A program made the position numbers and the translations under genes. This document shows positions 1 to 64,000 of a stretch of 64,000 bases of DNA, piece by piece. Source of the stretch: Escherichia coli (lineage in GTDB: Bacteria > Pseudomonadota > Gammaproteobacteria > Enterobacterales > Enterobacteriaceae). The stretch lies in NCBI RefSeq assembly GCF_030384885.1, contig NZ_CP128613.1; one strand, given 5' to 3'. Under the pieces are notes generated by a model that saw only the letters and a list, made by a program, of their open reading frames with translations, made no database searches and had not been told where the DNA came from. The number at the start of each line of letters is the position of its first letter. Positions within the stretch are counted from its first letter, which is position 1.

Positions 1-24
1 ATTGGAGATGGAAAAGTTTCTAAA

Positions 25-840
25 CTAAAGAGTGTAGCGTATTTTAACGTGCTTATTTACAGGATAATATTTGTCACCTAATTCCTGCACTCTATTAGAT
101 ACCCATTGATTTAATCGTGCATCATCTCTGTATGTTTTCACATTCAGAACGGAGAGCAATAACATCACTAGCGATTCAGGAAAAACAGGGTAAATATTTT
201 TTAAGTGCAATAATAATTCATACGCAAGCGCCTGCTTAATAGGTGCGTCTGCATCCGGAATGCGCGACATTTCGCGAAGCCATTTTTCTACATGCTCACA
301 TTCTTTCCCTTCACGGAAAAGTCTCAACAAAGGCATATGGTGCTCAAGAAGAATGCATTTGCAATCTGTTCGTACTGAATCGATAAACTGCACTAATTTC
401 TTAAGTCCGGTGAAGCGTCCGGCATGGATATTCTCTTTAATATCAAGAAACACGTCATCCTGATCATATACCCAAACGGTCCCTTTTTGATTTTCAAGTA
501 TCCGAAAAACAAACTTAATCGGGTAATCAGGGTAATCCACCCAGTCATAAACTCCAGGGAAATCATTAAATTGCACATTTATGGTAAGCGCATTGTCGGC
601 TGCCCACTCGCAATCTCGTACGGCAGCCATGAGATAAATGAGTTTATCATCATCGACTAAATCATCACGACAATCATAAGGATAATCATAGTATTGTTTA
701 ATCAAAACCTTGAATATATCGACACAAGAAACCAGTGTACTTCTGATATCTTCAGGTAACTGATTGTTTTTAAACGTATTGTGTACGCTTTGTTTCGTAT
801 ATAGCAACAAATTATTGTGCGGCGCTTTTAATGGTATCAT
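25..840 (-). CDS. yahL: Uncharacterised protein YahL-like
   Basis: 271-aa ORF, the length I recall for K-12 YahL, in the expected position next to yahK; no recognisable catalytic motif by eye. Confidence 0.7.
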   Translation of the reverse strand: MIPLKAPHNNLLLYTKQSVHNTFKNNQLPEDIRSTLVSCVDIFKVLIKQYYDYPYDCRDDLVDDDKLIYLMAAVRDCEWAADNALTINVQFNDFPGVYDWVDYPDYPIKFVFRILENQKGTVWVYDQDDVFLDIKENIHAGRFTGLKKLVQFIDSVRTDCKCILLEHHMPLLRLFREGKECEHVEKWLREMSRIPDADAPIKQALAYELLLHLKNIYPVFPESLVMLLLSVLNVKTYRDDARLNQWVSNRVQELGDKYYPVNKHVKIRYTL

Positions 841-1005
841 TGCGATCTCTCTTAAATAAAAATAAACGTCGCAGATAATAAAGCCCTGATTAAACCAGGC
901 ACTATCAGAAATCGCTCATAACTAATATATGCAGCATTGTGTACTGGAGGGAATTAATTTAACAATTTGAATTTACGTTATAGATTTTACTGCTACTTTG
1001 ATAGT

Positions 1006-1047
1006 ATTTCGCCCTTCTTAACTAAAAAGTTAAGTGGAGGGCGAAAT
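1006..1047. terminator. Inverted repeat (10-bp stem ATTTCGCCCT / AGGGCGAAAT, inner palindrome in the loop) just downstream of yahK
   Basis: Read directly from the sequence between the yahK stop and the yahL start; no strong T-tract follows, so terminator function is uncertain. Confidence 0.3.
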
Positions 1048-1082
1048 TAATATGTTAAATCATAGAGCATTTATTAATTTTT

Positions 1083-2132
1083 TCAGTCTGTTAGTGTGCG
1101 ATTATCGATAACAAAACGATATTTCACATCACCACGTAGCATTCGCTCATAGGCTTCATTAATTTGATCGGCCCGAATCATCTCTATATCAGCCACGATG
1201 CCATGTTCGGCGCAAAAATCGAGCATCTCCTGTGTTTCTGGAATGCCGCCAATCATAGAGCCGGCTATCGCGCGGCGTTTCATGATCAGGTTGAAAACTT
1301 CCGGCGATTTATGCGGTGTCGCAGGCGCACCAACCAGCGTCATGGTGCCATCGCGCTTCAGCAAGGTGGTAAAATCGTCGAGATTATGTGGCGCAGCTAC
1401 GGTATTCAAAATGAAATCGAAACTCTTCAGATGAGTCGCCATCTCATCGGCATTGCGTGAGTTAACAACTTCATCGGCCCCCAGGGCTTTTGCCGCTTCG
1501 CGTTTTGACTCAGACGTGGTAAACGCCACTACATGCGCCCCCATCGCGTGGGCCAGCTTTATCCCCATATGCCCCAGACCGCCAATGCCGACCACTCCCA
1601 CTTTTTTACCCGGCCCGGCCTGCCAGTGACGTAGCGGCGAGTATGTGGTGATCCCTGCACACAACAAAGGCGCCACCGCCGCCAGCTGCTCTTGCGGGTG
1701 ACGAATACGCAGAACATATCGCTCATGAACGACGATCTGTTGTGAGTAGCCGCCCAGCGTATGGCCCGGTTCATCCGGCGTCGGCGAGTTATAGGTGCCG
1801 GTCATGTGATCACAGTAGTTTTCCAGCCCATCTTCACACTCTTCGCAATGTTTACAGCTGTCGACAATGCAGCCGACACCGACCAAATCGCCCGGTGCAT
1901 GTTTTTTTACCTGATCACCAACGGCTACCACGCGCCCCACAATTTCATGACCCGGCACGCAGGGGTAAACCGTCCCCGCCCACTCGGAACGCACCTGGTG
2001 GATATCGGAATGGCAGACGCCACAGTAAGCGATTTCGATTTTGACATCATGCGGTCCCGGTTCACGCCGGGTAATATCCATCGGTTCCAGCGGTTGTTTA
2101 GCGGAATATGCACCAACAGCTTTGATCTTCAT
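1083..2132 (-). CDS. yahK: Zn-dependent NADPH alcohol/aldehyde dehydrogenase (MDR family)
   Basis: 349 aa; catalytic zinc motif GHEIVG, structural-zinc cysteine cluster (CKHCEECEDGLENYC), Rossmann motif GIGGLGHMG. Confidence 0.9.
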   Translation of the reverse strand: MKIKAVGAYSAKQPLEPMDITRREPGPHDVKIEIAYCGVCHSDIHQVRSEWAGTVYPCVPGHEIVGRVVAVGDQVKKHAPGDLVGVGCIVDSCKHCEECEDGLENYCDHMTGTYNSPTPDEPGHTLGGYSQQIVVHERYVLRIRHPQEQLAAVAPLLCAGITTYSPLRHWQAGPGKKVGVVGIGGLGHMGIKLAHAMGAHVVAFTTSESKREAAKALGADEVVNSRNADEMATHLKSFDFILNTVAAPHNLDDFTTLLKRDGTMTLVGAPATPHKSPEVFNLIMKRRAIAGSMIGGIPETQEMLDFCAEHGIVADIEMIRADQINEAYERMLRGDVKYRFVIDNRTLTD

Positions 2133-2218
2133 TGTGTTTACTCCTGATTAGCTATGTGTATTTGGCGATGCCTGATATGTCATCGCGGCAAAACGCGTCC
2201 ATTGAATATAGCCAATAT

Positions 2219-3205
2219 TTAAACCACCCGATCCAGCCCCAACATGCCGCGAGCCTGAATGAAACAGAGCAGCAACGTTCCCCATAAGGCCATCGTCAGG
2301 TAGGGGCTTATCCCGAGAATATTGAAGCCGCTTTCAATAATTTGCAGAAGAAACAGCGCCAGCACCATACCAATTATCCGCCCGCTGCCGCCGTCCGGAT
2401 TAACCCCGCCGAGTACTGCCGCGAGGATTGACACCAGCAAGTACGATTCGCCATAAGAGGCCTTAGCCGAGTTGAGTTTCGACATCATCAAAAATGCTGC
2501 TACCGCACAAAGCAAGGCGGAAATGACATACACCCATATCAGCACCCGACGCGTGTTAATACCGGAGTAAAGTGTTGCTCGTTCGTTAGAACCAATCAGA
2601 TAAATGGATTTACCGAGCGGCGTTTTCTCCAGCAATATCCACAGCCCCAGCGCCACTGCGGTAAACAACCACATCGGTAGCGGAATACCGAACCACTGTG
2701 CATGATTCAACCACAGCACCCATGAGGGATAATTGGCAATGGCGCTACCGCCTGTCACCAGAATATTTACCCCCTTGAGCAACGTCATCATCCCAAGCGT
2801 TGCAAGAATTGGCGACACTCGAATACCAGCAATCAATACGCCGTTACATAAACCGATTATCACCGCCGCGCCAGCGCCCGCCAGCAGCGTAGCGACAACC
2901 GTAGCAATACCCGGTGGATACTGAGTCGCCACCCACGCCATCACCAGTGAACAGGCGTTAGCAGTGGCAATAATTGACAAGTTAATGCCACCGCAAAGCA
3001 TGGTCACCGCCATAGCCAACGCCAGAATGCCCAGCACGGGCATTTGCGAAGCGACGGACTGGAAATTACTTATCGACCAGAAAATCTCCGGCATAGTAAT
3101 GCTGAAGGCGGCAACAGTTAGCACCAGCAGGCCGATCAAGTAAAACTCAATGTTATTACGCCACGATTTTTTCATAGCAGACTCCGGTTCTGATGCTGAC
3201 TCCAC
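2219..3205 (-). CDS. ABC transporter permease (monosaccharide/CUT2-type)
   Basis: 328-aa highly hydrophobic multi-TM protein; start overlaps the stop of the upstream permease (translational coupling). Confidence 0.85.
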   Translation of the reverse strand: MESASEPESAMKKSWRNNIEFYLIGLLVLTVAAFSITMPEIFWSISNFQSVASQMPVLGILALAMAVTMLCGGINLSIIATANACSLVMAWVATQYPPGIATVVATLLAGAGAAVIIGLCNGVLIAGIRVSPILATLGMMTLLKGVNILVTGGSAIANYPSWVLWLNHAQWFGIPLPMWLFTAVALGLWILLEKTPLGKSIYLIGSNERATLYSGINTRRVLIWVYVISALLCAVAAFLMMSKLNSAKASYGESYLLVSILAAVLGGVNPDGGSGRIIGMVLALFLLQIIESGFNILGISPYLTMALWGTLLLCFIQARGMLGLDRVV

Positions 3206-4143
3206 GCCGTGGCGCTAATGCTGGCAACGATGATGATGCCTGTGATCAATGTTTGCCAGTAAGACGAGACTCCCAATAAATTTAGCCCGTTTTGCATCAC
3301 TGCCAACAACACCACGCCGAGCAAAGTACCGGTTAACGTGCCGCGCCCGCCGAGCAAACTAGTGCCGCCAAGCACCACCGCAGCCAGTACTGTCAGCTCA
3401 TAACCCAGAAGAGAATCGGGGGCGACAGTCATCACCGTCCACGACTGCACTACACCCGCAGCACCAGACATCAATCCCATATAGCCGTAAACGAAAAGTT
3501 GCAGTTTCAGCACGCTAAAGCCGATGCGACTGGCTGATTCACGGTTCCCGCCAAGGGCATAAATTTTGCGCCCTACACTGGTGAAATTCATGATAAACGC
3601 TGTCAGCAGCACAACCGTAATCATGGCGATCAGCGGCAGACCAAGGCCATAGTCATAGCCGTCAACATCGGTGTACTTGAACAACATTACCCCCTGCTCA
3701 AACCACGGCGGAAAGTCGTACAGCCACACACCTTTACTCAACCATAACAGCAGGCCATAGAAAATATTCAGCGTCGAAATGGTGATGATGATAGAAGGCA
3801 CCCGTAGGCGATTAACCAGTAAGGCGTTTATTAAGCCAAGTAAAATGCCGATGCCGCCCGCCAGGGCAAACGCGACAGCAAAGTTGCCACCCATTTTTTG
3901 TAGCAACAGCACCATGCCGTATTGCGCAATGATGGTCATTGCCGGAAACGAAATATCAATTCCACCGGAAATTAACACCACAAACAAACCACAGGCGAGA
4001 ATAGTCAACATGGCATAGTTATTGGCGAGATCGTACAAATTACCGAATGTCAGAAACTCGTCGCTGCGCCAGGCAAGGCCAACAAACAGCCCCACAATCA
4101 GTAATGCCAGCCAGAATTCATGACGTTTTTTCAGTTCAACCAT
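3172..4143 (-). CDS. ABC transporter permease (monosaccharide/CUT2-type)
   Basis: 323-aa multi-TM protein; start overlaps the ATPase stop by 8 bp. Confidence 0.85.
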   Translation of the reverse strand: MVELKKRHEFWLALLIVGLFVGLAWRSDEFLTFGNLYDLANNYAMLTILACGLFVVLISGGIDISFPAMTIIAQYGMVLLLQKMGGNFAVAFALAGGIGILLGLINALLVNRLRVPSIIITISTLNIFYGLLLWLSKGVWLYDFPPWFEQGVMLFKYTDVDGYDYGLGLPLIAMITVVLLTAFIMNFTSVGRKIYALGGNRESASRIGFSVLKLQLFVYGYMGLMSGAAGVVQSWTVMTVAPDSLLGYELTVLAAVVLGGTSLLGGRGTLTGTLLGVVLLAVMQNGLNLLGVSSYWQTLITGIIIVASISATAWSQHQNRSLL

Positions 4144-5635
4144 TTACCACCTCCGCAATCCTGGCCTGAGAACTGCTGTCAGGCAGGAAGCTATGGGTGA
4201 TCTGACCTTTTTGCATTACCAAAATCCGGTGGCTTTGATACCACGCTTCTTCAATTTCATCGCAGATCATCAATACCGCAATGCCATGAGCCGCCAGATC
4301 GCTGATAATGCCGTATATTCCTGCTTTGTTGGCGATATCAACACCGACAGTCGGGCTATCGAGAATCAACAGTCGTGGCCCAATCGCCAGCCATTTGGCG
4401 ATCGATACTCGCTGCGCGTTACCCCCGGAAAGCGTATTCACCGGGAGATGTGGGTCAGAGACTTTGATGGTCAATGCCTTAATTAGCCTGTCCACCAGGT
4501 CACGCACTTTAGCTTCACTCAGAAAGCCGAAGCGATCTTTTACCTTGTGAAAAACAGTGCTAATGATGTTGTCTTCAATAGATTGCGCCATCACCAAACC
4601 GCGCGACATGCGATCTTCCGAAACATAACCAATACCGTGGCGGATGGCGTCCTGGTTACTATGCAGTGTAACCGGCTGACCGTTGATGAGGATCTCACCA
4701 GCATCCGGTCGGGTCATACCAAACAGACTCAGACATAATTCCGTGCGCCCCGCACCAAGCAGGCCAACAATCGACACCACTTCGCCCGCTTCCACCCGCA
4801 AGTTAATATTTTGATATTCCCCATGACGACTTAAATTACGCACCTCCAGCACTGGGGTGCTGGATTTTCCCTGCCACAACTCTCGCACCTGATATTCAAA
4901 CTCCTGGCCGGTCATCAGGAAACCGAGTTGTTTTGTGGTCATCTCTGCAGCCGGAAAGGTCCCGACCAGCTCACCATCTTTCAACACTGAAATACGGTCG
5001 GAAACTTCCATCACCTCTTCCAGACGATGACTGACGAAGACCACGCAAATCCCGCGTTCCCGCAATTGATGCACCACCTGTAATAACCCTTGCACTTCCT
5101 GATGGGTCAGCGAAGCGGTTGGTTCATCCATCACGATCAACCGTGCGTCCTGCGCCAGTGCACGGCAAATTGCCACCAGCTGACAGCGGGCAATTGAAAG
5201 CTCAGAAACGAGCGTATCCAGTGGCAATGTGACGTTAATACTGGTCATTGCCGCCTGCGCCACCTCACGCAGACGACGTCGGTTAACAAACAGACCGTGG
5301 TGATAGTGATTCACGGCGATATTCTCCCAGACACTCAGGTTAGGAAATAAAGAGAGGTCCTGATAAATCACCTGAATCCCCTGCGCCACCGAAGCGGCGG
5401 GTGTCAGCTTTGACCAGTTTTTCCCACCAAGCGTAATTTCCGCCCCCTCATCCGGGCGATAAACACCGGACATAATTTTAATCAACGTCGATTTACCACA
5501 GCCGTTTTGCCCGGCAAGGCAGTGCACCTCACCCGACATAAAGTCGAGAGAAACATCGCGCAGCGCTCGCGTGGCATGAAACGTTTTGTTGATATGACGA
5601 AGGGAAAGGAAGGTTTCCATAGCATCCCCTGGCAA
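4136..5635 (-). CDS. ABC transporter ATP-binding protein with two tandem ABC domains
   Basis: 499 aa; Walker A GQNGCGKST, signature LSGGN, Walker B ILDSP and duplicated cassette architecture typical of sugar importers. Probable true start at the internal METFLSLRHINKTF (~5620). Confidence 0.9.
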   Translation of the reverse strand: MPGDAMETFLSLRHINKTFHATRALRDVSLDFMSGEVHCLAGQNGCGKSTLIKIMSGVYRPDEGAEITLGGKNWSKLTPAASVAQGIQVIYQDLSLFPNLSVWENIAVNHYHHGLFVNRRRLREVAQAAMTSINVTLPLDTLVSELSIARCQLVAICRALAQDARLIVMDEPTASLTHQEVQGLLQVVHQLRERGICVVFVSHRLEEVMEVSDRISVLKDGELVGTFPAAEMTTKQLGFLMTGQEFEYQVRELWQGKSSTPVLEVRNLSRHGEYQNINLRVEAGEVVSIVGLLGAGRTELCLSLFGMTRPDAGEILINGQPVTLHSNQDAIRHGIGYVSEDRMSRGLVMAQSIEDNIISTVFHKVKDRFGFLSEAKVRDLVDRLIKALTIKVSDPHLPVNTLSGGNAQRVSIAKWLAIGPRLLILDSPTVGVDIANKAGIYGIISDLAAHGIAVLMICDEIEEAWYQSHRILVMQKGQITHSFLPDSSSQARIAEVVNG

Positions 5636-5668
5636 TAAGAATCGGGGCTTTCGCCCCGAAGAAATGGA

Positions 5669-6655
5669 TTAATAAAGTGAGTCAATATTGTCTTTGTTGA
5701 CCAGTAATACCTTATGGAAACGGATAATTCGCTTATCCATATCTACGTCGGCCTTACCGAGATTCTCCATTTCTAATCCAGGTTTGATCTCTTCACCCTT
5801 CAGCAACGTGCTGGCGACGGCCGCGAGTGCGTAACCTGCAGAGGCCGGATCGTAAGTAATCCCTTCGGTGATATCACCACTTTTAATCAGTGATGCCGCC
5901 TGTGAAGGGATCATCATGCCATAGACTGCGACTTTATTTTTCGCCCGTTTCTCTTTCACCGCACGTCCCGCGCCAATCGGACCGTTTGAACCAAAGGAGA
6001 CAACCGCTTTCAAGTCAGGATAGGTTTTCATGAGGTCCAGTGTGGTACGACGTGAGTCATCCACACTCTCGGCAACCGGCATGCGGCGGGTAACTTCATG
6101 CATATCCGGGTAATGCTCTTTCTGGTATTTCACCAGCAAGTCAGCCCATAAGTTATGCTGCGGCACGGTCAAACTACCCACGTAAATCACATAGCCGCCC
6201 TTGCCACCCATGCGTTTCGCCATATGTTCAACATATTCAGCGGCAAATTTTTCGTTATCAATGATTTCGATATCCCAGTTAGCACTTGGCTGACCGGGGG
6301 ATTCGTTGGTCAGAACCACAATTCCGGCATCTCGCGCTTTTTTGAATACCGGTTCCAGCACGTTGGCATCGTTTGGCACAATTGTAATTGCATTAACCTT
6401 ACGGGCGATTAAATCCTCAATGATTTTAACCTGTTGCGGAGCATCAGTACTTGAAGGTCCCACCTGTGACGCATTAACACCAAAGGCTTTACCCGCCTCG
6501 ACCACACCTTCGCCCATGCGATTAAACCACGGCATACCATCGACTTTAGAGATATTCACCACGACTTTTTCCGCTGCCTGGAGCGGCGAGGAAATTAGCG
6601 CAGCGCCTAATAACAGCGAAGACACCATATTGATAACAAAACGTTTATTCATCAT
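5669..6655 (-). CDS. Periplasmic substrate-binding protein (LsrB/RbsB-like, type I)
   Basis: 328 aa with N-terminal signal peptide (…SSPLQAAEK); overall resemblance to AI-2/ribose-binding proteins including the C-terminal NKDNID motif. Substrate unknown. Confidence 0.8.
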   Translation of the reverse strand: MMNKRFVINMVSSLLLGAALISSPLQAAEKVVVNISKVDGMPWFNRMGEGVVEAGKAFGVNASQVGPSSTDAPQQVKIIEDLIARKVNAITIVPNDANVLEPVFKKARDAGIVVLTNESPGQPSANWDIEIIDNEKFAAEYVEHMAKRMGGKGGYVIYVGSLTVPQHNLWADLLVKYQKEHYPDMHEVTRRMPVAESVDDSRRTTLDLMKTYPDLKAVVSFGSNGPIGAGRAVKEKRAKNKVAVYGMMIPSQAASLIKSGDITEGITYDPASAGYALAAVASTLLKGEEIKPGLEMENLGKADVDMDKRIIRFHKVLLVNKDNIDSLY

Positions 6656-6905
6656 TTCAGCCTCATTGCAGGGTAGTCAGGAAGTGTTCGCCCAAATTAG
6701 CGCGCTGGAGAGAATAAGAATTTTCGAATATTTTTATGCAGAATAAACAGCCCTATTTCAGGCAGCTATTAAAAATTTGGTTATAAATATGGACAAAACG
6801 GGCAGTAACAATAAGTGTGACAATCATCACGTAAAAAATAGTAAAACAAACACAATTAACGATATTTTATGTTTGTGAGTTTATTTCATGCGGATAGAGA
6901 GTTAT

Positions 6906-7316
6906 CTACACAACTTCAATGAGGGCATATTCTTCAAAAATAACGTCCATTTCGGGTGAATAGCTTCCCTCTGCCTGGAAAAAACGACGGTGTTCATTGC
7001 GCCAATATTCAAGACTAAGATCACCTTCACCTTCCTTACGGGCAAGCTCCGCGGTGACATCAGAAAATCGCAGTAAATGCAGGCCAATCACTCTGATAAC
7101 ACATACAGGCTCACCACGGCTATTTTCTACAATCTTATACTCACCAATCATCGGAAATGCGTTGTCTTCAATACATCCTGCCAGCGAACCACAGGAAGCA
7201 GTTTTAACACCAGTTGCAATCAACGTTGCGAGGTAATCGGCCAACGCTGCTGAATCGCCAAAACTACAAAAGGAAGCATGGGGATATTTTTGTGAGATTT
7301 TTTCTTTTATGGTCAT
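6906..7316 (-). CDS. ASCH-domain-like small protein
   Basis: 136-aa ORF of ASCH/PUA-like size and composition; assignment from sequence resemblance only. Confidence 0.55.
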   Translation of the reverse strand: MTIKEKISQKYPHASFCSFGDSAALADYLATLIATGVKTASCGSLAGCIEDNAFPMIGEYKIVENSRGEPVCVIRVIGLHLLRFSDVTAELARKEGEGDLSLEYWRNEHRRFFQAEGSYSPEMDVIFEEYALIEVV

Positions 7317-7613
7317 GAGAATATTTTCGCGATTACGGAAAAAAAATCACATCTTAATTACTGTCGATAACTATCAGCAAGAGGATCATTGGTTTTTCTA
7401 TGTTTAATCTTTTTTATCCGAAGCAGGTCACATTTATGGCTTGATAAATACCTTTGTTAAAACTCACTTTTGTGTATTTCTCTCAAATAATCCCCTGGAA
7501 ATTATGCCGGGAGATTATAAAGTTCAGGATCATTCATTAACAAACCATTCCCGCCCCACTCCCTGGGGCTTAAATCTCTTACTATTCACCGTTGCAGGCG
7601 TTTCAAATTCGTA

Positions 7614-8996
7614 TCAACCTGCCACACTCCCCCACACCAGTTGCCCTTTATGGAACGTTGCGGTTCTCGGCGAGATACGCGCCACCGCCTCGGCGGAACA
7701 GGAGGCGTCCACCAGCACAAAGCTGGCGTCATCCTGCGCTTTAGGCCAGACGCGCTCGCCTTTTTCGTTGAGCGGCAATACATCACCAGTGGCTAAAAAC
7801 AGCGAGCGGGAAAGGTTCTGTTCGTTAGGGCGAATATAGAGCTGCGCGTACAGATTGGCTTTTTCCAGCATGTCGCCCAGGCCGTAAGGCGACCAGTGGT
7901 CAATAACGCTGTCAGTGCCAGTCATTACTTTTACGCCTTTGTCGTGCAGTTGTCTAAGCGGCATATGCAGCGTGCCAATCGGTACCGTCGAGGCAATAGA
8001 AATTTGCTGCGCCGCCATCCGGTTCGCCAGTTCATCTACCTGTTGCTCGTTGAGGGTAGCCAGCGCAAAGGCGTGGCTGATGGTCAGCTTGCCTTTTAGC
8101 TGCGGCGTTTTCTCCACTGTTTCAACCATATAATTGATGGCCGCCACGCCCGCCGGAGTGGTTTCGTGCAGGTGAAGATCGACGCCTTTGTCGTAGTCCA
8201 GCGCAATCTGGAACATGGTGTCGAGGGATTTTTCCATCGCGCCATCAACACTGGTCGGGTCCAGCCCGCCAACGTAATGCGCGCCTGCCTGCATTGCTTC
8301 ACGCATCAAGGGTTCCGATTTCGACAGCAGCAAACCGTGCTGCGGGAAGGCGACAATTTCACACTCGAAGCCCGCCTGACGTCGCGCCAGCACCGCCTGC
8401 AAATTTTGCAGATTTTTCAGGCCGGAAACCGGTTCGATATTGCAGTGGCTGCGGGCAATGGTGGTGCCTTTCGACTGCAATAAATCGATCAGTTTTTCTG
8501 CCCGCTCCTGCGTGTAGGGTTGCAGTTCCGGCAGCATTTTTTGCTCGAGTTTGATCATGTCCTGGATGGTGGTGCCTGCCGGGCGATTGAGCGAGCGCCA
8601 CGGTCCGCCGTAAAAGGTTTTGTCGAGATGAATATGCATGTCGCGAGTAGTGGGCAGCATCAGCTTACCGCCAGCGTCATATTGCGGCAGCGTGGCGTCC
8701 GGATGCTGCTTGTTCTCATGTAGCGCAACAATTTTACCGTCCTGAATCTCCACGGTCTGGCGCGCCGTGCGGGTCTGCACCGCCACACCGTTTTCGTAGT
8801 CAAAACCGGTTTCCAGCAGCACGTTATCAAGATAGTAATGCGGGTCAGTGATTTTCATGGTGTTATTCGCGTCGCAGTGGGTTGTGCCAGAGACCTCCGC
8901 ATGGGCGAATGGCACAGAGGTACCAAACAGCGCGGCGGCGGTGACCATCTTACCGCTCTGGCTCAGAAATTCACGGCGGCTATTGTTTTTTTTCAT
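7614..8996 (-). CDS. yahJ: Tat-exported amidohydrolase/deaminase (metal-dependent hydrolase superfamily)
   Basis: 460 aa; N-terminal twin-arginine motif SRREFL followed by a hydrophobic stretch ending AHA; HxH-type metal-binding motifs of amidohydrolases. Confidence 0.85.
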   Translation of the reverse strand: MKKNNSRREFLSQSGKMVTAAALFGTSVPFAHAEVSGTTHCDANNTMKITDPHYYLDNVLLETGFDYENGVAVQTRTARQTVEIQDGKIVALHENKQHPDATLPQYDAGGKLMLPTTRDMHIHLDKTFYGGPWRSLNRPAGTTIQDMIKLEQKMLPELQPYTQERAEKLIDLLQSKGTTIARSHCNIEPVSGLKNLQNLQAVLARRQAGFECEIVAFPQHGLLLSKSEPLMREAMQAGAHYVGGLDPTSVDGAMEKSLDTMFQIALDYDKGVDLHLHETTPAGVAAINYMVETVEKTPQLKGKLTISHAFALATLNEQQVDELANRMAAQQISIASTVPIGTLHMPLRQLHDKGVKVMTGTDSVIDHWSPYGLGDMLEKANLYAQLYIRPNEQNLSRSLFLATGDVLPLNEKGERVWPKAQDDASFVLVDASCSAEAVARISPRTATFHKGQLVWGSVAG

Positions 8997-9005
8997 CTTA
9001 CGTCC

Positions 9006-9956
9006 TTACGTTTTAATAATATGGGTGCCCGTTTCGCCACGCAGCGCCGCGGGCAGGCATTCCGGCGTGGTGATAATCACTTCTTTACCGCCCTGTTCCA
9101 GGAACGTCAGGCTGGCGATGATTTTTGGCAACATGCTGCCTGGCGGGAAATGCCCTTCCTGCATATAGCGGGTCATGGTGGCAATATCCACCCGATCCAG
9201 CGCCTGCTGCTGCGGTTTGCCAAAATGAATACAGACTTTTTCCACGCCAGTGGTGATCACCAGAATGTCGGCGTGAATTTCACGGGCCAATAGCGCGGTA
9301 GAGAGATCTTTGTCGATAACCGCGTCCACGCTTTGGTAATCCCCCGCTTCACTGCACACCACCGGAATTCCACCGCCGCCCGCGCCAATTACCACAAAGT
9401 CTTGTTGGATCAGCGCCTTAATGGCAGGTGCTTCGACAATACGTTTCGGTTCCGGCGAGGCGACCACGCGGCGATAGCCGCGTCCGGCATCTTCAACAAA
9501 ACGCCAGTCAGGGTTAGTCTTTTGTAATTCGTCACGCTGGCTGTCACTAAAGAATGCGCCGATGGGCTTGGTGGGATGGGCAAACCCCGGATCGTTTTTA
9601 TCCACTTCCACCTGAGTCACCACAGTGACGGCTTTTTTCTCGCCGTGGCGCGCCAGCCGATTGTTCAGCGCCTGTTGGATCAAGTAGCCAATGCCGCCTT
9701 GCGTATCTGCCACACAGTTCGCCAGCGGCGTTAAGGGCAGCCCTTCGCGCTCGTGGGCAATCTCCGCACGGCGTAGATCCAGCCCAACCTGCGGCCCGTT
9801 GCCGTGGGTCAGCACAATGTCGTAATCGGAAGCCAGCATTTCCAGCACCGTATCGGCGACGGCCTTCACCGCCTCCGCCTGATGCTCAATCGACTGGCTG
9901 GCGTTATCTTTGATAATGCTGTTGCCACCAATGGCAACGACCACAAGCTCTTTCAT
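9006..9956 (-). CDS. yahI: Carbamate kinase-like protein
   Basis: The track ORF (9006..10073) carries an N-terminal extension overlapping yahG; the start at MKELVVVAIGGNS gives 316 aa, with a typical carbamate/amino-acid kinase N-terminus. Confidence 0.85.
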   Translation of the reverse strand: MKELVVVAIGGNSIIKDNASQSIEHQAEAVKAVADTVLEMLASDYDIVLTHGNGPQVGLDLRRAEIAHEREGLPLTPLANCVADTQGGIGYLIQQALNNRLARHGEKKAVTVVTQVEVDKNDPGFAHPTKPIGAFFSDSQRDELQKTNPDWRFVEDAGRGYRRVVASPEPKRIVEAPAIKALIQQDFVVIGAGGGGIPVVCSEAGDYQSVDAVIDKDLSTALLAREIHADILVITTGVEKVCIHFGKPQQQALDRVDIATMTRYMQEGHFPPGSMLPKIIASLTFLEQGGKEVIITTPECLPAALRGETGTHIIKT

Positions 9957-10051
9957 ATTGTTATGTCCGCTACAGAGGGTGATGAGGTTATGAAAGTGAG
10001 GTTGCCCCTCTCCCCAGAAGGGAGAAGGGATCGTAAAGTGCACTTTGCAGG

Positions 10052-11470
10052 TCAGACGCCGTAACGTTCGCACCAGCCAAGAATGGCTTTTTCGAAGCAG
10101 GCGAATGGTGGATGCACAATGCCCGCGCCAATCATGCCGACGCCCGCATCTTTATGGGCAATGGCGGTGTTGATCACTGGCAGAATGCCACTGCTACCCA
10201 CGCGGGTGATGTCGATTGCCGACGGCACGCCCATAAATCCGAGCAGCGGAATGGTGACGTTCGGGTTTTCGCCGAGGGTGATTTCACGCATCTGGCGGGA
10301 GAAATCGATAGCCTCTTCCACCGTACCGCCCACCAGCGCGACGATAGCGGGTGCGGTCGCCATAGCAAATCCACCAATGCCGTAGGTTTCGGTGATGGCG
10401 CTGTCGCCAATATCCAACCCAGAATCTTCCGGCTTATAACCTGCAAACATCGGGCCGATCACCTGCTGCGCCGGACCGGTAAACCATTGCCCCGGCAGGC
10501 CGCTGACCCGCAGGCCGAACTCGACGCCGTTACGCGCCATCGTGGTCACCACGGTGCTGTATTCGATGCCGTGCGCCGCATCCATCGCCGCTTTACACAT
10601 CGCCATCCACGTCGGGCCGGAGAAGTAGTCGCTGCTGGCGACAAACTCAAACACTTCGCGCTGTTGCTCGACGGAATAACCCGCCTGAATAATCCCCGGC
10701 GTCAGCGCCTGAATCAGCAGCGTCGTCCCGGCGTTATTGCGGTTATGGCATTCATCGCCCATATGCAGCGCCTGCGCCAGCATCAAGCGCAGATCGATCT
10801 CGCCGATAATTTTCATCGCGTCACGCAGCATTGGCCCCTGCACATCGCGCATCCAGTTGAGGCGGTCAATCACGCTCTGATCGTTGGCACCCATACGCAA
10901 AATCTTCGCCATCTGCTCGCTCATATTGGTGTAAGCGATGTTGCCGTAGGTTTTGTTTTTCACGATGTGCATAAACATCGAGGCAGAGGTAACACCCGCC
11001 ATCGAACCCACGCAGTCATGCTCGTGGCACGGCGAGAAAGTGATCTCCCCGGAAGCCGCCAGTTCGGCCGCCTCGTCGAGATCTTTCGCCAGCCCTTCGA
11101 ACACCAGGGCCCCGGTGACCGCGCCTTTCATCGCGCCGCACATTTTTTCCCAGGTCACTGGCGGCCCGGCGTGAAGAATGGTTTTCGCCGTCATGCCTGG
11201 CACCACGTTAATCGCCTGATCAAAGCCAATCAGTACCGGATGCGACTGGATAATGCGTTCCAGCGCCTGCTGGTTAGCGGCGGCGATTTTGTCTGCCAGC
11301 GGTGAATCGGCAATGTTGTCCAGCGCCTGCACCACCTGCATATTGCCCTGCCCCGGCGGCGTCCAGTCGAGTTGGGTCACTTCTACATACTGCTTTTTCA
11401 GGTCATCGCTAAACATGGCGATGCCGACGTTAATAACGTTCAACGGTTGGCTAAACAGTGACTGGCTCAT
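10052..11470 (-). CDS. yahG: DUF1116-family protein, paralogue type of AllG/YlbE
   Basis: 472 aa; start overlaps the yahF stop by 1 nt (coupled translation). Confidence 0.85.
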   Translation of the reverse strand: MSQSLFSQPLNVINVGIAMFSDDLKKQYVEVTQLDWTPPGQGNMQVVQALDNIADSPLADKIAAANQQALERIIQSHPVLIGFDQAINVVPGMTAKTILHAGPPVTWEKMCGAMKGAVTGALVFEGLAKDLDEAAELAASGEITFSPCHEHDCVGSMAGVTSASMFMHIVKNKTYGNIAYTNMSEQMAKILRMGANDQSVIDRLNWMRDVQGPMLRDAMKIIGEIDLRLMLAQALHMGDECHNRNNAGTTLLIQALTPGIIQAGYSVEQQREVFEFVASSDYFSGPTWMAMCKAAMDAAHGIEYSTVVTTMARNGVEFGLRVSGLPGQWFTGPAQQVIGPMFAGYKPEDSGLDIGDSAITETYGIGGFAMATAPAIVALVGGTVEEAIDFSRQMREITLGENPNVTIPLLGFMGVPSAIDITRVGSSGILPVINTAIAHKDAGVGMIGAGIVHPPFACFEKAILGWCERYGV

Positions 11471-13017
11471 CAGGCTTCCTCCCCTTTGCAGATAAATTCA
11501 CGCGCCAGCAATCCGGTATTGGTGCTACTGCTCGCCAGAATCACTCCGGCATCAAGCAGCATCTGGCTTTGTTGTTCTAATGATGGCGTATCGAGATCGG
11601 TGCCCAGTACATAGGCGAGAATGATCAACTCGCGTCCTTCGGCAGCGGCGATCGCTTTCGCTTCTTTGATCGCCTTGATGGTGGAACCGACCGGATCTTC
11701 ATGCGATCCAAATCCGAGCACAAAATCCATCACGATCACCGCCACTTCTGGATCACGCGCTTCTTCGATCAAGCGACTGATGCGGTTGGTGGGGTCAATC
11801 ATTGGATGCGGCTTGCCGTTGGTGAAGTCGTCATCGCCAAAGTCGAGGAAGGTGTGTTTGATGCTGCGGTTGATATCTTGCAGGCGGAATTCAGGATCGG
11901 GCTGGATGTTGCTGTAGACATCGCCGTGTTTTTCCATCACCGCGAACATGGTTTCGTCGCACAGTGTGCCGCCGCAGAACAGGCCACGAATGTATTTCTG
12001 CCGCGGTTGCAGACGCGCACGCACATCCGCAATCAACGGCTGGTTCAGGGTATGCAGGTCGAGATGTTCTTGTTTCACGCCACAGAGCATCACCGCTTTC
12101 AACGCCGCCTCTTTGGTGCCGCGGGCAAACTGTAGCCCGTGCTCGTCCACCGGTGTTTCGCCACGGCCGAGGAAGCAGACCACCACCGGCTTGCGGCAGG
12201 CGCGTGCGCGTTCCAGCACTTTGCGGGCCACCGCAGGCGCGGGCGGTTTGGAGATAAGTACAATGATTTCAGTTTGCGGATCGTTTTCCAGCATCCCGAT
12301 AGCGTCGAGCATCATCAGGCCGCCGATTTTCTCGCTCAGGTCGCGCCCGCCGGTACCGATCAGTTGCGAAACGCCGCCGCCAAATTCATGAATGCGGACG
12401 CTCAGCTCCTGGCTGCCGGTGCCGGATGCGCCAACAATACCGATGTTGCCGCGACGCACGGCGTTACCAAAGCAGAGCGCCGCGCCGTTGATAATCGCCG
12501 TGCCGCAGTCTGGCCCCATCATCAGCAGCCCTTTTTCGTGGGCCAACTGTTTGAGCGCCAGTTCATCTTCAACCGAGACGTTATCGGAAAACAGCATCAC
12601 GTTAAGATCGTTTTGCAGCGCCTGACGTGCTTCGCGAGCGGCAAACAGACCGTTGACCGAAATCACGGCCAGGTTACTTTCCGGGATATGCTTTTTGGCG
12701 CTGGCAATCGTGGCGTAACGCGCCTCGTGCGAGCCACTTTGCGCTTTGCTGTTGAACAGTTCTTCAATCTCCACCAGCAACTGCTCGTTGTCTGCGCCCG
12801 CTTTGCCGTTGATGACAATCATCAGGTCGCCGTTTTTCGCCTGTTCCAGCTCCGGCGTCAGCAGCCCTAAATTCTTCAGAACGCCTTTGTTCATTTCGGT
12901 CGCCATCGCCACAAATGCCTGCTCGACACCGTCGAGTTTATTTGCACGTGTGGAGATAGACATCAGCGAGACAGAATCAAAATAGGTATTCGGTTTAATG
13001 ACTATTTTAACTGACAT
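11470..13017 (-). CDS. yahF: FdrA-like protein (succinyl-CoA-synthetase-alpha-like CoA-binding fold), paralogue type of AllF
   Basis: 515 aa; glycine-rich nucleotide/CoA-binding motifs; overlaps the yahE stop. Confidence 0.85.
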   Translation of the reverse strand: MSVKIVIKPNTYFDSVSLMSISTRANKLDGVEQAFVAMATEMNKGVLKNLGLLTPELEQAKNGDLMIVINGKAGADNEQLLVEIEELFNSKAQSGSHEARYATIASAKKHIPESNLAVISVNGLFAAREARQALQNDLNVMLFSDNVSVEDELALKQLAHEKGLLMMGPDCGTAIINGAALCFGNAVRRGNIGIVGASGTGSQELSVRIHEFGGGVSQLIGTGGRDLSEKIGGLMMLDAIGMLENDPQTEIIVLISKPPAPAVARKVLERARACRKPVVVCFLGRGETPVDEHGLQFARGTKEAALKAVMLCGVKQEHLDLHTLNQPLIADVRARLQPRQKYIRGLFCGGTLCDETMFAVMEKHGDVYSNIQPDPEFRLQDINRSIKHTFLDFGDDDFTNGKPHPMIDPTNRISRLIEEARDPEVAVIVMDFVLGFGSHEDPVGSTIKAIKEAKAIAAAEGRELIILAYVLGTDLDTPSLEQQSQMLLDAGVILASSSTNTGLLAREFICKGEEA

Positions 13018-13870
13018 AATTCCCTCCGTAGGTTTGGCTCAGCGCACAAGCATCGGCCATGCCATACAGCATGTCGCAGCCGGAACTGGAGCCAATATGT
13101 TTAATTTTTTCTATTGCCTGGGTTGAATTCCCAGGGATGCCATAAATAATGTCGTGAATAAAATGGTGAATATTTTCCCGACAACGTTGCTGTAATGCGG
13201 CTTCCAGCGTTATGGCACTTAGTAACGTGGTATTATTTCTGCCGCGTTGCAGACCGAGATAAAATTTCTCTTTGTATTTTTCCGCCGGATGCCCGGAAAT
13301 AAATAAAATAAGTACCAGCCCGGTCAGATAATCATCGGCTGATGGCGTAAGGCCAATCCCTAACCCCATCATATTAGCAACCGCCAAAGCGATATTTTGT
13401 TTATCGCTTACTGCCTGAATAACTGCCCGTCGTTTAATACGTAATTCTTTATTTAACGCCTGATAAAACGGATTATCGCCGCAATAATTAAACAGGGTTT
13501 CATTTTCCCCCAGGTGCTGATGAATAATGTCGTGCCACTGTTGCCAGGCGATAAGGTGAAATTTTTCAGCAGTCATTTGCAAGGTTGGGGACAGCCAACG
13601 CTGGCAATGACTCATCTCTATATGAAGATGTTGACCAACCGTAATGCCTTGATCGTCAAACTGAACTTTATCACCATGATGGAACAGACCATTAAAGTGA
13701 GTGAGTGCCAACCGACAACTGTTTGGCGCATTGTCGTACTCTTCACAAAGCAGCGTCAGCAACTGCTGGCGGGCCGGAAGTGCGATATTTACCGCTCTGG
13801 CAAAGACCTGTTCAACCTGTCCTTGCCCCCGCTGCGCCAGAAAATCAGCATCCGCAGTTAGCGCCCACAC
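13007..13870 (-). CDS. yahE: DUF2877-family protein, paralogue type of AllH/YlbF
   Basis: 287 aa; position and length match yahE. Confidence 0.8.
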   Translation of the reverse strand: MWALTADADFLAQRGQGQVEQVFARAVNIALPARQQLLTLLCEEYDNAPNSCRLALTHFNGLFHHGDKVQFDDQGITVGQHLHIEMSHCQRWLSPTLQMTAEKFHLIAWQQWHDIIHQHLGENETLFNYCGDNPFYQALNKELRIKRRAVIQAVSDKQNIALAVANMMGLGIGLTPSADDYLTGLVLILFISGHPAEKYKEKFYLGLQRGRNNTTLLSAITLEAALQQRCRENIHHFIHDIIYGIPGNSTQAIEKIKHIGSSSGCDMLYGMADACALSQTYGGNYVS

Positions 13871-13909
13871 ACACCGTCTTTCTGGTGTGTTGATAGCAAG
13901 CCTCCCGGT

Positions 13910-14515
13910 TTATGCACCTGCGGCAATCAGTAACTGCGCAATCTCTTCAAAGCCTCGTTCCCGCGCCAGTTCCAGCGGCGTTTTACCATATTTATCGGTC
14001 AGATGCGGGCTGGCACCGTGCTCCAGCAATAACTGGACAATCGCCTGCTGTTTAATCCCACCATCGTTAAGCACAATCGCTTCCAGTAGCGGCGTCCAGC
14101 CAACATGGTTGGTCTGGTTAACGTTAATATCCGTATGCGCCAAAAGCTCTTTTACAATACTTAAATGGCCTTTTTCACAGGCAGGCGTCAGGCCGACACC
14201 GCCGAAACGGGTTACACAATTAAGGTCTGGTTTAGCCGGTAAAATAATTCGTAGTAGCGTTAAATCACCGTTCAGGCAGCTCATTAAAAAAGGATTTAAA
14301 CAGGTCTGGTCTTGTTTATTAATATCCGCACCGGCATCAATTAACGCCTGAACGCAAGCATATTGCTGATATAAACTTGCCAGCGTAATTGCCGTTTTCC
14401 CCTGGCGATCGCAGGTATTAATATCGACACCCAGCGCAAGGCAGGTTTTTACTTTATCGATATCACCCTGTTGTGCAGCCAATAAATAATCGGCAGGTAG
14501 ATTTTTTATACTCAT
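13910..14515 (-). CDS. yahD: Ankyrin-repeat protein
   Basis: 201 aa with repeated ankyrin-type motifs (G-TPL…A…G…-V--LL-.GA-.N). Confidence 0.85.
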   Translation of the reverse strand: MSIKNLPADYLLAAQQGDIDKVKTCLALGVDINTCDRQGKTAITLASLYQQYACVQALIDAGADINKQDQTCLNPFLMSCLNGDLTLLRIILPAKPDLNCVTRFGGVGLTPACEKGHLSIVKELLAHTDINVNQTNHVGWTPLLEAIVLNDGGIKQQAIVQLLLEHGASPHLTDKYGKTPLELARERGFEEIAQLLIAAGA

Positions 14516-14618
14516 TCACATTCCCCTGGTATTTGTGGCTGTTTTCGATGAATTGAGAATAGCAACGATAATCTGATAAAAGAACCCGCTTAAATTTAAT
14601 TCGCCGTATTTCGCCTTT

Positions 14619-14639
14619 TTGTTGAATGATGTTCAACAA
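14619..14639. promoter_or_regulatory. Perfect palindrome TTGTTGAA-TGATG-TTCAACAA in the yahD/yahC divergent intergenic region (candidate operator)
   Basis: 8-bp arms are exact reverse complements with a 5-bp spacer; fits a T-N11-A LysR-type box, with a LysR gene (yahB) adjacent. Confidence 0.4.
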
Positions 14640-14772
14640 TCTTTTCGCAGTGTGCGGTAGTGCAATATTTGTTTCTTTGACCCGATACCCTTTCACTCAA
14701 TCAGGTTTTATTTCTCTATAGTCTGCACATGTAAGAGTAGCTTTCGTCCATGTCTAACCAGAGGGGAACAAG

Positions 14773-15270
14773 ATGAACGGACTCACGGCAACGGGTGTCA
14801 CCGTCGGTATTTGTGCAGGGCTTTGGCAGTTAGTGTCTTCACATGTCGGGCTCTCTCAGGGATGGGAATTATTAGGAACCATTGGCTTTGTCGCCTTTTG
14901 CAGTTTTTATGCCGCAGGCGGCGGTAAATCGGGGTTTATCAAGAGCCTGGCGGTTAATTACTCCGGGATGGTGTGGGCGTTTTTCGCCGCGCTGGCTTCC
15001 GGTTGGCTAGCCTCGGTGAGTGGGATTTCCGGCTTCTGGGCGAGCGTGATTATGACTGTACCCTTCTCGGCGGTGGTGGTCTGGCAAGGACGTTTCGGTT
15101 TACTGTCTTTTATTCCCGGAGGCTTTCTCGGCATGACGCTATTTTTTGCCAGCGGGATGAACTGGACGGTGACATTACTGGGTTTTCTGGCGGGTAACTG
15201 CGTGGGAATAATTTCAGAATATGGCGGACAAAAATTAAGCGAAGCGACGACTAAACGCGACGGGTATTAA
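14773..15270 (+). CDS. yahC: Small inner-membrane protein
   Basis: 165-aa hydrophobic glycine-rich ORF with multiple TM segments. Confidence 0.75.
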   Translation: MNGLTATGVTVGICAGLWQLVSSHVGLSQGWELLGTIGFVAFCSFYAAGGGKSGFIKSLAVNYSGMVWAFFAALASGWLASVSGISGFWASVIMTVPFSAVVVWQGRFGLLSFIPGGFLGMTLFFASGMNWTVTLLGFLAGNCVGIISEYGGQKLSEATTKRDGY

Positions 15271-15361
15271 AAGTTATTCAAAAATGATTATCTATCTTTA
15301 ACCGATACCTCTACAGTCATGACTGGAGAAATTCAAATTAGATAATGGCGGGAATGGTTTA

Positions 15362-16294
15362 ATGAACTCAATTTTCACCGAAGAAAACCTGTTGGCGTTT
15401 ACTACCGCTGCGCGTTTTAGCAGCTTCAGTAAAGCGGCAGACGAGTTGGGTTTAACCACTTCCGCCATTAGCTACACCATCAAGCGAATGGAAACGGGGC
15501 TGGATGTGGTGCTGTTCACCCGTAACACCCGCAGTATTGAGTTAACCGAGTCCGGGCGTTATTTTTTCCGCAAAGCTACCGACCTGCTGAATGATTTTCA
15601 CGCCATCAAACGCAGCATTGATACTATTTCGCAGGGCATTGAAGCACGGGTTCGCATTTGTATTAACCAGCTGCTTTATACGCCCAAACACACCGCACGC
15701 TTATTACAGGTACTGAAAAAGCAATTTCCAACCTGCCAGATTACCGTCACCACCGAAGTGTATAATGGCGTCTGGGATGCGATTATTAATAATCAGGCGA
15801 ATATCGCTATCGGCGCACCCGACACGCTGCTGGACGGCGGCGGCATTGATTACACGGAGATTGGCGCGATTCGCTGGGCTTTTGCTATCGCCCCGGATCA
15901 CCCGTTAGCCTTTGTGCCAGAGCCGATCGCTGAAAGTCAGCTACGTCTCTACCCCAATATCATGGTGGAAGACACCGCGCATACGATTAATAAAAAAGTG
16001 GGCTGGTTGCTGCATGGGCAGGAGTCGATTCTGGTGCCAGATTTCAACACCAAATGTCAGTGCCAGATTTTAGGCGAAGGAATTGGTTTTTTGCCGGATT
16101 ACATGGTCCGTGAGGCGATGGCGCAATCCCTGCTGGTTACCCGACAAATCCATAATCCGCGCCAGGATTCACGCATGTTACTGGCGACCCAGCACTCTGC
16201 CACCGGTCAGGTGACGCAGTGGATTAAAAAACAATTTTCGCCAAATGGCATATTAACGGGGATCTATCAGGATTTACTGCATCGGGAGAATTAA
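15362..16294 (+). CDS. yahB: LysR-family transcriptional regulator
   Basis: 310 aa; N-terminal winged-HTH with the typical LysR signature and a C-terminal substrate-binding domain. Confidence 0.85.
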   Translation: MNSIFTEENLLAFTTAARFSSFSKAADELGLTTSAISYTIKRMETGLDVVLFTRNTRSIELTESGRYFFRKATDLLNDFHAIKRSIDTISQGIEARVRICINQLLYTPKHTARLLQVLKKQFPTCQITVTTEVYNGVWDAIINNQANIAIGAPDTLLDGGGIDYTEIGAIRWAFAIAPDHPLAFVPEPIAESQLRLYPNIMVEDTAHTINKKVGWLLHGQESILVPDFNTKCQCQILGEGIGFLPDYMVREAMAQSLLVTRQIHNPRQDSRMLLATQHSATGQVTQWIKKQFSPNGILTGIYQDLLHREN

Positions 16295-16335
16295 TCGCTG
16301 CCAACCTCCCGATGCGCTGTGAATAGCGGTTTACA

Positions 16336-17424
16336 TCAACCACCTGCTTTCATTACCCATTCAGAGATAAATTTATTACCCGGTACTGGCGGAGAGTACA
16401 AATAGCCCTGCAAAAAGTGAACGCCTTTGCCGATCATTAAATCCGCCTGCTCCTGGGTTTCTACCCCTTCCGCCACGATACTCAGACCAGGCTTACGCGC
16501 CAGTTCGACAATATTGTCCACAATATGACCGGAGATTTCGTCAACACTCGCCATTTGCACAAACGACTTGTCAATTTTAATAAAATCGACCGGAAACGCC
16601 TGCAGATAACGATAGGTCGCATAACCCGTACCAAAGTCATCCAGCGCAAAGGTAATGTTATGCTGATGAAGGCTGTCAAATATCGCTCTGGCTTCTGGCG
16701 TTACCGGAATGGGGTTGCGTTCCGTTAGCTCAAGAACCAGCTTGATTTTATCGTTACCTAATTTCTTGACCAGGTTCAGACACTCTTTTTCAAATCCTGC
16801 GGCCAAAAAACATCCTGCCGAGACGTTGATTCCAATATGGAAATTATCCGGCAGCAAATGTTTTACTGGCATCAGAATATCCGCAGTCTGTTTCATCAGC
16901 TGGCGAGTCATTATGACAATAAGACCGGATGACTCCGCCAGAGGAATAAACTGATCCGGTGGGATAATTCCCGTTTGCGGATGTTCCCAGCGGACAAGCA
17001 CTTCACAGCCCGTCAGTACCCCAGTCTGCGCGCAGAAAACCGGTTGGATCCACGGTTTGAATTCGTGATTTTCCAACGCCAGACTGATGGCTTCAGGCGT
17101 GACGATATGGTGATAGTGATTATCATTAATATATTTGTGACTATTATTACCCGTGGCGGATATGATCTCCGGATTGTACTGAAAGAAAATATCCCGCCAG
17201 AAAGTAATATCGCTCTGAATCCCCAGTTTCTCAAAGAGCTGTTTCTTTTGATGTGAAATGGTCTTTGCACTGCGATTTCTGTACTGTGATATTTCTGTTA
17301 CAGACATTCCCTGCATCAGCAGCTTGAGTAGCAGTCGTTCTTTCTCGGATACGCTACCAGGCAATGACAAATGAACCGTTGTACCGAACTCTTGCAGAAA
17401 AACACGAAAATCACATGAATTCAT
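16336..17424 (-). CDS. pdeL: c-di-GMP phosphodiesterase / transcription regulator (LuxR-type HTH + EAL domain)
   Basis: N-terminal LuxR-type HTH, C-terminal EAL domain (ELTE…DDFGTGY…KIDKSF). Start trimmed to MNSCDF. Confidence 0.85.
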   Translation of the reverse strand: MNSCDFRVFLQEFGTTVHLSLPGSVSEKERLLLKLLMQGMSVTEISQYRNRSAKTISHQKKQLFEKLGIQSDITFWRDIFFQYNPEIISATGNNSHKYINDNHYHHIVTPEAISLALENHEFKPWIQPVFCAQTGVLTGCEVLVRWEHPQTGIIPPDQFIPLAESSGLIVIMTRQLMKQTADILMPVKHLLPDNFHIGINVSAGCFLAAGFEKECLNLVKKLGNDKIKLVLELTERNPIPVTPEARAIFDSLHQHNITFALDDFGTGYATYRYLQAFPVDFIKIDKSFVQMASVDEISGHIVDNIVELARKPGLSIVAEGVETQEQADLMIGKGVHFLQGYLYSPPVPGNKFISEWVMKAGG

Positions 17425-18299
17425 GAACACACCTTTTATCTTTTATCGCTGTTCAGTATGAGTGATTACCTGTGGATTCCTGAGCACACATAAGGGGTAA
17501 CCATAAACATTAGCGATGCCATACGTATAACATCCCACATCACTATCAAGAAGATTATCTTTACCTCTGATGCTCGCTCAAAAACAGTTACGCTAAATAC
17601 CTTAAAAAGGTAATCACAAGTCAAACTCAGGAGATAATCACGCAAGAATGCAATATTAAAATTCAGATACTCATTTTTGGTAATAAAGAAGTAGTTGGAC
17701 TATTTCGATATTTATAATTTCCCACTACGTATTGACGCCCATTCATGAGTAAAGGCGCATTATATGAATTTAACAATCCAGATCAACTGAAAATACCTCA
17801 ACCTCATAAACACATAGCGTCAACATTCAATGACATAATGAGTAAAGATGTTGGTTATGCATACACGTCATTACTCTATGCCAATCCCTTAACAACCTGC
17901 TTTTTAAGACTGAATCCATTCAGCAATAGATAGCCAACATTATAACAATGACAATAAAAACAATATTTAAAACAATCAATAAAATATCAGACACAAACAA
18001 TTAAACCTTAAACAACAAACAGTTACATTGATTTTAGTTGATTTGCGCTATGCGTTCCCCATGAATAAAGCGTCATTTCAAATTAGCACCAATATTTACA
18101 TTAAATAAGACTAAGCTTATTGAACATTCACAACAGTCCAAACGTAGTGTTTGGGCTTCAATAGTTCTTTTCTTTTTTATTATCTGTTGCCTGGCAATCA
18201 TCAATCGATACTAAGGGCTTAACTGTACAGATATAACGTATCAAGAGGTAAGAGAAACCACGCCATATGCAGACATGGCGCGGTTTTATGCAATAACAA

Positions 18300-20333
18300 T
18301 CACGCGTCCGGGAACATTACGCTATTACCCGGCGCTTCACGATGGAGATGGATAAAGTTTAGGTGCCGCTCGTACTGATCGAGAATATCGGTGATCACCT
18401 GCTCTTTGCTGTAGTCCATCAGGTCGTTACCCTGGCTGCCTTCTAACAGGAAGGTTTCCAGCCGGTAATAGGTCGATTTCCCGCTACGTGCGCGGTAGGT
18501 AAAGCCCGGCACCGAATATTGCTGTGGCCAAATCTGATAGACAAAGTTTTGCTCTTCACCCATATGCACCAGCAAATCCAGATGCCCTAACTGTTGTCCC
18601 TCTTCCGGCGGCAGGCTTTTTAGCTCCACGTACGCGCCGCGCAACCGCAGCTCCTGCGCCACTTCTTCCATTGCCGGGTAACAGACCGTCTCCATCATCT
18701 GTTTGGTGTAACGCGTGCCCGGATAATTCATCAGGCGCGAGAGACGTTTTTTCCAGCTCAGGCGATCCTGAAGCCCCAGCGGTCGCGGCGCGGTATCACG
18801 GTTGGCACTTTCACGGCGGTAATCTTCTACCTTCAGAGATTTATACAATCCCGCCATCACGAAGAAAATCACAAAGCTGAACGGCAGCCCCATGATTACC
18901 GTGGTGTTTTGCAGCGCGGATATCCCGTTGGTCATCAGCATGCCAAGCGTCAGCAGACCAATCGCCACCGACCAGAAGACGCGCAGCCAGCCGGGGGCGT
19001 CGCTGTTGATATCTTTAAGCTGCGAGGTGAAATTCCCCAGCACCAGCGCGCCGGAGTCCGCCGAGGTCACATAAAACAGCAGGCCAGTAATGGTGGCAAC
19101 CGAGGCGCTAAAGGTAAACGCCGGATACTGCGCCAGCAGGCTGTAGAAGCCGCGCTCCGGATGGACCATCGCTTCCTCGGCAAATGCCGCGCCGCCGTGG
19201 ATGATTTCATACAGCGCGCTATTGCCGAATACCGAGAGCCATAACAGCGTGAAGGTAAACGGAATAATCAACGTGCCCAGCACGAACTGGCGAATGGTGC
19301 GTCCACGCGAGATACGCGCCAGGAACAGGCCGACAAACGGCGACCAGGCTACCCACCATGCCCAGAAAAAGAGCGTCCAGTTATTCATCCACTCAACCGG
19401 GCGGTCAAAGGCGAAACTGTTGAGCGTCATGCCCATAAAGCGGTTAACGTAATCGCCAACGTTCAGCACCAGCGCATTAAGCAGGAACGAGGTGTCGCCC
19501 ATAAACAGCACGAACAGGATCAACCCCAGCGCCAGTGCGACATTGAGTTCAGACAATACGCGAATGCCTTTGTCGACACCGGAAGTCACCGAGATAGTCG
19601 CGATGATTACCGACAGCGCGATCAGCGCCGCTTTCGCCGCCATTGAATCCGGGATATCAAACAGTACGCTCAGGCCATAGTTAAGCTGCACCACGCCAAT
19701 GCCGAGCGTGGTGGCAATCCCGAAGATGGTGCCGATCACCGCTGCAATATCCACCGAGTGACCAATCGGCCCGTTGATCCGTTTACCGAAAATCGGATAC
19801 AGCGCCGAGCGGATCGTGAGCGGCAAATTATAACGATAGCTGAAGTATCCGAGCGCCATGCCCATCAGCGCATACATCGACCAGCCGGTTAAGCCGTAGT
19901 GAAACAGCGTCCAGACCATCGCCTGACGCGCCGCTTCCATCGTCTGCCCTGCCCCTTCCGGCGGCTGCATATACTGCGTGACCGGCTCAGCAACGGAGAA
20001 GAACATCAGATCAATACCAATCCCGGCAGCGAACAGCATCGCCGCCCAGCTCAGTAGACTGAATTCCGGTTTGGATTGTTCAGGCCCGAGCTTCACCGAA
20101 CCAAAACGCGAACAAGCGATGCAGACCACAAAGACAATATAGAGCGTTGCCGCCAGCAGATAGTACCAACCGAAGGTTTTAGAAACCCAGTCCAGCGTGC
20201 GGCCAATCCACAGGGCCGAGAAGTCGCGAAACAGGATCGTTGTCAGGGAAAACAACAAAATCAGTCCGGCGGAGGTGTAAAACACCACCGGATTGATTTT
20301 GTCCTTTTCCCTGCTGTGCGAAAGGTCTGTCAT
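18300..20333 (-). CDS. betT: High-affinity choline transporter (BCCT family)
   Basis: 677-aa polytopic membrane protein with a BCCT-type core and long C-terminal cytoplasmic tail; divergent from betIBA. Confidence 0.95.
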   Translation of the reverse strand: MTDLSHSREKDKINPVVFYTSAGLILLFSLTTILFRDFSALWIGRTLDWVSKTFGWYYLLAATLYIVFVVCIACSRFGSVKLGPEQSKPEFSLLSWAAMLFAAGIGIDLMFFSVAEPVTQYMQPPEGAGQTMEAARQAMVWTLFHYGLTGWSMYALMGMALGYFSYRYNLPLTIRSALYPIFGKRINGPIGHSVDIAAVIGTIFGIATTLGIGVVQLNYGLSVLFDIPDSMAAKAALIALSVIIATISVTSGVDKGIRVLSELNVALALGLILFVLFMGDTSFLLNALVLNVGDYVNRFMGMTLNSFAFDRPVEWMNNWTLFFWAWWVAWSPFVGLFLARISRGRTIRQFVLGTLIIPFTFTLLWLSVFGNSALYEIIHGGAAFAEEAMVHPERGFYSLLAQYPAFTFSASVATITGLLFYVTSADSGALVLGNFTSQLKDINSDAPGWLRVFWSVAIGLLTLGMLMTNGISALQNTTVIMGLPFSFVIFFVMAGLYKSLKVEDYRRESANRDTAPRPLGLQDRLSWKKRLSRLMNYPGTRYTKQMMETVCYPAMEEVAQELRLRGAYVELKSLPPEEGQQLGHLDLLVHMGEEQNFVYQIWPQQYSVPGFTYRARSGKSTYYRLETFLLEGSQGNDLMDYSKEQVITDILDQYERHLNFIHLHREAPGNSVMFPDA

Positions 20334-20461
20334 CCAGTATCCCCACTGTTATTGTTACCATTTAAAATCAAATTAGTAACAATTAAGACACATTTTATAT
20401 TGAACGTCCAATCAATAACGGCTTTAATGTATAAACAACGCTGATGAATGGAGTGGCAAAA
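20334..20461. promoter_or_regulatory. betT / betIBA divergent promoter-operator region
   Basis: AT-rich 128-bp spacer between divergent starts containing an imperfect inverted repeat ATTGAACG…CCAATCAAT that could be the BetI operator. Confidence 0.5.
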
Positions 20462-21049
20462 ATGCCCAAATTGGGGATGCAGTCGATCCGGCGCAGACAA
20501 CTGATCGACGCCACGCTGGAAGCAATAAATGAAGTAGGTATGCACGATGCGACGATCGCGCAGATCGCCCGCCGGGCGGGCGTTTCCACCGGGATCATTA
20601 GCCACTATTTCAAAGATAAAAATGGTCTGCTGGAAGCAACCATGCGTGATATCACCAGCCAGCTGCGTGACGCGGTCTTGAACCGCTTACACGCGCTACC
20701 GGATGGCAGCCCTGAGCAGCGATTACAGGCGATTGTTGACGGAAATTTCGATGAGACTCAGGTCAGTAATGCTGCGATGAAAGCCTGGCTGGCGTTTTGG
20801 GCCAGCAGTATGCATCAGCCGATGCTTTACCGTTTGCAGCAGGTGAGCAGCCGCCGATTGTTGTCGAATCTGGTGAGCGAATTTCACCGCGAGTTACCGC
20901 GCAAAGAGGCACAGGAGGCAGGTTATGGCCTGGCCGCGCTGATTGACGGTTTATGGCTGCGCGCGGCATTGAGCGGTAAACCGCTGAATAAATCTCTCGC
21001 ACACTCGCTCACCCGCCACTTTATCACTCAGCATTTACCCACCGATTAA
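20462..21049 (+). CDS. betI: TetR-family repressor of the bet regulon
   Basis: 195 aa from [14 protein letters not shown]; N-terminal TetR HTH. Confidence 0.9.
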
Positions 21050-21062
21050 CCGAGGAGACGTG

Positions 21063-22535
21063 ATGTCCCGAATGGCAGAACAGCAGCTTTATATACATGG
21101 TGGTTATACCTCCGCCACCAGCGGTCGCACCTTCGAGACCATTAACCCGGCCAACGGTAACGTGCTGGCGACCGTGCAGGCCGCCGGGCGCGAAGATGTC
21201 GATCGCGCCGTGAAGAGTGCCCAACAAGGGCAAAAAATCTGGGCGGCGATGACCGCCATGGAACGCTCGCGCATTCTGCGTCGAGCCGTTGATATTCTGC
21301 GCGAATGCAATGACGAACTCGCTAAACTGGAAACCCTCGACACCGGAAAAGCGTATTCAGAAACCTCAACCGTCGATATCGTTACCGGCGCGGACGTGCT
21401 CGAGTACTACGCCGGGCTGCTCCCGTCGCTGGAAGGCAGCCAGATCCCATTGCGTGAGACGTCATTTGTTTATACCCGCCGCGAACCGCTGGGCGTAGTG
21501 GCAGGGATTGGCGCATGGAACTACCCGATCCAGATTGCCTTGTGGAAATCCGCACCGGCGCTGGCGGCAGGCAACGCGATGATTTTCAAACCGAGCGAAG
21601 TCACCCCGCTTACCGCGTTAAAGCTGGCTGAAATCTACAGCGAAGCGGGCCTGCCGGACGGCGTATTTAACGTGTTGCCGGGCGTAGGTGCGGAAACCGG
21701 GCAGTATCTGACCGAGCATCCGGGCATCGCCAAAGTGTCGTTTACCGGCGGCGTCGCCAGCGGCAAAAAGGTGATGGCTAACGCGGCGGCCTCTTCCCTG
21801 AAAGAGGTGACCATGGAGCTGGGCGGTAAATCGCCGCTGATCGTTTTCGACGATGCAGACCTCGATCTCGCCGCCGATATCGCCATGATGGCGAACTTCT
21901 TTAGCTCCGGTCAGGTGTGTACCAATGGCACCCGCGTGTTTATTCCGGCGAAATACAAAGCCGCGTTTGAGCAGAAAATACTGGCGCGCGTTGAACGCAT
22001 TCGCGCGGGCGACGTTTTCGATCCGCAAACTAACTTCGGCCCGCTGGTCAGCTTCCCGCATCGCGATAACGTGCTGCGCTATATCGCCAAAGGCAAAGAG
22101 GAAGGTGCTCGGGTGCTCTGCGGCGGCGATGTGCTGAAGGGTGATGGCTTCGATAACGGCGCATGGGTTGCTCCGACCGTATTCACCGATTGCTGCGACG
22201 AAATGACTATCGTGCGCGAAGAGATCTTCGGCCCGGTGATGTCGCTCCTCACGTATGAGTCTGAAGACGAAGTGATTCGCCGCGCCAATGATACCGACTA
22301 CGGTCTGGCGGCGGGTATCGTCACGGCGGATCTGAACCGCGCGCATCGCGTCATTCATCAGCTGGAAGCCGGCATTTGCTGGATCAACACCTGGGGAGAA
22401 TCCCCGGCGGAGATGCCCGTTGGCGGTTACAAACACTCCGGCATTGGCCGTGAGAACGGCGTGATGACGCTCCAGAGTTATACCCAGGTGAAGTCCATCC
22501 AGGTTGAGATGGCTAAATTCCAGTCCATATTCTAA
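21063..22535 (+). CDS. betB: Betaine-aldehyde dehydrogenase (NAD+)
   Basis: 490 aa; aldehyde dehydrogenase motifs including the catalytic Cys region ([13 protein letters not shown]) and [10 protein letters not shown]. Confidence 0.95.
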
Positions 22536-22548
22536 CCAGGAGGTTTAT

Positions 22549-24237
22549 TTGCAATTTGACTACATCATTATTGGCGCCGGCTCTGCCGGCAACGTCCTCG
22601 CGACACGTCTGACTGAAGATCCGAACACTACCGTGCTGCTGCTTGAAGCGGGCGGCCCGGACTATCGCTTTGACTTCCGTACCCAAATGCCCGCTGCGCT
22701 GGCGTTCCCGCTACAGGGTAAACGCTATAACTGGGCGTATGAGACCGAGCCGGAACCGTTTATGAACAACCGTCGCATGGAGTGCGGACGCGGTAAGGGG
22801 CTTGGTGGATCATCATTGATCAACGGCATGTGTTACATCCGTGGTAACGCGCTGGATCTCGATAACTGGGCGAAAGAACCCGGTCTGGAGAACTGGAGCT
22901 ACCTCGACTGCCTGCCCTACTACCGCAAGGCCGAGACGCGCGATGTGGGCGAGAACGACTACCACGGCGCTGATGGCCCGGTAAGCGTGACCACCTCAAA
23001 ACCGGGTGTCAATCCGCTGTTTGAAGCGATGATTGAGGCGGGCGTGCAGGCGGGCTATCCGCGCACAGAAGACCTTAACGGTTATCAGCAGGAAGGTTTC
23101 GGCCCGATGGACCGCACCGTCACGCCGCAGGGCCGTCGCGCCAGCACCGCGCGGGGTTATCTCGATCAGGCTAAATCGCGCCCGAACCTGACTATTCGAA
23201 CTCACGCCATGACCGATCACATTATCTTTGACGGCAAACGCGCGGTAGGCGTCGAGTGGCTGGAAGGCGACAGCACCATCCCAACCCGCGCAACGGCCAA
23301 CAAAGAAGTGCTGTTATGTGCAGGCGCGATTGCCTCACCACAAATCCTGCAACGCTCCGGCGTCGGCAACGCTGAACTGCTGGCCGAATTTGATATTCCG
23401 CTGGTGCATGATTTGCCCGGCGTGGGCGAAAATCTTCAGGATCATCTGGAGATGTACCTGCAATACGAGTGCAAAGAACCGGTTTCCCTCTACCCTGCCC
23501 TGCAGTGGTGGAATCAGCCGAAAATCGGTGCGGAGTGGCTGTTTGGCGGCACCGGCGTGGGTGCCAGCAACCACTTTGAAGCAGGCGGATTTATTCGCAG
23601 CCGTGAGGAATTTGCGTGGCCGAATATTCAGTACCATTTCCTGCCAGTGGCGATTAACTATAACGGCTCGAACGCAGTGAAAGAGCACGGCTTCCAGTGC
23701 CATGTCGGATCGATGCGCTCGCCAAGCCGTGGGCATGTGCGGATTAAATCCCGCGACCCGCACCAGCATCCGGCGATTTTGTTTAACTACATGTCGCACG
23801 AACAGGACTGGCAGGAGTTCCGCGACGCGATTCGCATCACCCGCGAGATCATGCATCAACCGGCGCTGGATCAATACCGTGGCCGCGAAATCAGCCCCGG
23901 CGCGGAATGCCAGACAGATGAGCAGCTCGATGAGTTCGTGCGTAATCACGCCGAAACCGCCTTCCACCCATGCGGTACGTGCAAAATGGGGTACGACGAG
24001 ATGTCCGTTGTGGATGGCGAAGGCCGCGTGCACGGGCTGGAAGGATTACGCGTAGTCGATGCGTCAATTATGCCGCAGATTATCACCGGCAATCTGAACG
24101 CCACGACCATTATGATTGGCGAGAAAATGGCGGATATAATTCGCGGACGAGAAGCGTTGTCCAGAAGTCTGGCGGCGTATTTTGTGGCGAATGGGATGCC
24201 AGTAAGAGCGAAAAAACTGAATCGCGATTTGAACTAA
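22549..24237 (+). CDS. betA: Choline dehydrogenase (GMC oxidoreductase, FAD)
   Basis: N-terminal FAD motif [11 protein letters not shown]. The only in-frame start with a good RBS (AGGAGG, ~5 nt upstream) is TTG at ~22549; the track's ATG at 22504 lies inside betB without an SD. Confidence 0.9.
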
Positions 24238-24256
24238 CGCAGGAACTTATAAGCTT

Positions 24257-24315
24257 GAGAGTTACCGTTCTACGATAAGGACCGAATCCTTATATAAAAA
24301 ACATAGGTAACTCTC
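24257..24315. repeat. Nested inverted repeats downstream of betA (outer GAGAGTTACC / GGTAACTCTC, inner ATAAGGA-CCGAA-TCCTTAT)
   Basis: Read directly; could be a terminator or REP-like structure. Confidence 0.3.
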
Positions 24316-24870
24316 ATGCTTCATATCCAGTATTCATGATGCTGGTTTTTTGCTGATGTTTTTACCAGAATATTCCTGATACAGACTATTAATTCAAGCT
24401 TATCTGCGACAGATTTCATTTTCTGGATATATTATGAGTGACAAATCAAACAGGATATCGATCTGATTGAAATTTTATTTTATCTGAAGAAAAAGATTCG
24501 TGTTATTCTGTTTATTATAGCTGTTTGTATGACAATGGTGCTATTATTTCTGTACATCAATAAAGACAATATAAAGCTGAGTTACAGCCTAAAAATAAAC
24601 CACACAACATCAGGCATACTTGTAAGCTGTGATAGCAATAATAACTTTGCCTGTCAGACCACAATGACTGAAGATGTTATTCAGCGAATTACGAGTTTTT
24701 TAGACCAGTACTAATGCTAAAAATTGCCTTGTCAAAAAAATGGTAGATGAATACAAACAAAACTCTGGGCAGTAATAAACAGCATTCTGACAGAGAGTGC
24801 CTGTATAAAGCTGAAGTGACAATGACCGGGAAGGGAGCCCGTCTTCAGGAAAGGATTCCTGTCTTTTTCA

Positions 24871-24911
24871 CTGTAAATATCCTGGCATTATTAATGTCAG
24901 GATATTTACAG
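24871..24911. terminator. Perfect 14-bp-stem hairpin (CTGTAAATATCCTG … CAGGATATTTACAG) between convergent betA and ykgG
   Basis: Exact reverse-complement arms around a 13-nt loop, lying just 3' of the ykgG stop. Confidence 0.4.
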
Positions 24912-25017
24912 AAGAGGAGCATAACCATGACGGAACGGGGTTAAGTCAGGTTGTCCTTAACGCTATTCACAACCTCGTATACCGCCTTCAGGTTTATGTC
25001 CAGACTTCATATCTCTC

Positions 25018-25713
25018 TCAGCAATCCTCAATAATCAGATACACCGCTTTCACCGGACCATGAACCCCGACGACTTTGATAAGCTCAATGTCCGCCGTTG
25101 AACTGGGACCACTGATGATGTTAATACATGACGGCATTCGTTCACCGGCCTGCGCTTTCTGATGCAATTTTTCTGCGAGTTGCGCTACACGCGGCAGGAT
25201 TGTGCTTTTACGCAGGATAAAAAGAGAAGATTCCGGGAGCAGGCTCAATGAACGCCCGCGCCCGGCGGCGGAAAAAAGAACCACGCCTCCCGATTCGGTT
25301 AAACCATATTCAGCATACACTACGCCAACTTTAGCCTGCTCTGCTTGTGATATGTTCTCAATACCTTTCGCCGGATCCCAAACAACGGCATTGCATTCCT
25401 GCTGCAAACGTTCGCTAATCCCCAACTCCTCCAGCCTCGTGTCACCGCTAATCACGACCGACTGCTCTCCCAGCTCTTTACACAGACATATTGCAGCTTC
25501 TGCCGCCTTCGCCTCGCTGGTCAGTTCACAGCGCGTCAACATAACATCGCTGGCAAACTGGATAAACGCGTCACAGCGCTGCTGTTGGTTAAGTTCGGTA
25601 AGCCGCTCGTTAGCATAGTTGTTAAGCGGCGCATCTTCTGCTTGCGGTTCAAGTCGCTGCGGGCGACCCAGTGCCTGAGCAACGTTATTCAAAAATTCGC
25701 TCCGATTATCCAT
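25018..25713 (-). CDS. ykgG: LutC-like protein (DUF162)
   Basis: 231 aa from MDNRSEF; the track ORF (282 aa) has an N-terminal extension overlapping ykgF. Confidence 0.85.
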   Translation of the reverse strand: MDNRSEFLNNVAQALGRPQRLEPQAEDAPLNNYANERLTELNQQQRCDAFIQFASDVMLTRCELTSEAKAAEAAICLCKELGEQSVVISGDTRLEELGISERLQQECNAVVWDPAKGIENISQAEQAKVGVVYAEYGLTESGGVVLFSAAGRGRSLSLLPESSLFILRKSTILPRVAQLAEKLHQKAQAGERMPSCINIISGPSSTADIELIKVVGVHGPVKAVYLIIEDC

Positions 25714-27133
25714 TCTTTTTCTCCTGCGCCTGATGTTTCTTAAACCAACTACGGAAACTCTCTCCGTCAGCTTCAGGAAGATCGCGTGCTTCCATCCAGT
25801 CGCTAATCGCGCCAAATTTGAGTGGTGTTTTGCCGCCATTGATAAACCAGCTTGCCGCATGAGCACCAGCCATCATCCCGACTTTCCACAATCCTGGATG
25901 ACTATTGGCATAAGCGAACATTTTTATCGCCCGTTGCTCTGCTTTTGCGGTGATCCCTTTTTCAGCCATCACCCGACGATGACGCAAAATCAGTTTTGAC
26001 AGAGGAATACGCACCGGACACACGCTGTCACAAGCCGTACATAAAGAGCAAGCGTAGGGTAAATCTTTAAAATCTTCATAGCCGCCAAGTAACGGGGAAA
26101 TCACCGCACCAATTGGCCCAGGATAAATAGAACCATATCCATGACCGCCAATATGGCGATATGCCGGACAGGTATTCATACAGGCTCCGCAGCGAATACA
26201 ACGCAGCACATCCCGAAATTCAGAGGCCAGCACCTCAGAACGCCCGTTATCGACAATAACCAGATGAAACTCTTCAGGACCATCAACGTGCCCCGCTTCG
26301 CGCGGTCCTGTCAGCCAGGTGTTGTATCCCGTCAAACGTGCACCAACGGCACTGCGCGCCAGCATGGTGATCAATACATCTACCTCGGCAAACGTGGGGG
26401 CAATACGCTCCATTCCCATCACGGCAATATGCGTTTTAGGCAGCGTGGTACACATTCGCGCATTACCTTCATTGGTCACCAGGCATACCGAACCGGTCTC
26501 TGCCACCGCGAAATTACAGCCGGTAATACCTATTTCAGCACTGAGGAAATCTTCGCGGATTTTTTGCCGAATGAATAAGGTCATCGCTTCAGGCGTTTCC
26601 GGCCCCTCATAACCCAGACGTTCGTGTAGCACTCGACGGATCTGATGGCGATCTTTATGAATTGCCGGGACCACAACATGAGAGGGCGGATCTTGATCCA
26701 GCTGGAGAATGTATTCACCCAGATCGGTTTCAATCACCTGAATACCAGCATCCTGCAACACATGATTGACACCAATCTCTTCGGTCACCATCGATTTAGA
26801 TTTCACCACCTTCCGGGCATTTTTGCGTTGGGCGACCTGTAAAATGTAGCGGGTGGCGTCTTCTTTAGTTTTTGCAAAATAGACGTGACCGCCGTTTTGC
26901 GTCACTTTTTCAGAGAGCTGGTACAGATAAGCGTCGAGATTACTCAGAACATGATCACGTATCTGGGCGGCCCGATCGCGCCACTCCTCCCAGTGCCCCA
27001 ATTCATCGACCATTTTTTGCCGATTTGCCCCAATACGCTGCTGCGCGTTTGCCACCGCTTTGCGCATGATCGGATCTTCAATTTGCTGACGGATGCGTGT
27101 CTTAAAATCTGTATTACTGGTTTTGATCGACAT
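25706..27133 (-). CDS. ykgF: LutB-like iron-sulfur protein
   Basis: 475 aa; two ferredoxin-type 4Fe-4S cysteine clusters (CIRCGACMNTCP, CSLCTACDSVCP). Confidence 0.9.
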   Translation of the reverse strand: MSIKTSNTDFKTRIRQQIEDPIMRKAVANAQQRIGANRQKMVDELGHWEEWRDRAAQIRDHVLSNLDAYLYQLSEKVTQNGGHVYFAKTKEDATRYILQVAQRKNARKVVKSKSMVTEEIGVNHVLQDAGIQVIETDLGEYILQLDQDPPSHVVVPAIHKDRHQIRRVLHERLGYEGPETPEAMTLFIRQKIREDFLSAEIGITGCNFAVAETGSVCLVTNEGNARMCTTLPKTHIAVMGMERIAPTFAEVDVLITMLARSAVGARLTGYNTWLTGPREAGHVDGPEEFHLVIVDNGRSEVLASEFRDVLRCIRCGACMNTCPAYRHIGGHGYGSIYPGPIGAVISPLLGGYEDFKDLPYACSLCTACDSVCPVRIPLSKLILRHRRVMAEKGITAKAEQRAIKMFAYANSHPGLWKVGMMAGAHAASWFINGGKTPLKFGAISDWMEARDLPEADGESFRSWFKKHQAQEKKNG

Positions 27134-27143
27134 CTTTATATCC

Positions 27144-27863
27144 TCAGCGGCTCATCAGCACTTCAGCAATATGCATCACTTTGACTTTCTGCCCTTCCCG
27201 TTGTAATCGTCCACTGATGTTTAGCAGGCAACTCACGTCAGCACCAATTAAATACTCAGGGCGGACTTCCATCAGGTGCACAACCTTTTCTTTCACCATC
27301 TCGCCGGATATTTCGGCCATTTTGACCGAGAACGTGCCGCCAAATCCGCAGCAGGTATCCTGTTCAGCAAAGGTCAACAGCTCCAGTCCACGCACATTTT
27401 TCAGCAGCGTAAGTGGCTCGTCCTTCACCCCCAGCTTACGGGCCAGGCTACAAGATGGGTGATACACCGCTCTCCCTTGCAAACTGGCACCTACATCGAC
27501 TACCCCTAATGTATTAACAATAAAAGAGGTGAGATCCTGCATACGCGCGGCAACCTTTTCGGCACGTGATGCCCATTCAGGCTCATCCGCCAGATACGTT
27601 GGGTAACTTTTTACGGCATAGGTACAGGAGCCAGCCGGTGAAATAATGGGATCGTCGTTATCCTCCAGTGCGGCGATCAGATTTTTCATCCCTGGAATCG
27701 CTTCTTTGATATAACCACTATTGATCGCAGGCTGACCGCAGCATCCCTGTTTCTCCGGGAAATTTACGCGACAGCCGAGTTTTTCCAGTAGCAGCACGGA
27801 GTCTCGTGCCATTCTTGATTTCAGGGCGTCACCAATACAGGTGACAAAGAAATTGACATTCAC
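27144..27863 (-). CDS. ykgE: LutA-like cysteine-rich (CCG-domain) Fe-S oxidoreductase
   Basis: 239 aa; two CCG-type cysteine motifs (CCGQP, CCGFGG). Confidence 0.9.
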   Translation of the reverse strand: MNVNFFVTCIGDALKSRMARDSVLLLEKLGCRVNFPEKQGCCGQPAINSGYIKEAIPGMKNLIAALEDNDDPIISPAGSCTYAVKSYPTYLADEPEWASRAEKVAARMQDLTSFIVNTLGVVDVGASLQGRAVYHPSCSLARKLGVKDEPLTLLKNVRGLELLTFAEQDTCCGFGGTFSVKMAEISGEMVKEKVVHLMEVRPEYLIGADVSCLLNISGRLQREGQKVKVMHIAEVLMSR

Positions 27864-28380
27864 AACTAATACTCCATTACTTCATGCCCATTTATGCCCG
27901 ATGGTTCCCCCCACCAGGGGATCAATCATCAATAAATATGGCGTTCTTTTTTAATTGGCTAGCAACATACCACCCCTCATTTGTATGACAAATGATAATC
28001 TTTCATCCAAACTTCAAATGCAATAACTAATTTTATTTCTTTCGGCATCGCTCACATTTTATAGGGAAATCGACGATCATTTTTGGCATAAGAAATTCAT
28101 TTAAAAAGGCCACATCCCTTATACCTATTCAGAGCTACTTATTCAGGGGTTGTTGAGATATACAATGATGGTGTACTAACAAAATCACCGGCAATAATCA
28201 GGTATCAAGTAATAGTCGGTATTTTATTTAATTAAAGCAATTTAGTTTGCGTTTTTATTTAGATACTGGGCCAGCATTCTTCAAAAAAACATATAAAACA
28301 CTGTTGGAAATAGAAATAGTTGAAAGGCTCACAACACCCGGAATGCTGATTATCTTTGCTCCGATTCCTGGCGGTTTTAT

Positions 28381-29235
28381 TCAGGGTGCAAGCTGTCTGA
28401 CCCTTTCCCGATATTCTCCCGGGGTACAACCAAACTCGCGGACAAACGCCTTGTGAAAAGATGATTCACTGGCATAGCCTACTGACTCAGCAATCACCAC
28501 AACAGGGAACGTTTCCCGGGAAAACATCTGGGCCGCTATTTGTAGACGCAACTTTGTTAATACAGCCAGCGGCGTGGTTCCGGAAACATCACGGAAAAGC
28601 TGGGCAAAACTTGCCCGGGACATGTGGGCGATGCTGGCCAGCGATTCGACGGTCCAGGCGTGTCCTGGCATTTCCAGCATTTGCTGTATTACCGCACCAA
28701 GACGTGGATGCAGAAGCAAACTGAGAATGTTTTTCTCAGTATTAACCTGTGCAATCCACTCACGCACCGCGAGGGTAAAGAATGTAGCGCAGATCTGGCT
28801 ACACAGTGCATCCACTCCCGGCATTGCCGATTTGGACTCCTGTTGTAAAAACGGGATCGCCTCCCTCAGCCAGTTATATTCCACGCTGTGGTTAACCGGT
28901 GCTAAAAACAGCGTTTCCGGCAAAGACGTTAAAAAATAACGCGCCGAATGTTGCAGCCGAAGAGTGCCGCAGACAATACAGGTCGATTCATTATCGACAT
29001 GACTCAGGCGATGAGCTGAATTTTGTGGTAGCAGGACCACATTTCCCGGGCGTAATGTAAAAATCTCCCCCGTCGGCATTTCCAGCTTCGCCGCTCCTTG
29101 CGTTAACGCATGCCAACGAATAACCGATAATTCCCCGGCACCATGTGGAAGCTGCCAGTCACTTCCTAACACGCAATTCTTATCGATCGTTCCTTGTGGA
29201 GCGTTAAGCATCAACAAACGGCTAAGGGCATCCAT
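28381..29235 (-). CDS. rclR: AraC-family activator (reactive-chlorine response regulator RclR-like)
   Basis: 284 aa; C-terminal AraC HTH; divergent from the rclABC genes. Confidence 0.85.
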   Translation of the reverse strand: MDALSRLLMLNAPQGTIDKNCVLGSDWQLPHGAGELSVIRWHALTQGAAKLEMPTGEIFTLRPGNVVLLPQNSAHRLSHVDNESTCIVCGTLRLQHSARYFLTSLPETLFLAPVNHSVEYNWLREAIPFLQQESKSAMPGVDALCSQICATFFTLAVREWIAQVNTEKNILSLLLHPRLGAVIQQMLEMPGHAWTVESLASIAHMSRASFAQLFRDVSGTTPLAVLTKLRLQIAAQMFSRETFPVVVIAESVGYASESSFHKAFVREFGCTPGEYRERVRQLAP

Positions 29236-29460
29236 ATCAGACTCCTGAGTGGTTTTTGATTACAAACACCAACAATCTTAGACAATAATTAATCTAATAC
29301 CATCAAATGGTTAATCATGATTTTTGTTTTGTGATTCTGATTAAGAAAAAGAAAATACCAGACGATAAGACAAAATATCAAGCGTTGTGAAGAAATGTTA
29401 ATTGCTCTTTTGCGTCTATAGTCATGATGTCAAATGAACGCGTTTCGACAGGAAATCATC

Positions 29461-30786
29461 ATGAATAAATATCAGGCAGTTATTATTGGTTTTGGCAAGG
29501 CTGGAAAAACATTAGCCGTCACGCTGGCAAAAGCAGGTTGGCGTGTGGCTCTCATCGAACAATCAAATGCAATGTATGGCGGGACCTGTATTAATATCGG
29601 CTGTATCCCAACCAAAACATTGGTTCATGACGCACAGCAGCACACAGATTTTGTCCGTGCCATACAGCGTAAAAATGAAGTGGTTAATTTTTTACGTAAT
29701 AAGAATTTTCATAATCTTGCGGATATGCCCAATATCGACGTGATCGACGGCCAGGCGGAGTTTATCAATAATCATAGCCTGCGTGTTCATCGGCCTGGGG
29801 GAAATCTGGAGATTCATGGCGAGAAAATTTTTATTAATACCGGTGCACAAGCCGTGGTTCCGCCAATTCCTGGAATTACCACCACGCCTGGTGTATATGA
29901 CAGCACCGGATTACTTAATCTAAAAGAATTGCCTGGGCATTTAGGTATTTTGGGCGGCGGATATATTGGCGTTGAGTTCGCCTCTATGTTCGCTAATTTT
30001 GGCAGCAAAGTAACCATTTTAGAGGCAACTTCGCTGTTTTTGCCTCGGGAAGATCGGGATATTGCTGATAATATCGCGACGATTTTACGCGATCAGGGCG
30101 TCGATATTATCCTCAATACCCATGTGGAGCGAATCAATCACCATGAAAATCAAGTGCAAGTGCATAGCGATCACGCCCAACTGGCGGTGGATGCACTGTT
30201 AATAGCTTCCGGTCGTCAACCGGCTACCGCTTCGTTACATCCAGAAAATGCAGGTATCGCAGTAAACGAACGTGGGGCAATTGTCGTTGACAAGCAATTA
30301 CATACCACCGCAGACAATATTTGGGCGATGGGAGATGTTACCGGCGGGCTGCAATTTACTTACATTTCACTGGATGATTACCGCATTGTGCGTGATGAAT
30401 TGCTGGGAGAAGGCAGACGTAGTACTGATGATCGGAAAAATGTGCCTTATTCCGTATTCATGACACCGCCACTGTCCAGGGTTGGTATGACAGAAGAACA
30501 AGCCAGAGAGAGTGGTGCAGATATTCAGGTGGTGACATTGCCTGTAGCTGCAATTCCGCGCGCAAGAGTGATGAACGATACCCGTGGGGTATTAAAAGCG
30601 ATTGTTGATAATAAAACCCAACGTATATTAGGGGCATCACTGCTGTGTGTTGACTCCCACGAGATGATCAATATAGTAAAAATGGTGATGGATGCCGGGC
30701 TGCCTTATAGCATATTACGCGATCAGATATTTACTCATCCGTCGATGAGCGAATCACTCAATGATCTATTTTCATTAGTCAAATAA
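29461..30786 (+). CDS. rclA: Pyridine nucleotide-disulfide oxidoreductase (RclA-like)
   Basis: 441 aa from MNKYQAVIIGFGKAGK; FAD fold and the redox-active CxxxxC motif (GGTCINIGCIPTK). Confidence 0.9.
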   Translation: MNKYQAVIIGFGKAGKTLAVTLAKAGWRVALIEQSNAMYGGTCINIGCIPTKTLVHDAQQHTDFVRAIQRKNEVVNFLRNKNFHNLADMPNIDVIDGQAEFINNHSLRVHRPGGNLEIHGEKIFINTGAQAVVPPIPGITTTPGVYDSTGLLNLKELPGHLGILGGGYIGVEFASMFANFGSKVTILEATSLFLPREDRDIADNIATILRDQGVDIILNTHVERINHHENQVQVHSDHAQLAVDALLIASGRQPATASLHPENAGIAVNERGAIVVDKQLHTTADNIWAMGDVTGGLQFTYISLDDYRIVRDELLGEGRRSTDDRKNVPYSVFMTPPLSRVGMTEEQARESGADIQVVTLPVAAIPRARVMNDTRGVLKAIVDNKTQRILGASLLCVDSHEMINIVKMVMDAGLPYSILRDQIFTHPSMSESLNDLFSLVK

Positions 30787-30894
30787 ACTCAAAATCAGAC
30801 GCCAGGACAAATATTCTGGCGTCTCAGAGAAAAGAATCTTATTAATTCCTTGTTATTATATAACTTCTTAATCACTTCATTGATGGTATTTTAT

Positions 30895-31131
30895 ATGTTT
30901 AAAAAACCTGTTTTATTTGCAACACTATTATCTGGCGTTATGGCATTTTCCACCAATGCAGATGATAAAATAATTCTGAAACATATCAGCGTCTCGTCAG
31001 TATCAGCATCACCGACAGTTCTGGAGGATGCCATTGCTGATATAGCCAGAAAATATAATGCTTCATCCTGGAAAGTCACATCGATGCGAATTGATAATAA
31101 TTCAACCGCAACAGCAGTATTGTATAAATAA
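30895..31131 (+). CDS. rclB: Small periplasmic protein (RclB-like)
   Basis: 78 aa from MFKKPVLFATLLS with a signal peptide. Confidence 0.75.
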   Translation: MFKKPVLFATLLSGVMAFSTNADDKIILKHISVSSVSASPTVLEDAIADIARKYNASSWKVTSMRIDNNSTATAVLYK

Positions 31132-31142
31132 GGATGTTCACA

Positions 31143-31736
31143 ATGGAAAAATACCTGCACCTGTTAAGTCGGGGAGATAAAATTGGCCTGACATTGATTC
31201 GTCTGAGTATTGCGATTGTTTTTATGTGGATTGGGTTATTAAAGTTTGTCCCTTACGAGGCAGACAGCATTACACCATTCGTCGCAAACAGTCCACTAAT
31301 GTCGTTCTTTTATGAACACCCGGAAGACTATAAACAGTATCTGACTCACGAAGGCGAATACAAACCAGAAGCAAGGGCATGGCAATCGGCCAATAATACC
31401 TATGGTTTTTCCAACGGTCTTGGCGTCGTGGAGGTGATTATTGCTCTGCTGGTTTTGGCTAATCCTGTCAATCGCTGGTTAGGTTTATTGGGAGGGCTGA
31501 TGGCATTTACCACACCGTTGGTAACACTCTCATTTTTAATCACCACCCCGGAGGCATGGGTACCCGCATTGGGTGACGCTCATCATGGTTTCCCTTATTT
31601 ATCCGGTGCTGGTCGCTTGGTATTGAAAGATACTCTGATGCTGGCAGGTGCTGCCATGATAATGGCAGATTCGGCGCGGGAAATTCTTAAACAACGCAGT
31701 AATGAATCCAGTTCAACGTTAAAAACTGAATATTGA
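31143..31736 (+). CDS. rclC: Inner-membrane protein (RclC-like)
   Basis: ~197-aa multi-TM protein immediately after rclB. Confidence 0.8.
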   Translation: MEKYLHLLSRGDKIGLTLIRLSIAIVFMWIGLLKFVPYEADSITPFVANSPLMSFFYEHPEDYKQYLTHEGEYKPEARAWQSANNTYGFSNGLGVVEVIIALLVLANPVNRWLGLLGGLMAFTTPLVTLSFLITTPEAWVPALGDAHHGFPYLSGAGRLVLKDTLMLAGAAMIMADSAREILKQRSNESSSTLKTEY

Positions 31737-31769
31737 TAATCCGAACACTGTCTGTTGTTCACTTTTTCA

Positions 31770-31807
31770 GGCGTCAGGCCCCCTTTCTGATGATGAAGCC
31801 TGACGCC
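31770..31807. terminator. Hairpin (10-bp stem GGCGTCAGGC / GCCTGACGCC) between convergent rclC and the aldo-keto reductase gene
   Basis: Exact reverse-complement arms; candidate bidirectional terminator or REP-like element. Confidence 0.4.
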
Positions 31808-31895
31808 ATATTACCGGAGATATGACAGAGTGAAGATCAATATCACTCCCCTGTTAAAAGATTCTTGTCGTCTCAGGTAAAATACATGATTAATA

Positions 31896-32780
31896 TCAAT
31901 CATGTATTTTTACAGCAAGACAACCACGAACAAATTCAGGATTAAAATGTTTTACCGACTCCCCAACATAACCCAAATCAAGCGAACTAATTTGTGCCAT
32001 TTCTTTCTCTGTCAGTGAGAAATCCCAGATAGCAAAATTTTCTTCGATACGCTGTTGATGTGTCGATTTCGGAATAACGACCACTCCCCGTTGAATATTC
32101 CAACGCAGAATGACTTGAGAAATCGATTTTTGATGGGCATCTGCAATACTCTGAAGCAGATTATTTTCAAAGGGTTTATGTCTTCCACCGCCTAACGGAG
32201 CCCATGCTTCAGGCTTCACGTTATAATACTTCATGGTTGCCAGCGCCTCTGGTTGGGCAAAATAGGGATGCAACTCGACCTGGTTGACCATCGGTTTAAC
32301 TCTTGCCGTTTCACAAAAGTTCGCCAGAACATGAGGATAGAAATTGGAAACCCCAATTGCTTTTAATTTGCCCTCTTCATAGGCATCTTCGAGTGCACGC
32401 CACGCACTGAAATAATCGCGCATAGCCTGGTGCAATAAATAGAGGTCGAAGTATTCTAGTCCCGATTTTTTTAATGACGCTTCAATACCTGCTTTTGCCG
32501 TATCCTGATTCAACATATCCTGCACCCACAATTTAGACGTTATAAATAACTCATCTCGGGTACATAAACCTTCAGATATAGCTTCACGAACGGCTTCACC
32601 GACGGCATCTTCATTACCGTATACCGCTGCAGTGTCGATGAGTCGATAACCCGTGCGGATAGCGTTCAACACTGACTGTTTGCACACGTTTTTATCGGTA
32701 ACCTGAAAAACACCAAATCCCATCATCGGCATTTTCAGATTGTTACTTAATACGGAAAATTCCACTGTCAGTCCCTCCAT
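31896..32780 (-). CDS. Aldo-keto reductase family oxidoreductase
   Basis: AKR motifs (GYRLIDTA…YGNE; LxxxGxxYxDLYLLH; IPKS). True start may be the internal MPMMGFG (~32732). Confidence 0.8.
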   Translation of the reverse strand: MEGLTVEFSVLSNNLKMPMMGFGVFQVTDKNVCKQSVLNAIRTGYRLIDTAAVYGNEDAVGEAVREAISEGLCTRDELFITSKLWVQDMLNQDTAKAGIEASLKKSGLEYFDLYLLHQAMRDYFSAWRALEDAYEEGKLKAIGVSNFYPHVLANFCETARVKPMVNQVELHPYFAQPEALATMKYYNVKPEAWAPLGGGRHKPFENNLLQSIADAHQKSISQVILRWNIQRGVVVIPKSTHQQRIEENFAIWDFSLTEKEMAQISSLDLGYVGESVKHFNPEFVRGCLAVKIHD

Positions 32781-33013
32781 TAGGCATGAACAATGAGTCT
32801 ACGTTAAAACGTAACCTCAAATTAGTATGTGGATTTTGATATCACTTATGCAAAAAATTCATTAATAATGTAGGACTGAAACCTCTCTATTTTCGGGGAC
32901 AACGAAGCAGACGCTACCAGTGCTTTTGCCTTCGCCCTTGCTGTTTTTGATACACTTAGGGCCCAGGGCATAACGAAAATGTGCGATATGACAAAGAATT
33001 AACGGAGAATGTG

Positions 33014-33871
33014 ATGATCAGGCAGAAGATTCTACAGCAGCTCCTGGAGTGGATTGAGTGCAATCTTGAGCACCCTATTTCAATCGAAGATATCGCACAG
33101 AAATCTGGCTACAGCAGACGCAACATCCAGCTTCTGTTCCGAAATTTCATGCATGTGCCTTTGGGAGAATACATTCGCAAACGAAGGCTTTGTCGTGCCG
33201 CCATTCTTGTCCGGCTCACCGCGAAATCTATGCTTGATATTGCACTCTCTTTGCATTTTGATTCACAGCAGTCATTCAGCCGCGAATTTAAAAAGTTATT
33301 CGGCTGCTCTCCCCGTGAATACCGCCACCGTGATTATTGGGATCTCGAAAATATCTTCCCTTCTTTTTTAATACGTCAACAGCAAAAGACGGAGTGTAGA
33401 TTAGTCAACTTTCCTGAGACACCTATTTTTGGCAATTCATTTAAATATGATATTGAAGTGTCGAATAAATCACCGGATGAAGAAGTCAAACTGCGACGTC
33501 ATCATTTAGCCAGATGTATGAAGAATTTTAAGACGGATATCTATTTCGTCTCCACGTTCGAACCGTCAACAAAATCGGTCGATTTGCTCACAGTTGAAAC
33601 TTTTGCCGGTACGGTATGCAAACAAACCGATTCAGAGATGTCGAAAGAGTGGACAATTAACCGAGGACTGTATGCCTCTTTCCGCTATGAAGGTGAGTGG
33701 GAGCACTACCCTGAATGGGCGCGAAACCTCTATCTGATGGAATTACCTGCCAGGGGGTTAGCCAGAGTGAACGGCAGTGATATTGAGCGATTTTATTACA
33801 ATGAAGATTTCGTAGAAAAGGATAGCAATGATGTTGTTTGCGAAATATTTATCCCTGTTCGTCCGGTTTAG
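33014..33871 (+). CDS. AraC/XylS-family regulator with N-terminal HTH and C-terminal effector domain (Rob-like); probable ykgA equivalent
   Basis: MarA/Rob-like double HTH at the N-terminus, followed by ~170 aa of extra domain. Confidence 0.75.
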   Translation: MIRQKILQQLLEWIECNLEHPISIEDIAQKSGYSRRNIQLLFRNFMHVPLGEYIRKRRLCRAAILVRLTAKSMLDIALSLHFDSQQSFSREFKKLFGCSPREYRHRDYWDLENIFPSFLIRQQQKTECRLVNFPETPIFGNSFKYDIEVSNKSPDEEVKLRRHHLARCMKNFKTDIYFVSTFEPSTKSVDLLTVETFAGTVCKQTDSEMSKEWTINRGLYASFRYEGEWEHYPEWARNLYLMELPARGLARVNGSDIERFYYNEDFVEKDSNDVVCEIFIPVRPV

Positions 33872-33991
33872 TTATCGCTATGTCTAAATGAATTTATAAC
33901 AAGACTACTGTCAGGCAATTCAATAAATAATGGCGTTGAAGATGTCAACGCCATTATTGTTTATTAGAATGTTACTTTCATACTCTTAATA

Positions 33992-36900
33992 TTATTTCAT
34001 CGCCTCCTCGCCCGTTGCCGTATTGGCATCCACCGCGGTAATGGTCACCGTCACTGGCTTCATTTCGTACCCGCCATAGGTCAGGGCGTTAAATGTGAAC
34101 GTATAGACACCAGGCTTGCTGGTACTAAATGTACGCGTGATTTTTCCGCTCACGAAATGGTCATTTTTCGACGGCAGGAACTGATAATCCTTCTCCGTCA
34201 CCCCTTCCGGCGTCTGAATGTCGACCCACATATTCCCGCCAACGGGGTTATTTGCCGACATCAGGGTCACCTCCAGCTTCGCAGTCGATTTCCCATCCGC
34301 CACCAGAGATTGCACATCAGATGATGCGGCGAGCACCGCGTTTTTATCATCCGCCACGAAACTGGATTCAGCCGTTTTCGTTGATACCTGACCGTTGTCC
34401 TGACTCACTTGCGCCGTAAGTGTATATTTCGCTGCAACAGTCGTGGTGGCGGTGAAAATAGCCTGCCCTTGCTCATTCGTTGTCGCTGTGCCATTCGGTT
34501 CCAGGTTTAACGAAGCCGGGCTGGCGGTCAGCGTCACTTCGCTATCTTTCAACAAATTGTTATTGGCATCAGTCACCGTAACTTTATACGTCTGTTTGGC
34601 TTTGCCATCCGCCACTGCACGGTTGCCAATCACCTCAATACTGGAGATGGTCGCCGTAGTCTTATCCGCCACAAACGTAATGCTCTTCGCGTCTGAAGGC
34701 TGGTTATTTCCTGCTGAAGCCGTGATCTCATACGTTCCGGCAGTCACTGAAACCACCTGCAACTCTGCTTTCCCCTCATCGTTGGCTTTCACCCAGACAT
34801 TATCGCCAGTAAGCGGTTTGACACCCCGGGGCAGATTAAATGTCACCAGAGTTCCTGGAACAGGGTTACCGTTTTTATCCTCAACGGTCGCCGTCAGCGT
34901 AAAGGCATCTTTGCCGTTTGCCACTTTTTGAGCGGCAGTGTCAACCTGCAGGTTTGCCTGACCGGTGCTGGCGTCTGCGTTGAATTTCACCGTGACCGTC
35001 TTCTGAGCATTATTCACTGAGGCCGTGATACTGTGTTCCCCAGCAACGGTTGCTATCAACTCAATGTCCGCTTTACCTGCCGCATTGGTTGTTACTGTAT
35101 TCCCCGTCTTGCTAGTCACACCCTGCGGTAAAGTCAGCGTAACTTCTTGCCCCTGCAACGGGTTACCATAGCTGTCCACGACGGTCAGGGTTACCTGGTT
35201 AGCAGACTGTCCATTTGCCAGTTGGTTATTCACCTTCACCGCCATATCACTGATCACTGCCCGGGAAGCGTCGCCTGCAACATTCAGCACCAATGGCTGA
35301 GCAACGGCATTTTGGCCGTTCACGCGTGGCATGACAGACAACTGACCTGCAGCCGATCCCAGCGTTAAGGTCGACACGTAGACCCCATTACCTTTCTCTG
35401 TCCAGTTTCCTGCTGAAGGACGCTCACTCCCCGTGCTGGCGGCACCGCTAAACACTGGTGCATCTGGCTTCAGCCCGGTGACCGGGTTCCCGTACGCATC
35501 CTTCACGGTGAAGGTGAGTTCCGTCGTCGTTTTAACCGTTGGAGTCTTATTGTCCGCAACAAGCGTAGAGTTCGCTGATGACATCTCCCCGGCGATGACC
35601 GTCAACTGCGCGGCTTCGGTGGCTGCTGGCTGGCCGTTGAAGAGCGGCATGACACGAAGCTCGCCCGTCTTTCCGCCTGTGGTCAACGTAGCAACATAGG
35701 AACCGTCACCTTTTTCGGTCCAACTGGAAATAGTCGCCCCTTCAGAGGCGGTCCCCGTCAAACTTGCCGACAACGAAAGACCACTGATAGCGTTGCCATG
35801 CGCATCTTTCGCCACCAGCGTCACGGTTGTGCTTTCGCCTGCTTTTACGCGATCTGCGGCTACAGACACTGTCGACTGGCCTGAAGATAACGCATCAGCC
35901 ACCACGGTTACTTTTGCCGCGTTTGCTGCCGCGTCCTGCCCATTGAGCTTCGGCATAACCTCTAATTCACCCGCCGTAGAGCCGAGAGTAATTTGCGCAG
36001 TCCACGTCCCATCACCATTATTTGTCCAGCCCGATGCCGTAGAACCTACAGCAGCGGCACCCGCTAATGACGGCGCTTCCGGCGTGAGGCTGGTCACAGG
36101 GTTGTCATAGGCATCTTTTGCCGTCCAGATTGCCGTAACTGTACCGCCAACCACCGGTTTATCAGGATTCAGTGTGATGGACGAATGTGCTGCATCAAGC
36201 GGCCCGGCAACAAACTTCAGCGTTTGTTGTAACGTGCCCAGCTGATACTGCTCGCTGAAGGCACGCACAACAACGTTTCCGGCACGGGTCGAAGAAACCG
36301 TGGCGCTGTAAACCCCTGGTTTTATTTCCGAAATGGCACCAACGGTTACACCATTAGTGTCTTGCGGAACAAGTCGCAGGCGGCTGGCTTCTCCCGTCAC
36401 CGGATTACCCTCGGAGTCCACCGCTGTCAGTGTCAGCGTGTAGGCTTGCTGACCATCAGCAACCACATCACCTGACGGCTCGTTAGCGCTCAGGGTGGAG
36501 TTTGCCACATCCATCATCGTGGCCCGCAGTTCTGCAGTGACAGTTTTGCTCATGTCATCAACGCTAACAGTAATCGTTACCTCACCTGACTGCGTTCCGG
36601 TAGTAAAGACAGACTGATACACCCCTGCTTCAGTTTCGGTGAACTCACCCAGTGTGGGTTTTGCCTGTGATTTAGTGGCCTTCAGGGTACGAGTCACAAT
36701 ATTTCCAGCCGGTTTGAAGGTTAGTTCAGTCTTGATCTGATCTTTCATGCCCGTGACTGGCTGGCCCTCGGCGTCGCGCAGAGACAGCACCAGCGGCTTT
36801 TGCTCATTACCGTTAGCAAGCATTTGAATACTGCTCTGACCGTCAAGCGTTAACGCCGTACGATCGGCGCTCATACCAGCTCCGCTAATAACCACTTCTG

Positions 36901-38245
36901 TCTGCACACGTTTCGAGGCATTGCCTTTGTTATCGTAGGCAACTGCTGAAATCGCATAATAATTGTCTTTGCCTGGACGGTAAGCCGGGAGCGTTACTTG
37001 CCACTGACTACCCTGACCGGTAATTTTGCCACCTTCAGCCAGTAATGACGGCGCTTCCCACTGCACATTTTTCAGTCCGTGAGTTGCTTTGCTGACCACA
37101 AGCCCCAGGGAAACCGTCTGACCGCCCTTGCCTTCAATACGCTCAGGCAGAGCAATACGGATCACTTCAGATTTGCGGTACTCAAGAACGATGTTGTTAT
37201 TACGCTCAACCAGGTCATAGCGGCTGCCTGCCAGCATTCGACGCTCGCGAATGCTGTCTGTATCGAGTTGTTTTTGCAGAGGTTCGCCAATTCGGTAGTT
37301 AACTTCCAGGCCAAAGCGAGTGTCATTCTCACCACTCTTGCCCTGCTTATGCCCGGCGCTCAGTGTCAGAAGAGGCACTGGTGTATAGGTTACCTCGGCA
37401 GAAATAGCATGCGGGTCTTTCTGGCGTTTATCTTTACCAAACAGCCCGACTTCATCGCCATAATACTGCTCATACATCAGGCTTGCGCCAAGCTGCGGCC
37501 AGGCAGGTAAATAGCCCTCAGCACGAATATCCCAGCCATTCGCCGGGCGTTCCTGATAATCCTCAACATCCGGTGATTTTTTCCAGCCAGAAGCCCGGAT
37601 ATAACCATTGGCGCTCAGTTTCAAATAATCACGCCAGTATTCCGCACCAACACCAATGCGGGTATGACTACGGGATAAATCATGATCGATAAAAGTATTC
37701 ACCCCCGCCATCCAGTCATTTCCTGAAAAATGACGCCAGCCAAAACCAATATTTGACTGAGTACGATCGTCGGTACGATGTATTGCCCCCTGAGTGAACA
37801 ACATATTTGTCGGCGTGTCATAAATCGGATAAAGCATTTCCAGCGAAGAGTCCTTCAGCGAGAAATTTTTATCGACATTCAGTTTGACGCGCGCAGTACC
37901 ATATTTCCCGAGCCACTCCTGTATTTCCTGGTTAGCTTTAGCTGTGGCCATTCCGGTAATAAAGTTACGTGTCGCATCGCTATCTGGCTGACTGCTTAAA
38001 AATGTCCCGGCATTTGCGGCAAACGATGCGACATTTTTCTCCACATTATTATCAGCAGCTACCGTGGTATTTTCCATGCTCAACCGTGGCTGAACCGCAT
38101 GCTGCGCGCGTGCTGCCATTACTGGGGTAAAGGTGACAGCGAGTGGGAAAAGAACCTGAACAGAGATATTTGCCCACGCCACGCAGCGGGCCAGAACTGA
38201 ATAACGAAATCGTGGTTGTTTATGACCTGTTTTATAACGTGACAT
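33992..38245 (-). CDS. eaeH: Intimin/invasin-family outer-membrane adhesin with tandem bacterial Ig-like (Big) domains (EaeH/FdeC-like)
   Basis: 1417-aa uninterrupted ORF; N-terminal beta-barrel-type region followed by about ten ~90-100-aa repeats with recurring (T/V)xxD-x-(Y/H)GNP(V/L) motifs. Confidence 0.9.
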   Translation of the reverse strand: MSRYKTGHKQPRFRYSVLARCVAWANISVQVLFPLAVTFTPVMAARAQHAVQPRLSMENTTVAADNNVEKNVASFAANAGTFLSSQPDSDATRNFITGMATAKANQEIQEWLGKYGTARVKLNVDKNFSLKDSSLEMLYPIYDTPTNMLFTQGAIHRTDDRTQSNIGFGWRHFSGNDWMAGVNTFIDHDLSRSHTRIGVGAEYWRDYLKLSANGYIRASGWKKSPDVEDYQERPANGWDIRAEGYLPAWPQLGASLMYEQYYGDEVGLFGKDKRQKDPHAISAEVTYTPVPLLTLSAGHKQGKSGENDTRFGLEVNYRIGEPLQKQLDTDSIRERRMLAGSRYDLVERNNNIVLEYRKSEVIRIALPERIEGKGGQTVSLGLVVSKATHGLKNVQWEAPSLLAEGGKITGQGSQWQVTLPAYRPGKDNYYAISAVAYDNKGNASKRVQTEVVISGAGMSADRTALTLDGQSSIQMLANGNEQKPLVLSLRDAEGQPVTGMKDQIKTELTFKPAGNIVTRTLKATKSQAKPTLGEFTETEAGVYQSVFTTGTQSGEVTITVSVDDMSKTVTAELRATMMDVANSTLSANEPSGDVVADGQQAYTLTLTAVDSEGNPVTGEASRLRLVPQDTNGVTVGAISEIKPGVYSATVSSTRAGNVVVRAFSEQYQLGTLQQTLKFVAGPLDAAHSSITLNPDKPVVGGTVTAIWTAKDAYDNPVTSLTPEAPSLAGAAAVGSTASGWTNNGDGTWTAQITLGSTAGELEVMPKLNGQDAAANAAKVTVVADALSSGQSTVSVAADRVKAGESTTVTLVAKDAHGNAISGLSLSASLTGTASEGATISSWTEKGDGSYVATLTTGGKTGELRVMPLFNGQPAATEAAQLTVIAGEMSSANSTLVADNKTPTVKTTTELTFTVKDAYGNPVTGLKPDAPVFSGAASTGSERPSAGNWTEKGNGVYVSTLTLGSAAGQLSVMPRVNGQNAVAQPLVLNVAGDASRAVISDMAVKVNNQLANGQSANQVTLTVVDSYGNPLQGQEVTLTLPQGVTSKTGNTVTTNAAGKADIELIATVAGEHSITASVNNAQKTVTVKFNADASTGQANLQVDTAAQKVANGKDAFTLTATVEDKNGNPVPGTLVTFNLPRGVKPLTGDNVWVKANDEGKAELQVVSVTAGTYEITASAGNNQPSDAKSITFVADKTTATISSIEVIGNRAVADGKAKQTYKVTVTDANNNLLKDSEVTLTASPASLNLEPNGTATTNEQGQAIFTATTTVAAKYTLTAQVSQDNGQVSTKTAESSFVADDKNAVLAASSDVQSLVADGKSTAKLEVTLMSANNPVGGNMWVDIQTPEGVTEKDYQFLPSKNDHFVSGKITRTFSTSKPGVYTFTFNALTYGGYEMKPVTVTITAVDANTATGEEAMK

Positions 38246-38795
38246 TGAGATAATTTCCTGATGAACGAATTAACGAACATAGGCAAACACAAATAATGGT
38301 GTCTGCTTGTCAGAAAAGCCGGGGATTTCCCGGTTTCCTTTTCCGCAGAAAAGGAAATACCTTTATGTAAGAAAGTACACCGCCACCTAATATATCCAGT
38401 GTCTGTAGCCACTCATCAGGTGGGTGGGCGCGGGATTATATTTTTATTTATGGGTAAAAATTTAGCTTTTTGTGCAAGTCATTAAATAGATACCTAAGTT
38501 ATATTTCTTACTCTGCGGACAGTGAATAATTCATTATTCAGAGTGAATAATAATGACCTGCTTTTAATTTACCACGATTGGAAATACGTCGAAGTAGGTA
38601 TATACGCCAGGATAAACCGATATATTTTTTTTGGATATTCATTTTCCTTCATCGGACTGTAAATTGCGGGGATATCGAACTTGCACGACTCATCGCAACA
38701 CTCAAACAGATTTATGAATTTCGTTCATAACCCCTGACAAATCCTGCCGTCTAATCGAGCTCTTCCCTTTACGTTATGCTTCTCATGAACGATAA

Positions 38796-39386
<591 letters not shown>

Positions 39387-39578
39387 GCGATTATGCATCT
39401 ACCTATTTACGTCGGTCACTCAGTCAGAGTCTTGCCCATATTCAATGAGGTTCAACACCGCAGCCAATGAAAAGTAGGCCATGCGGGGATTAATAGCATT
39501 ACTCATTAACCAATCGCTCTTTTCATTTACGTGCTCTTTATGTAACGTATTGCTTTTATTGATCTTCCTAGAGTTTGC

Positions 39579-39935
39579 ATGAATAAGAATCTCATCCTCG
39601 CATTTGCATTATTTTCCTTACCTGTATTTGCAGAAGAAGATCTGGGGCCAGGCAAATATGTTTGTGACATTAGGATTTCCAGCCTGGATACCGCTACTCA
39701 AATTCTGTCAAAATCCGCAACAGTTCTCGATAATGGAAACAATTTCATCGTTCAAATGCCAAATGGAGATCAATTGTACTCTCCAGATCTGGAAAATGTT
39801 GATGATGGTATAAAACAAAAAGCAACAATAGGTGGAGTGACATTTATTCGTCGTCCAACTTTTAACGATCGCTTCATCGTGGAAGATGGAAATACAGGAT
39901 TCTTCTATAAGATGCGAAACTGCGAGAAGAAATAA
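39579..39935 (+). CDS. Small secreted hypothetical protein
   Basis: 118-aa ORF with a signal peptide (MNKNLILAFALFSLPVFA) in an AT-rich context. Confidence 0.5.
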   Translation: MNKNLILAFALFSLPVFAEEDLGPGKYVCDIRISSLDTATQILSKSATVLDNGNNFIVQMPNGDQLYSPDLENVDDGIKQKATIGGVTFIRRPTFNDRFIVEDGNTGFFYKMRNCEKK

Positions 39936-40223
39936 AGGAAGTTTGATAGCGATATCCTCCTGATTTTCAGGCTTTGTACCTGTTCAAGACTTACAACTAC
40001 AAGCCGCTACGTGTTAACGCCTCCCAAAATAACCACCGTTAACCGTAGCGGCCATAGATACTATTATTTTAGCCACATTACTGGTGATAATGATAATTGA
40101 TATTATGGCCGTATAGAAAATAAGTATTAATTATCAGAAAGTTTATTATGTAAACGCGTCCTAATGATTACGTTATTCCTCTTACCGATATTCGCCCAGA
40201 GCAACCATCAATTACACACATCA

Positions 40224-41150
40224 TTAACTTTCTATTTTTACTCTTTTCTCCACCATAAAATCAATAAAAGCACGAACTTTAGAGGGCATTCTCACCCGTG
40301 ATGAAACATAAATATAAAATCCAGGAAATGAAACAGCCCAATCCTCAAGAATCGGCTGTAACTTGCCCGCATTGATATGTTCAGCGATTGCAAAATCCAG
40401 ATGTTGAATGATACCCGTTCCATTCAGCGCCATTCGTATCATGCTTTCGTCATCATTAGAAATATACTTACCTGAAACCTCTATTTCGAACTCTTCATTA
40501 CCCCCCACAACATTAGAAAACTCCCATGCAGAGAGTGCACCGCTACTTTTATGCCGCAACCGAAGGCAATTATGGTTACTCAGTTCCTGAGGCGTTTCAG
40601 GAATACCGTGTTCTTTTAAATAATCTGGCGATGCCACAGTAACCAGTTTAATAAGCGGAGAAACAGGAACGGCAGTCATATGCTCATCCAGTCCTTGCTC
40701 AAGACGTATGCCCACATCACAGCCGTCCGCAATAATGTTAGATAAACCGTCATCCATAATGAGTTCTATCTTTGTTTTGGGGTAACGAGTAAGAAACTCG
40801 CCAATATGAGGCTCAACAAGCATCCGTGCTGCAACACGGGAGGAATTTATTCTCAACAGGCCTGTAGGTTCAAGTTGGGTATCACCAACATCTTTCAAAG
40901 CATCATCAATTTGCCCCAAAGCCGACACCAGCACTTCATACAGACGCTGTCCTTCCTCAGTAAGCGACATATTGCGGGTCGTACGGTATATCAGCTTGGT
41001 GTTAAGACGTTCCTCAAGAGATTTTAAATTCTGGGACAATGCGGCCCGCGTAATACCCATTTCAGAAGCGGCTCTGGAAAAACTGCCGGCACGAACAATC
41101 AGCGCAAACCAGGCAAGAGAAGGCAAAATTGAAGGCTCTATTTTCATCAT
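40224..41150 (-). CDS. LysR-family transcriptional regulator
   Basis: LysR HTH from MMKIEPSIL…; the track ORF has an N-terminal extension; divergent from the hydrolase gene. Confidence 0.8.
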   Translation of the reverse strand: MMKIEPSILPSLAWFALIVRAGSFSRAASEMGITRAALSQNLKSLEERLNTKLIYRTTRNMSLTEEGQRLYEVLVSALGQIDDALKDVGDTQLEPTGLLRINSSRVAARMLVEPHIGEFLTRYPKTKIELIMDDGLSNIIADGCDVGIRLEQGLDEHMTAVPVSPLIKLVTVASPDYLKEHGIPETPQELSNHNCLRLRHKSSGALSAWEFSNVVGGNEEFEIEVSGKYISNDDESMIRMALNGTGIIQHLDFAIAEHINAGKLQPILEDWAVSFPGFYIYVSSRVRMPSKVRAFIDFMVEKRVKIES

Positions 41151-41306
41151 TGTAAACCTTAACTTAACACTGTGATAGATATTAGACCATTGATGATAAC
41201 CAATACAAGTCATACTATTACGCCGTTCTCGATATGAACACAAATGCCAGTTGCGGATAATAGAAATGATATTTAAATCTGTTTAGGCAAATCCCTGGAG
41301 CTTGAA

Positions 41307-42227
41307 ATGAAAACGGTTTCGATAAAACACACTTACTGGGATATAGCTGCTGATATCTATTTCCCTGACGATTTTAATAGTGAAAAAAAGTATCCTGCCA
41401 TTATCAGTGCCCATCCAATTGGAAGCTGCAAAGAACAGACATCGGGTAGTGTGTATGGTGCCGCCCTGGCAAAAGCTGGCTTTATCGTCATTGCTTTTGA
41501 TGCCAGTTTTCAGGGAAGCAGCGGTGGAGAACCGCGTTATCTGGAAGATCCAACAATGCGAGTAAAAGACTTCAGCATTGTCGTTGATTACCTTACCACC
41601 TTACCTTACGTTGATGCCGGGCGTATTGGTGTACTGGGTATTTGTGGTGGAGGTGGATATGCCATTAATGCCGCAATGACAGAACGTCGGATTAAAGCCA
41701 TTGGTACTGTCACGGGTGCAAACTACGGGCGTCTTATGCGTGAGGGATTTACAGCGTTTAATCCTATCGGAGCACTCGAAGCAATGGCGCAACAAAGAAC
41801 AGACGAAGCTAACGGCGCAAAACTTCGCGTAGATGATTTACTCCCCTCTTCTCCGGATGCAGCTCTTGAAGCGGGATTAACAGAAATAGACCTTTTTGAA
41901 GCAACAGAATATTATCGTTCGCCACGAGGCTGTGCGACTAATGGGGTAAATCGTTCGCTATTTTCACATCAGACTGTTGCCGTGGGCTGGGATGCTTTTC
42001 ATCTTGCAGAAGTCCTGTTAACTCAACCACTAATGGTTGTAGTGGGCGATAGAGTGGGCGCTTTTGGTGCCTATCGTGACGGCTGCGAAATTATTGGTCG
42101 TGCAGCCTCAAAACATAAAGAGTTGGTCGTGGTTGAAGGTTATTCACATTACGACCTGTATGATAAGCCAGAACCTGTGAAACAGGCGCTCGATAAATTA
42201 ATTCCTTTTTACAAAACACATTTGTAA
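41307..42227 (+). CDS. Alpha/beta-hydrolase-fold protein (dienelactone-hydrolase-like)
   Basis: 306 aa; a glycine-rich nucleophile-elbow-like region (VLGICGGGGYA) and acidic/His residues near the C-terminus. Confidence 0.7.
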   Translation: MKTVSIKHTYWDIAADIYFPDDFNSEKKYPAIISAHPIGSCKEQTSGSVYGAALAKAGFIVIAFDASFQGSSGGEPRYLEDPTMRVKDFSIVVDYLTTLPYVDAGRIGVLGICGGGGYAINAAMTERRIKAIGTVTGANYGRLMREGFTAFNPIGALEAMAQQRTDEANGAKLRVDDLLPSSPDAALEAGLTEIDLFEATEYYRSPRGCATNGVNRSLFSHQTVAVGWDAFHLAEVLLTQPLMVVVGDRVGAFGAYRDGCEIIGRAASKHKELVVVEGYSHYDLYDKPEPVKQALDKLIPFYKTHL

Positions 42228-42399
42228 TAACCTTGCAGGGAGATTCATTATCTCCCTGAGATTTATCCTTTATTGACTACACAACAATAATGAAATTACT
42301 CAAAAAGAATTCTATTAAAGGAAAAAAGCATCAAAAAGTAGCAACTCAACTTATTAAGATTATACGCATTAAAATCAGATAAACATTTGAGGTATTGTT

Positions 42400-43542
42400 A
42401 TGACAAATAAACACCCATCATTGTTTTCTCCTTTTATGCTGACAGAAAAAATAAAGCTACGTAATCGTATCGTTATGGCCCCTATGACGACCTGGTCAGC
42501 GAATCCTGATGGAACCATCTCTGAGCAAGAACTCGAATTTTATAAACGCCGCTCACAAAATGTTGGTTTAGTAATAACAGGATGTACCTATGTCACGCCA
42601 AGCGGCATTGGGTTTACTCATGAATTTGCCGCATATGACGACCGTTTCATTAACAGCCTTGAAAAGTTAGCAGCGGCAGCCCAAAGTGGGGGTGCTCCGG
42701 CTATTTTGCAGATTTTCCACGCCGGTAATAAAGCCATCCCGGAGCTTGTACCAAATAACGATGTTATTAGTGCCAGCGCATCAAGCGTAAAATCTGGTGA
42801 CTTTATGAAGAGAGTGGTACAAAGCAGGGAAATGACTGAAAACGAAATTCAGGAAACCATTAGAGCATTCGGAGATGTCACAAAAAGGGCGATTAAAGCA
42901 GGTTTTGATGGCATTGAACTTCATGGTGCGCACGGATTCCTTCTACAGAATTTCTTCTCCCCTCTATTTAACCAGCGTAATGACCGATGGGGAGGAGATC
43001 TCGAAGGACGTATGCGCTTCCCGCTGGCCGTATTACAGGAAGTAAAAAATGTAGTCTATGAATATGCGACAAAGCCCTTTGCCATCGGTTACAGAATATC
43101 TCCTGAAGAATCTGCAACAGGGGGGCTGCGGATAGAGGATACTTATAAACTCCTTGATCGGCTCATTTCATCCGGTATTTCGTATATACATACCTCGCTG
43201 GTCAGTATTAACGATAGCTACCCTGTTGAGTCGCCAAATGGCCCCCGAACTATTGAATTGATTTTAAATCATATTGCAGGCAGAGTGCCGGTAATCGCTG
43301 CAGGTAAAATACGCACACCGTCTCAGGCTCAAGAAGCAATTTCCACTGGCCTGCCACTTGTTGCGATCGGTAAAGGGCTGGTGATAAATCCAGAATGGGT
43401 GACTTTAGCTGAATCAGGTAGAGGCCATGAAATTCAAACAACCCTTAATCCACAACTTGTTCCTGAATTAACCATTCCGGATAAACTATGGGATCAAATT
43501 CAGACATCGAAAGGAACTGGCTGGTTTCCGTTAATGGATTAA
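42400..43542 (+). CDS. NADH:flavin oxidoreductase (Old Yellow Enzyme family)
   Basis: 380 aa; the OYE-typical N-terminus (…LRNRIVMAPMTT…) and ELHGAHGFLLQNF active-site region. Confidence 0.8.
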   Translation: MTNKHPSLFSPFMLTEKIKLRNRIVMAPMTTWSANPDGTISEQELEFYKRRSQNVGLVITGCTYVTPSGIGFTHEFAAYDDRFINSLEKLAAAAQSGGAPAILQIFHAGNKAIPELVPNNDVISASASSVKSGDFMKRVVQSREMTENEIQETIRAFGDVTKRAIKAGFDGIELHGAHGFLLQNFFSPLFNQRNDRWGGDLEGRMRFPLAVLQEVKNVVYEYATKPFAIGYRISPEESATGGLRIEDTYKLLDRLISSGISYIHTSLVSINDSYPVESPNGPRTIELILNHIAGRVPVIAAGKIRTPSQAQEAISTGLPLVAIGKGLVINPEWVTLAESGRGHEIQTTLNPQLVPELTIPDKLWDQIQTSKGTGWFPLMD

Positions 43543-44014
43543 ATATCTATTACTCTCCCGAGAGTAAAACTATCAAACCAATGAGTAACCGATACAGCCT
43601 CGCAAATTCTTTCAGATAATTAACCCGTCACTGCGGCACGTTCTCTCATAAGGCGTGCCTGCTGTGTAATCCAGTATGTATCCGGCATACTTGACGGTTT
43701 AATAGAACTCAATTCCTTTCCCAGGTTACCAACAACGATATCTTGTATAACACCCCAGGAGATACGACATTATGATGAGATGAGGTATGCTCCTCAGCGC
43801 CAATCAACGCCAGGGCTGGGCCAGTTTTGAGATCAGACTCATTCCCGGACTGACTTCAGGCGACATATATCAATGACGTTGGGGCAATAAAAGATAGCCG
43901 ATGTAATACATCTATTCAAATTTGTGATACATGTCAAAAAATTGGTTGACCAAACTCGTTATTTATATAAGGGCACTTACGAAGTGCACTCTTTTTTAAA
44001 GCGAGGAAGTACCA

Positions 44015-44116
44015 ATGAAAGAGAATAAAGTACAGCAAATCAGTCATAAACTGATTAATATCGTTGTTTTTGTCGCAATTGTAGAATACGCCTATTTATT
44101 TCTCCATTTCTATTAA
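44015..44116 (+). CDS. ykgR: Small membrane protein (33 aa)
   Basis: MKENKVQQISHKLINIVVFVAIVEYAYLFLHFY: an RBS-like GAGGAAG upstream, a single TM helix, and the ykgR position next to rpmE2. Below the ORF-track size cut-off, read manually. Confidence 0.55.
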   Translation: MKENKVQQISHKLINIVVFVAIVEYAYLFLHFY

Positions 44117-44452
44117 TAACGGCAATAAACTGTTCACTTCAGTGATATTTAAAATATGCATCCTCTCCCTTTTTTTTAAGTAATTATTATATTCGTGGGG
44201 GAGGAATACACGCTGTCAGGTAATCAATCAAACTGCGATAAATCATCGGCCAGTAAAGTGGAGATAGCCTCCATTCTCGAAAAATTCATACTCTCAGCGA
44301 AACCATCATCAATCACTCATCCAGGCGTTTATGGGAGCGTCGCCAATGGCTGCTAACAATGCCAGACTTCCCCGTTGCCGAAATTCCACATACCACAAAT
44401 GGTCACAGGAATTGGGTGTTGAAATGATTCGGATGAGCATGTATCTTTACGG

Positions 44453-44468
44453 TTATGTTATAACATAA
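44453..44468. promoter_or_regulatory. Zur-box-like perfect palindrome TTATGTTATAACATAA upstream of rpmE2
   Basis: Exact 16-bp palindrome ~10 bp before the rpmE2 start; the L31/L36 paralogue operon is a classic Zur target. Confidence 0.5.
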
Positions 44469-44480
44469 CAGGTAAAAATG

Positions 44481-44744
44481 ATGAAACCCAATATCCATCC
44501 TGAGTATCGTACTGTGGTGTTCCATGACACCAGTGTTGATGAGTACTTTAAAATCGGCTCGACTATCAAAACAGACCGTGAGATTGAGCTGGATGGCGTA
44601 ACGTATCCGTACGTGACAATTGATGTCTCTTCGAAATCGCACCCGTTCTATACAGGGAAGCTGAGAACAGTGGCATCAGAAGGAAATGTTGCACGGTTCA
44701 CCCAACGTTTTGGTCGTTTTGTTAGCACGAAAAAGGGGGCGTGA
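44481..44744 (+). CDS. rpmE2: Ribosomal protein L31 paralogue (type B, zinc-independent)
   Basis: 87 aa ([17 protein letters not shown]…) lacking the CxxC zinc ribbon of canonical L31. Confidence 0.9.
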
Positions 44745-44884
44745 TGAAAGTCCTTAACTCTCTGCGTACCGCAAAAGAACGCCATCCAGACTGTCAGATT
44801 GTGAAGCGAAAAGGACGGCTGTATGTGATTTGTAAATCTAATCCACGTTTTAAGGCCGTTCAGGGACGTAAGAAAAAGCGTTGA
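44744..44884 (+). CDS. rpmJ2: Ribosomal protein L36 paralogue
   Basis: 46-aa basic ORF ([46 protein letters not shown]) whose ATG overlaps the rpmE2 stop (TGATG). Read manually; too small for the track. Confidence 0.85.
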
Positions 44885-44938
44885 TTCATAATTCGCCGGA
44901 TTAACGATATTTGTCTGATTAATAATCAGACCGGATTA

Positions 44939-44972
44939 ATGTTGGTGTATTGATTACACCAACATTAATTTT
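44939..44972 (+). terminator. Rho-independent terminator of rpmE2-rpmJ2
   Basis: 11-bp perfect stem ATGTTGGTGTA / TACACCAACAT with a 5-nt loop, followed by TAATTTT. Confidence 0.7.
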
Positions 44973-45206
44973 CCTGGAAATATATTCTTTAAGTTCATTT
45001 AAAGCCAACTGCCTGACGTTTCTCTCTGAATATTCCATTATATTCATGTTGATTTATTGACCAACTTCTCCCCTGTATGCTGGTATCAACTCTCTTTTAG
45101 ACTGAACAAGCCACTCCGCCCCCTCCCTTTGCGGAGCAGCCTGCATTTACACTCAAACTGTTAAGATGATAAATGTGGTAAATCTGTTGGTACTAACATA
45201 AAACGT

Positions 45207-45437
45207 TTACGCCACAGGAACAGCCTGATCCACCGGTAACCCCATCGCCGACGTTCGAGTGCCAGTTAGAGTAACGCGCACAGATGACTGCACGCAGTGC
45301 CCTGTCAAAGAGGCCATCGTTCCTGTGACAGCTGGCAGCCTTCGTTTAACTTCACTTAATTTGGCTCTTGGGGGGCTTACCGAACAGATGACGTAGTCAC
45401 ACCTATTCAATTTTTCACCACTTATTGGAGTAAACAC
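45207..45437 (-). CDS. Small hypothetical ORF (possibly ykgL-like)
   Basis: 76-aa ORF in the rpmJ2-ecpR intergenic region; no motif support. Confidence 0.25.
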   Translation of the reverse strand: MFTPISGEKLNRCDYVICSVSPPRAKLSEVKRRLPAVTGTMASLTGHCVQSSVRVTLTGTRTSAMGLPVDQAVPVA

Positions 45438-45900
45438 CCATAACCATTTTGTGCGGCATGTTAATCCATTAAAACACCTTATTGATTGTCAAATCCTCTT
45501 TAATGATGGCCAATAATAGTTTTATGTTCTATTTATTATCATTAAAACTTGTTTTTTTACTAGTCGAGCACAAAACGCATTAAGACTATTCCTAACACCT
45601 CAGGGCAAAGTTCCTGGCTAATATAAAATGTAAGTAAGAATTGAACGTTATATTGCCAATAACCTTATGAAACTGAATGTCTTTTTCTTCTTATCAAAAA
45701 AGCAATATTTTCATTTTTAGTAAATATTGACTTAACCATGGAATTCCTTTTCTGTTCACATATTGACACTCATCAGGAAAAAAACATAAATTTAAGCCCA
45801 ATCGAAAATAATTAAAACTTAATCTCGTTTAACCTATATTGATATGTGCTACGTATCTTATTTACTTCCGATTTACTAACAACACTGAATGTACCTGTAA

Positions 45901-46512
<612 letters not shown>

Positions 46513-46586
46513 ACTCCAGGCAAGTTAGTTTTAAAAAATGACTCACAGGGACATCATGTCCTCAATTTAACTCGGGAAGAAAAGCA

Positions 46587-47174
46587 ATGAAAAAAAAGGT
46601 TCTGGCAATAGCTCTGGTAACGGTGTTTACCGGCATGGGTGTGGCGCAGGCTGCTGACGTAACAGCTCAGGCTGTAGCGACATGGTCGGCAACAGCCAAA
46701 AAAGACACCACCAGTAAACTGGTGGTGACGCCACTCGGTAGCCTGGCGTTCCAGTATGCCGAAGGCATTAAAGGCTTTAACTCACAGAAAGGTCTATTTG
46801 ACGTGGCTATTGAGGGTGACTCAACGGCTACCGCCTTTAAACTGACCTCACGTCTTATCACCAACACCTTAACCCAGTTGGATACCTCAGGTTCCACACT
46901 GAATGTGGGCGTGGATTATAACGGCGCGGCAGTCGAAAAAACTGGCGATACCGTGATGATCGATACCGCCAACGGCGTACTGGGCGGCAACCTTAGCCCG
47001 CTGGCTAACGGTTACAATGCCAGCAATCGTACCACCGCACAGGATGGTTTCACCTTCTCCATCATCAGCGGTACCACCAATGGTACCACCGCAGTAACCG
47101 ATTACAGCACTCTACCGGAAGGCATCTGGAGCGGCGACGTTAGCGTACAGTTCGACGCGACCTGGACCAGTTAA
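46587..47174 (+). CDS. ecpA: E. coli common pilus major subunit
   Basis: 195 aa, signal peptide, Thr/Ser/Gly-rich pilin. Confidence 0.95.
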
Positions 47175-47189
47175 TCTCTCTGATGTACC

Positions 47190-47215
47190 AGCAGGGGTAG
47201 CCCCCCTGCTTTATT
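47190..47215 (+). terminator. Intra-operon hairpin after ecpA (stem AGCAGGGG / CCCCTGCT)
   Basis: 8-bp GC-rich stem and TTATT immediately after the pilin stop; candidate partial terminator setting pilin:assembly-gene stoichiometry. Confidence 0.35.
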
Positions 47216-47231
47216 CCTGGACGGAATTGTT

Positions 47232-47900
47232 ATGAAAAAGCACCTTCTGCCTCTCGCTCTGCTGTTTGCCGGAATATCTCCGGCCCATGCGCTGGATGTC
47301 GGCGATATATCATCGTTTATGAACAGTGACAGCAGCACGCTGAGCAAAACAATCAAAAACAGTACCGACAGTGGTCGCCTCATCAATATCCGTCTCGAAC
47401 GGCTCTCTTCACCGCTTGACGACGGGCAGGTTATCGCAATGGACAAGCCGGATGAGTTGCTACTCACTCCCACCAGCTTGCTGCTACCCGCCCAAGCCAG
47501 CGAAGTGATCCGCTTCTTCTATAAGGGACCAGTAGATGAGAAAGAGCGCTATTACCGCATTGTCTGGTTCGATCAGGCCCTCAGTGATGCGCAGCGCGAT
47601 AATGCCAACCGCAGCGCTGTAGCCACTGCTTCCGCCCGCATCGGCACCATTCTGGTCGTCGCCCCCCGCCAGGCGAACTACCGCTTTCAGTACGCCAACG
47701 GCTCCCTGACAAATACAGGAAATGCGACGCTGCGGATCCTCGCCTACGGCCCCTGCCTGAAAGCCGCCAATGGTAAGGAGTGTAAAGAAAACTACTACCT
47801 GATGCCGGGCAAGTCGCGTCGTTTTACCCGCGTGGACACTGCGGATAACAAAGGACGGGTTGCACTTTGGCAGGGTGATAAGTTCATTCCCGTGAAATAG
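47232..47900 (+). CDS. ecpB: ECP pilus periplasmic chaperone
   Basis: 222 aa, signal peptide, operon position. Confidence 0.9.
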
Positions 47901-47925
47901 ATAGCTGTGCAGATGGATAACGACA

Positions 47926-50451
47926 ATGCCTTTACGACGGTTCTCCCCAGGACTGAAAGCCCAGTTTGCCTTCGGCATGGTCTTTTTGTTCGTTCAGCCC
48001 GATGCCAGCGCTGCTGACATAAGCGCGCAGCAAATAGGTGGGGTGATTATTCCGCAGGCCTTCAGTCAGGCGCTTCAGGACGGCATGAGCGTCCCGCTCT
48101 ATATTCATCTTGCCGGTAGCCAGGGTCGCCAGGACGATCAGCGAATCGGCAGCGCTTTTATCTGGTTGGATGATGGACAGTTACGCATCCGGAAAATACA
48201 GCTGGAAGAGAGTGAAGATAACGCCAGTGTCAGCGAACAAACTCGACAGCAGCTGATGGCTCTGGCGAACACCCCGTTCAATGGGGCCCTTACCATCCCC
48301 CTGACTGACAACGCGCAGTTGGATCTCAGCTTGCGCCAACTGCTGCTGCAGCTGGTAGTCAAGCGCGAAGCACTGGGCACCGTACTACGCTCACGTAGCG
48401 AAGACATCGGGCAATCCAGTGTTAACACCCTCAGCAGTAACCTGAGCTATAACTTCGGCATCTATAACAACCAGTTGCGTAACGGCGGGAACAATACATC
48501 CAGCTATCTGTCGCTAAATAACGTGACAGCACTGCGCGAACATCATGTGGTGCTCGACGGCTCGCTGTATGGGATCGGTAGCGGTCAACAGGACAGTGAA
48601 TTATATAAAGCGATGTATGAACGCGATTTTGCTGGTCACCGATTTGCCGGTGGAATGCTCGACACCTGGAACTTGCAGTCCTTAGGGCCGATGACCGCCA
48701 TTTCAGCAGGGAAGATTTACGGCCTTTCCTGGGGAAACCAGGCCAGCTCCACCATCTTCGACAGCAGCCAGTCGGCCACGCCAGTGATCGCCTTTTTACC
48801 TGCAGCGGGCGAAGTACATCTCACCCGTGATGGGCGGTTACTGAGTGTTCAGAACTTCACCATGGGCAATCATGAAGTGGATACCCGAGGTCTACCGTAC
48901 GGTATTTACGATGTGGAAGTTGAGGTGATCGTTAACGGTCGCGTGATCAGCAAACGCACTCAACGGGTCAATAAGCTGTTTAGCCGGGGGCGCGGTGTCG
49001 GTGCGCCGCTGGCGTGGCAGATATGGGGCGGTAGCTTTCATATGGATCGCTGGTCGGAAAACGGGAAAAAGACGCGACCAGCTAAAGAGAGCTGGCTAGC
49101 AGGTGCCTCGAGCTCCGGCTCACTGAGTACGCTTAGCTGGGCGGCAACGGGATATGGATACGATAATCAGGCGGTGGGTGAAACCCGTCTGACGCTGCCG
49201 CTTGGGGGAGCGATCAACGTTAACCTGCAAAATATGCTGGCCAGTGACAGCTCATGGAGCAGCATCGGCAGCATCAGCGCCACTCTACCGGGAGGCTTTA
49301 GTTCGCTATGGGTTAATCAGGAAAAAACCCGCATTGGCAATCAATTGCGACGTAGCGATGCCGACAACCGTGCAATCGGCGGCACACTCAACCTGAACTC
49401 ACTGTGGTCGAAGCTGGGCACATTCAGCATCAGCTACAATGATGACCGCCGTTACAACAGCCATTATTACACGGCAGATTACTATCAAAATGTCTACAGC
49501 GGTACCTTTGGTTCGCTTGGCCTGCGAGCCGGTATTCAGCGCTATAACAACGGCGACAGCAGCGCCAATACAGGGAAATATATCGCTCTCGATCTCTCGC
49601 TACCTCTGGGCAACTGGTTTAGCGCAGGGATGACCCATCAAAACGGCTACACCATGGCAAACCTGTCAGCACGCAAACAGTTTGATGAAGGGACCATTCG
49701 CACTGTTGGTGCCAATCTGTCACGAGCCATCTCCGGCGATACCGGTGATGACAAAACCCTCAGCGGTGGGGCGTATGCACAGTTCGACGCTCGTTACGCC
49801 AGCGGAACGCTGAACGTCAATAGCGCGGCGGACGGCTACGTCAATACCAACTTAACTGCCAATGGCAGCGTTGGCTGGCAGGGTAAAAACATTGCTGCCA
49901 GCGGGCGGACTGATGGCAACGCCGGGGTGATATTCAATACCGGGCTGGAGGACGACGGTCAGCTCAGCGCCAAAATCAACGGACGGATTTTCCCGCTTAA
50001 CGGCAAGCGCAACTACCTCCCGCTCTCTCCGTATGGGAGATATGAGGTGGAGTTGCAGAACAGCAAAAACTCAATCGACAGCTACGATATCGTCAGCGGC
50101 CGCAAAAGCCATCTGACCCTCTATCCAGGCAATGTCGCCGTCATTGAGCCAGAGGTGAAGCAGATGGTTACCGTCTCCGGTCGTATCCGTGCAGAAGACG
50201 GCACACTGCTGGCTAACGCACGGATTAACAACCATATCGGCCGAACCCGAACCGATGAAAACGGCGAGTTTGTCATGGACGTGGATAAGAAATACCCCAC
50301 TATCGATTTTCGCTACAGTGGCAATAAAACCTGCGAAGTGGCACTGGAACTCGACCAGGCGCGCGGTGCCGTCTGGGTCGGTGATGTGGTCTGCAGCGGC
50401 CTCTCATCGTGGGCGGCGGTGACGCAGACAGGAGAAGAGAATGAGAGTTAA
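47926..50451 (+). CDS. ecpC: ECP pilus outer-membrane usher
   Basis: 841 aa, signal peptide, large beta-rich protein. Confidence 0.9.
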
Positions 50452-52084
50452 CCTACTGATAGCGATGATAATCTTTGCGCTATTCTGGCCAGCAACCGCG
50501 CTCAGAGCTGCAGTGAGCAAAACAACCTGGGCGGATGCACCGGCACGCGAGTTTGTGTTTGTCGAAAACAACTCAGACGACAACTTTTTCGTCACTCCTG
50601 GCGGGGCGCTGGATCCGCGCCTGACCGGTGCCAACCGCTGGACCGGTTTAAAATACACTGGCTCAGGAACCATCTATCAACAAAGCCTCGGCTACATTGA
50701 TAACGGTTACAACACCGGCCTTTATACCAACTGGAAGTTTGATATGTGGCTGGAAAATTCGCCGGTTTCATCTCCTTTAACTGGCTTGCGCTGCATCAAC
50801 TGGTACACAGGGTGTAATATGACCACCAGTCTTATCCTGCCGCAAACCACCGACGCCAGTGGATTTTATGGCGCGACGGTGACCAGCGGCGGCTCGAAGT
50901 GGATGCACGGCATGTTGTCAGACGCGTTTTACCAGTATCTGCAACAAATGCCCGTTGGCAGCAGCTTTACGATGACCATCAATGCCTGCCAAACCTCAGT
51001 GAACTATGACGCCAGCAGCGGCGCGCGCTGTAAGGATCAGGCCTCCGGCAACTGGTATGTTCGCAACGTCACCCATACGAAAGCAGCAAATTTGCGGTTG
51101 ATAAATACCCATTCGCTGGCGGAGGTATTTATCAACAGCGACGGAGTACCGACTCTGGGCGAAGGGAACGCCGACTGCCGGACGCAAACCATCGGCAGCC
51201 GTTCAGGATTAAGTTGTAAGATGGTTAACTATACCCTGCAAACAAACGGGCTCAGCAACACCTCAATCCATATATTCCCGGCGATCGCCAACTCGTCGTT
51301 AGCCTCGGCCGTCGGGGCGTACGATATGCAGTTCAGTCTGAATGGCAGTTCATGGAAACCGGTGAGCAATACCGCCTATTACTACACCTTCAACGAGATG
51401 AAGAGCGCAGACTCGATCTATGTTTTCTTCTCGAGCAACTTCTTTAAGCAGATGGTGAACCTGGGGATCAGCGATATCAACACCAAAGATCTATTCAACT
51501 TTCGCTTTCAGAACACCACATCACCGGAGTCTGGCTGGTATGAATTTTCTACCTCCAACACGCTGATTATCAAACCCCGTGATTTCAGCATCAGTATTAT
51601 CTCCGATGAATATACTCAGACACCGTCGCGAGAGGGATATGTCGGCAGCGGCGAACCGGCACTCGATTTCGGCTATATCGTAACCACCAGCGGTAAAACA
51701 GCTGCCGACGAAGTGCTGATCAAGGTGACCGGACCCGCGCAGGTGATTGGCGGGCGCTCCTATTGTGTCTTCAGCTCCGATGACGGTAAGGCGAAAGTAC
51801 CGTTCCCGGCGACGCTTTCCTTTATTACCCGCAACGGAGCTACAAAAACCTACGATGCCGGGTGCGATGATAGCTGGCGGGATATGACCGATGCGCTGTG
51901 GCTAACCACACCGTGGACTGATATCTCTGGCGAAGTGGGGCAGATGGATAAGACCACAGTCAAATTTTCGATTCCAATGGATAACGCCATTTCGCTGCGT
52001 ACGGTAGATGATAACGGCTGGTTTGGCGAAGTCAGCGCTTCAGGAGAGATTCATGTTCAGGCGACGTGGCGTAACATTAACTAA
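50441..52084 (+). CDS. ecpD: ECP pilus tip adhesin
   Basis: 547 aa, signal peptide; overlaps the ecpC stop. Confidence 0.9.
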
Positions 52085-52763
52085 GACCCTGCTGACAGTG
52101 GTCTGTATGCTGGCGACACCTTTGACACAGGCGATTTCGGTCGGCAATCTGACTTTTTCACTGCCGTCCGAGACTGACTTTGTCAGCAAACGTGTAGTGA
52201 ATAACAACAAAAGCGCGCGGATATACCGTATTGCCATCAGTGCCATCGATAGTCCAGGCAGCAGTGAATTGCGCACTCGACCGGTGGATGGTGAACTGCT
52301 TTTCGCTCCCCGCCAGCTGGCGTTGCAGGCTGGTGAGAGTGAGTATTTTAAATTTTACTATCATGGTCCACAGGATAACCGCGAGCGCTACTACCGGGTC
52401 TCATTTCGCGAGGTCCCCACTCGCAACCAGACAAGACGCAGCCCAACCGGCGGCGAGGTCAGCACGGAGCCGGTGGTGGTGATGGATACCATTCTGGTAG
52501 TACGACCTCGTCAGGTTCAGTTTAAATGGTCCTTCGACCAGGTGACAGGAACGGTAAGTAACACCGGCAACACGTGGTTTAAGCTACTGATTAAACCAGG
52601 ATGTGATTCGACCGAAGAGGAAGGCGACGCCTGGTATCTACGTCCGGGAGACGTAGTTCATCAGCCTGAGTTACGTCAGCCGGGGAATCATTATCTGGTC
52701 TATAACGACAAATTCATTAAGATTAGCGATTCCTGTCCTGCTAAGCCCCCTTCGGCGGACTAA
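52053..52763 (+). CDS. ecpE: ECP pilus second chaperone
   Basis: 236 aa from [11 protein letters not shown]; paralogous to EcpB (shared …RYYRI/RYYRV… motifs); overlaps the ecpD 3' end. Confidence 0.85.
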
Positions 52764-52923
52764 GACTTATCCATCGGACGAGGGAAGAATTCCACCTCAG
52801 AGACTCAAATAATCGTTTAAATGATGTGGAAGCGATCGTCAATGTCACCTGTAATGATGGGCTTTCTCATATGTACACCATAGTGTTCAGGAGACACGGA
52901 AAAGTGCCAGGCAGCCTGCTAAC

Positions 52924-53053
52924 GAGTGGTTTCTTCACGAATTAGTACGTAAAATCGGTAACGGCTGGAAATCATTCAATACTCACACTATCGAAAGTTC
53001 CCCAGCCAACCGCGGTACGTTCTTACATACGATGTACCGCTGTTCTCTTTACG
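52924..53053 (+). repeat. Copy A of a ~130-bp imperfect direct repeat (non-coding), upstream of ykgJ
   Basis: By-eye alignment with 57096..57227 gives roughly 75% identity, with shared blocks GAAATCATTCAATA(C/T)TC(A/G)CACTATC, CCAGCCAACCGCG and CATACGA. Confidence 0.5.
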
Positions 53054-53076
53054 ATTTATAGCTGTACTGGTGAATT

Positions 53077-53406
53077 ATGAGCAATCTGAATCCATGCATG
53101 ACGTGTGGTGCCTGTTGTGCATTTTTCCGCGTCTCTTTTTACTGGGCCGAAGCCGACGATGCTGGCGGTACCATTCCCGCCAGGCTCACTGAACAAATAT
53201 CCCCTTTTCACCGATGCATGAGCGGTACCAATCAGAAAAACCCCCGATGTATTGCCCTTGCAGGAACACCGGGCAAAAATGCCTGCTGCACGATATATAA
53301 AAATCGATCGTCCACGTGCAGAGAATTCGCCATGTCTGGTGAGAACGGAGAAGTCAATGAGGCTTGCAATCGTGCAAGAGCTAAATACGGGCTGACACCG
53401 TTATAA
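53077..53406 (+). CDS. ykgJ: Cysteine-rich putative Fe/Zn-binding protein
   Basis: 109 aa; CMTCGACC and further Cys clusters. Confidence 0.85.
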
Positions 53407-53428
53407 ATATGCAATAATTAATTGCACT

Positions 53429-53464
53429 GCCCCGCCAGCTATAATCGCGGGGCTTCGTTTTTCA
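53429..53464 (+). terminator. Rho-independent terminator of ykgJ
   Basis: Stem GCCCCGC / GCGGGGC followed by TTCGTTTTT. Confidence 0.65.
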
Positions 53465-53611
53465 GGGATAACAAAACCCGAAACTTCTTCCATCTGCCAG
53501 CAACAATGCCTCTTCCTCTATAGTGTTCTCCGGATCTACAGCATCCTGAAGTAGCGCGATGTACTCACTGGCTATCTGCATCAGAAAGTTAAAAACAATG
53601 TTTTTAACCTA

Positions 53612-53640
53612 TAAAAATGGCGCTGTATTTGCGCCATTTT
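53612..53640. terminator. Bidirectional terminator-like hairpin (AAAAATGGCGC … GCGCCATTTTT) 3' of yagU
   Basis: Perfect stem flanked by an A-tract and a T-tract. Confidence 0.5.
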
Positions 53641-53654
53641 TATCATTCAATGCA

Positions 53655-54269
53655 TTATCTGTTTGAGCCTAAAGGGATCTCAGGGTCTGGCTCATGAGTA
53701 ATTCTGTTTCGTAAATCTCTGCGAATAATTTCAATGGACCAGAACCAGACTAAATGTCCAAAAATTTCAGAAACATTCTCATACCACGGGAGATCAAACA
53801 GAGGTGGCGTCAGTCCCATGAGAGGGAATGAAATCATATGAACAAAAAGTTGGGCTAAAGCACCTGCCAGTAAGCCCTGCCAGAGTTTAATTTTTGGAAA
53901 TACTTCAGCGACCACACAATAACCGACAGCAAACACTATCGAAAAGATAATGTGCGTAACACCAACCCAGTTAAAGACATGCCCGGCAAAGGTATAAACA
54001 GCCGCATTGGGATCTGTCAGCCCCAGCCAGTCTCGAAGAAAAATATACGGAGGATTGAGAAAATTACGGGAGCAATCAATTTGCCCAGCAGCCCTGATTA
54101 ATGATTCCGGGCCACACGCTGCATTAAACATATCCACCGGGCTACGTGGCGGCAATGGAACTTCAGCCCCCCACTTCACAAATGCGGAAACAACGCCAGC
54201 AATTAGCCCAATGAATGCAGCAAGACCATAACGTCTGCGGTTCGGTGGAGTTTGTTCAAATATATTCAT
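53655..54269 (-). CDS. yagU: Inner-membrane protein (DUF1440)
   Basis: 204-aa multi-TM protein. Confidence 0.85.
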
Positions 54270-54331
54270 ATTTACCCTGTTTGTTTCATTATGTTGTACA
54301 CCTCTTCAGGAGTATTCATAAAACAAGATAA

Positions 54332-54500
54332 ATGTAAAGAACTGTATTGTTTTGTATAATGCAATGGTGACTAATCGCCAATTAATATAAGCACCATCAT
54401 TTCTCCATATTTTTATGTTAGAAGTGACAAGGAGAAATGTAATGTTTCTCTCAGAGAATATAAATCATTCCTTTTGCCCACCTTAATGGTGGGCTTTTTT
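54332..54500 (+). ncRNA. Candidate short transcription unit: promoter (perfect -10 TATAAT at ~54355), 14-codon ORF (MFLSENINHSFCPP, 54442..54486, SD AAGGAG) and intrinsic terminator (54476..54500)
   Basis: TATAAT preceded by TG; then an RBS-plus-mini-ORF whose stop sits inside a GC-rich hairpin (GCCCACC-TTAAT-GGTGGGC) followed by TTTTTT. Confidence 0.35.
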
Positions 54501-54865
54501 ATGCAAAACCTGAACACCCTGTGGTATTCCCCTGGCATTATCACTTTCGCGATTAACCAACAGCCAGACCAGCAAACACGCCACTACAGGCACAGCAAAA
54601 TCCATCAGGCTTGCCACACCCCATGCGTGCGGCTCAAAGCCGCCCCGCCATGGCATATTAATCCGCTTACCATTTTCGAACAGCTGATTGGTTTAGTCCG
54701 GTGTTTCCCTGCTTGCACTTAAAAATGAGCGGATGGGAAACTCTCGAAATGGTTCGTCGATATGCTCACCTTTCAGTCAGGCATTTCACCGCGCACGCGA
54801 GCAAAATCAAAGGCACATGAGGAGAATGTGGTTGACTTAAAAACGAGGAAACTTATTGATTTAAA

Positions 54866-54912
54866 TGGTGCCGATAATAGGAGTCGAACCTACGACCTTC
54901 GCATTACGAATT
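54866..54912 (-). tRNA. Pseudo-tRNA: 3' ~47 nt of a tRNA-Thr (thrW-like) = att core of an integrated element
   Basis: The minus strand reads …ATTCGTAATGCGAAGGTCGTAGGTTCGACTCCTATTATCGGCACCA (anticodon arm with CGU, T-arm GGTTCGACTCC, acceptor 3' strand + CCA); the 5' half (GCCGATA…) is absent, so this is a fragment. Confidence 0.75.
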
Positions 54913-55282
54913 ATAAGAATCCGTTTCTAATTCAAAGCATTACCACATCAACACTGCGCTCACACGTCCCACCACATCAAAACATGTAAAGCCTTGCAAG
55001 CCATTGTGAGGCCTTATGTGTCTCAGTTTTGTCCCACCTTGTATTACGACTTGCATAACCAATGAAGATAAACGTGACGACAAACGACGCAGCAGTCTTC
55101 TTTTCTTTCACACTTTCCCCACTCAGCATGCATACCTTCTACTATAACTGTAGTGAATGTCTGTTATGAGCGAGGAGCGGACTATCTTTCTGTGCTAAGC
55201 ACAGAAGTTTAAATTAATAAATAGAGATTAAGATGTTTATTGGTTACATTGATATTTATAATTTGATTGCCTTGAAATTCCT

Positions 55283-55322
55283 AAGCCGAATTCATGACGT
55301 CTTCATCACATGAATTCGGCTT
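55283..55322. terminator. Perfect 14-bp-stem hairpin (AAGCCGAATTCATG … CATGAATTCGGCTT) 3' of the 447-aa cargo gene
   Basis: Exact reverse-complement arms around a 12-nt loop, ~30 bp beyond the gene's stop. Confidence 0.55.
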
Positions 55323-55351
55323 ATGCATAATACTAAGTTGGTTTTATTAAG

Positions 55352-56695
55352 TCATTTCTTTGCCGCGCTTTTATTGCACTTCTTACAGCCTTCAATCAAT
55401 TTTTCAGTTATTATATAATAATAAGGAATGTAAATGTTTAACCCGCAAGTTTTAATCGAATCGAAAGCAAGAACTTTCACAATGGATTCTTCTCCATCTT
55501 TCTCCATTAGCAATATATCACTTAAAGGCAAATCATTAGGATTGTAAATCCTCACATCGCCAGGCTGTCTTTCATAGGCTTCGATGTCATCACCTGGTTG
55601 GCCATAGGCTAAATGAGTGGCTTTAATCCAGTTTATTGGTTCAGCATTTTGACACCAGGAGATTATTTTTTCTAATTTTTCAGGTGTGTAAGCTTTTACA
55701 TAATCTCCATGTTTTTCACATCTACCTAGTTCTGAAAAATGGCCCAGGGTGTATTCATAAGAATAATCACCAGCAGTCAATGGTAGTCTAAAGTATTGCT
55801 GAGGCAATGCCTTCTGGACTTTGGTTTTACTCAGCAAATTAAAGGTGATATCATAAAGTTGATATAGACAAACACCCTCTCGATCTGGATATCCATAAGG
55901 CTTGATGTCAGAAAGCATCTCAATATCAGAATTATAAACACTTGCATAATCATCACTTCCAAACATGAAAAAACCTTTTGATAGAATGAATATTGCATTA
56001 GGAAGAACGTTTTTTTCAAAATTCTGCGAGTGAGTTTTTATTTCTTGTACTATGTCCATCCAATCCATATCAGTATCATAGGCGAAGATAATTCCAAAAC
56101 CATTAGTCTGAATTCTCTCCTCTGAATGTATAAATATGTTCTGATTTATACCATGTTTCTTTAGTTTTTTGAATGAGCGGATATTTTCGAAAGCACTTTT
56201 CAGTTCTTTTTTTGTTAGTTTTGACTTAACCTGAATCACACCATAGCAGTACTCCACAGGTAAAACCTCAAAAATTTCCTGTCGCTGCATAAGCGAAAAT
56301 GAATTAAAAGCATCATAAAAAAGAATGTCGATTTCATTACTGAGATGTCCTGAGGTTGACGCTACACGGACACTTGATTTTGAGATGGCATAGCTTTGCG
56401 GTAAGAGTTTATTTTCATTGAAAAAGCATCTTAAGAGTTCCTCTCTGACAGTACCAACATCTCTTGGATGCTTAATATCTTTCGATATTTCAAAATCTTG
56501 AAGCATTTTCCTCTGTAAGTGAATGAACTCCCTTTCAAGACCATAAAATTCTTTATCTTTAGATCTCAGTTTGCTTGCACGAGAAACTTGATCGGATATC
56601 CATTCCTTTGTGCGAGACTCTCTCTCAGCAAAATCATCACGTTGTTTTTTTACAGCACCGGTCAAGCGTTTTCTTGTGTTTTCATTATCGGACAT
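55352..56695 (-). CDS. Hypothetical 447-aa protein of unknown function (AT-rich cargo gene; possible PD-(D/E)xK-like nuclease motif)
   Basis: Long uninterrupted ORF in visibly AT-rich DNA, K/E-rich N-terminus, a segment (…EIDILFYDAF…EYCYGVIQVKSK…) reminiscent of a restriction-endonuclease-like fold; stands alone between a terminator and the repeat/invertase region. Confidence 0.7.
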   Translation of the reverse strand: MSDNENTRKRLTGAVKKQRDDFAERESRTKEWISDQVSRASKLRSKDKEFYGLEREFIHLQRKMLQDFEISKDIKHPRDVGTVREELLRCFFNENKLLPQSYAISKSSVRVASTSGHLSNEIDILFYDAFNSFSLMQRQEIFEVLPVEYCYGVIQVKSKLTKKELKSAFENIRSFKKLKKHGINQNIFIHSEERIQTNGFGIIFAYDTDMDWMDIVQEIKTHSQNFEKNVLPNAIFILSKGFFMFGSDDYASVYNSDIEMLSDIKPYGYPDREGVCLYQLYDITFNLLSKTKVQKALPQQYFRLPLTAGDYSYEYTLGHFSELGRCEKHGDYVKAYTPEKLEKIISWCQNAEPINWIKATHLAYGQPGDDIEAYERQPGDVRIYNPNDLPLSDILLMEKDGEESIVKVLAFDSIKTCGLNIYIPYYYIITEKLIEGCKKCNKSAAKK

Positions 56696-57095
56696 AAATT
56701 AACCTTAAGTTGATAAGTTTTGTGGTGAATTTATAAAGCCTGAGGGATAAACATTTATAGTCTATAAGTTACTATTTATTTGAGATAGTAAGCCAATTTT
56801 ATTAGATGAAGAAACGTTCATAACCTCCTCAACTACGTTTCAATCGGCAACATCGGAGAAGTACACTTTGACAATATATAGCATATTGAAGCAGCTGTAA
56901 CTTAGAGCGCGTACACTCAAGATTTCCCGCTGCGGTGATGGCGGACGACTGCGTTTGATAACTCATTTCCCTCACCAACTATCGGACCTGTTCCTGATTG
57001 ATTATCACATTATAATGTGAGCAATGTCCGCTCCTAGCACATAGCAGTTCTAGAGACAATGGCGTAAAGTCATGGAGAATCGGTGGGAGGATATT

Positions 57096-57227
57096 CAGTT
57101 TCATTCATGCCGAAATACGGTAAAATCTATAACAGATAGAAATCATTCAATATTCGCACTATCAGAAGCTGGCCAGCCAACCGCGCACGATTTTGCATAC
57201 GACATGCTACGGTTTCATTTATCTCCG
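57096..57227 (+). repeat. Copy B of the ~130-bp imperfect direct repeat
   Basis: See copy A (52924..53053). Confidence 0.5.
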
Positions 57228-57814
57228 ACCGGAAACTTCTTATACAGTGTCGATACACCAACATCATAGATGATCTCCACCTTCTGGCGAGGAACGCCTG
57301 ATGCAATTAATCGCCCGGCCTGCGCCCTTTGTTCTGGTGTAAGTTTGGGACGACGTCCACCAATTCGTCCCTGTGCGCGAGCAACTTCCAGTCCAGCTTT
57401 TGTTCGTTCAACAATCAGTTCTCGTTCCATTTCAGCCAGGGCACCCATCACATGAAAGAAAAAACGCCCCATCGGTGTGCTGGTATCAATAGCATCCGTC
57501 AGGCTGCGAAAATTAACGCCACGTTCGCGCAACTCCTCAACCAGAATGACCAGATGGACAAGCGTGCCGGGACCGGGTTTATTCAGCGCTTCAATCAGGC
57601 GATCGCGCTGGTCAAAGCAGTCATCTCCCACCACATAAGCTGTGATGGACGGGCGGAAAGTGACTTTTCCCAGATCTTCGGTATAGGGCTTGTCGCGGTT
57701 CGGGTATTCATGTGTTTCCACACGGCGACCGGTTCCCGCACTTTCTTCTTCAACCTTAAACGGCACACCTCGAAATGACGCATCCTGAAGCCTGTCTTTC
57801 CACGTCATATACAC
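57215..57814 (-). pseudogene. Pin/Hin/Gin-family serine invertase C-terminal fragment fused to an unrelated N-terminus
   Basis: The C-terminal ~115 aa (…ELRERGVNFRSLTDAIDTSTPMGRFFFHVMGALAEMERELIVERT…RRPKLTPEQ…STLYKK) match the invertase core and HTH; the N-terminal ~85 aa show no resolvase catalytic-Ser region. Confidence 0.6.
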
Positions 57815-57821
57815 TCCGAAA

Positions 57822-57850
57822 ATAAAAAAGCCACCTATTAGAAGGTGGCC
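57822..57850 (-). terminator. Rho-independent terminator of the lipoprotein-like gene
   Basis: Stem GCCACCT / AGGTGGC followed on the minus strand by a T-tract (TTTTTATTTT). Confidence 0.6.
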
Positions 57851-57869
57851 TTGTAATGAATTTTATTAA

Positions 57870-58400
57870 TTAGCGAGTCAGAAACAACGAATCTTTATAC
57901 TTTTGCTGTTGTTCATTTAAATACTTAGCTGTTTCATCGCTGGCAAATGGAAATATTACCGTATTTTTAGGCATGGTAATTTCTTTTTTGTCCAGCGTCA
58001 GAGTAAACATAGGAACATACTGAGCAGAGTAACGCACCGCAGAAACGAGCTCTAGTTTAGACTCTTCAATAACACTTAAATTATCCAGGCTAACTTTCTC
58101 TTCATCTTTTTTCTTTGACGCATTTAAAGTTTTTATTACTTTATTTAATTTCTCCTGAAAATCCTCCTTAAAGTTTTCAGGATTGCCGTCGACAACAAGA
58201 ATCTGTTCACCCTGATTATCTGGAAAAATAATCTTTGCACTTATCAATTTATTTTCTTTATAAACATCACCAAGTTTTATGGCTCCTCCAGATAACTGAA
58301 TAATATGTTCATCTTTAAAGGAGATGTTGCCAGAGATTATGAGAGATGAAAAAATAGCCGCTGCTCCAAGAATTACACTTGCTGTGATATAGCCTTTCAT
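57870..58400 (-). CDS. Hypothetical signal-peptide/lipoprotein-like protein (AT-rich cargo)
   Basis: 176-aa ORF with an N-terminal hydrophobic segment (MKGYITASVILGAAAIFSSLIISG), Lys/Glu-rich, in visibly AT-rich DNA, with its own terminator. Confidence 0.6.
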   Translation of the reverse strand: MKGYITASVILGAAAIFSSLIISGNISFKDEHIIQLSGGAIKLGDVYKENKLISAKIIFPDNQGEQILVVDGNPENFKEDFQEKLNKVIKTLNASKKKDEEKVSLDNLSVIEESKLELVSAVRYSAQYVPMFTLTLDKKEITMPKNTVIFPFASDETAKYLNEQQQKYKDSLFLTR

Positions 58401-58491
58401 TTTTCGCCTATTAACATTTTTCTAAATGTGCATTAATTCTATCACTCTATTTATGACTTACAACCAGCAATACATGTGAGGGGAATCCTGG

Positions 58492-59623
58492 CTACCAAAA
58501 TCGGGTATAGCCAACATCGTGATTTATATCAATGCCACTGGAGCGTGTTTCCGTAACCCGCATACCTGGTGGCATATTTATAAATGATACCTTGATCTCA
58601 CCATCAACTTTTGGCGCGGTAGCTTTATTAATCATGAAGGGATTCGGGCCTGTGGCATCGGAGGCGTTGTTTGCCTGAGCCGGATCCACCGCCGGATAAG
58701 GAGTGTATCCCCGTGCCGGTATTCCCGTCTTCGATATTGTTGAAGGTGGCGCGATCGGTGTTCTGCACCATGTGCAACGGCACCCGGAACAGACGACAGA
58801 TTTCTTCAAGCTGAAACTTGCGGGTTTCCAGGAACTGGCTGTCCTCGGCGTTCAGCGCCATCGACTTCCAGTCCAGCCCCATCTCAAGGATCATCGGGCG
58901 GTGAGCATTACCAAGCCCGGTGTGACGCTCCTCAAAATCTTTCTTCAGGCGCTCATAAGCCTGATCCGACAGCGTCTGTTCTGTACGCAACACACCCGAC
59001 GTCACCGCGCCATTGCTGAACAGTCTGGCCCCGTGCTCTTCGGTCGCAGCTGCCAGCGATATTGCCTCACGGGCATAGGCGATGGGATTCAGTCCCACCA
59101 GACCGTCCAGCGTCAGCGTGCGCACATGCCAGATATCCTCCTGGCTCAGTACATCCGTGGAGCCATCCGGGAATGTGACCTGATAGACCGGCTCCCAGCT
59201 ACTGTTAAGCTTCGGTACCACACAGCCGGGATCGACGGGCAGCAGTTCAGCCACTTCGCCAAATGCTTTCACTTTGTAGGCGTAAAAGTTTCCCCGCAGG
59301 CACAGACAGGTGACCACCAGCTCCCAGAACTCCTGCGGCGTCATATAGCCATTGGGATGCGTGGAGATCAGCTTATGCAGACGTTCGCCAGTGGCTCTCT
59401 GCTTCAGGCTGCCGTTCAGGTGATACAGGTTGCAGGGCAACATCCCGACCGACTCCGCCAGCACCCTGACACAGGAAAAAACCGCCGTCAGTCGCATGGC
59501 CCGCTGGCTGCTGATCTGCTTTCCGGTATAGGTGTCGTAGGACAACCCGATGGCATCCGCCAGCTCTGCTGGCGTGGTCACCGGTGCGTCACTTTTTCGT
59601 TGAAATAATCCCGAAAAGAACAC
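58492..59623 (-). pseudogene. Phage portal protein (HK97 family), frameshifted and truncated
   Basis: ORF 58628..59623 (331 aa) is portal-like until ~58720, where it runs into a low-complexity tail; the continuation lies in another frame (58492..58809). Confidence 0.7.
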
Positions 59624-59805
59624 TATTTACCTCCGCCGACAGACAGCTGTGTACGATCGAGATATCGCGCCACCAGCCACGACCAGAACAGGCACAGCGC
59701 CCCGGCAACAACAAAACCCGCCGGGGGATAAATCAGCCAGGCACCATATGCCAGCAAAAGCGCACCCAGCACGCCCACCAGAGGCGCGAGAATCAGCATG
59801 ATCAT
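59623..59805 (-). CDS. Small hydrophobic protein between portal and terminase
   Basis: 60-aa ORF with two predicted TM helices; stop overlaps the portal start. Confidence 0.4.
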
Positions 59806-59816
59806 AATTACCTCAG

Positions 59817-61550
59817 TTAAAGCGAGCGGATCCCGTAGGACTCAATGTGGTCAGACAGCGTGTCTTCTTTCTCGTACAGCATGGCTCTGCCAACCGCCAT
59901 AATCAGCGCAACTGCACCATCGATTTTGTTTTCCGCCTGCTCTTTGACGGGTTTCACCACATCATCGTTACCCGGAATGGTTTTGCCGACCACGTTGCCG
60001 ATACACCAGGTCATGATGGGATTGCCGTCATGATGAAAGCGCCCCGATTCAATTGCCGCTTCCAGCTCTTTCATCGGGTCGGACATGTTGGTGTAGTTCT
60101 GAATGATAGTGATGGGGTTCAGGTCTTCATCAGCAAGGTCATGTGACAACCCGGTCGCCCCGAAGGGGTCGATGGGTGACTCACTGACCGGGCTGATTTT
60201 GTTCGCCGCTTTGGCCTCCTCGAGGATGTAGCGATAATCCACCTCCGCACCATCGGTAACGGTCAGAACGCCCATTTCCACCCATTTCTGAAAGCGTTCG
60301 GCTGTCCGTCGATCTTCATTTTTCTCGACGCTGTACACCGTGTCATACGGTACCCAGAAACGCGGGGCCACACTGTAGTAATGCGTTTTACCGTCAATCT
60401 CGCGGGTATAAAGTCGCGCCATGCTGTTCATATCCAGCTTACGCGCCAGGTCAAAGGCCAGAATGCACGGCTGCCCCTCGAACTGCTCAAGAGTCAGTGA
60501 TTTATCCTCGCATCTCTGCCAGCTCACCAGGTTGAAATACGCCGAACGCGCCGACACCCAGATATTGAGGTGTTTTGTTTTAAAGACGTTTGCCAGACGG
60601 GCGTTATTTTTCGCACGTTGCTGCTGGCTTAACAAAAACTCGCGATAAACCGACACACCGATATTCGGGTTAGCTTTTTCAAGTACCTGCGGGTCGGTCC
60701 AGTCGTCGCCTTCGTCAACGGTATAGATGATCCCGAACAGTTCATCGTTGGGCACCGAGCCGTTGAGCATCTCGATGACTTCCCGCCGTTTGTCGTAGCA
60801 CGGCCCCTCAATGTTGTACCCGGCGGTGGTAATGGCCCACATCAGTGGCTGGCGTCGCGCCCCCATCCCGGTAAGCATCGTGGTGTAAAGCGCATCTGTG
60901 GCGTGCTCGTGATATTCATCCACCACCGCACAGTGGGGTGATGAACCATCACCGGGGTTACCGATCAGCGGTTCAAACCGCGCACCATCCTCCGGACGGT
61001 TCATGTTTGAGGCGTTAACCTCAATCCCGAACGCTTCCGTCAGCATGGGTGTGCGTTTACACATCAGTCGTGCCGGACGAAAGACTTCCCATGCCTGTTT
61101 CTCCGTCGTGGCACCGGAATACACTTCCGCGCCGAACTCGTTATCACAGGCAAAACAATACAGGGCGACACCGGCAGAGATTGCCGATTTGCCGTTCTTA
61201 CGGGGGATTTCGGTATACACCTCACGGAAGCGGCGCAGCCGGGAGCCTTTATTGACCCAGCCAAACGCGCAGCAGATCACAAAGAGCTGCCACGGCTCCA
61301 GCGTGATGGGCATCCTCTTAAATGCCCACTCACCCTTGGTGTGCGGCAACAGCTGAATAAATTTCGCGGCCCGTTCAGCCAGGTCCTTGTCGAAGCGGTA
61401 ACGAAACGACTTACTTTTTTCCTCCATCAGGTCATCAAGATGGCGCTGGCAGGCCTGAATCACAAACTGGCAGGCCACAATCTTTCCGTGCACGACATCA
61501 CGGGCATACTGATTGGCAGCATTTACGTTGGGGTAAGATTTCCGGCTCAT
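59817..61550 (-). CDS. Phage terminase large subunit
   Basis: 577 aa; ATPase Walker-type region (…EIPRKNGKS…) and C-terminal nuclease region; overlaps the small-subunit gene by 4 bp. Confidence 0.9.
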
Positions 61551-62050
61551 GATTCGATGATTTTCAGAAACGGGTTAGTGGCTTTCTTCTGCCCCGCCAG
61601 GCCAATCAGACGCTGGCGGCTGCTGGGGTCGAGTCCGAGCATTGCCCCCGTACTGCTCATCTCGGACTCCTGTTCTTTTTTGGCGGTCAGCTCCGGATTT
61701 TTGACCATACCGCCCATTGCACCGGTGATGGTGTTGCCCTGTCTGGCAATATTTTTCACGGCACGTCGCCAGAACTCGTAGGCCACGCACCACCGCTCAA
61801 GCACCGCGAGGTCAGTCACGCACAGCAGGCCCTGACCGCAGAGTTCTTTAGTTGTCAGTTGCCACATGATCGTGGCGAGAGGGAGATCTTCTTCAGCGAA
61901 CCACTCCGGTGGCTCAACACCTTTGATGGGCGTAAAAACAGGTTCATCTTTATTCAGGGCTCGCTTGCCGGGGTTTCCGGCCAGCGCCTTGCGCGCCGTT
62001 GGCTTGGGGCGACGCCCGGAACGCCCCGCCGTTCCAGCCATATGCGGCAC
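61547..62050 (-). CDS. Phage terminase small subunit (P27/HK97-type)
   Basis: 167 aa, basic N-terminus, immediately upstream of the large subunit. Confidence 0.8.
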
Positions 62051-62166
62051 TCCTGGTTAAATTTCATTTTTCGCGGGTATAAAAAAACGATGGGGCGGGC
62101 AGTCCGGAAGACGTCAGGTCACAGGGATTTGACCCGCCCCTCCCCTCTGGCAGTGGGAACTGGTTC

Positions 62167-62517
62167 TTACTTCAGCCGTTCACGGGCCGTCTTCGCCTTA
62201 TGACACGGCCAGCACAAACTCTGCAGATTACTGTCGACATCAGTGCCGCCATGCGATTTAGGGATGATGTGGTCAACGGTCTTCGCCTCACGCACCACAC
62301 CAGCACGCAGACATAACTGACACAGGCCTTTGTCACGCTTCAGGACACGCGCGCGGATACTGTCCCACTTCGAACCGTAGCCGCGCTGATGACGGGATTG
62401 TCCAGGTTTGTATTGCTTCCAGCCTTCGCTTTTGTGGCTTTCGCAGTAGCCTGAAGGGTCCGTGGTTGTAAAGCGGCAGCCGCGAACACGGCAGGCTTTT
62501 GGGGTTCGTGGGGGCAT
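62167..62517 (-). CDS. HNH endonuclease (packaging-associated)
   Basis: 116 aa; HNH motif (…VDHIIPKSHGGTDVDSNLQSLCWPCHKAKT…) with a zinc-finger cysteine pair; typical position before terS. Confidence 0.85.
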   Translation of the reverse strand: MPPRTPKACRVRGCRFTTTDPSGYCESHKSEGWKQYKPGQSRHQRGYGSKWDSIRARVLKRDKGLCQLCLRAGVVREAKTVDHIIPKSHGGTDVDSNLQSLCWPCHKAKTARERLK

Positions 62518-63041
62518 ATGTACTCCAATGAAGAAACCAGCGAAATAGCTGCCTTCATTCGTAGTAAACCTTTTTCATCAACGCAGTAATGGATTCTTTG
62601 AAGAGTCGCGATCAATACAACTCACTAATGGAGAGACTTGTCTCACGCATGAGACAAATTTCCCGTTTGATTTAATGGACACTATAGAGGGACAGAATGC
62701 CTTCCTCACTCGAATCACATCAATTAAGGAGGTTCAACATGTTTCATTCCACAAGTCATCAGGCTGTAATTATGGCAGCATCAGTTTGTGCCAAAGACCT
62801 TTTCCGCTTCACTTTGAGCCTGATTCATTTCTACCTGACCGGCTCGCCTCTATCTTTTTAATCCCCGCTTTATCCAAATTGCATTGCCATAATGCCGACA
62901 ACACACTGACATTCAAATCCAGACTACCTCCAATAGTCTGACCGTACACCTATATAGTTTTAATTTTCATCAATCCATTTAACTATCGTTTAATTGTTGT
63001 CACATAGGATTCTGCCGTTTTTAACAATGCAGGATAATAAG

Positions 63042-63335
63042 ATGAAAAAAATGTTGTTTTCTGCCGCTCTGGCAATGCTTATTACAGGATGTGCTCAACA
63101 GACGTTTACTGTTGGAAACAAACCGACAGCAGTAACACCAAAAGAAACCATCACCCATCATTTCTTCGTTTCGGGAATTGGACAGGAGAAAACTGTTGAT
63201 GCAGCCAAAATTTGTGGCGGCGCAGAAAATGTTGTTAAAACAGAAACCCAGCAAACATTCGTAAATGGATTGCTCGGTTTTATTACTTTAGGCATTTATA
63301 CTCCGCTGGAAGCGCGTGTGTATTGCTCACAATAA
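63042..63335 (+). CDS. bor: Bor-like outer-membrane lipoprotein
   Basis: 97 aa from MKKMLFSAALAMLITGC (lipobox); sequence essentially as I recall lambda Bor. The track ORF starts earlier at 62994. Confidence 0.85.
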   Translation: MKKMLFSAALAMLITGCAQQTFTVGNKPTAVTPKETITHHFFVSGIGQEKTVDAAKICGGAENVVKTETQQTFVNGLLGFITLGIYTPLEARVYCSQ

Positions 63336-63366
63336 TTGCATGAGTTGCCCATCGATATGGGCAGCT

Positions 63367-63828
63367 CTATCTGCACTGCTCATTAATATACTTCTGGGTT
63401 CCTTCCAGTTGTTTTTGCATCGTGATCAGCCTCTCTCTGAGGGTGAAATAATCCCGTTCAGCGGTGTCTGCCAGTCGGGGGGAGGCTGCATTATCCACGC
63501 CGGAGGCGGTGGTGGCTTCACGCACTGACTGACAGACTGCTTTGATGTGCAACCGACGACGACCAGCGGCAACATCATCACGCAGAGCATCATTTTCAGC
63601 TTTCGCATCAGCTAACTCCTTCGTGTATTTTGCATCGAGCGCAGCAACATCACGCTGACGCATCTGCATGTCAGTAATTGCCACGTTCGCCAGCTTCAGT
63701 TCTCTGGCATTTTTGTCGCGCTGGGCTTTGTATGTAATGGCGTTATCACGGTAATGATTAACCGCCCATGACAGACAGACGATGATGCAGATAACCAGAG
63801 CGGAGATAATCGCGGTTAATCTGTTCAT
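63367..63828 (-). CDS. Rz: Lysis protein Rz (i-spanin)
   Basis: 153 aa, N-terminal TM anchor and coiled-coil region; start ATG overlaps the endolysin stop (ATGA). Confidence 0.9.
63426..63608 (-). CDS. Rz1: Lysis lipoprotein Rz1 (o-spanin), embedded in Rz in the +1 frame
   Basis: 60 aa with lipobox LVVVGC and proline-rich [15 protein letters not shown], entirely inside Rz. Confidence 0.85.
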
Positions 63829-64000
63829 ACCTCAATCTCTCTGACCGTTCCGCCCGCTTCTTTGAATTTTGCAATCAGGCTGTCAGCCTTATGCTCGAAC
63901 TGACCATAACCAGCGCCCGGCAGTGAAGCCCAGATATTGCTGCAACGGTCGATAGCCTGACGAATATCACCGCGATCAATCATCGGTAAAGCGCCACGCT
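63825..64000 (-). CDS. R: Endolysin R (lambda-type lytic transglycosylase), C-terminal part only; the gene continues past the window end
   Basis: Manual translation of the minus strand gives …[56 protein letters not shown], matching the lambda R C-terminus. Confidence 0.8.

Follow-up and report, generated by a model that had tools for sequence, protein, structure and literature searches.

The betA gene in the window, by which we mean the whole 64-kb stretch of Escherichia coli DNA analyzed here, is very probably translated from a TTG codon at position 22549. This start is supported by a Shine-Dalgarno (SD) sequence and a gene layout that are the same as in the reference annotation. The TTG start is already known from the annotation of strain K-12, and it is found here in a divergent E. 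coli lineage. We propose a model in which betA is initiated at the TTG and its translation is both coupled to that of betB through an RNA hairpin and damped; as a whole, we consider this model very probable. In free mRNA, betB coding sequence approximately 40 nt upstream would pair with the betA SD. A ribosome that reaches the end of betB would unfold this hairpin and make the betA start accessible, or pass over to it, so that the translation of the two genes would be coupled. BetA output would be kept below that of BetB (approximately 0.3 by ribosome profiling) by the weak TTG in combination with the occluded SD. That the hairpin forms in vivo, that coupling takes place, and how large a share the TTG has in the reduction are all inferred.

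Table 1 Features of the bet locus, in window coordinates.
Feature	Position	Strand	Basis
betT	18300–20333	divergent	NCBI annotation of NZ_CP027579.1
betI, first gene of the betIBA operon	20462–21049	+	annotation of the identical genome
betB, betaine-aldehyde dehydrogenase (490 aa)	21063–22535	+	annotation of the identical genome, Pfam Aldedh, 3' translation
Predicted RNA hairpin	22495–22543	+	minimum-energy fold, partition function, 37-junction alignment
Upstream TTG in the betA frame, inside betB; rejected start	22504–22506	+	direct reading
betB-betA intergenic spacer, 13 nt, CCAGGAGGTTTAT	22536–22548	+	direct reading; identical in K-12
betA initiation codon TTG	22549–22551	+	annotation of K-12 b0311 and NZ_CP027579.1
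betA, choline dehydrogenase (562 aa, GMC flavoprotein), including stop	22549–24237	+	TIGR01810, Pfam, PDB 9lq0
Terminator-like hairpin and T-run, candidate operon end	24327–24355	+	consensus scan only

The betB gene starts with an ATG and ends with a TAA stop codon at 22533–22535, as determined by direct reading of positions 22380–22740 and translation in the two relevant frames. Its product matches the Pfam family Aldedh with an E-value of 2.4e-178. The AGGAGG SD sequence of betA occupies positions 22538–22543, 2 nt past the betB stop, and is separated from the TTG by the five nucleotides TTTAT. The first-pass annotation had placed AGGAGG 5 nt ahead of the TTG and the TTG 13 nt past the betB stop, and direct reading reproduces both spacings exactly. 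The initiation codon is followed by the codons CAA TTT GAC TAC ATC ATT ATT GGC GCC GGC TCT GCC GGC. Across the window, a single AGGAGG-N5-TTG is present, that of the betA start, versus 0.38 occurrences expected by chance. The significance of the motif lies in its position, in frame and one codon ahead of the conserved N-terminus of BetA. The junction between betI and betB has the same layout as that between betB and betA, and is composed of a TAA stop, the 13-nt spacer CCGAGGAGACGTG, and an ATG. The candidate terminator is located approximately 90 nt 3' of the betA stop, in a region where the number of such sites does not exceed that in shuffled sequences.

The TTG at 22549 is the sole canonical start codon that fits the conserved N-terminus of BetA and has an SD at a distance of 5–9 nt. 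The betA reading frame is open only from a stop codon at 22489–22491, and translation reveals no ATG and no GTG in this frame between that stop and 22549. The earlier claim that betA starts at a TTG at about 22549 is supported by direct reading, by translation, and by the K-12 and NCBI annotations. The betA gene of K-12 MG1655 (b0311, NP_414845.1) is annotated from the same TTG within an identical junction sequence, which settles the comparison with K-12 that had been suggested as a check. The NCBI annotation of NZ_CP027579.1 (E. coli 2013C-4282) puts betA at window positions 22549–24237. The window is 100% identical to this genome over a 401-base query and 99.975% identical over 8,151 aligned bases. 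A look for N-terminal peptides or initiation-site data on BetA returned none: the TetRP supplement does not include betA, and the gene is not among the TRAINSPOTTER table entries listed. A full-text literature search returned nothing relevant on the TTG start of betA or on a swap of its start codon.

The BetA protein belongs to the choline dehydrogenase equivalog family TIGR01810 of NCBIfam, which it matches with 1030.3 bits at a cut-off of 732.1. BetA residues 4–537 align to positions 1–532 of the 532-position profile, which thus opens at residue 4. The Pfam domains GMC_oxred_N (PF00732) and GMC_oxred_C (PF05199) cover residues 3–300 and 393–524, respectively. The GxGxxG motif that binds FAD is present as GAGSAG at residues 9–14, right after the start. 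The protein deposited as PDB 9lq0, "Oxygen-dependent choline dehydrogenase", is nearly identical to BetA and matches its residues 2–557. A 23-residue N-terminal extension, most likely a tag, precedes the alignment. Since 9lq0 aligns from BetA residue 2 behind this extension, a protein with such an N-terminus folds. BetA probably converts choline to betaine aldehyde, because it matches the equivalog and is nearly identical to 9lq0. The gene context, betT followed by betI-betB-betA, is present both in the identical genome and in the K-12 annotation.

The whole window is 94–97% identical to K-12, and therefore the lineage is divergent throughout. BetA is 98% identical to its counterpart in Pseudocitrobacter vendiensis, which had raised the suspicion that this strain acquired its bet locus by transfer; we rejected such an acquisition on the grounds of the window-wide divergence. 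A transfer of bet into P. vendiensis is the more likely direction.

The predicted hairpin joins the end of betB to the SD of betA. Its 5' arm, UCC-A-UCC-A-GGUUGAGAUGG, corresponds to betB codons S478, I479, Q480, V481, E482, and M483. The 3' arm takes in the betB stop codon and the betA SD (GGAGG, 22539–22543), and its partner lies approximately 40 nt upstream. Folded alone, the hairpin has an energy of -14.8 kcal/mol (z = -1.79), and 11 of 200 shuffled sequences fold as well; its stability is only marginally better than that of shuffled sequence. The total folding energy of the 120-nt context is unremarkable (z = -0.43). In the partition function, the SD core shows at least 90% pairing in three different contexts. 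Deleting the sequence upstream of the betB stop, as a stand-in for a ribosome that terminates there, leaves the SD largely unpaired. The junction combines a short intercistronic gap with an SD that is predicted in silico to be sequestered by upstream coding sequence. The tight coupling of betA to betB put forward in the first-pass annotation would be consistent with the 13-nt gap and with this predicted SD-sequestering hairpin.

The same pairing is possible in all 37 aligned Enterobacteriaceae junctions. Most of the 15 consensus pairs of the hairpin are invariant, and the covariation term is -0.19 for this alignment of near-invariant pairs. The alignment contains one compensatory change from G-C to C-G and two breaks, both of which affect the same pair. 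With hardly any pair varying, covariation carries no information here, and the alignment neither proves nor disproves the hairpin. None of the arm codons UCC, AUC, CAG, and GAG varies at its third position. The conservation of the hairpin also has other causes, since conserved residues of BetB are encoded in the 5' arm and the 3' arm contains the SD. A search of positions 22300–22800 against Rfam produced no match at E ≤ 1.

In betB as well as in betA, synonymous diversity reaches its minimum at the junction between them, within the bottom 1–1.5% of 15-codon windows; this signal is more informative than the covariation. Synonymous variation was expressed as the mean pairwise third-position difference at invariant-residue codons among 13 representative taxa. 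This difference is 0.39–0.40 overall in betB and betA and drops to 0.12–0.21 in the final approximately 20 betB codons and to 0.19 in the first 15 betA codons. The low variation fits selection acting on the RNA sequence; it is common at operon junctions and not specific to a hairpin.

The TTG start is conserved in E. coli and in a group of related genera. The 70-nt junction (22497–22566) is 100% identical in 5142 of the 5183 E. coli records that contain the locus. None of the E. coli records is a 100% match to an otherwise identical junction with ATG or GTG in place of TTG. The remaining 41 records carry variant junctions; the one that was inspected has two changes in betB and keeps the TTG. 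We extended the comparison to 80 loci from species-representative genomes. In this survey, the start-aligned codon is TTG in 33 of the 51 loci from Enterobacterales. The TTG is used by Pseudocitrobacter, Enterobacter, Huaxiibacter, Lelliottia, Leclercia, the Klebsiella oxytoca group, and Raoultella, as well as by Citrobacter amalonaticus and C. sedlakii. The start-aligned codon is ATG in Trabulsiella, Pluralibacter, Cedecea, Pantoea, Kosakonia, Rosenbergiella, and Tatumella. In most loci of Pseudomonas and Moraxella, an ATG precedes this site by one or two codons.

The genera that use TTG share the SD core GGAGG. The spacer behind it varies among them (TTTAT, TTTTT, TCATTT, TTTCA), as does the second codon (CAA, CAG, CAT), and therefore the TTG is not merely part of a frozen block. 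The betA genes of these genera, at least eight in number, are only 79–92% identical. Across the same 11 representatives, only 10–15% of synonymous third positions are invariant. The retention of a TTG that is one step away from ATG is suggestive of constraint. As evidence from the invariance of a single site, it is statistically not strong, because the background probability of such invariance is 0.10–0.15.

Published expression data place BetA below BetB. The synthesis rates used here are reportedly given in molecules per generation. They originate from the ribosome profiling of Li et al. 2014 in MOPS glucose, as tabulated in Dataset EV6 of Mori et al. 2021 (PMC8144880). Divided by the listed molecular weights, the values of Dataset EV6 become whole numbers, which are 39 for betI, 219 for betB, 67 for betA, and 51 for betT. 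The resulting BetA:BetB synthesis ratio is approximately 0.31 (67 versus 219), as obtained from few reads in uninduced cells. In the three highest-expressing samples in which both proteins were detected, the BetA/BetB mass-fraction ratio is 0.18–0.30 (Dataset EV8, PMC8144880). A separate deep proteome lists values of 90.65 for BetA and 143.1 for BetB (PMC6544118, supplementary file 6). BetA is membrane-associated and may be undercounted in the proteomic ratios. TTG starts about 3% of E. coli genes, and in reporters UUG is among the three strong start codons, reaching 10–100% of the level of AUG (bioRxiv 10.1101/063800). The idea, raised in the first-pass annotation, that a weak start codon may tune the BetA:BetB ratio is reasonable and fits the published synthesis rates. 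The expression data as a whole are consistent with damped translation of betA, and they do not separate the effects of the TTG, SD occlusion, mRNA decay, and poorer extraction.

A start further upstream, at position 22504, would give betA a 32-nt overlap with betB and a product of 577 aa with a 15-residue N-terminal extension. The first-pass annotation had described an in-frame ATG at this position. The codon at 22504–22506 is a TTG, and the nearby ATG at 22509–22511 sits in the betB frame, where it encodes the methionine of VEMAKF. The TTG at 22504 is the first canonical start codon in the open betA frame, which is open upstream in Enterobacter too. However, no properly spaced SD precedes it. 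Neither TIGR01810 nor PRK02106 aligns with the 15-residue extension, and the score becomes slightly lower when the extension is included. In Klebsiella and Raoultella, a 14-nt spacer throws the equivalent TTG out of frame and a TGA is present 15 codons upstream, and in C. amalonaticus and C. sedlakii the equivalent codon is TCG. Therefore, there is no conserved alternative start at this site. Neither the K-12 nor the NCBI annotation uses it. Lacking an SD and a gain in the profile match, lost from the frame or altered in relatives, and annotated elsewhere, initiation at 22504 was rejected, and we regard it as extremely improbable. Given the start at 22549, the translation of betA could still be independent of that of betB and rely on the gene's own strong SD or on a promoter located within the end of betB, in which case the 13-nt spacing would reflect only compact packing of the operon. 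AGGAGG with a 5-nt spacer is indeed strong enough for de novo binding of the 30S subunit, but the predicted pairing of the betA SD exceeds 90% as long as the upstream arm is not unwound. At 22504–22531 there is a weak promoter-like match, TTGAGA-16-CATATT. However, it agrees with the consensus at only 9 of 12 positions, such matches are not enriched over shuffled sequences (5 found versus 3.1 ± 1.7), and a promoter at this place would begin the transcript inside the SD. We rejected the internal promoter because of its partial consensus and the lack of enrichment, and we consider independent translation of betA unlikely.

The TTG might also be a neutral historical accident, in which case the BetA:BetB ratio would be set by other features, for instance occlusion of the SD, decay of the mRNA, or codon usage. 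The start codon would then persist only because the change from T to A or from T to G has not yet occurred or is nearly neutral. This explanation draws on the fact that the same operon runs with ATG in Trabulsiella, Pluralibacter, Cedecea, Pantoea, and others, and that Trabulsiella and Pluralibacter keep the hairpin alongside the ATG. It is also compatible with the background probability of approximately 0.10–0.15 for the invariance of one site. On the other hand, more than 5100 E. coli genomes are fixed for the TTG, as are at least eight genera despite the sequence divergence of their betA genes. The generally favored ATG is a single T-to-A step away, yet the TTG stays, which is suggestive and not decisive. 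We regard the neutral explanation as possible and on balance doubtful, and we retain the model of a TTG start with hairpin-coupled and damped translation of betA.

The identification of the betA start is mainly of use as quality control: a true non-ATG start can be recovered from the bare sequence, and the reference annotation of betA remains valid in an E. coli lineage that is divergent. The start is a further example of ordinary operon fine-tuning and opens no new question. The hairpin, the low-diversity junction, and the ratio of approximately 0.3 lead to a small hypothesis, according to which the aldehyde-producing step is kept below the aldehyde-consuming step. We tentatively speculate, while considering it rather doubtful, that the TTG and the SD-sequestering hairpin form a selected device across Escherichia, Enterobacter, Klebsiella, and Citrobacter, which makes betA strictly dependent on betB and approximately threefold lower in output. 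If so, the enzyme that consumes the aldehyde would always exceed the one that produces it, and toxic betaine aldehyde could not accumulate. Selection for the device would then have left its footprint in the unusually low synonymous variation of the junction.

The bet locus of the window closely resembles that of K-12 MG1655. The gene order of betT and betI-betB-betA is the same, and the junction TAA-CCAGGAGGTTTAT-TTG-CAATTTGAC is identical, with the same TTG start and 13-nt gap. The two loci differ in that their nucleotide identity over the bet genes is approximately 93%, as the window comes from a divergent lineage. BetA has 562 aa here and 556 aa in K-12; the difference is a 6-residue C-terminal extension, whereas the start site is without difference. 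Ribosome-mediated unfolding of a structure that sequesters the SD is a general mechanism of coupling in polycistronic mRNAs. The betB-betA junction resembles the known cases in its short gap and in that the betA SD is predicted to be paired with the upstream 3' coding region and freed on unwinding. It differs from them in that the betA structure is a predicted one, with a covariation term of -0.19. Like E. coli genes damped by UUG, betA combines a UUG start with a strong SD, and the synthesis of BetA is below that of BetB.

The bet locus of Pseudocitrobacter vendiensis (positions 1-4155 of L003, the locus taken from the representative genome of that species) aligns to window 20049-24203 with 96.6% nucleotide identity. 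In the same nucleotide comparison, the identity of the bet locus to the window is 88% for P. faecalis and 92.7% for Escherichia coli K-12 MG1655. The closer match to P. vendiensis than to either of these suggests that the bet locus has recently been transferred between the Escherichia lineage of the window and P. vendiensis.

The window matches E. coli 2013C-4282 (NZ_CP027579.1). K-12 shares only 94-97% identity with the window over its full length (nucleotide alignment, window 1-64000), and just 14 of 5183 E. coli records reach at least 99% identity around the betB-betA junction. The strain of the window seems to belong to a lineage that is both rare and divergent, perhaps one of the cryptic Escherichia clades recorded as E. 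coli.

The betI-betB junction (window 21047-21065) shares its layout with the betB-betA junction. The TAA stop codon is followed by 13 nucleotides that start with CC and contain a Shine-Dalgarno sequence (CCGAGGAGACGTG), and then by the ATG of betB, which is directly preceded by an in-frame GTG. The bet locus of Klebsiella oxytoca NBRC 105695 (L024) has ATA at the codon aligned with this ATG; either betB starts elsewhere in that strain, or a rare ATA start codon is used, or the sequence contains an error.

Features of the window outside the bet gene junctions.
Feature	Window position	Description	Source
ABC transporter cluster	5669-6652 and 2219-5620	includes annotated autoinducer-2 substrate-binding protein; between yahK and yahJ	
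BetA C-terminal end	24217-24237	...AKKLNRDLN*; 562 aa	
Hypothetical-protein pseudogene	24445-24699	incomplete; only fragment at the place of ykgH	annotation of identical genome
rclC	31143-31736	pseudogene, internal stop codons	annotation of identical genome
fdeC	33992-38245	inverse autotransporter adhesin; intact, 4.25 kb	
ykgL	44919-45146	pseudogene, internal stop codons	annotation of identical genome

BetA of the window is six residues longer than its K-12 counterpart, which has 556 residues and ends in ...AKK*. Downstream of betA, K-12 carries ykgH, which is absent from the window. No K-12 sequence aligned across window 2291-7552 in the K-12 alignment of the window. At the position of the intact fdeC, K-12 contains the eaeH pseudogene, disrupted by IS3.

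Follow-up and report, generated by a model that had tools for sequence, protein, structure and literature searches.

Within the 64,000-nucleotide (64-kb) stretch of Escherichia coli DNA analysed here, hereafter the window, which corresponds to positions 2377338–2441337 of the NZ_CP027579.1 chromosome, the choline dehydrogenase gene betA (22549..24237, plus strand, 562 aa, placed from the mapped RefSeq annotation and the ORF list) and the LutC/YkgG family gene ykgG (25018..25713, minus strand, 231 aa, placed from the mapped RefSeq annotation) enclose an interval of 780 bp at positions 24238–25017. The 980 bp around this interval are 100% identical to those of E. coli 2013C-4282 (NZ_CP027579.1). 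K-12-type strains carry the gene ykgH in the same place, as 222 codons in an interval of 1,123 bp, and the size of about 222 aa given for its product in an earlier note on this DNA was accurate. That note had also described the interval as AT-rich and devoid of an intact gene of the size of ykgH, and both statements stand: its GC content is 36.4%, versus 48.4% in the whole window and 51–60% in the flanking genes, and its longest ORF has 65 codons for amino acids. Only three ORFs of at least 40 aa are found, namely 24529–24714 (plus strand, 61 aa), 24747–24944 (plus strand, 65 aa), and 24700–24822 (minus strand, 40 aa), the two on the plus strand being those already listed. The lack of a long ORF is unsurprising by itself in 780 bp of DNA with 36% GC, and it matters only because at least 80% of ykgH, whose intact form has a GC content of 37%, is present in 4,892 of the 5,426 complete E. 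coli genomes. In the RefSeq annotation of NZ_CP027579.1, positions 24445–24699 are marked as an incomplete pseudogene with the label 'hypothetical protein', and a pseudogene is also marked in the other inspected genomes that carry the same allele.

The surroundings of the interval show features of their own. Towards the left end of the window, a segment of approximately 5.2 kb between yahK and yahJ (2219–7316) has no counterpart in the K-12 locus and contains an operon for a sugar/autoinducer-2-type ABC transporter (two permeases, an ATPase, and a binding protein) together with a gene encoding an ASCH-domain protein. The betA product comprises 562 aa in the window and in strain 042 and 556 aa in K-12, and a 1-bp difference in an A-run within betA (24200–24237) shifts its stop codon 18 nt downstream. 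The yah–bet side of the locus (about 8000–24700) is unusually polymorphic, with 92–97% identity among the window, 042, and K-12, while the ykgEFG–rcl side (24724–33000) shows 97–99% identity; this change in polymorphism falls in or near ykgH.

The lesions in ykgH were placed by DNA alignment against the intact alleles of K-12, 042, Nissle, and O157:H7, and they were also mapped by long-gap-tolerant alignment and tblastn, the stop codons being confirmed by translation. Alignment to K-12 ykgH, which the earlier note had suggested, shows that codon 3 lacks 1 bp and that the middle of the gene is shorter by a net 326 bp, and it leaves both gene ends in the interval. The 5' remnant (24434..24692, plus strand), supported by alignments, translations, and tblastn, equals nucleotides 1–260 of the K-12 gene (codons 1–87), and the 3' remnant (24724..24775, plus strand) equals nucleotides 618–669, that is, codons 207–222 and the TAA stop codon. 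The deletion junction between them is an unalignable patch of 31 nt, GAGTTTTTTAGACCAGTACTAATGCTAAAAA (24693..24723, plus strand), which replaces nucleotides 261–617.

The first lesion is the absence of one A of codon 3, between positions 24441 and 24442, and the frame that starts at the original ATG codes for ten residues, MSDKSNRISI, and then meets a stop codon at 24464–24466. In the second lesion, 357 nt (codons 88–206) have given way to 31 nt, a loss that removes the bulk of both the predicted periplasmic part and the second membrane helix of the protein. Translation shows that the shifted frame encodes YkgH residues 4–87 and terminates at a TAA within the 31-nt patch, while the tail of the protein, CLVKKMVDEYKQNSGQ, is encoded in the third frame. 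The tblastn searches match YkgH residues 4–90 to positions 24442–24702 (90% identity, E = 1e-47) and residues 207–222 to positions 24725–24772 (94% identity, in a frame unlike that of the 5' remnant), whereas residues 91–206 have no match anywhere in the 64-kb window.

Compared with K-12 ykgH (b0310), the locus shares the slot between betA and ykgG, the strand, the upstream region, the 3'UTR, and a protein identity of 90% over codons 4–87 and 94% over codons 207–222. It differs in the frameshifted codon 3, the exchange of codons 88–206 for 31 nt, and the different frames of the two remnants. Position is as for intact ykgH, between betA (or, in other strains, the hyx island) and ykgG and on the strand of betA, but the uninterrupted ORF of about 222 codons is missing, and the two terminal helices modelled for the intact protein (about residues 2–42 and 186–220) are not both encoded here, the second one being mostly gone. 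A second copy of ykgH was not found in NZ_CP027579.1, in which megablast and tblastn, at their sensitivity, returned one partial match only, so the gene does not lie elsewhere in that genome record; and since both gene ends lie in the interval, the interval once contained ykgH. With a homologue that is intact in relatives and lesions that disable the copy present here, ykgH in this genome is a unitary pseudogene formed by deletion and frameshift. The earlier note had left open whether the gene was decayed or replaced: decay is what the two gene ends and the aligned lesions demonstrate, and replacement did not hold. In the 5' remnant, the substitutions private to this allele are 6 synonymous and 5 non-synonymous, both small counts. 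Much of the roughly 7% divergence of this remnant probably predates the inactivation, because a ratio of 6:5 departs from the approximately 1:3 of long neutral drift.

The patch at the junction cannot be read as altered ykgH sequence in any simple way. In a forced alignment, it shows 11 mismatches in 31 nt to its positional counterpart in K-12, a stretch at which intact ykgH alleles differ among themselves by only 0–3%. When the patch was aligned locally with both strands of the K-12 ykgH region and of the whole window, no template emerged that scored better than those of shuffled patches. Likewise, the sequence that preceded the deletion was not recovered among the 5,426 genomes, in which no intact allele is closer than about 93–94% to the remnant. 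Rather than a clean deletion, the event is best seen as an exchange of 357 nt for 31 nt of filler, and since the source of the 31 nt was not found, the junction event is more complex than a simple deletion.

An interval in which short ORFs take the place of a long one could be explained differently, namely by the replacement of ykgH with one or more functional small-protein genes, corresponding to the 61-aa ORF, the 65-aa ORF, or both. The two ORFs exist, and the second one has some features of a coding sequence: the 65-aa ORF (24747..24944, plus strand), which overlaps the ykgH tail, the 3'UTR, and the palindrome designated below as hairpin 2, is open in all eight alleles translated, has few variable second codon positions (10, 2, and 10 variable sites at the three positions, a deficit that is borderline), and is predicted by gene callers on at least 1,000 contigs. 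However, the 61-aa ORF (24529..24714, plus strand) is the shifted ykgH frame itself, which runs from the internal Met33 to a new TAA in the patch, retains just nine residues from the first membrane helix, and stops within the filler; its exact peptide is absent from a collection of 15 billion proteins, and it has no Pfam family. The 65-aa ORF, in turn, is unchanged beside intact ykgH and is therefore not a replacement for it. Moreover, of its variable codons, 15 alter the amino acid and 6 are silent, which is near the neutral ratio; the hairpin 2 palindrome codes for its hydrophobic stretch, and the ORF is not annotated in RefSeq. Many GenBank records of E. coli label it 'universal stress protein' or 'hypothetical protein', and the former label is unsupported, since the ORF has no Pfam family. 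Judged from these sequence features, the 65-aa ORF is probably not a gene, the balance leaning towards non-coding DNA, and a replacement of ykgH by small-protein genes is most improbable.

The distribution of the allele was followed with a 55-mer that spans the junction (window 24686–24740): it begins 7 nt before the end of the 5' remnant, covers the whole patch, and extends 17 nt into the 3' remnant. This probe occurs in exactly 15 of the 5,426 complete E. coli genomes, with 100% identity in each. That the missing part of the gene is an artefact of assembly or sequencing can practically be dismissed, as the identical junction is present in these 15 independent complete assemblies, which derive from human, cattle, dog, goat, pig, and food sources in several countries, and eight of the assemblies were checked base by base. 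When eight carriers were aligned, the codon-3 deletion, the patch, and a gap of 324 columns were common to all eight, and the patch was invariant. Two of them, 2017-02-2CC and 2020CK-00188, have in addition lost the start codon by a change of ATG to ATA (window 24436), and 2020CK-00188 has a further 1-bp deletion within the remnant (window 24590). Thus, decay of the remnant is continuing in sub-lineages.

The carriers also resemble each other beyond the junction. The betA haplotype of the window is confined to the 15 carriers, with 95.7–100% identity among them and at most 93.5% in all other genomes. At the ecp operon, 23 kb away, 14 of the 15 carriers are among the closest relatives of the window (98.3–99.0% identity), and these 14 exceed every other strain except RMDEC465 (98.8%). 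Strain 2013C-4282 and the carrier EC42405 have been assigned to Escherichia cryptic clade I (Okuno et al. 2023). The simplest reading of this distribution is one old event that was inherited vertically in a rare deep-branching lineage, and a single origin is what we infer from it.

The sharp junction inside ykgH would also be compatible with recombination of another kind, in which a segment with the bet side of a divergent donor was imported and homology-facilitated illegitimate recombination joined its end to ykgH at the place of the deletion. Identity to K-12 and 042 does rise from 92–96% on the left of the junction (24701/24724) to 97–99% on its right, betA in the window is no more than 93.5% identical to that of every non-carrier, and illegitimate joins typically contain filler DNA. 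Yet the same step appears when 042 is compared with K-12 (94–97% on the left, 97–99% on the right), and because these two strains share it, the step belongs to the locus as such and is not peculiar to the strain analysed here. Furthermore, to the left as well as to the right of the junction, the window has the carriers as its closest relatives, and these form part of a named deep lineage. The distinct haplotype is explained by vertical descent, since the carriers are coherent on both sides and belong to clade I. With the step also present between 042 and K-12 and the carriers coherent in this manner, foreign import was dropped as the main explanation and is regarded as very unlikely.

Strain RMDEC465 (NZ_CM177019.1, 2044000–2058000) has a mixed relationship to the window. 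It is near the window in the ykgG–rcl region (up to 99.7%) and in ecp, and in both regions neither 042 nor K-12 resembles the window as closely. Nonetheless, it carries an ordinary intact ykgH (93.8% identical to the remnant) and the upstream hyx island. This combination of window-like ykgG–rcl and ecp sequences with an ordinary ykgH and the hyx island implies that recombination had a boundary at the 3' end of ykgH or close to it.

Because the short allele sits in a deep-branching lineage, one could ask whether the short form came first and gave rise to the 222-codon K-12 gene through an insertion of about 330 bp. Nevertheless, the short form has no open frame, as codon 3 is frameshifted and the two ends lie in different frames, and the long form is present in all major E. 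coli backgrounds sampled. The only distant full-length homologue, on the metagenome contig ERZ27287602 k141_3088 (280–1098), is 50% identical to K-12 YkgH and collinear with it through the central region. Since this homologue keeps the central region, the long form of ykgH is ancestral, and a derivation of the K-12 gene by insertion is extremely improbable. The metagenomic homologue lies directly downstream of an autotransporter C-terminus and has an in-frame TAA opposite Arg85 in the alignment, which reflects either another decayed copy or a sequencing error.

Inactivation of ykgH is not restricted to the lineage represented by the window. In 5.8 billion proteins, relatives of YkgH were found only in Escherichia, apart from one fragment with 54% identity, and many of the database matches are truncated, frameshifted, or affected by in-frame deletions. 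Independent lesions comprise an internal stop codon in O157:H7 OK1, a deletion of about 118 bp in AF40, and IS1 events. These alleles have in common with the one described here that ykgH is inactivated, whereas the lesions and the lineages are different, and the clade I-linked allele has the largest internal loss seen. The independent inactivations in several lineages show that ykgH is dispensable and has decayed independently many times. The K-12 'protein YkgH' is annotated as a predicted inner-membrane protein, and the gene figures in the literature in metabolic-engineering and genome-integration studies as well as in one study of L-forms, in which a point mutation in ykgH is reported.

A clue to what the intact protein may do comes from weak similarities to the Wzz polysaccharide co-polymerases. 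YkgH residues 8–44 match the Pfam family Wzz (PF02706) with 18.5 bits, below the cut-off of 25.5, residues 150–212 match Pfam GNVR below the curated cut-off, and the N-terminus gives weak matches to TIGR01006 and WzzB (NCBIfam WzzB, 11.6 bits versus a cut-off of 267). Sequence searches found no solved structural relative of YkgH, and a single-sequence AlphaFold2 model has a mean pLDDT of 51, with values below 50 in the central domain and confidence in the two terminal helices only. The weak matches fall in the places expected for a Wzz protein, and in the model, whose quality is too low for comparing folds, the two helices flank a central domain; against this, all scores lie below the cut-offs, and YkgH is about 100 residues shorter than WzzB. 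Thus, the idea of intact YkgH as a small Wzz-like co-polymerase is a lead and does not amount to membership in the family.

The interval also contains several inverted repeats, two of which had been singled out in the earlier note as strong hairpins. Both are confirmed by folding (z about −7 and −8), the first one being slightly larger than noted (24251–24321 instead of 24257..24315). Hairpin 1 (24251..24321, not assigned to a strand) is a long imperfect palindrome just past the stop codon of betA. It encloses a small hairpin, is present in single copy in the window, and lacks a T-run of its own. Its arms (24251–24266 and 24306–24321) are 94% complementary, and, together with the adjacent stem-loop, it folds with −36.6 kcal/mol (z = −7.4, none of 200 shuffles as good). 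Downstream of hairpin 1 lies a canonical intrinsic terminator (24327..24351, plus strand, supported by the terminator scan and the fold), in which the stem CCAGTATT/GATGCTGG at 24327–24345 is followed by TTTTTT and which probably ends the transcript of the bet operon. Hairpin 2 (24871..24911, likewise without strand) is a near-perfect 20-bp palindrome between the convergent ykgH and ykgG, with 20-nt arms that are 95% complementary, a folding energy of −30.6 kcal/mol, and z = −8.1, no shuffle being as good. Neither strand carries a T-run after the stem of hairpin 1 or hairpin 2, which excludes them as intrinsic terminators, whereas a stem-loop followed directly by a T-run is found at 24327–24345 and at 24846–24861 (plus strand), where the terminator scan detects a terminator-like stem in the ykgH 3'UTR followed by TCTTTTT.

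Hairpin 1 is kept beside intact ykgH in K-12 and 042 and is also present in AF40, and hairpin 2 is conserved in all 14 alleles inspected, the sole change in its stem being that of a G–U to a G–C pair. The hairpins are not products of the decay of ykgH, as they are nearly unchanged beside the intact gene. A repeat of the REP/BIME type was rejected for both; each arm motif occurs at a single site in the 64-kb window, and the interval maps to a median of one site per genome. In addition, an Rfam scan of 24100–25150 returned only chance-level matches, all far below the gathering scores. Nissle, O157:H7 OK1, and RMDEC465 have a hyxRAB/upaB autotransporter island upstream of ykgH in place of bet. 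In strains with this island, homology to the window starts at about 24323, just past hairpin 1, which is swapped for a different GC-rich hairpin, while the 24327 terminator remains on the ykgH side.

The segment downstream of the ykgH stop codon deserves separate consideration as a source of RNA. The 3'UTR of ykgH is retained (24776..24869, plus strand, placed by the terminator scan and alignments) and includes the stem at 24846–24861 with its TCTTTTT. In K-12, the 'ykgH 3'UTR' is a candidate Hfq-bound small RNA from RIL-seq with a read pile-up, although northern blots for it were negative (Bar et al. 2021). The target of the northern probe and the terminator of the K-12 RNA are retained in the window at about 24806–24869. 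In contrast, the 3'UTR is no more conserved than the remnant among the carriers: the eight aligned carriers have about 20 variable sites in the 242 nt of 24776–25017 and 12 in the 342 nt of the remnant, an excess due largely to a recombined K-12-like block, and these eight genomes give no sign of extra constraint on the 3'UTR. Since the promoter region, the 3'UTR with its terminator, and the ykgH–ykgG palindrome are intact, a transcript that reaches about 24869 and supplies the Hfq-associated 'ykgH 3'UTR' RNA is conceivable, and survival of the locus as an RNA gene is accordingly entertained, if as an unlikely outcome. If true, it would be a case of a 3'UTR small RNA outliving its parent gene.

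Taken together, the interval is, with high confidence, a dead copy of ykgH with two lesions, inherited vertically in the cryptic clade I lineage. According to this explanation, an ancestor of that lineage would have lost one base in codon 3 of ykgH and, separately, the centre of the gene (357 nt, codons 88–206) would have been swapped for 31 nt of filler. Either lesion by itself would block the synthesis of the predicted 222-aa inner-membrane protein with two helices, and both together would leave no translatable ykgH product, however short. The remnant would then have been passed on vertically, gathering extra damage in sub-lineages. The flanking RNA structures, i.e., the betA-side palindrome with its terminator, the 3'UTR terminator, and the ykgH–ykgG palindrome, are older than the decay and untouched by it. 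The order of the two lesions and the loss of function are what we infer from the alleles compared.

The remnant of ykgH is an ordinary lineage-specific pseudogene that is already flagged in public annotation, where the RefSeq pseudogene named 'hypothetical protein' could be renamed as a ykgH remnant. Cryptic clade I is otherwise hard to tell from E. coli proper, and for some or all of its members the junction with its filler is a candidate sequence marker. The decayed gene is in itself of little importance; it shows that an AT-rich and almost Escherichia-only gene for a membrane protein is dispensable and has been repeatedly lost, a result that speaks for the current practice of using ykgH as a neutral site for integration.

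Follow-up and report, generated by a model that had tools for sequence, protein, structure and literature searches.

An intact chromosomal fdeC (eaeH) in Escherichia coli: an inverse autotransporter adhesin with ten diverged Ig-like domains

The adhesin FdeC, or EaeH, is broadly conserved in E. coli and is a vaccine candidate. Its known forms include ECOK1_0290 of strain IHE3034, EaeH of ETEC H10407 and the crystallized fragment PDB 4E9L. Binding to collagens and epithelial cells was shown for fragment AB of the IHE3034 protein, and the display of FdeC is reported to require contact with host cells (PMC3324786). In CFT073, both the insertion of FdeC into the outer membrane and the display of its passenger on the surface depend on BAM/TAM (PMC4943183). 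The intact fdeC described below is a real feature and already known, and the findings on it are published (Nesta 2012; Heinz 2016; Aleksandrowicz 2024).

The window analysed here is a 64,000-nucleotide stretch of E. coli DNA. Its minus strand carries at 33992..38245 a single uninterrupted reading frame of 1417 codons plus stop, with a GGAA Shine-Dalgarno-like motif ahead of the ATG. A sequence-only reading had described an uninterrupted 1417-aa frame, giving no strand for it, and named it eaeH/fdeC; both statements hold. The minus-strand translation contains no internal stop, and the plus-strand frame contains many. The frame matches the fdeC annotated in E. coli 2013C-4282 (NZ_CP027579.1) at 100% identity, and RefSeq names this sequence 'fdeC: inverse autotransporter adhesin FdeC' (WP_000092573.1), with no pseudogene flag. 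Orthologs of FdeC have been defined by more than 90-91% amino-acid identity to the characterized protein (PMC3324786); the window protein shares 92.4% with FdeC of UTI89 and 95.3% with that of O157. The position of the gene is constant as well, in a reductase/regulator cluster between the rcl genes and ykgR/ykgMO-ecp and beside an AraC-type HTH gene, with the same neighbours in all six genomes compared (2013C-4282, F200, O157, UTI89, MB51 and EC42405). At the DNA level, the window and 2013C-4282 are 99.98% identical over positions 1-54911, an identity that is lost from thrW on.

Altogether, we estimate a probability of about 0.93 that the frame is an intact chromosomal fdeC (eaeH), coding for a type Ve (inverse autotransporter) adhesin with ten fixed Ig-like domains. 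The gene is laid out as follows:

33992..38245, minus strand: fdeC (eaeH) coding sequence, ATG start at 38245, TAA stop at 33992-33994
38021..38245, minus strand: N-terminal region, residues 1-75, basic at its start, followed by a hydrophobic segment resembling a signal sequence and by a short periplasmic linker
37175..38020, minus strand: inverse-autotransporter β-barrel translocation domain, residues 76-357, from Pfam IAT_beta and barrel structures
36863..37174, minus strand: first Ig-like unit, U1, residues 358-461, adjacent to the barrel and of the intimin D00 type
35255..36862, minus strand: U2-U6, residues 462-997, from HMM units and PDB 4E9L
33995..35254, minus strand: distal Ig-like units U7-U10, residues 998-1417, the hypervariable tip

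The two halves of the protein are those of the type Ve family: an IAT_beta barrel lies N-terminal of the passenger, and the C-terminal passenger is made of Ig-superfamily (Big) domains. Pfam PF11924 (IAT_beta) covers residues 76-350 with E = 6.9e-109 and 364 bits (the cut-off is 22.3) and is matched over positions 3-279 of 279. A search of PDB sequences aligns residues 113-357 with the invasin/intimin barrel structures 4E1T and 4E1S. No LysM domain is found among the Pfam matches. Judging by its sequence, the hydrophobic segment within residues 1-75 would act as a cleaved signal peptide. After it come a 12-stranded outer-membrane barrel (76-357) and then the passenger, which would leave the cell through or beside the barrel; by analogy with CFT073, surface display of the window allele probably depends on BAM/TAM too.

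Ten units make up the passenger. Pfam finds in it nine Invasin_D3 and five Big_1 stretches, and an iterated HMM delimits nine units of about 100 residues each within residues 462-1413. The scores of this HMM are circular from round 2, as its members train the model; independent evidence comes from rounds 0-1 and from Pfam. The intimin structure 6TQD is matched by residues 358-466 (E = 9.7e-13), and since this intimin-like unit adds to the nine from the HMM, the total is ten. A self-BLASTP of FdeC for internal protein repeats returned only the self-match.

Residues 595-1008 match PDB 4E9L (E = 5e-245), the crystal structure of three FdeC domains that correspond here to U4-U6 (PMC3324786). We modelled residues 998-1417 with AlphaFold2: the prediction is all-β, with a pLDDT of 93.3 and a strand pattern that we read as four sandwiches, and its best fold match in the PDB is invasin 1CWV. 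The last unit, U10, is all-β in this model apart from one three-residue helical turn. In agreement with the literature, no C-type lectin domain appears at the tip, neither among the Pfam matches nor in the U10 model. The count of about ten Big-domain repeats given by the sequence-only reading is thus confirmed by Pfam, by the HMM and by the 6TQD match; three of the domains are solved by crystallography (4E9L), and four more are covered by the present model (pLDDT 93). The ten β-sandwiches (358-1417) would form a rigid rod that projects from the surface and mediates adhesion, a function assigned to the window protein by analogy, from the literature on other FdeC alleles.

The gene is not intact in K-12. 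There, the remnant consists of codons 1-292, abutted by IS3, and 79% of fdeC is lost. The stretch concerned is:

33675..37369, no strand assigned: stretch missing in K-12, 3,695 bp, with about 1.25 kb of IS3 in its place

Codons 293-1417 of fdeC fall within it, together with the likely terminator between the genes and the 3' part of the HTH gene. The sequence-only reading had the K-12 copy disrupted by an insertion sequence, which is true but understated: the K-12 gene is an IS3-associated pseudogene with a 3,695-bp deletion, and its breakpoints confirm the disruption by IS3. In K-12 the gene was thus lost through an IS3-associated deletion of 3.7 kb. Intact fdeC is routine and K-12 the exception: 4,585 of 5,426 complete E. 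coli genomes (about 85%) hold at least 80% of the coding sequence in one place.

Variation between strains is concentrated at the tip. Among alleles, the barrel is 98.6-98.9% identical in amino acids, against 72-95% for U7-U10. In 2,869 of 4,708 genomes the DNA of the distal 1.26 kb shows only 80-90% identity, whereas nearly all genomes keep 95-99% in the flanks of fdeC. Against EC42405, the closest relative, the allele is a mosaic of blocks at 100% identity interspersed with others at 92-95%. Among complete genomes, only one reaches at least 99% identity to the window fdeC; 2013C-4282 aside, the next-closest allele is 98.3% identical in DNA. We considered whether the window allele is unique and rejected this, given that next-best match; nor is the allele rare, because the exact protein occurs on 590 contigs of public assemblies. 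What differs between strains is the allele: alleles have diverged and exchange short homologous tracts, mostly in the four outermost domains.

Could immunity drive this distal diversity, the exposed antigen being under diversifying (balancing) selection that yields antigenic variation at the population level? From barrel to tip, over six alleles, dN rises tenfold and dN/dS fourfold, from 0.07 to 0.29; divergence grows with distance from the membrane, the blocks are mosaic, and hundreds of protein variants are reported, some of which differ in adhesion (PMC11143625). However, in the same six alleles dN/dS is 0.22-0.36 per distal unit. Diversifying selection is not demonstrated, because the ratio stays below 1 in every region of fdeC. 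Moreover, dS too is two to three times higher in the distal units than in the barrel: old imported allele lineages could explain this excess equally well, as could relaxed constraint. We regard immune-driven selection as somewhat unlikely. Under a bolder scheme, which we consider doubtful, frequency-dependent selection by immunity or receptors would maintain the four outer domains as a set of ancient allele cassettes that recombine, and the tightly linked AraC/GyrI gene might be the dedicated regulator of fdeC. If it were true, FdeC 'types' would resemble intimin subtypes or serotypes in their behaviour.

The flanks of fdeC contain:

38246..38810, minus strand: upstream intergenic region, 565 bp, 34-38% G+C against 50-59% in the gene
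33926..33958, no strand assigned: perfect palindrome with a 14-bp stem and A/T-rich tails on both sides, between the convergent stops of fdeC and the HTH gene
33014..33871, plus strand: AraC-type HTH/GyrI-like regulator gene, the convergent neighbour, at the position of K-12 ykgA

The AraC/GyrI-like gene is intact here and truncated at its 3' end in K-12. From the consensus scan, the palindrome is likely a bidirectional intrinsic terminator. The upstream region is presumed to hold the promoter and to be the site of silencing; a consensus scan for a sigma-70 promoter upstream of fdeC gave no match above chance. The length and low G+C content of this region and the lack of a promoter match would also suit a cryptic gene, silent in this strain under nucleoid-associated silencing, whose integrity says little about phenotype. 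Display restricted to host-cell contact fits this as well, as does regulation by H-NS, named in the title of Easton 2014, and by temperature, for which the same work is cited (both through PMC4943183 and PMC11143625). Against it stand the strong purifying selection on the barrel (dN/dS 0.07) and the retention of the full-length gene in about 85% of complete genomes: both argue for use of the gene under some conditions. We judge a cryptic gene unlikely, and this reading is compatible with an intact adhesin gene rather than exclusive of it. Presumably, fdeC is expressed in this strain.

All ten domains go back to ancient duplications. Protein identity between units is 23-50%, plus three values of 52-60% from short local alignments that involve U10; on the same alignment columns, nucleotide identity is about 36-51%. 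The longest exact word common to any two units is 16 nt. Tandem Repeats Finder reports in fdeC only one trifling repeat of 21 nt, and a search for direct DNA repeats of unit length found none, the longest family being of 29 nt at 66-72% identity. RecA-dependent exchange in E. coli needs roughly 20-30 nt of perfect homology. Lengths are constant, too: full-length fdeC matches span 4,254-4,259 nt in a sample from 5,426 complete E. coli genomes (60 rows taken at even steps along the ranking of 5,083 matching records), the alleles compared here code for 1416-1418 aa, and the largest FdeC protein clusters, with 17,949, 3,112 and 3,064 members, are all of 1417 or 1418 aa. Unit number is fixed at ten in E. 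coli because the domains are too diverged to recombine with one another.

Variants in unit number exist but are rare: a 12-unit form and sporadic in-frame deletions. The 12-unit FdeC-like variant (P0084, 1630 aa; P0116, Escherichia sp. KTE114) shares the barrel and has all ten units in unchanged order, and differs by two additional diverged units (+213 aa) placed exactly between U5 and U6. Megablast of its insert against the 5,426 complete E. coli genomes gave no match. It shares with the window fdeC a convergent AraC/GyrI-type neighbour gene, while its context differs, with sulfatase and radical SAM genes upstream and hipBA downstream; the pairing of the two genes thus persists in another genomic context.

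The sequence-only reading had the array prone to recombinational expansion and contraction. A contingency locus of this kind, changing its unit number by unequal homologous recombination and thereby its adhesive and antigenic properties, finds some support in the wider family, whose passengers measure between 740 and 7,647 aa and have as many as 29 matched stretches (also PMC4943183), in the gain of the 12-unit form exactly at a unit boundary, and in a few deletions that remove one unit in frame, in register between neighbours (P0098, P0095, P0106). For E. coli fdeC the model is nonetheless largely refuted and highly improbable: the gene lacks tandem DNA units that are nearly identical and could misalign, exact words of at most 16 nt at about 40-50% nucleotide identity fall short of what RecA-dependent exchange requires, no unit-number polymorphism is seen among the sampled matches and large protein clusters, the deletion variants listed sit in one- or two-member clusters, mostly singletons, against clusters of thousands, and the two units added in the 12-unit form are diverged rather than recent duplicates. 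The companion claim, that the array underlies adhesion and antigenic variation, survives in part: such variation is plausible, and its source is distal allelic divergence and mosaic exchange, not repeat number. Ig-like domains that follow one another in a protein need not be encoded by an unstable DNA repeat; those of fdeC have diverged and are constant in number, and what varies is the allele sequence of the tip. As FdeC is a conserved adhesin and vaccine candidate, an intact copy and the type of its distal domains therefore affect antigen coverage.

Among known systems, the giant Big-domain inverse autotransporters and adhesins carry homologous Big_1/Invasin_D3 units, with identities of 28-40%. 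They reach 7,647 aa and as many as 29 matched stretches; the number of units clearly varies across lineages, unlike that of E. coli fdeC. Intimin (Eae) and Yersinia invasin share with FdeC the N-terminal IAT_beta barrel and the Ig-like rod. Contrary to them, FdeC has ten Ig units, no LysM match and no C-type lectin-like tip domain, and its ligands are collagens instead of Tir or integrin (PMC3324786). Its NCBIfam scores are 385 bits for intimin_all and 312 for the Inv N-terminal model, below the equivalog cut-offs of 1,400 and 710. No FdeC-specific NCBIfam model scores above its cut-off, and the IatC, Ilp, intimin, SinH and YchO models all remain below theirs. The window protein is closest to the known FdeC/EaeH, with the same locus, a length of 1416-1418 aa, ten Big domains and no lectin tip; it differs from the alleles of UTI89, O157, F200 and MB51, to which it is 92-96% identical in amino acids, only as one allele differs from another.

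The gene fdeC (eaeH), encoding an inverse autotransporter adhesin, is a single open reading frame with an ATG start in the ORF listing (33992..38245, minus strand, 1417 aa). As the sequence-only reading had claimed, the frame is uninterrupted: minus-strand translation shows no break and one terminal stop, and the same interval read on the plus strand is full of stops. A GGAA motif lies 9 nt upstream of the ATG. In a megablast search of 5,426 complete E. coli genomes, window 33500-38800 matched at 100% the genome of E. coli 2013C-4282 (NZ_CP027579.1), annotated at the same coordinates as 'fdeC: inverse autotransporter adhesin FdeC' (WP_000092573.1) with no pseudogene flag. The allele is not rare, since the exact protein was found on 590 contigs. 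fdeC is a real, correctly located and intact gene of a well-characterised family.

The surroundings of the gene comprise the following features.

33014-33871, plus strand: AraC/GyrI-type HTH gene, convergent with fdeC
33926-33958: palindrome with a perfect 14-bp stem and A/T tails on both sides, between the stops of fdeC and the HTH gene
38797-43450: aldo/keto reductase fragment, hypothetical gene, LysR regulator, alpha/beta hydrolase and NADH-dependent flavin oxidoreductase

The palindrome is plausibly a bidirectional terminator. Upstream of fdeC lies a 565-bp AT-rich gap (34-38% G+C vs 50-59% within the gene), in which a promoter scan found no match above chance; both observations would fit the H-NS and temperature control of FdeC that is cited in passages of PMC4943183 and PMC11143625.

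The K-12 copy, said earlier to be disrupted by an insertion sequence, was examined in an alignment of the window with the MG1655 locus. An IS3 is indeed present, but the lesion is bigger than an insertion: K-12 retains window 37370-38796 at 96.6% identity (fdeC codons 1-292 and the upstream region), whereas window 33675-37369 (3,695 bp) is missing, with ~1.25 kb annotated as IS3 transposase in its place. The neighbouring AraC-type gene of K-12 lacks its 3' end, and 32165-32749 and 38797-43450 are also missing. The latter (4.65 kb) is absent from strains F200 and MB51 as well; in O157 and UTI89 this reductase/regulator cluster, which is variable, takes other forms.

Over window 1-54911, identity to 2013C-4282 is 99.98%, with 9 mismatches. 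Similarity ends within the thrW tRNA-Thr gene (region 54866-64000), past which 2013C-4282 runs into proA-proB-phoE and the window has lambdoid prophage genes from ~58,700, for lysis, HNH endonuclease, terminase and portal; its source strain is thus near-identical to 2013C-4282, with a prophage at thrW. rclC (31143-31736) is open over 197 codons, with two residue differences from K-12 RclC. Since the 2013C-4282 record flags it 'internal stop' (pseudogene), a mismatch between the two must fall in this gene. Codon 31 of ykgL (44919-45146, minus strand) is an internal stop, which the related record annotates too. Between yahK and yahJ, 2219-7316 holds a four-gene sugar/AI-2-type ABC transporter and an ASCH-domain gene, a block presumably not in K-12.

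The FdeC protein is organised as follows, its Ig-like units being numbered from the barrel outwards.

Residues 76-350: IAT_beta (PF11924; Pfam, E = 7e-109)
Passenger: nine stretches of Invasin_D3 and five of Big_1 (Pfam)
Residues 358-461: U1, D00-like
Residues 462-575: U2 (iterated HMM, as for all units below)
Residues 580-680: U3
Residues 685-783: U4
Residues 788-885: U5 (HMM seed)
Residues 890-991: U6
Residues 998-1090: U7
Residues 1094-1193: U8
Residues 1200-1298: U9
Residues 1302-1413: U10

The unit HMM, seeded with residues 788-885 and iterated, converges on nine units, eight of them at E < 1e-6 by round 1, later rounds being partly circular. With the D00-like unit, which matches intimin structure 6TQD by sequence (residues 358-466), we count ten units, in agreement with the earlier estimate of about ten Big repeats and with the published '10 Big domains' (PMC4943183). 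Also by sequence, the barrel structures 4E1T (invasin) and 4E1S (intimin) match residues 113-357, and the FdeC fragment 4E9L matches residues 595-1008 (E = 5e-245); U4-U6 coincide with its three crystal-structure Ig-like domains, residues 678-991 (PMC3324786). FdeC scores far under every cut-off of the NCBIfam intimin, invasin, SinH, IatC and YchO models, and so falls outside these subfamilies.

The distal part without a solved structure, residues 998-1417 (U7-U10), was modelled with AlphaFold2 from an alignment of 30 sequences. The model is all-beta (mean pLDDT 93.3), with disorder confined to the last seven residues, and its strand pattern can be read as four consecutive sandwiches. Its best PDB match in Foldseek is invasin 1CWV (E = 6e-16); InvD 5LDY is matched too. 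From the four sandwiches and the fold match, the units behave as independent Ig-like domains, as the sequence-only reading had supposed. A Pfam search found neither LysM nor a lectin domain in FdeC, and a C-type lectin tip is absent, in line with the conclusion of Nesta et al. (PMC3324786).

The array had also been regarded as prone to recombinational expansion and contraction, and this did not hold. Tandem Repeats Finder reports in fdeC only a 21-nt trifle of 11-nt period; among direct repeats, the best family is 29 nt long, with copies 66-72% identical. Between pairs of units, amino-acid identity is 23-50% (three pairs, all with U10, reach 52-60% in short local alignments) and nucleotide identity over the same codon columns ~36-51%. 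The longest exact word common to any two units is 16 nt, usually 8-10 nt. Because RecA-mediated exchange in E. coli requires a perfectly homologous stretch of some 20-30 nt, the units would not be expected to undergo unequal crossing-over with one another.

Repeat number was compared among strains. The fdeC coding sequence is matched in 5,078 of the 5,426 genomes, with at least 80% of it in one place in 4,585. Sixty records were sampled in even steps over the full ranking, and every full-length match among them spans 4,254-4,259 nt. Five fetched alleles (1416-1418 aa) differ in length only by indels of 1-2 residues, and the large clusters of a 5.8-billion-protein collection are of 1418 aa (17,949 members) and 1417 aa (3,112 and 3,064).

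Unit number does differ in rare cases. One protein form, of 1630 aa (234 members), is longer by 213 residues, which make up two further diverged units placed exactly at the U5/U6 boundary; megablast found no match to this insert in the 5,426 complete genomes. In-frame deletion forms occur in one- or two-member clusters. Three are in register, P0098 (U3+44 to U4+42), P0095 (U1+15 to U2+17) and P0106 (U1+96 to U2+100), and further ones are out of register, one destroying the barrel. The three, each a single-member cluster, lose about one unit and join neighbouring Ig units into chimeric domains; either genuine deletions at microhomologies or errors of assembly may explain them. In the wider family unit number is highly variable and protein length reaches 7,647 aa; this variation lies between lineages over long times and is not instability at fdeC.

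The gene of the 1630-aa form, a 12-unit fdeC variant (Logan ERR976626, L010 3001-8891, compared with window 33014-38245), adjoins the same convergent AraC/GyrI-type HTH gene in another neighbourhood, flanked by sulfatase and radical SAM genes and, at the other end, by hipBA. The pairing kept despite different neighbours hints at a functional linkage.

Variation lies instead in allele sequence. Relative to the F200, O157, UTI89 and MB51 alleles, amino-acid identity is 98.6-98.9% in the barrel, 85-92% in U7, 73-94% in U8, 82-91% in U9 and 78-95% in U10. The distal 1.26 kb has only 80-90% DNA identity in 2,869 of 4,708 genomes, and the 4.2-kb flanks on both sides stay at 95-99% in nearly all. From barrel to U7-U10, mean dN goes from 0.008 to 0.083 and dN/dS from 0.07 to 0.29, and dS rises too (0.12 to 0.29). 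On these rates the gradient appears to show old or imported allele lineages together with weaker constraint; positive selection is not proven. Against EC42405, the closest relative by flanks (99.2% on both sides), 300-nt blocks of fdeC at 100% identity alternate with blocks at 92-95%. U2-U3 have ~99% DNA identity to UTI89, and U4 91.6% to UTI89 vs 97.7% to F200. That the nearest allele differs between units is the mark of short-tract exchange between alleles.

Family knowledge and the anatomy found here suggest how FdeC would work. The N-terminal signal would direct Sec export, the barrel would be inserted with BAM/TAM help (PMC4943183), and the C-terminal passenger would then be exported, its ten Ig-like domains folding into a rod. 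As three crystallised domains span 126 Å (PMC3324786), we extrapolate by proportion a length on the order of 40 nm. The rod would adhere to collagens and epithelial cells, an activity located in fragment AB, which extends to residue 1008 (PMC3324786), and the four distal domains, which are the most variable, would be the most exposed. All elements flagged by the sequence-only reading are already in the literature, and FdeC allelic diversity, with conservation-coloured models of 'FdeC subtypes', has been published as well (PMC11143625; PMC4943183 Fig. 5).

What the first reader, a model, noticed from the sequence alone, without database searches (positions are those of the whole stretch)
44015..44468. 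Small-protein gene ykgR and a perfect Zur-box-like palindrome ahead of the rpmE2-rpmJ2 operon
A 33-codon single-TM ORF with an RBS lies in otherwise non-coding DNA that the ORF track cannot see. The 16-bp palindrome TTATGTTATAACATAA sits ~10 bp before the L31-paralogue start, consistent with zinc-dependent (Zur) repression of a zinc-sparing ribosomal protein switch.
Basis: partly seen in the sequence, partly recalled or inferred. Interest (0 to 1): 0.35.

Follow-up and report, generated by a model that had tools for sequence, protein, structure and literature searches.

The report
Known ykgR gene and Zur operator

Summary
Both observations are real, and both are textbook E. coli features. The window is E. 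coli: a 1,001-base stretch spanning the three genes is 100% identical to strain 2013C-4282. RefSeq annotates ykgR (44015-44116), ykgM (type B L31, 44481-44744) and ykgO (type B L36, 44744-44884).

**The palindrome.**
- It is a perfect 18-mer, GTTATGTTATAACATAAC (44452-44469), the longest palindrome in the window.
- It starts 4 nt after a TTGAAA-17-TATCTT promoter and ends 11 nt before the conserved ykgM ATG.
- It fits the structure-based Zur skeleton 18/18.
- It is the top hit in the window (24.5 bits) for a matrix built only from the znuA/C, zinT and pliG operators.
- It is strongly conserved at the same position in front of ykgM in 80 species, while the flanks are not.
- Published work shows this operator is among the tightest-binding E. 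coli Zur sites, with 560-fold repression.

**YkgR.**
- It hits the NCBIfam YkgR equivalog (78 bits against a cutoff of 40).
- It has one hydrophobic segment and a Shine-Dalgarno sequence, and dN/dS is about 0.2.
- It was found only in Escherichia.
- Published work shows it binds the signal recognition particle and is cleaved by RseP.

Novelty: already known. Interest: low. One minor lead: a published RNA-seq table shows ykgR about 3.5-fold induced by calprotectin, and a CRP-like site sits upstream of it.

The parts
43923..43938 (+). CRP-like core TGTGATACATGTCAAA upstream of ykgR. This is a putative, untested activator site for a class II promoter.
   Evidence: One mismatch to TGTGA-N6-TCACA. 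There are 4 such hits in the window, so it is not significant on its own. The sequence is invariant in four Escherichia sequences.
43960..43965 (+). -10-like TATTTA for ykgR. It would place the transcription start near 43972, 41.5 bp from the centre of the CRP-like site. Inferred.
   Evidence: Read directly from the sequence. Conserved in Escherichia. No start-site data were available.
43973..43987 (+). Small hairpin GCACTT-ACG-AAGTGC followed by a T-run, just upstream of the ykgR ribosome-binding site. Role uncertain.
   Evidence: Terminator-like hit. Its fold is no better than shuffles, z = -0.4. E. albertii shows one A-T to G-C compensatory change.
44003..44006 (+). ykgR Shine-Dalgarno sequence (GAGG), 8 nt before the ATG.
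   Evidence: Invariant in Escherichia.
44015..44116 (+). ykgR, encoding a 33-aa single-pass small membrane protein.
   Evidence: ORF. RefSeq annotation. NCBIfam NF041474 at 78.1 bits. Hydropathy peak at residues 12-31. dN/dS 0.20-0.24 with length preserved across three Escherichia species. Literature on SRP binding and RseP cleavage.
44117..44418 (.). Fast-evolving non-coding spacer between ykgR and the ykgMO promoter.
   Evidence: The spacer accounts for most of the 27 differences from K-12 in a 621-base alignment in which ykgR and the roughly 110 bases before its start codon show none. A 91-bp indel separates it from E. albertii and another Escherichia species. No ORF is conserved. No Rfam family matches.
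44419..44447 (+). ykgMO sigma-70 promoter: TTGAAA (-35), 17-bp spacer, TATCTT (-10).
   Evidence: Consensus scan. The same hexamers are listed for ykgMO in the RpoD genomic SELEX study PMC3946193. The -35 TTG and the -10 TAnnnT are conserved in 80 species.
44452..44469 (.). Zur operator: perfect 18-bp palindrome GTTATGTTATAACATAAC (the 20-bp motif spans 44451-44470). It covers the predicted transcription start (about 44454) and abuts the -10 element and the ribosome-binding site.
   Evidence: motif tests. (conservation in 80 species). (identical to K-12). (published binding and repression).
44470..44472 (+). ykgM Shine-Dalgarno core (AGG), 8 nt before the ATG at 44481.
   Evidence: A purine-rich GAGG-like element lies at the same place in other species.
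44481..44744 (+). ykgM (rpmE2), the type B, cysteine-less L31 paralogue, 87 aa.
   Evidence: RefSeq. NF002462 at 122.9 bits and PF01197. All four Cys ligands of RpmE are replaced.
44744..44884 (+). ykgO (rpmJ2), the type B L36 paralogue, 46 aa. Its start overlaps the ykgM stop codon (TGATG).
   Evidence: RefSeq. NF002021 at 91 bits and PF00444. Two of the four zinc ligands of RpmJ are lost.
44913..44975 (.). Two adjacent strong hairpins (44913-44931 and 44933-44971) followed by TTTT. Likely terminator of ykgMO, shared with the convergent ykgL.
   Evidence: Inverted repeat of 15 nt at 100% complementarity. Fold of -32.2 kcal/mol, z = -5.4.

Best explanation
The region holds two separate, already described units.

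(1) ykgR is an independently transcribed gene for a 33-residue single-pass inner-membrane protein. The polar, lysine-rich N-terminus is probably cytoplasmic and the hydrophobic C-terminal two-thirds form the membrane span. According to published work it is inserted post-translationally by SRP and is degraded by the intramembrane protease RseP. Its cellular role is unknown.

(2) About 360 bp downstream lies the ykgM-ykgO operon for the zinc-free paralogues of ribosomal proteins L31 and L36. It is driven by a sigma-70 promoter (TTGAAA-17-TATCTT). The transcription start of that promoter lies inside the 18-bp palindrome.

When zinc is sufficient, zinc-loaded Zur binds the palindrome. Published data for the znuABC operator show two dimers bound, and a footprint of about 30 bp is reported for the znuABC, L31p and zinT operators. 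Here such a footprint would cover the -10 element, the start site and the ribosome-binding site, and so exclude RNA polymerase.

When zinc is scarce, Zur loses zinc and releases the DNA, and the operon is induced several hundred-fold. YkgM and YkgO then replace zinc-binding L31 and L36 in ribosomes. YkgM also represses L31 synthesis through the rpmE 5'UTR.

Shown here: sequence identity, motif fit, promoter geometry, cross-species conservation, family membership and loss of cysteines. Taken from the literature: Zur binding, repression and the ribosomal switch. Inferred: the exact transcription start and steric occlusion in this strain.
For: - Locus identity: a 1,001-base stretch spanning ykgR-ykgM-ykgO is 100% identical to E. 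coli 2013C-4282. The same stretch is found in 5085 of 5426 complete E. coli genomes, with ykgR, ykgM and ykgO annotated in every listed record.
- Box identical to K-12.
- Motif tests: 18/18 fit to RNNNYRNNRYNNYRNNNY. One outer mismatch to TGWNAYRWTATAWYRTNWCA, against 0.2 hits at up to two mismatches expected by chance. The 7-1-7 core TGTTATA-N-TATAACA has one mismatch at 44456-44470, the best in the window.
- Independent matrix: a matrix built from the znuA/C, zinT and pliG operators scores the site 24.5 bits, rank 1 of the window. The maximum in shuffles averaged 11.1 and peaked at 18.9.
- Promoter: TTGAAA-17-TATCTT was found by scan and is listed for ykgMO in PMC3946193.
- Phylogenetic footprint: in 80 species (Enterobacterales, Vibrio, Pseudoalteromonas) box positions 1-14 carry 1.4-2.0 bits and most flanking positions carry less than 0.4 bits. 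The box usually ends 12-14 nt before the ATG (72 of 81 sequences). The -35 TTG and the -10 TAnnnT are conserved.
- Published data: Kd-app 0.025e-18 M^2 and 560-fold repression for the L31p operator, with the highest palindrome score of the four operators. Y. pestis footprint and primer extension on ykgM. About 850-fold induction of ykgM by calprotectin in E. coli Nissle. YkgM represses L31.
- Proteins: NF002462, NF002021 and NF041474 all score above their cutoffs. Cysteine ligands are lost.
- YkgR: hydropathy and dN/dS of about 0.2. SRP cross-link and western blot. RseP cleavage in vivo and in vitro.
Against: - Nothing contradicts the model.
- No transcription-start or binding data exist for this particular strain. 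The start site (about 44454) is predicted from the -10 element only.
- The classic 23-bp Panina consensus GAAATGTTATANTATAACATTTC is matched only in its core, with 6 of 22 mismatches, all in outer positions.
- The palindrome has even (9+9) symmetry, whereas the other three operators have 7-1-7 odd symmetry.
- Palindromy alone is not statistically unusual.
- The YkgR function is unknown. I could not read the papers reporting its translation from the chromosome (Hemm 2008 and 2010), so that point rests on my own knowledge. The expression I could read about was plasmid-borne.
Confidence: 0.96

Rival explanations
1. ykgR belongs to the same zinc-regulated unit as ykgMO. It would either be co-transcribed with the operon or controlled by Zur, so that the small membrane protein is part of the zinc-limitation response.
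For: The genes are adjacent on the same strand. In the published E. coli Nissle calprotectin RNA-seq table, ykgR rises by log2FC 1.8 with padj 3.6e-16.
Against: - The induction is about 3.5-fold, against about 850-fold for ykgM. Similar modest changes are seen for unrelated stress genes such as ymgA and ariR.
- ykgR has substantial expression while ykgM is repressed.
- No second Zur-like site lies near ykgR. The next best matrix hits are far away or are shifted copies of the same box.
- The ykgMO promoter and operator lie downstream of ykgR, so they cannot drive it.
- The 300-bp spacer evolves quickly and carries indels.
- ykgR is absent upstream of ykgM in all 77 non-Escherichia loci, whereas the Zur box is retained.
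Confidence: 0.05
2. The palindrome is a chance AT-rich palindrome, or the site of another Fur-family regulator such as Fur, rather than a Zur operator.
For: Perfect palindromes of 18 bp or more occur in 28% of shuffled windows. Fur and Zur boxes are both AT-rich inverted repeats.
Against: - The site has 9 of 19 mismatches to the Fur box.
- It carries the central TATA that PMC4219657 names as Zur-specific.
- It is the top hit for the independent Zur matrix.
- It is conserved in 80 species at a fixed distance from ykgM.
- Direct binding and repression data exist for the identical K-12 sequence.
Confidence: 0.01
3. The palindrome acts mainly at the RNA level, as a 5'UTR hairpin that controls ykgM translation or mRNA stability.
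For: The sequence could form a 7-bp stem with a 4-nt loop right next to the ribosome-binding site.
Against: - The predicted transcription start (about 44454) lies inside the left arm, so the transcript would lack a full stem.
- Across species, conservation is at the level of specific bases, with an invariant TTATA at box positions 8-11. There is no compensatory pairing, and the right arm drifts (ACAAAAC) without matching changes in the left arm.
Confidence: 0.02
4. The 33-codon ORF is a spurious reading frame that is not translated.
For: It is very short, and its function is unknown. Our Pfam copy has no model for it.
Against: - It matches a curated NCBIfam equivalog, and a Pfam YkgR family is listed in the precomputed hits.
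- The exact length, the start and stop codons and the Shine-Dalgarno sequence are kept in E. albertii and another Escherichia species, with dN/dS of about 0.2, while the adjacent spacer decays.
- The protein has been detected, cross-linked to SRP and shown to be cleaved by RseP.
Confidence: 0.02

Closest known systems
E. coli K-12 ykgMO (L31p/L36p) Zur operator (Panina 2003; Gilston et al. 2014, PMC4219657)
   Same: The 18-bp palindrome, the AGG ribosome-binding site, both promoter hexamers and the gene order are identical. This is the same locus in another strain.
   Different: Only neutral strain differences outside the box, for example C in place of T at 44450, two bases upstream of the palindrome, and about 6% divergence in the upstream spacer.
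Other E. coli Zur operators: znuA/znuCB, zinT, pliG
   Same: They share the purine-NNN-pyrimidine skeleton, the central TATA, the TGTTATA/TATAACA half-sites and a position overlapping a promoter.
   Different: Those sites have 7-1-7 odd symmetry and are imperfect palindromes, with 10-12 of 18 self-complementary positions. The ykgM site is a perfect 9+9 palindrome that contains two mirrored 7-1-7 registers, at 44451-44465 and 44456-44470. It is reported as one of the two tightest-binding operators.
Yersinia pestis ykgM-rpmJ2 Zur site (PMC2706843)
   Same: A Zur box close to the ykgM start that overlaps the -10 element. It is supported by footprinting, primer extension and a lacZ fusion.
   Different: The sequence differs (GATGTTACATTATAACATA) and the repression is weaker, 4.7-fold with lacZ.
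E. coli small membrane proteins such as YohP, AzuC and YshB (Hemm/Storz set)
   Same: YkgR is a member of this set. It has about 30 residues and one membrane span. It is described as stationary-phase induced, it is inserted by SRP, and it is an RseP substrate.
   Different: YkgR was detected only in Escherichia, and no partner or phenotype is known.

Membership tests
Gammaproteobacterial Zur operator (Zur box) | Fits the structure-based two-dimer skeleton RNNNYRNNRYNNYRNNNY with a central TATA | tested here: met
   18/18 at 44452-44469, and fully self-complementary. TATA lies at 44459-44462. The skeleton alone is common, with 221 hits in the window, so this test is necessary but not sufficient.
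Gammaproteobacterial Zur operator (Zur box) | Matches sequence models built from validated Zur sites | tested here: met
   One outer mismatch to TGWNAYRWTATAWYRTNWCA. Rank 1 of the window at 24.5 bits for a matrix built from znu, zinT and pliG only, against a shuffle maximum of 18.9. The 23-bp Panina consensus is matched in the core only, with 6 of 22 mismatches.
Gammaproteobacterial Zur operator (Zur box) | Overlaps the core promoter of a zinc-homeostasis or zinc-sparing gene | tested here: met
   The box starts 4 nt after the -10 element TATCTT (the promoter is also listed in PMC3946193). The downstream genes are cysteine-poor L31 and L36 paralogues. The start site itself is predicted, not measured.
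Gammaproteobacterial Zur operator (Zur box) | Conserved in front of orthologous genes while the flanks diverge | tested here: met
   In 80 species, box positions 1-14 carry 1.4-2.0 bits and most flanking positions carry less than 0.4 bits.
Gammaproteobacterial Zur operator (Zur box) | Binds zinc-loaded Zur and confers zinc- and Zur-dependent repression | not testable with these tools
   Published for the identical K-12 sequence: gel-shift Kd-app of 0.025e-18 M^2 and 560-fold repression. About 850-fold calprotectin induction in E. coli Nissle.
Type B (C-) ribosomal proteins L31 and L36 | Scores above the curated cutoff of the type B models | tested here: met
   NF002462 at 122.9 bits against 86. 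NF002021 at 91 bits against 70.
Type B (C-) ribosomal proteins L31 and L36 | Loss of the zinc-binding cysteine motif present in the C+ paralogue | tested here: met
   YkgM has no cysteine, and all four Cys of RpmE are replaced. YkgO keeps two of the four RpmJ ligand positions, with C11 changed to H and H33 changed to F.
YkgR small membrane protein (NCBIfam NF041474) | Full-length match to the equivalog model | tested here: met
   78.1 bits against a cutoff of 40, residues 1-33 aligned to model positions 1-33.
YkgR small membrane protein (NCBIfam NF041474) | Single hydrophobic membrane-spanning segment | tested here: met
   The Kyte-Doolittle 19-residue mean peaks at about 2.0 for residues 12-31. 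No dedicated membrane-span predictor was available.
YkgR small membrane protein (NCBIfam NF041474) | Evolves as a coding sequence | tested here: met
   dN/dS of 0.20-0.24, with the length and stop codon kept in three Escherichia species. Statistical power is low, with only 8-11 substitutions per pair.
YkgR small membrane protein (NCBIfam NF041474) | Translated from its chromosomal locus | not testable with these tools
   SPA-tag detection is reported in Hemm et al. 2008 and 2010. This is from my own knowledge, as the papers are not held. Plasmid-expressed protein was detected.

The most novel reading that the evidence does not exclude
ykgR is a small membrane-protein gene detected only in Escherichia, sitting next to the ancient, widely conserved Zur-controlled ykgMO operon. 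It may have been recruited into the zinc-limitation or stationary-phase response. It would be mildly co-induced when zinc is withheld (3.5-fold with calprotectin) and driven by a CRP-dependent class II promoter, making it a young gene with a role linked to metal starvation at the membrane.
Probability: 0.1. Interest if true: 0.35.

Novelty: already known. Interest (0 to 1): 0.06.

Why it matters
For discovery it matters little. The Zur-ykgMO switch is a model example of metal-sparing ribosome remodelling, and its promoter is already used as a calprotectin and zinc biosensor. YkgR is a catalogued small membrane protein. The check has two uses. It confirms that a sequence-only reader can correctly recognise a small-protein gene and a regulator site. 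It also gives a clean positive control: an independent matrix plus an 80-species footprint recover the operator without ambiguity. The only open biology is the function and regulation of YkgR.

Tried and rejected
- The repeat finder did not report the zero-spacer palindrome, so I enumerated palindromes with a script.
- Rfam gave no meaningful family in 43500-45300.
- That search returned 9 hits, all E. coli-derived fragments, adaptor chimeras or assembly noise. The one apparently divergent hit, P0009 at 66% identity, comes from an error-rich E. coli-like assembly in which ykgM is frameshifted. It is not a true distant homologue.
- The second Zur-pattern hit at 18224-18243 scores 18.0 bits. That is within the range of shuffled sequence, and it lies at the 3' end of betT. 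I rejected it as chance.
- The 53-codon and 45-codon ORFs in the spacer are not conserved. A 91-bp indel breaks the frame in sister species.
- The hairpin before ykgR is not more stable than shuffles, so I make no claim of an attenuator.
- A Fur box was rejected, with 9 of 19 mismatches.
- The Hemm 2008 and 2010 papers and the EcoSal review could not be read.

Full report
**Observation.** The sequence shows a 33-codon ORF at 44015-44116 (+). It encodes MKENKVQQISHKLINIVVFVAIVEYAYLFLHFY and is preceded by GAGG 8 nt upstream. The string TTATGTTATAACATAA is at 44453-44468. Enumerating all perfect palindromes shows that it is really an 18-mer, GTTATGTTATAACATAAC (44452-44469), the longest in the 64-kb window. 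A perfect palindrome of that length or more turns up in 28% of dinucleotide-preserving shuffles, so palindromy alone proves little.

**Identity of the locus.**
- A 1-kb query covering the three genes is 100% identical to E. coli strain 2013C-4282 and is found in 5085 of 5426 complete E. coli genomes. ykgR, ykgM and ykgO are annotated in every listed record.
- RefSeq places ykgR at 44015-44116, ykgM at 44481-44744 and ykgO at 44744-44884 in window coordinates. fdeC/eaeH-side genes lie upstream, and ykgL and the ecp operon lie downstream.
- K-12 has the same order.
- The start at the second ATG (44481) is the right one, because E. albertii and another Escherichia species lack the first ATG.

**The operator.**
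- Gilston et al. 2014 (PMC4219657) describe E. coli Zur sites in three ways. These are the skeleton RNNNYRNNRYNNYRNNNY, a central TATA contacted by Tyr45, and the IUPAC pattern TGWNAYRWTATAWYRTNWCA.
- The window site fits the skeleton 18/18. It fits the IUPAC pattern with one mismatch at the outermost base, against 0.2 hits at up to two mismatches expected by chance.
- For a test that does not use ykgM itself, I took the znuA/znuC, zinT and pliG operators from the K-12 genome and built a symmetrised weight matrix. The site at 44451-44470 is the best hit in the window at 24.5 bits. The training sites score 26-29 bits. In 20 shuffles the maximum score averaged 11.1 bits, with a highest value of 18.9 bits.
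- The 7-1-7 core TGTTATA-N-TATAACA is matched with one mismatch at 44456-44470, and in mirror image at 44451-44465. The outer bases of the older 23-bp consensus are not matched. The Fur box fits poorly, with 9 of 19 mismatches.

**Promoter geometry.**
- A sigma-70-like TTGAAA-17-TATCTT lies at 44419-44447. The same hexamers are listed for ykgMO in the RpoD genomic SELEX study PMC3946193.
- The box begins 4 nt after the -10 element. It therefore spans the expected start site (about 44454) and ends next to the AGG ribosome-binding site.
- Published work reports a footprint of about 30 bp on the znuABC, L31p and zinT operators, and the crystal structure shows two Zur dimers on the znuABC operator. 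A footprint of that size here would cover the -10 element through the ribosome-binding site. Repression by excluding RNA polymerase is therefore the inferred mechanism.

**Comparative evidence.**
- A scan of one genome per species found 313 loci encoding YkgM relatives, and I kept 80 of them.
- In every locus a closely related box sits just upstream of the gene, usually ending 12-14 nt before the ATG.
- Anchored on the box, positions 1-14 carry 1.4-2.0 bits of information and most flanking positions carry less than 0.4 bits. A -35 TTG and a -10 TAnnnT also stand out.
- Within E. coli the 50-bp promoter-operator segment is present once in 5059 genomes. A rare variant keeps the ATGTTATAAC core.

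**Published function.**
- The identical K-12 operator has an apparent affinity of 0.025e-18 M^2 and gives 560-fold repression, which places it, with zinT, among the tightest-binding of the four known sites. It also has the highest palindrome score.
- In Y. pestis, Zur footprints the ykgM box over the -10 element.
- Calprotectin induces ykgM about 850-fold in E. coli Nissle.
- YkgM also represses L31 synthesis through the rpmE leader.

**The proteins.** YkgM and YkgO score above the curated cutoffs of the type B L31 and L36 models and match Pfam L31 and L36. Aligned with K-12 RpmE and RpmJ, YkgM has lost all four cysteines and YkgO has lost two of the four zinc ligands. The ykgM stop and the ykgO start overlap (TGATG). 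Two strong hairpins followed by a T-run lie after ykgO.

**ykgR.**
- The protein matches NCBIfam equivalog NF041474 at 78.1 bits against a cutoff of 40.
- It has one hydrophobic stretch, residues 12-31.
- Between E. coli, E. albertii and a third Escherichia species the ORF keeps its exact length, with dN/dS of 0.20-0.24. Meanwhile the spacer downstream accumulates substitutions and a 91-bp indel.
- It is absent within 2.5 kb upstream of ykgM in all non-Escherichia loci.
- A search of 1.84 billion representative proteins found only E. coli-derived fragments. It was therefore detected only in Escherichia.
- The literature shows western detection, SRP cross-linking and cleavage by RseP in vivo and in vitro. 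Reviews call it stationary-phase induced.
- The original chromosomal tagging papers could not be read.

**Side observations.**
- The region upstream of ykgR is strongly conserved in Escherichia. It contains a CRP-like core (43923-43938) placed exactly 41.5 bp before a start site that a TATTTA -10 element would give. This is only a lead.
- ykgR rises 3.5-fold with calprotectin in a published table, but no Zur-like site is nearby. An indirect effect is more likely.

**Verdict.** Everything is already known and annotated. Interest is low.

Noticed in passing
window 43900-44014: The ykgR upstream region is almost invariant across Escherichia. It contains a CRP-like core TGTGATACATGTCAAA (43923-43938). 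The geometry fits a class II promoter, with a -10-like TATTTA at 43960-43965 and a predicted start near 43972. A small hairpin plus T-run (43973-43996) would lie at the 5' end of the mRNA. No literature on CRP control of ykgR was found among the papers held.
   Followed up: partly
window 44015-44116 (ykgR); PMC12279244 Table S1: In a published E. coli Nissle calprotectin RNA-seq table, ykgR is induced at log2FC 1.8 (padj 3.6e-16), alongside ykgM (9.7), ykgO (9.5) and ykgL (9.3). No Zur-like site lies near ykgR, so the effect may be indirect.
   Followed up: partly
window 44117-44418: The ykgR-ykgM spacer evolves fast, about 6% divergent from K-12, and carries a 91-bp indel relative to E. albertii and another Escherichia species. 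A long-range pairing, CCTCTCCC (44163-44170) with GGGGGAGG (44197-44204), is nevertheless kept in all four sequences (fold z = -2.2). Its function, if any, is unknown.
   Followed up: partly
window 44015-44116: YkgR was detected only in Escherichia. It has no homologue upstream of ykgM in 77 other species, and no true homologue among 1.84 billion representative proteins.
   Followed up: yes
window 18224-18243: TGTACAGATATAACGTATCA is the second-best Zur-matrix hit at 18.0 bits. It lies just past the 3' end of betT and about 800 bp upstream of the next gene. The score is within the range of shuffled sequence, so it is probably chance.
   Followed up: partly
window 57005-57020: A perfect 16-bp palindrome TCACATTATAATGTGA, containing TATAAT, lies in an island region between a DUF6602 gene and the pinE recombinase gene. 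It could be an operator or a recombination-related site.
   Followed up: no
window 44919-45146 (-): ykgL, convergent with ykgO, is annotated as a pseudogene with an internal stop in the strain that is 100% identical over the 43900-44900 query. In published unstranded counts it appears co-induced with ykgMO, probably through read-through.
   Followed up: no
window about 55000-58000: Beyond about 55 kb the window is no longer colinear with strain 2013C-4282, which has proA and proB there. Instead it matches a DUF6602/pinE island found intact in only 3 complete E. coli genomes.
   Followed up: partly
L087 613-630 (E. coli OkiPb01713): A rare natural variant of the operator, ACTATGTTATAACGTAAC, has changed outer bases and an A-to-G change at box position 14. 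It could serve as a natural affinity variant.
   Followed up: no

Follow-up and report, generated by a model that had tools for sequence, protein, structure and literature searches.

The window, a 64,000-nucleotide stretch of Escherichia coli DNA (contig NZ_CP128613.1), contains two similar noncoding segments that lie 4.17 kb apart in the same orientation. Copy A (52924-53053) is located between ecpE (52008-52763) and ykgJ, and copy B (57096-57227) between a 447-amino-acid gene and an ORF carrying an invertase fragment (Table 1). The intervening DNA contains ykgJ and yagU, which are core genes, EcsR2 and an attachment-site scar of another kind, and no integrase. The copies are identical at 92 of 130 positions (~70%), with 82% identity in an ungapped 66-nucleotide core (52949-53014 versus 57120-57185). 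BLASTN aligns them at 79.8% over 84 nucleotides, and the longest exact match is ~14 nucleotides. Their local alignment score is 84, versus 15.3 +/- 2.2 (maximum, 26) in 2,000 dinucleotide-preserving shuffles (z ~31), and no other direct repeat of at least 40 nucleotides is found in the window. The similarity reported in a previous sequence-only reading is therefore real, and its positions were correct.

Table 1. Features at and around the two copies, in coordinates of the window
Feature	Position	Strand	Remarks
dinI-like prophage gene remnant	52810-52941	+	3' two-thirds, with a 22-nt deletion; directly upstream of copy A; two BLASTN matches
GTAAAATC octamer	52949-52956	+	Left edge of the shared unit
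SL1	52957-53011	.	Imperfect 19-bp inverted repeat with 7-nt loop; core 52963-53007; minimum-free-energy folds
SL2 of copy A	53012-53040	+	GC-rich hairpin, 10 bp, 9-nt loop; terminator hairpin
U-rich tail UGUUCUC	53041-53047	+	With mapped RNA 3' end of the K-12 orthologue (published Term-seq)
ykgJ	53077-53406	+	ORF; occupies the "cargo slot" downstream of copy A
tfa remnant (Rfam IS009, EcsR2 sRNA locus)	53449-53649	-	Rfam IS009, 199.6 bits; right border of the fossil segment
3' fragment (46 nt) of tRNA-Thr gene thrW, reverse orientation	54866-54911	+	att scar ending the prophage remnant with copy B
447-aa cargo gene	55352-56695	-	DUF6602 protein in a near-identical strain (RefSeq annotation); weak PHROG match only
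Lambda-type upstream block of copy B	57020-57119	+	~100 nt, conserved, noncoding; common to lambda, phi458 and others
Copy B core	57120-57212	+	GTAAAATC, decayed SL1 (57134-57178), decayed SL2 (57181-57212)
Fusion ORF, baseplate-hub N-terminus and DNA-invertase C-terminus	57215-57814	-	phrog_184 at residues 2-87; phrog_125 at residues 86-196

The sequence-only reading had the segment occurring twice, which is true of the window and misleading overall, because the copies belong to a large multicopy family. A unit of ~100 nucleotides is present in 5,393 of 5,426 E. coli genomes, at a median of 3 and a maximum of 11 places per genome, and among 100,044 species representative genomes it is restricted to Escherichia. 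It also occurs in ~190 phage records (185 to 195), and viral contigs yield 82 unique cores. The host phages are lambda-like, and also include e14/Mu-tailed Escherichia phages; in lambda itself the unit lies at 24169-24326, on the leftward strand of the b region between ea31 and ea47.

Each unit consists of the octamer GTAAAATC, an imperfect stem-loop (SL1) and a GC-rich hairpin (SL2). Similarity among subfamilies with unrelated left flanks begins at GTAAAATC. Because an exact pattern was used to gather the family set, GTAAAATC and GAAATCATTCAA look more conserved than they are; GTAAAATC is also invariant in a seven-sequence alignment built without the octamer as a search pattern. Of 129 copies, 72 follow an intact 82-amino-acid dinI gene that ends 10 nucleotides before GTAAAATC, and DusA-type and IntS-type integrase genes also precede the module in the same orientation. 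Downstream is a convergent pin gene (stop codon at about +100 to +140) or tfa gene (about +112 to +121), or alternatively a same-strand YkgJ-like gene that starts at +129. Hairpins of the SL2 type also occur alone at the 3' ends of tfa genes, as at the ea47/tfa junction of lambda and in prophage L027, so that related hairpins bracket cargo genes. The module site is the meeting point of an integrase- or dinI-side unit with convergent tail-fibre, tfa or invertase genes, and forms the left border of a cargo slot.

SL2 is an RNA hairpin maintained by compensatory changes. Across the family, 27 alignment cells carry double changes, versus 8 +/- 2.4 in shuffles (0 of 500), and register-shift controls drop to 24-59% paired. 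Fold z-scores are -4.0 for copy A (52949-53050), -4.4 for the copy in the Qin prophage and -3.05 for lambda. Published Term-seq data for K-12 place an RNA 3' end of class "orphan" at 304212/304213 on the minus strand, with 88,000 to 99,000 reads (PMC7815308). This position is 30-31 nucleotides upstream of the ykgJ start codon, and the flanking sequence printed for it is identical to 52998-53057 of the window. The end lies outside Rho regions (Rho score 1.44, "No"), and its intrinsic terminator score of 2.78 is just below the cut-off of 3.0; the Qin copy has a 3' end at 1632571/4 on the plus strand, after GGUUUUU, with 2,000 to 3,000 reads (PMC7815308). At both K-12 copies, transcripts in the plus direction of the window stop 6-7 nucleotides past SL2.

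Copy A has a stable, covarying GC-rich hairpin and, in its K-12 orthologue, which has the same sequence, a Rho-insensitive 3' end after the stem, as is expected of a Rho-independent terminator. Its U-tract is weak (UGUUCUCUUU), and the Qin copy has UUUUU; among 85 unique copies, 45 have at least four T residues in the 8 nucleotides following SL2. A simple terminator scan flagged neither copy A nor copy B.

SL1 pairs GGCUGG..UUCAAUA with UAUCGAA..CCAGCC around the loop CUCGCAC and is extended by GGU/ACC. In the family alignment ~93% of its cells are paired, with little covariation. The minus-strand form of the stem-loop is the more stable fold in all 79 unique members (mean, -16.0 versus -10.6 kcal/mol), a uniformity that reflects shared ancestry and not independent events. 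On that strand GTAAAATC reads GAUUUUAC, a short U-run right after SL1 that might act as its U-tract; SL1 followed by GAUUUUAC would then be a terminator for transcripts arriving from the opposite direction. However, one SL1 pair varies between U-A and U-G, which fits the plus strand and speaks against a terminator role on the minus strand. The minus strand of the module has no mapped 3' ends, and neither K-12 copy has a convergent gene running into it.

Copy A represents the intact module within a fossil phage segment that has become fixed in E. coli and has the order dinI'-module-ykgJ-tfa'. By BLASTN, the dinI remnant is colinear with the intact dinI of phage Stx2_EH2201 (52810-52867 corresponds to positions 679-736 of locus L005, and 52884 onward to its position 775 onward), with a local score of 62 versus 16 +/- 2 in shuffles (0 of 500). 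The closest relatives of copy A are dinI-ykgJ' modules of Stx phages (Stx2_EH2201, 84.8% over 309 nucleotides). Phage-borne segments with dinI, the module and a ykgJ-like gene are 80-84% identical over ~500 nucleotides, and prophage L027 has a full-length YkgJ (89% amino-acid identity) flanked by the module and an intact tfa. The tfa remnant is 78% identical to lambda tfa and to tfaQ, and the IS009 model also finds a match inside tfa in lambda and Qin, where the gene is intact. Raghavan et al. (2015, PMC4350180) described EcsR2, encoded between yagU and ykgJ, as an sRNA that arose by decay of a phage tfa gene. It is part of this fossil segment, across ykgJ from the module, and like the copy A transcript is an RNA from relic phage DNA, but it derives from coding sequence and is unrelated in sequence to the module. 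The ecpE and ykgJ genes are contiguous, with an intact site, in 4,952 genomes.

Copy B is a module of the lambda-type subfamily within the remnant of a thrW-integrated prophage, and both of its hairpins are lost. Its closest relatives are phi458 (83.8% over 204 nucleotides) and lambda (76.8% over 185 nucleotides). The block upstream of it was defined in a nine-locus alignment, in which the sequences diverge farther upstream, and has no similarity to dinI beyond chance. The fold z-score is -0.09, and 89 of 200 shuffles fold equally well; the covariance-model score of 91 bits, with 11 noncanonical pairs, is among the lower scores of the family (72-144 bits). The fusion ORF, whose stop codon is 3 nucleotides from the end of the hairpin remnant, reflects a 7.15-kb deletion relative to strain EH10-18-47. 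The real boundary of the prophage is the thrW fragment, 2.2 kb from copy B, which is supported by an exact 25-mer match (0 expected by chance) and is 93% identical to the int-proximal att region of a thrW-type phage. The exact form of copy B is present in only a handful of genomes.

Chance resemblance of AT-rich DNA, or descent of both copies from pieces of one protein-coding gene, has nothing in its favor beyond the moderate overall identity. The shuffle result, hundreds of homologues and a core without a conserved reading frame (small overlapping ORFs differ in lambda, Qin and the window, by eye) contradict it, as does the fact that the dinI remnant overlaps only the first ~18 nucleotides of copy A. 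We consider its probability negligible. A local duplication or recombination scar, with one copy made from the other as the island formed, was another suggestion, and the shared orientation, the distance of 4.17 kb and the proximity of a prophage boundary are in keeping with it. However, neither copy has the other as its nearest relative, closer ones being found elsewhere, the left flanks place them in different subfamilies (A has a dinI remnant there, B the lambda-type block), copy A occupies one locus in ~5,000 genomes whereas the exact form of copy B is rare, and the exact matches between them are short. This origin is very improbable: the copies arrived independently, and their likeness is one of family membership. 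Both copies are phage derived, but they did not arise by local duplication, and the boundary of the prophage is the thrW fragment.

It is also possible, and we think rather doubtful, that the conserved block is a tyrosine-integrase target with an attP counterpart, by which lambda-like phages insert into resident prophages, the ykgJ/ecpE spacer being the ancestral attB. A layout of 7-7-7 nucleotides (TTCAATA CTCGCAC TATCGAA) is found in SL1. Recombinase core sites typically have inverted repeats of this kind, as do the anticodon loops or T-loops of tRNAs that serve as att sites. The borders of the SL1 block are recurrent mosaic breakpoints (L011), and some copies directly abut thrW and ssrA att fragments. 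Lambda-like phages that sit inside prophages, between copies of a 96-bp repeat, have been reported (Nakamura et al. 2021, PMC8112680). The repeat matches the ykgJ/ecpE spacer at ~81%, and over an extended 309 bp at 84%, a figure that our 84.8% for copy A reproduces. The homology of this spacer with prophages is thus already known, under the name attB-in-PP_2 (PMC8112680), and the same sequence has there been given a role other than termination. Ours is the same sequence family, and copy A is the chromosomal homologue that was described. The core of copy B is 79-82% identical to copy A and, like the published sites, lies in a lambdoid prophage beside cargo, between the invertase and DUF6602 genes. 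That study treats the block as a DNA integration target of chromosomal origin and is silent on RNA structure, termination, the position after dinI and the presence in lambda (PMC8112680). Here, the chromosomal locus is flanked by the phage remnants dinI' and tfa', which argues against an origin from chromosome to phage, and the locus looks phage derived. In a spread sample the chromosomal site has no occupied or split case, the copies in the window flank no inserted element, and all the integrases found beside the module have other target sites (dusA and thrW, and that of the IntS type, which is argW-linked in K-12). A 96-bp "repeat" where two prophages adjoin could also come from tandem prophages or homologous recombination; the module lies at the end of most lambdoid phages, so such a junction may arise without site-specific use.

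That the copies are trans-acting sRNA genes, each giving a ~90- to 100-nucleotide transcript of SL1 and SL2 that regulates host or phage mRNAs, seems unlikely to us. The abundant orphan 3' end upstream of ykgJ, with reads comparable to those of known sRNAs in the same Term-seq table, fits this idea, as do the weaker 3' end at the Qin copy, whose upstream gene is on the other strand, the stable two-hairpin fold, and a -10-like TAAAAT within GTAAAATC, ~90 nucleotides upstream of the 3' end (by eye). However, a promoter for the module was found neither by scan nor by eye, and the subfamilies have no -35 element in common (by eye). No Rfam family matches at its gathering threshold (Rfam 15, E values up to 10). 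The searchable RIL-seq-derived tables and Hfq CLASH supplements have no ykgJ/ecpE or ydfJ intergenic entry, an absence that is weak evidence, and a literature text search found no paper that prints the core sequence. In most phage copies the unit is the plain 3' UTR of dinI, and SL1 pairs better on the opposite strand. Of the small-RNA gene family first proposed, what survives is that there is a family and that its member upstream of ykgJ is transcribed in K-12. HnrS, an sRNA that prophages carry in several copies, is not this RNA. The Shigella chromosomal sRNA B (CssrB, RF02799) scores 18-23 bits on the opposite strand, versus a gathering score of 76, and the module is not a member; the last 40 positions of that model are the reverse complement of SL2, whereas the rest is unmatched.

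Intrinsic terminators occur at convergent gene pairs, and terminators bracket the "morons" of lambdoid phages (the Hendrix/Juhala concept). Like these, the module has a covarying GC-rich hairpin, in many copies a U-rich tail, and a mapped 3' end, and sits between convergent genes at the edge of cargo. It differs in having two adjacent hairpins, the second with a putative role, and ~60 nucleotides of unusual conservation. That much conserved sequence is not obviously needed by a terminator. As with tI/sib of lambda, the module is a hairpin element that borders the b region on its int side and shares the orientation of int, and the order int-attP-module of thrW-type phages mirrors int-attP-sib. 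However, the two have no sequence similarity (by eye), and lambda's own module is 3.4 kb further into the b region.

The repeat thus represents two separately acquired copies of a common noncoding end-of-transcript module of lambda-like E. coli phages, and is mostly an ordinary finding. A "shared regulatory module" was the closest of the three original suggestions, in that a hairpin pair behaves as a terminator at the edge of a cargo slot, although it does not fit as it was worded. We consider it probable that the module is a back-to-back terminator at this slot, intact in A, decayed in B and acquired independently in each case. SL2 on the plus strand and SL1 on the minus strand would form a bidirectional terminator or insulator, which would keep int or dinI transcription apart from late tail-gene transcription. 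Cargo genes downstream, such as ykgJ, ea47 and ynfT-ydfK, would then be read by read-through only.

The two stretches that the sequence-only reading described as same-orientation look-alikes, copy A and copy B, are identical at 92 of 130 positions in a pairwise alignment, with an ungapped 66-nucleotide core that is 82% identical and a BLASTN match of 79.8% over 84 nt. Chance similarity is not supported: the local alignment score is 84, compared with 15.3 ± 2.2 (maximum 26) in 2000 dinucleotide-preserving shuffles. The pair is the sole direct repeat of at least 40 nt in the 64-kb window, and its gene context is as described, with copy A between ecpE and ykgJ, and copy B between the gene for a 447-aa protein and the invertase-fragment ORF. 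However, the two sequences belong to a large family and are no mere pair, as BLASTN searches of 5,426 complete E. coli genomes with either copy find a median of 3 and a maximum of 11 places per genome, ~16,500 genomic places overall. The common unit is a noncoding module of ~100 nt that begins with the invariant octamer GTAAAATC, followed by an imperfect stem-loop (SL1) and a GC-rich hairpin (SL2). It probably represents a phage terminator or insulator at the cargo slot, the phage position for extra genes such as ykgJ and ea47; the window contains an intact fossil copy of it and a decayed one. The repeat marks no special event at the island; standard lambdoid phage architecture is met twice.

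Coordinates of the module copies, their structural parts and neighboring features (L-numbers are comparison loci; L004 is lambda and L027 a prophage)
Feature	Coordinates	Strand or orientation	Remarks
Copy A	window 52924-53053		ecpE-ykgJ spacer
Copy B	window 57096-57227		prophage remnant
SL1	after GTAAAATC		19-bp imperfect inverted repeat, 7-nt loop: GGCUGG AAAUCA UUCAAUA [CUCGCAC] UAUCGAA AGUUCA CCAGCC
SL2	2 nt past SL1		GC-rich hairpin; consensus CCGCAGCACGU-loop-ACGUGxCUGCGG; U-run often next
Possible third relative	window 43573-43682	+	19.7 bits, E about 0.01 by covariance model
dinI remnant, left flank of copy A	window 52810-52941		two colinear matches, 22-nt deletion; score 62 vs 16 ± 2
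ykgJ	window 53077-53406		right of copy A
IS009/EcsR2 tfa remnant	window 53449-53649	-	199.6 bits
thrW (tRNA-Thr) 3' fragment	window 54866-54911	reverse	46 nt; attachment-site end of prophage remnant
Fusion ORF	window 57215-57814	-	baseplate-hub N-terminus (residues 2-87) and DNA-invertase C-terminus (86-196), in-frame
Lambda module	lambda 24169-24326	leftward	b region, between ea31 and ea47
SL2-type hairpin without SL1	L004 4173-4272 (lambda ~22555-22654); L027 6290-6385		just past tfa stop; ea47/tfa junction in lambda
Two LexA boxes	L002 3700-3810		CTGT-N8-ACAG, upstream of prophage dinI-like gene
ssrA/tRNA-like ends	L043 1384-1540; L025 1707-1850; L036, L049, L114, L116		adjoining SL2 3' arm

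About 190 phage records carry the module. In lambda it is located in the b region, whereas Stx phages have it after dinI, where the prophage ends. The K-12 genome contains the module twice, upstream of ykgJ and at the ydfJ end of the Qin prophage. A pattern scan of viral contigs yielded 120 loci with 82 distinct cores. When one genome per species was scanned (100,044 species), the module was confined to Escherichia, save for one genuine copy on a contig (L127) of an unclassified soil 'Proteobacteria' MAG; the remaining matches outside Escherichia are evident contaminant contigs or chance matches. The window also includes a possible third, heavily decayed relative between an oxidoreductase gene and ykgM. 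Its hairpin alone is recognizable (CUGCGGCACGUUCUCUCAUAAGGCGUGCCUGC, ~80% like the Qin hairpin), and BLAST comparison of this segment with phages gave no match.

Differences between the copies in SL2 are mainly compensatory. Paired-arm variants include CCGUGG/CUACGG, CCGCGG/CCGCGG, CCGCAGUA/UACUGCGG and CCGCAAUCAUGC/GCAUGGUUGCGG, and an alignment of 54 sequences contains 27 cells with double-sided changes, compared with 8 ± 2.4 in shuffles (0 of 500 reaching that number). Sliding the partner columns as a register control lowers SL2 pairing from 91% to 24-59%. SL1 is ~93% paired, and its conservation, which is inflated by the pattern used in collecting the sequences, is too high for much covariation. 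RNAalifold gave a poor consensus on the MAFFT alignment because of a one-column register problem, and the structure was instead set by hand.

RNA is detected at the K-12 orthologue of copy A, which coincides with an 'orphan' 3' end in published Term-seq tables (Adams et al. 2021, PMC7815308). This end, at 304212/304213 on the minus strand (the plus orientation of the window at copy A), has 88,000-99,000 reads in three conditions, precedes the start codon of ykgJ by 30-31 nt, and lies outside a Rho-dependent region with an intrinsic-terminator score of 2.78 (PMC7815308). Because the flanking sequence as printed is identical to window 52998-53057, the 3' end corresponds to about window 53046-53047, 6-7 nt past SL2. 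The Qin copy has orphan 3' ends at 1632571/1632574, directly past CUGCGGUUUUU (PMC7815308). These ends just past SL2 indicate that the hairpin terminates transcripts in vivo in the window plus orientation at both K-12 copies. A plus-strand product of ~90-100 nt comprising SL1 and SL2 may be among the more abundant orphan RNAs of K-12, and it may act in trans or gate the downstream cargo. The strong 3' end before ykgJ is premature with respect to that gene, which is listed as a validated target of repression by RyhB (PMC4666370).

A promoter scan at the module was negative, and no shared -35 element precedes the -10-like TAAAAT. The module RNA is not among the entries of searchable Hfq RIL-seq-derived or CLASH tables, and no description of transcripts between lambda ea31 and ea47 was found in the literature. 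HnrS (EcOnc10-12), a prophage sRNA that can be present in as many as nine copies, was ruled out as the same RNA: it is absent from MG1655, is located among late genes and has a length of 66 nt. A small RNA gene family had been one proposal for the repeat, and the module matches no Rfam family. In the Rfam model for CssrB (Shigella sRNA B), the 3' end corresponds to the module SL2 in reverse complement (window 53011-53050, minus strand), where that model scores far under threshold. CssrB probably combines the end of a phage gene (its 3' part) with an SL2-type hairpin, read off the opposite strand.

Folding of SL1 is more favorable on the minus strand than on the plus strand (mean -16.0 vs -10.6 kcal/mol), with the minus strand better in all 79 unique members, where G·U pairs take the place of two conserved A·C mismatches. 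Past SL1 on this strand comes GUUACC GAUUUUAC, complementary to the conserved octamer. We infer that SL1 is a minus-strand terminator. Strand bias is absent from SL2.

Gene context was surveyed at 129 copies of the module. In 72 of them, exactly 10 nt separate GTAAAATC from the end of an intact dinI-like gene (82 aa) on its left. Other phages have the module immediately after an integrase gene of DusA type or IntS type, or after int-attP(thrW). The right side comprises one of three options: a convergent pin (invertase) stop, a tfa stop or a same-strand cargo gene. Convergent stop codons are a few nucleotides from SL2, and the SL2 variant correlates with the right-hand neighbor. These left and right contexts imply that the module marks the point where the int/dinI side and the tail-fibre side converge, and it forms the left border of the cargo slot. 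Because an SL2-type hairpin without SL1 is present at the ea47/tfa junction, the lambda cargo gene ea47 is bracketed by two related hairpins, which suggests that cargo is exchanged through recombination at them. LexA-box-like sites before dinI imply that dinI transcripts entering the module are probably SOS-induced; upstream of copy A, no such site survives. The 3' arm of SL2 continues without a gap, in several phages, into a 3'-end sequence of tmRNA (ssrA; …GCGGGTTCAACTCCCGCCAGCTCCACCA) or a similar tRNA-like end, and in these phages the module adjoins the attachment site of the phage itself.

Copy A is a typical intact family member (126.7 bits by the family covariance model; fold z -4.0). 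A dinI remnant occupies its left flank, and to its right ykgJ is followed by an opposite-strand tfa remnant, an arrangement that is contiguous in 4952 of the 5426 genomes. Phage-borne dinI-module-ykgJ-like segments match the chromosome at 80-84% identity over ~500 nt, and the L027 prophage has the order module, full-length ykgJ (89% aa identity), diguanylate cyclase, intact tfa and tail fibre. Because of the flanking remnants and the phage ykgJ segments, the chromosomal arrangement is best read as the fossil of a phage b region whose surviving cargo is ykgJ. GenBank records of E. coli phages contain N-terminal ykgJ fragments alone and no full-length ykgJ, and YkgJ matches no PHROG family. Two loci (L035 and L045) were considered as phages at an occupied chromosomal ykgJ site and rejected; their identity to the chromosome is only 84%, which makes them ykgJ-like modules carried by phages. 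The Rfam IS009 model (EcsR2 sRNA) scores 218-225 bits inside intact tfa genes (lambda, L004 4313-4511; Qin, L001 5899-6097), above its score at the chromosomal locus, and this family model is in essence tfa coding sequence.

Copy B has lost both hairpins. Its fold z is -0.09, it has 11 non-canonical pairs, and its covariance-model score of 91 bits is near the bottom of the family range. The left flank of ~100 nt is common to lambda, phi458 and others; this lambda-type block was considered as a decayed dinI and rejected, with similarity at chance level. Copy B belongs to a different subfamily from copy A, and because the closer relatives of each copy lie elsewhere, beyond the window, the two were acquired independently. 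The remnant that contains copy B ends in a thrW fragment, and no intact tRNA gene is found within the window. The fusion ORF was made by a 7.15-kb loss of tail-fibre and baseplate genes compared with the close relative EH10-18-47 (L003 8507-15657). In that strain, paoABCD and a LysR-fragment gene (yagP') lie between yagU and the prophage end; they are missing from the window, where ~380 nt of other sequence replaces them (window 54430-54811 vs L003 232-5755).

A 96-bp sequence termed 'attB-in-PP_2' was reported in lambdoid prophages, with other lambda-like phages inserted there (Nakamura et al. 2021, PMC8112680); the published cases of one prophage inside another include FRIK944 PPmlrA and PV15-279 PPydfJ. 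It is ~81% identical to the ykgJ/ecpE spacer, in homology reaching 309 bp at 84%, and was concluded to be phage-acquired from the chromosome (PMC8112680); alignment here reproduces the 309 bp at 84.8%. The module might accordingly be an attachment site, and SL1 does show the symmetric 7-7-7 arrangement of recombinase cores, with mosaic breakpoints clustered at its edges. However, no occupied ecpE/ykgJ chromosomal site was seen in the 5,426 genomes, and the integrases found beside the module each use another site. Moreover, because the module is at the end of most such phages, adjacent prophages may share the block at their junction without site-specific recombination. An attachment site is an unlikely identity for the module, and caution is suggested in calling the shared block one. 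The chromosomal copy is surrounded by dinI' and tfa' remnants, which favors a phage-to-chromosome direction of transfer. By analogy with tRNA stem-loops, the symmetric SL1 DNA may be a hotspot for phage recombination or integration. A 385-aa IntS-type integrase has its end 92 nt before the module, with many different contexts on the right, and this was first taken as evidence of an att junction. This reading was dropped, as an IntS-like integrase should have its att on its 5' side. The contigs begin at the first codon of the integrase, and the variety of right flanks is therefore put down to mosaicism.

Homology at the sequence level has already been published. The RNA anatomy, the evidence for termination, the association with dinI, the occurrence in lambda and the derivation of the ykgJ locus from a phage appear not to have been described before. 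A broader proposal sees in the module a structured RNA element, so far without annotation, that occurs across Escherichia phages and whose role goes beyond ending transcription, combining a terminator, an RNA and a cargo-gene exchange point in one sequence; this proposal is quite doubtful. As a conserved, expressed and uncurated RNA element, found even in phage lambda, the module is a candidate for RNA family databases that is cheap to test. The ecpE-yagU stretch of ~92% of E. coli genomes (dinI'-module-ykgJ-tfa'/EcsR2) is best taken as a fossil phage cargo region, and a phage origin of the ykgJ locus would reverse the direction of transfer assumed in the sole paper that noted the homology.
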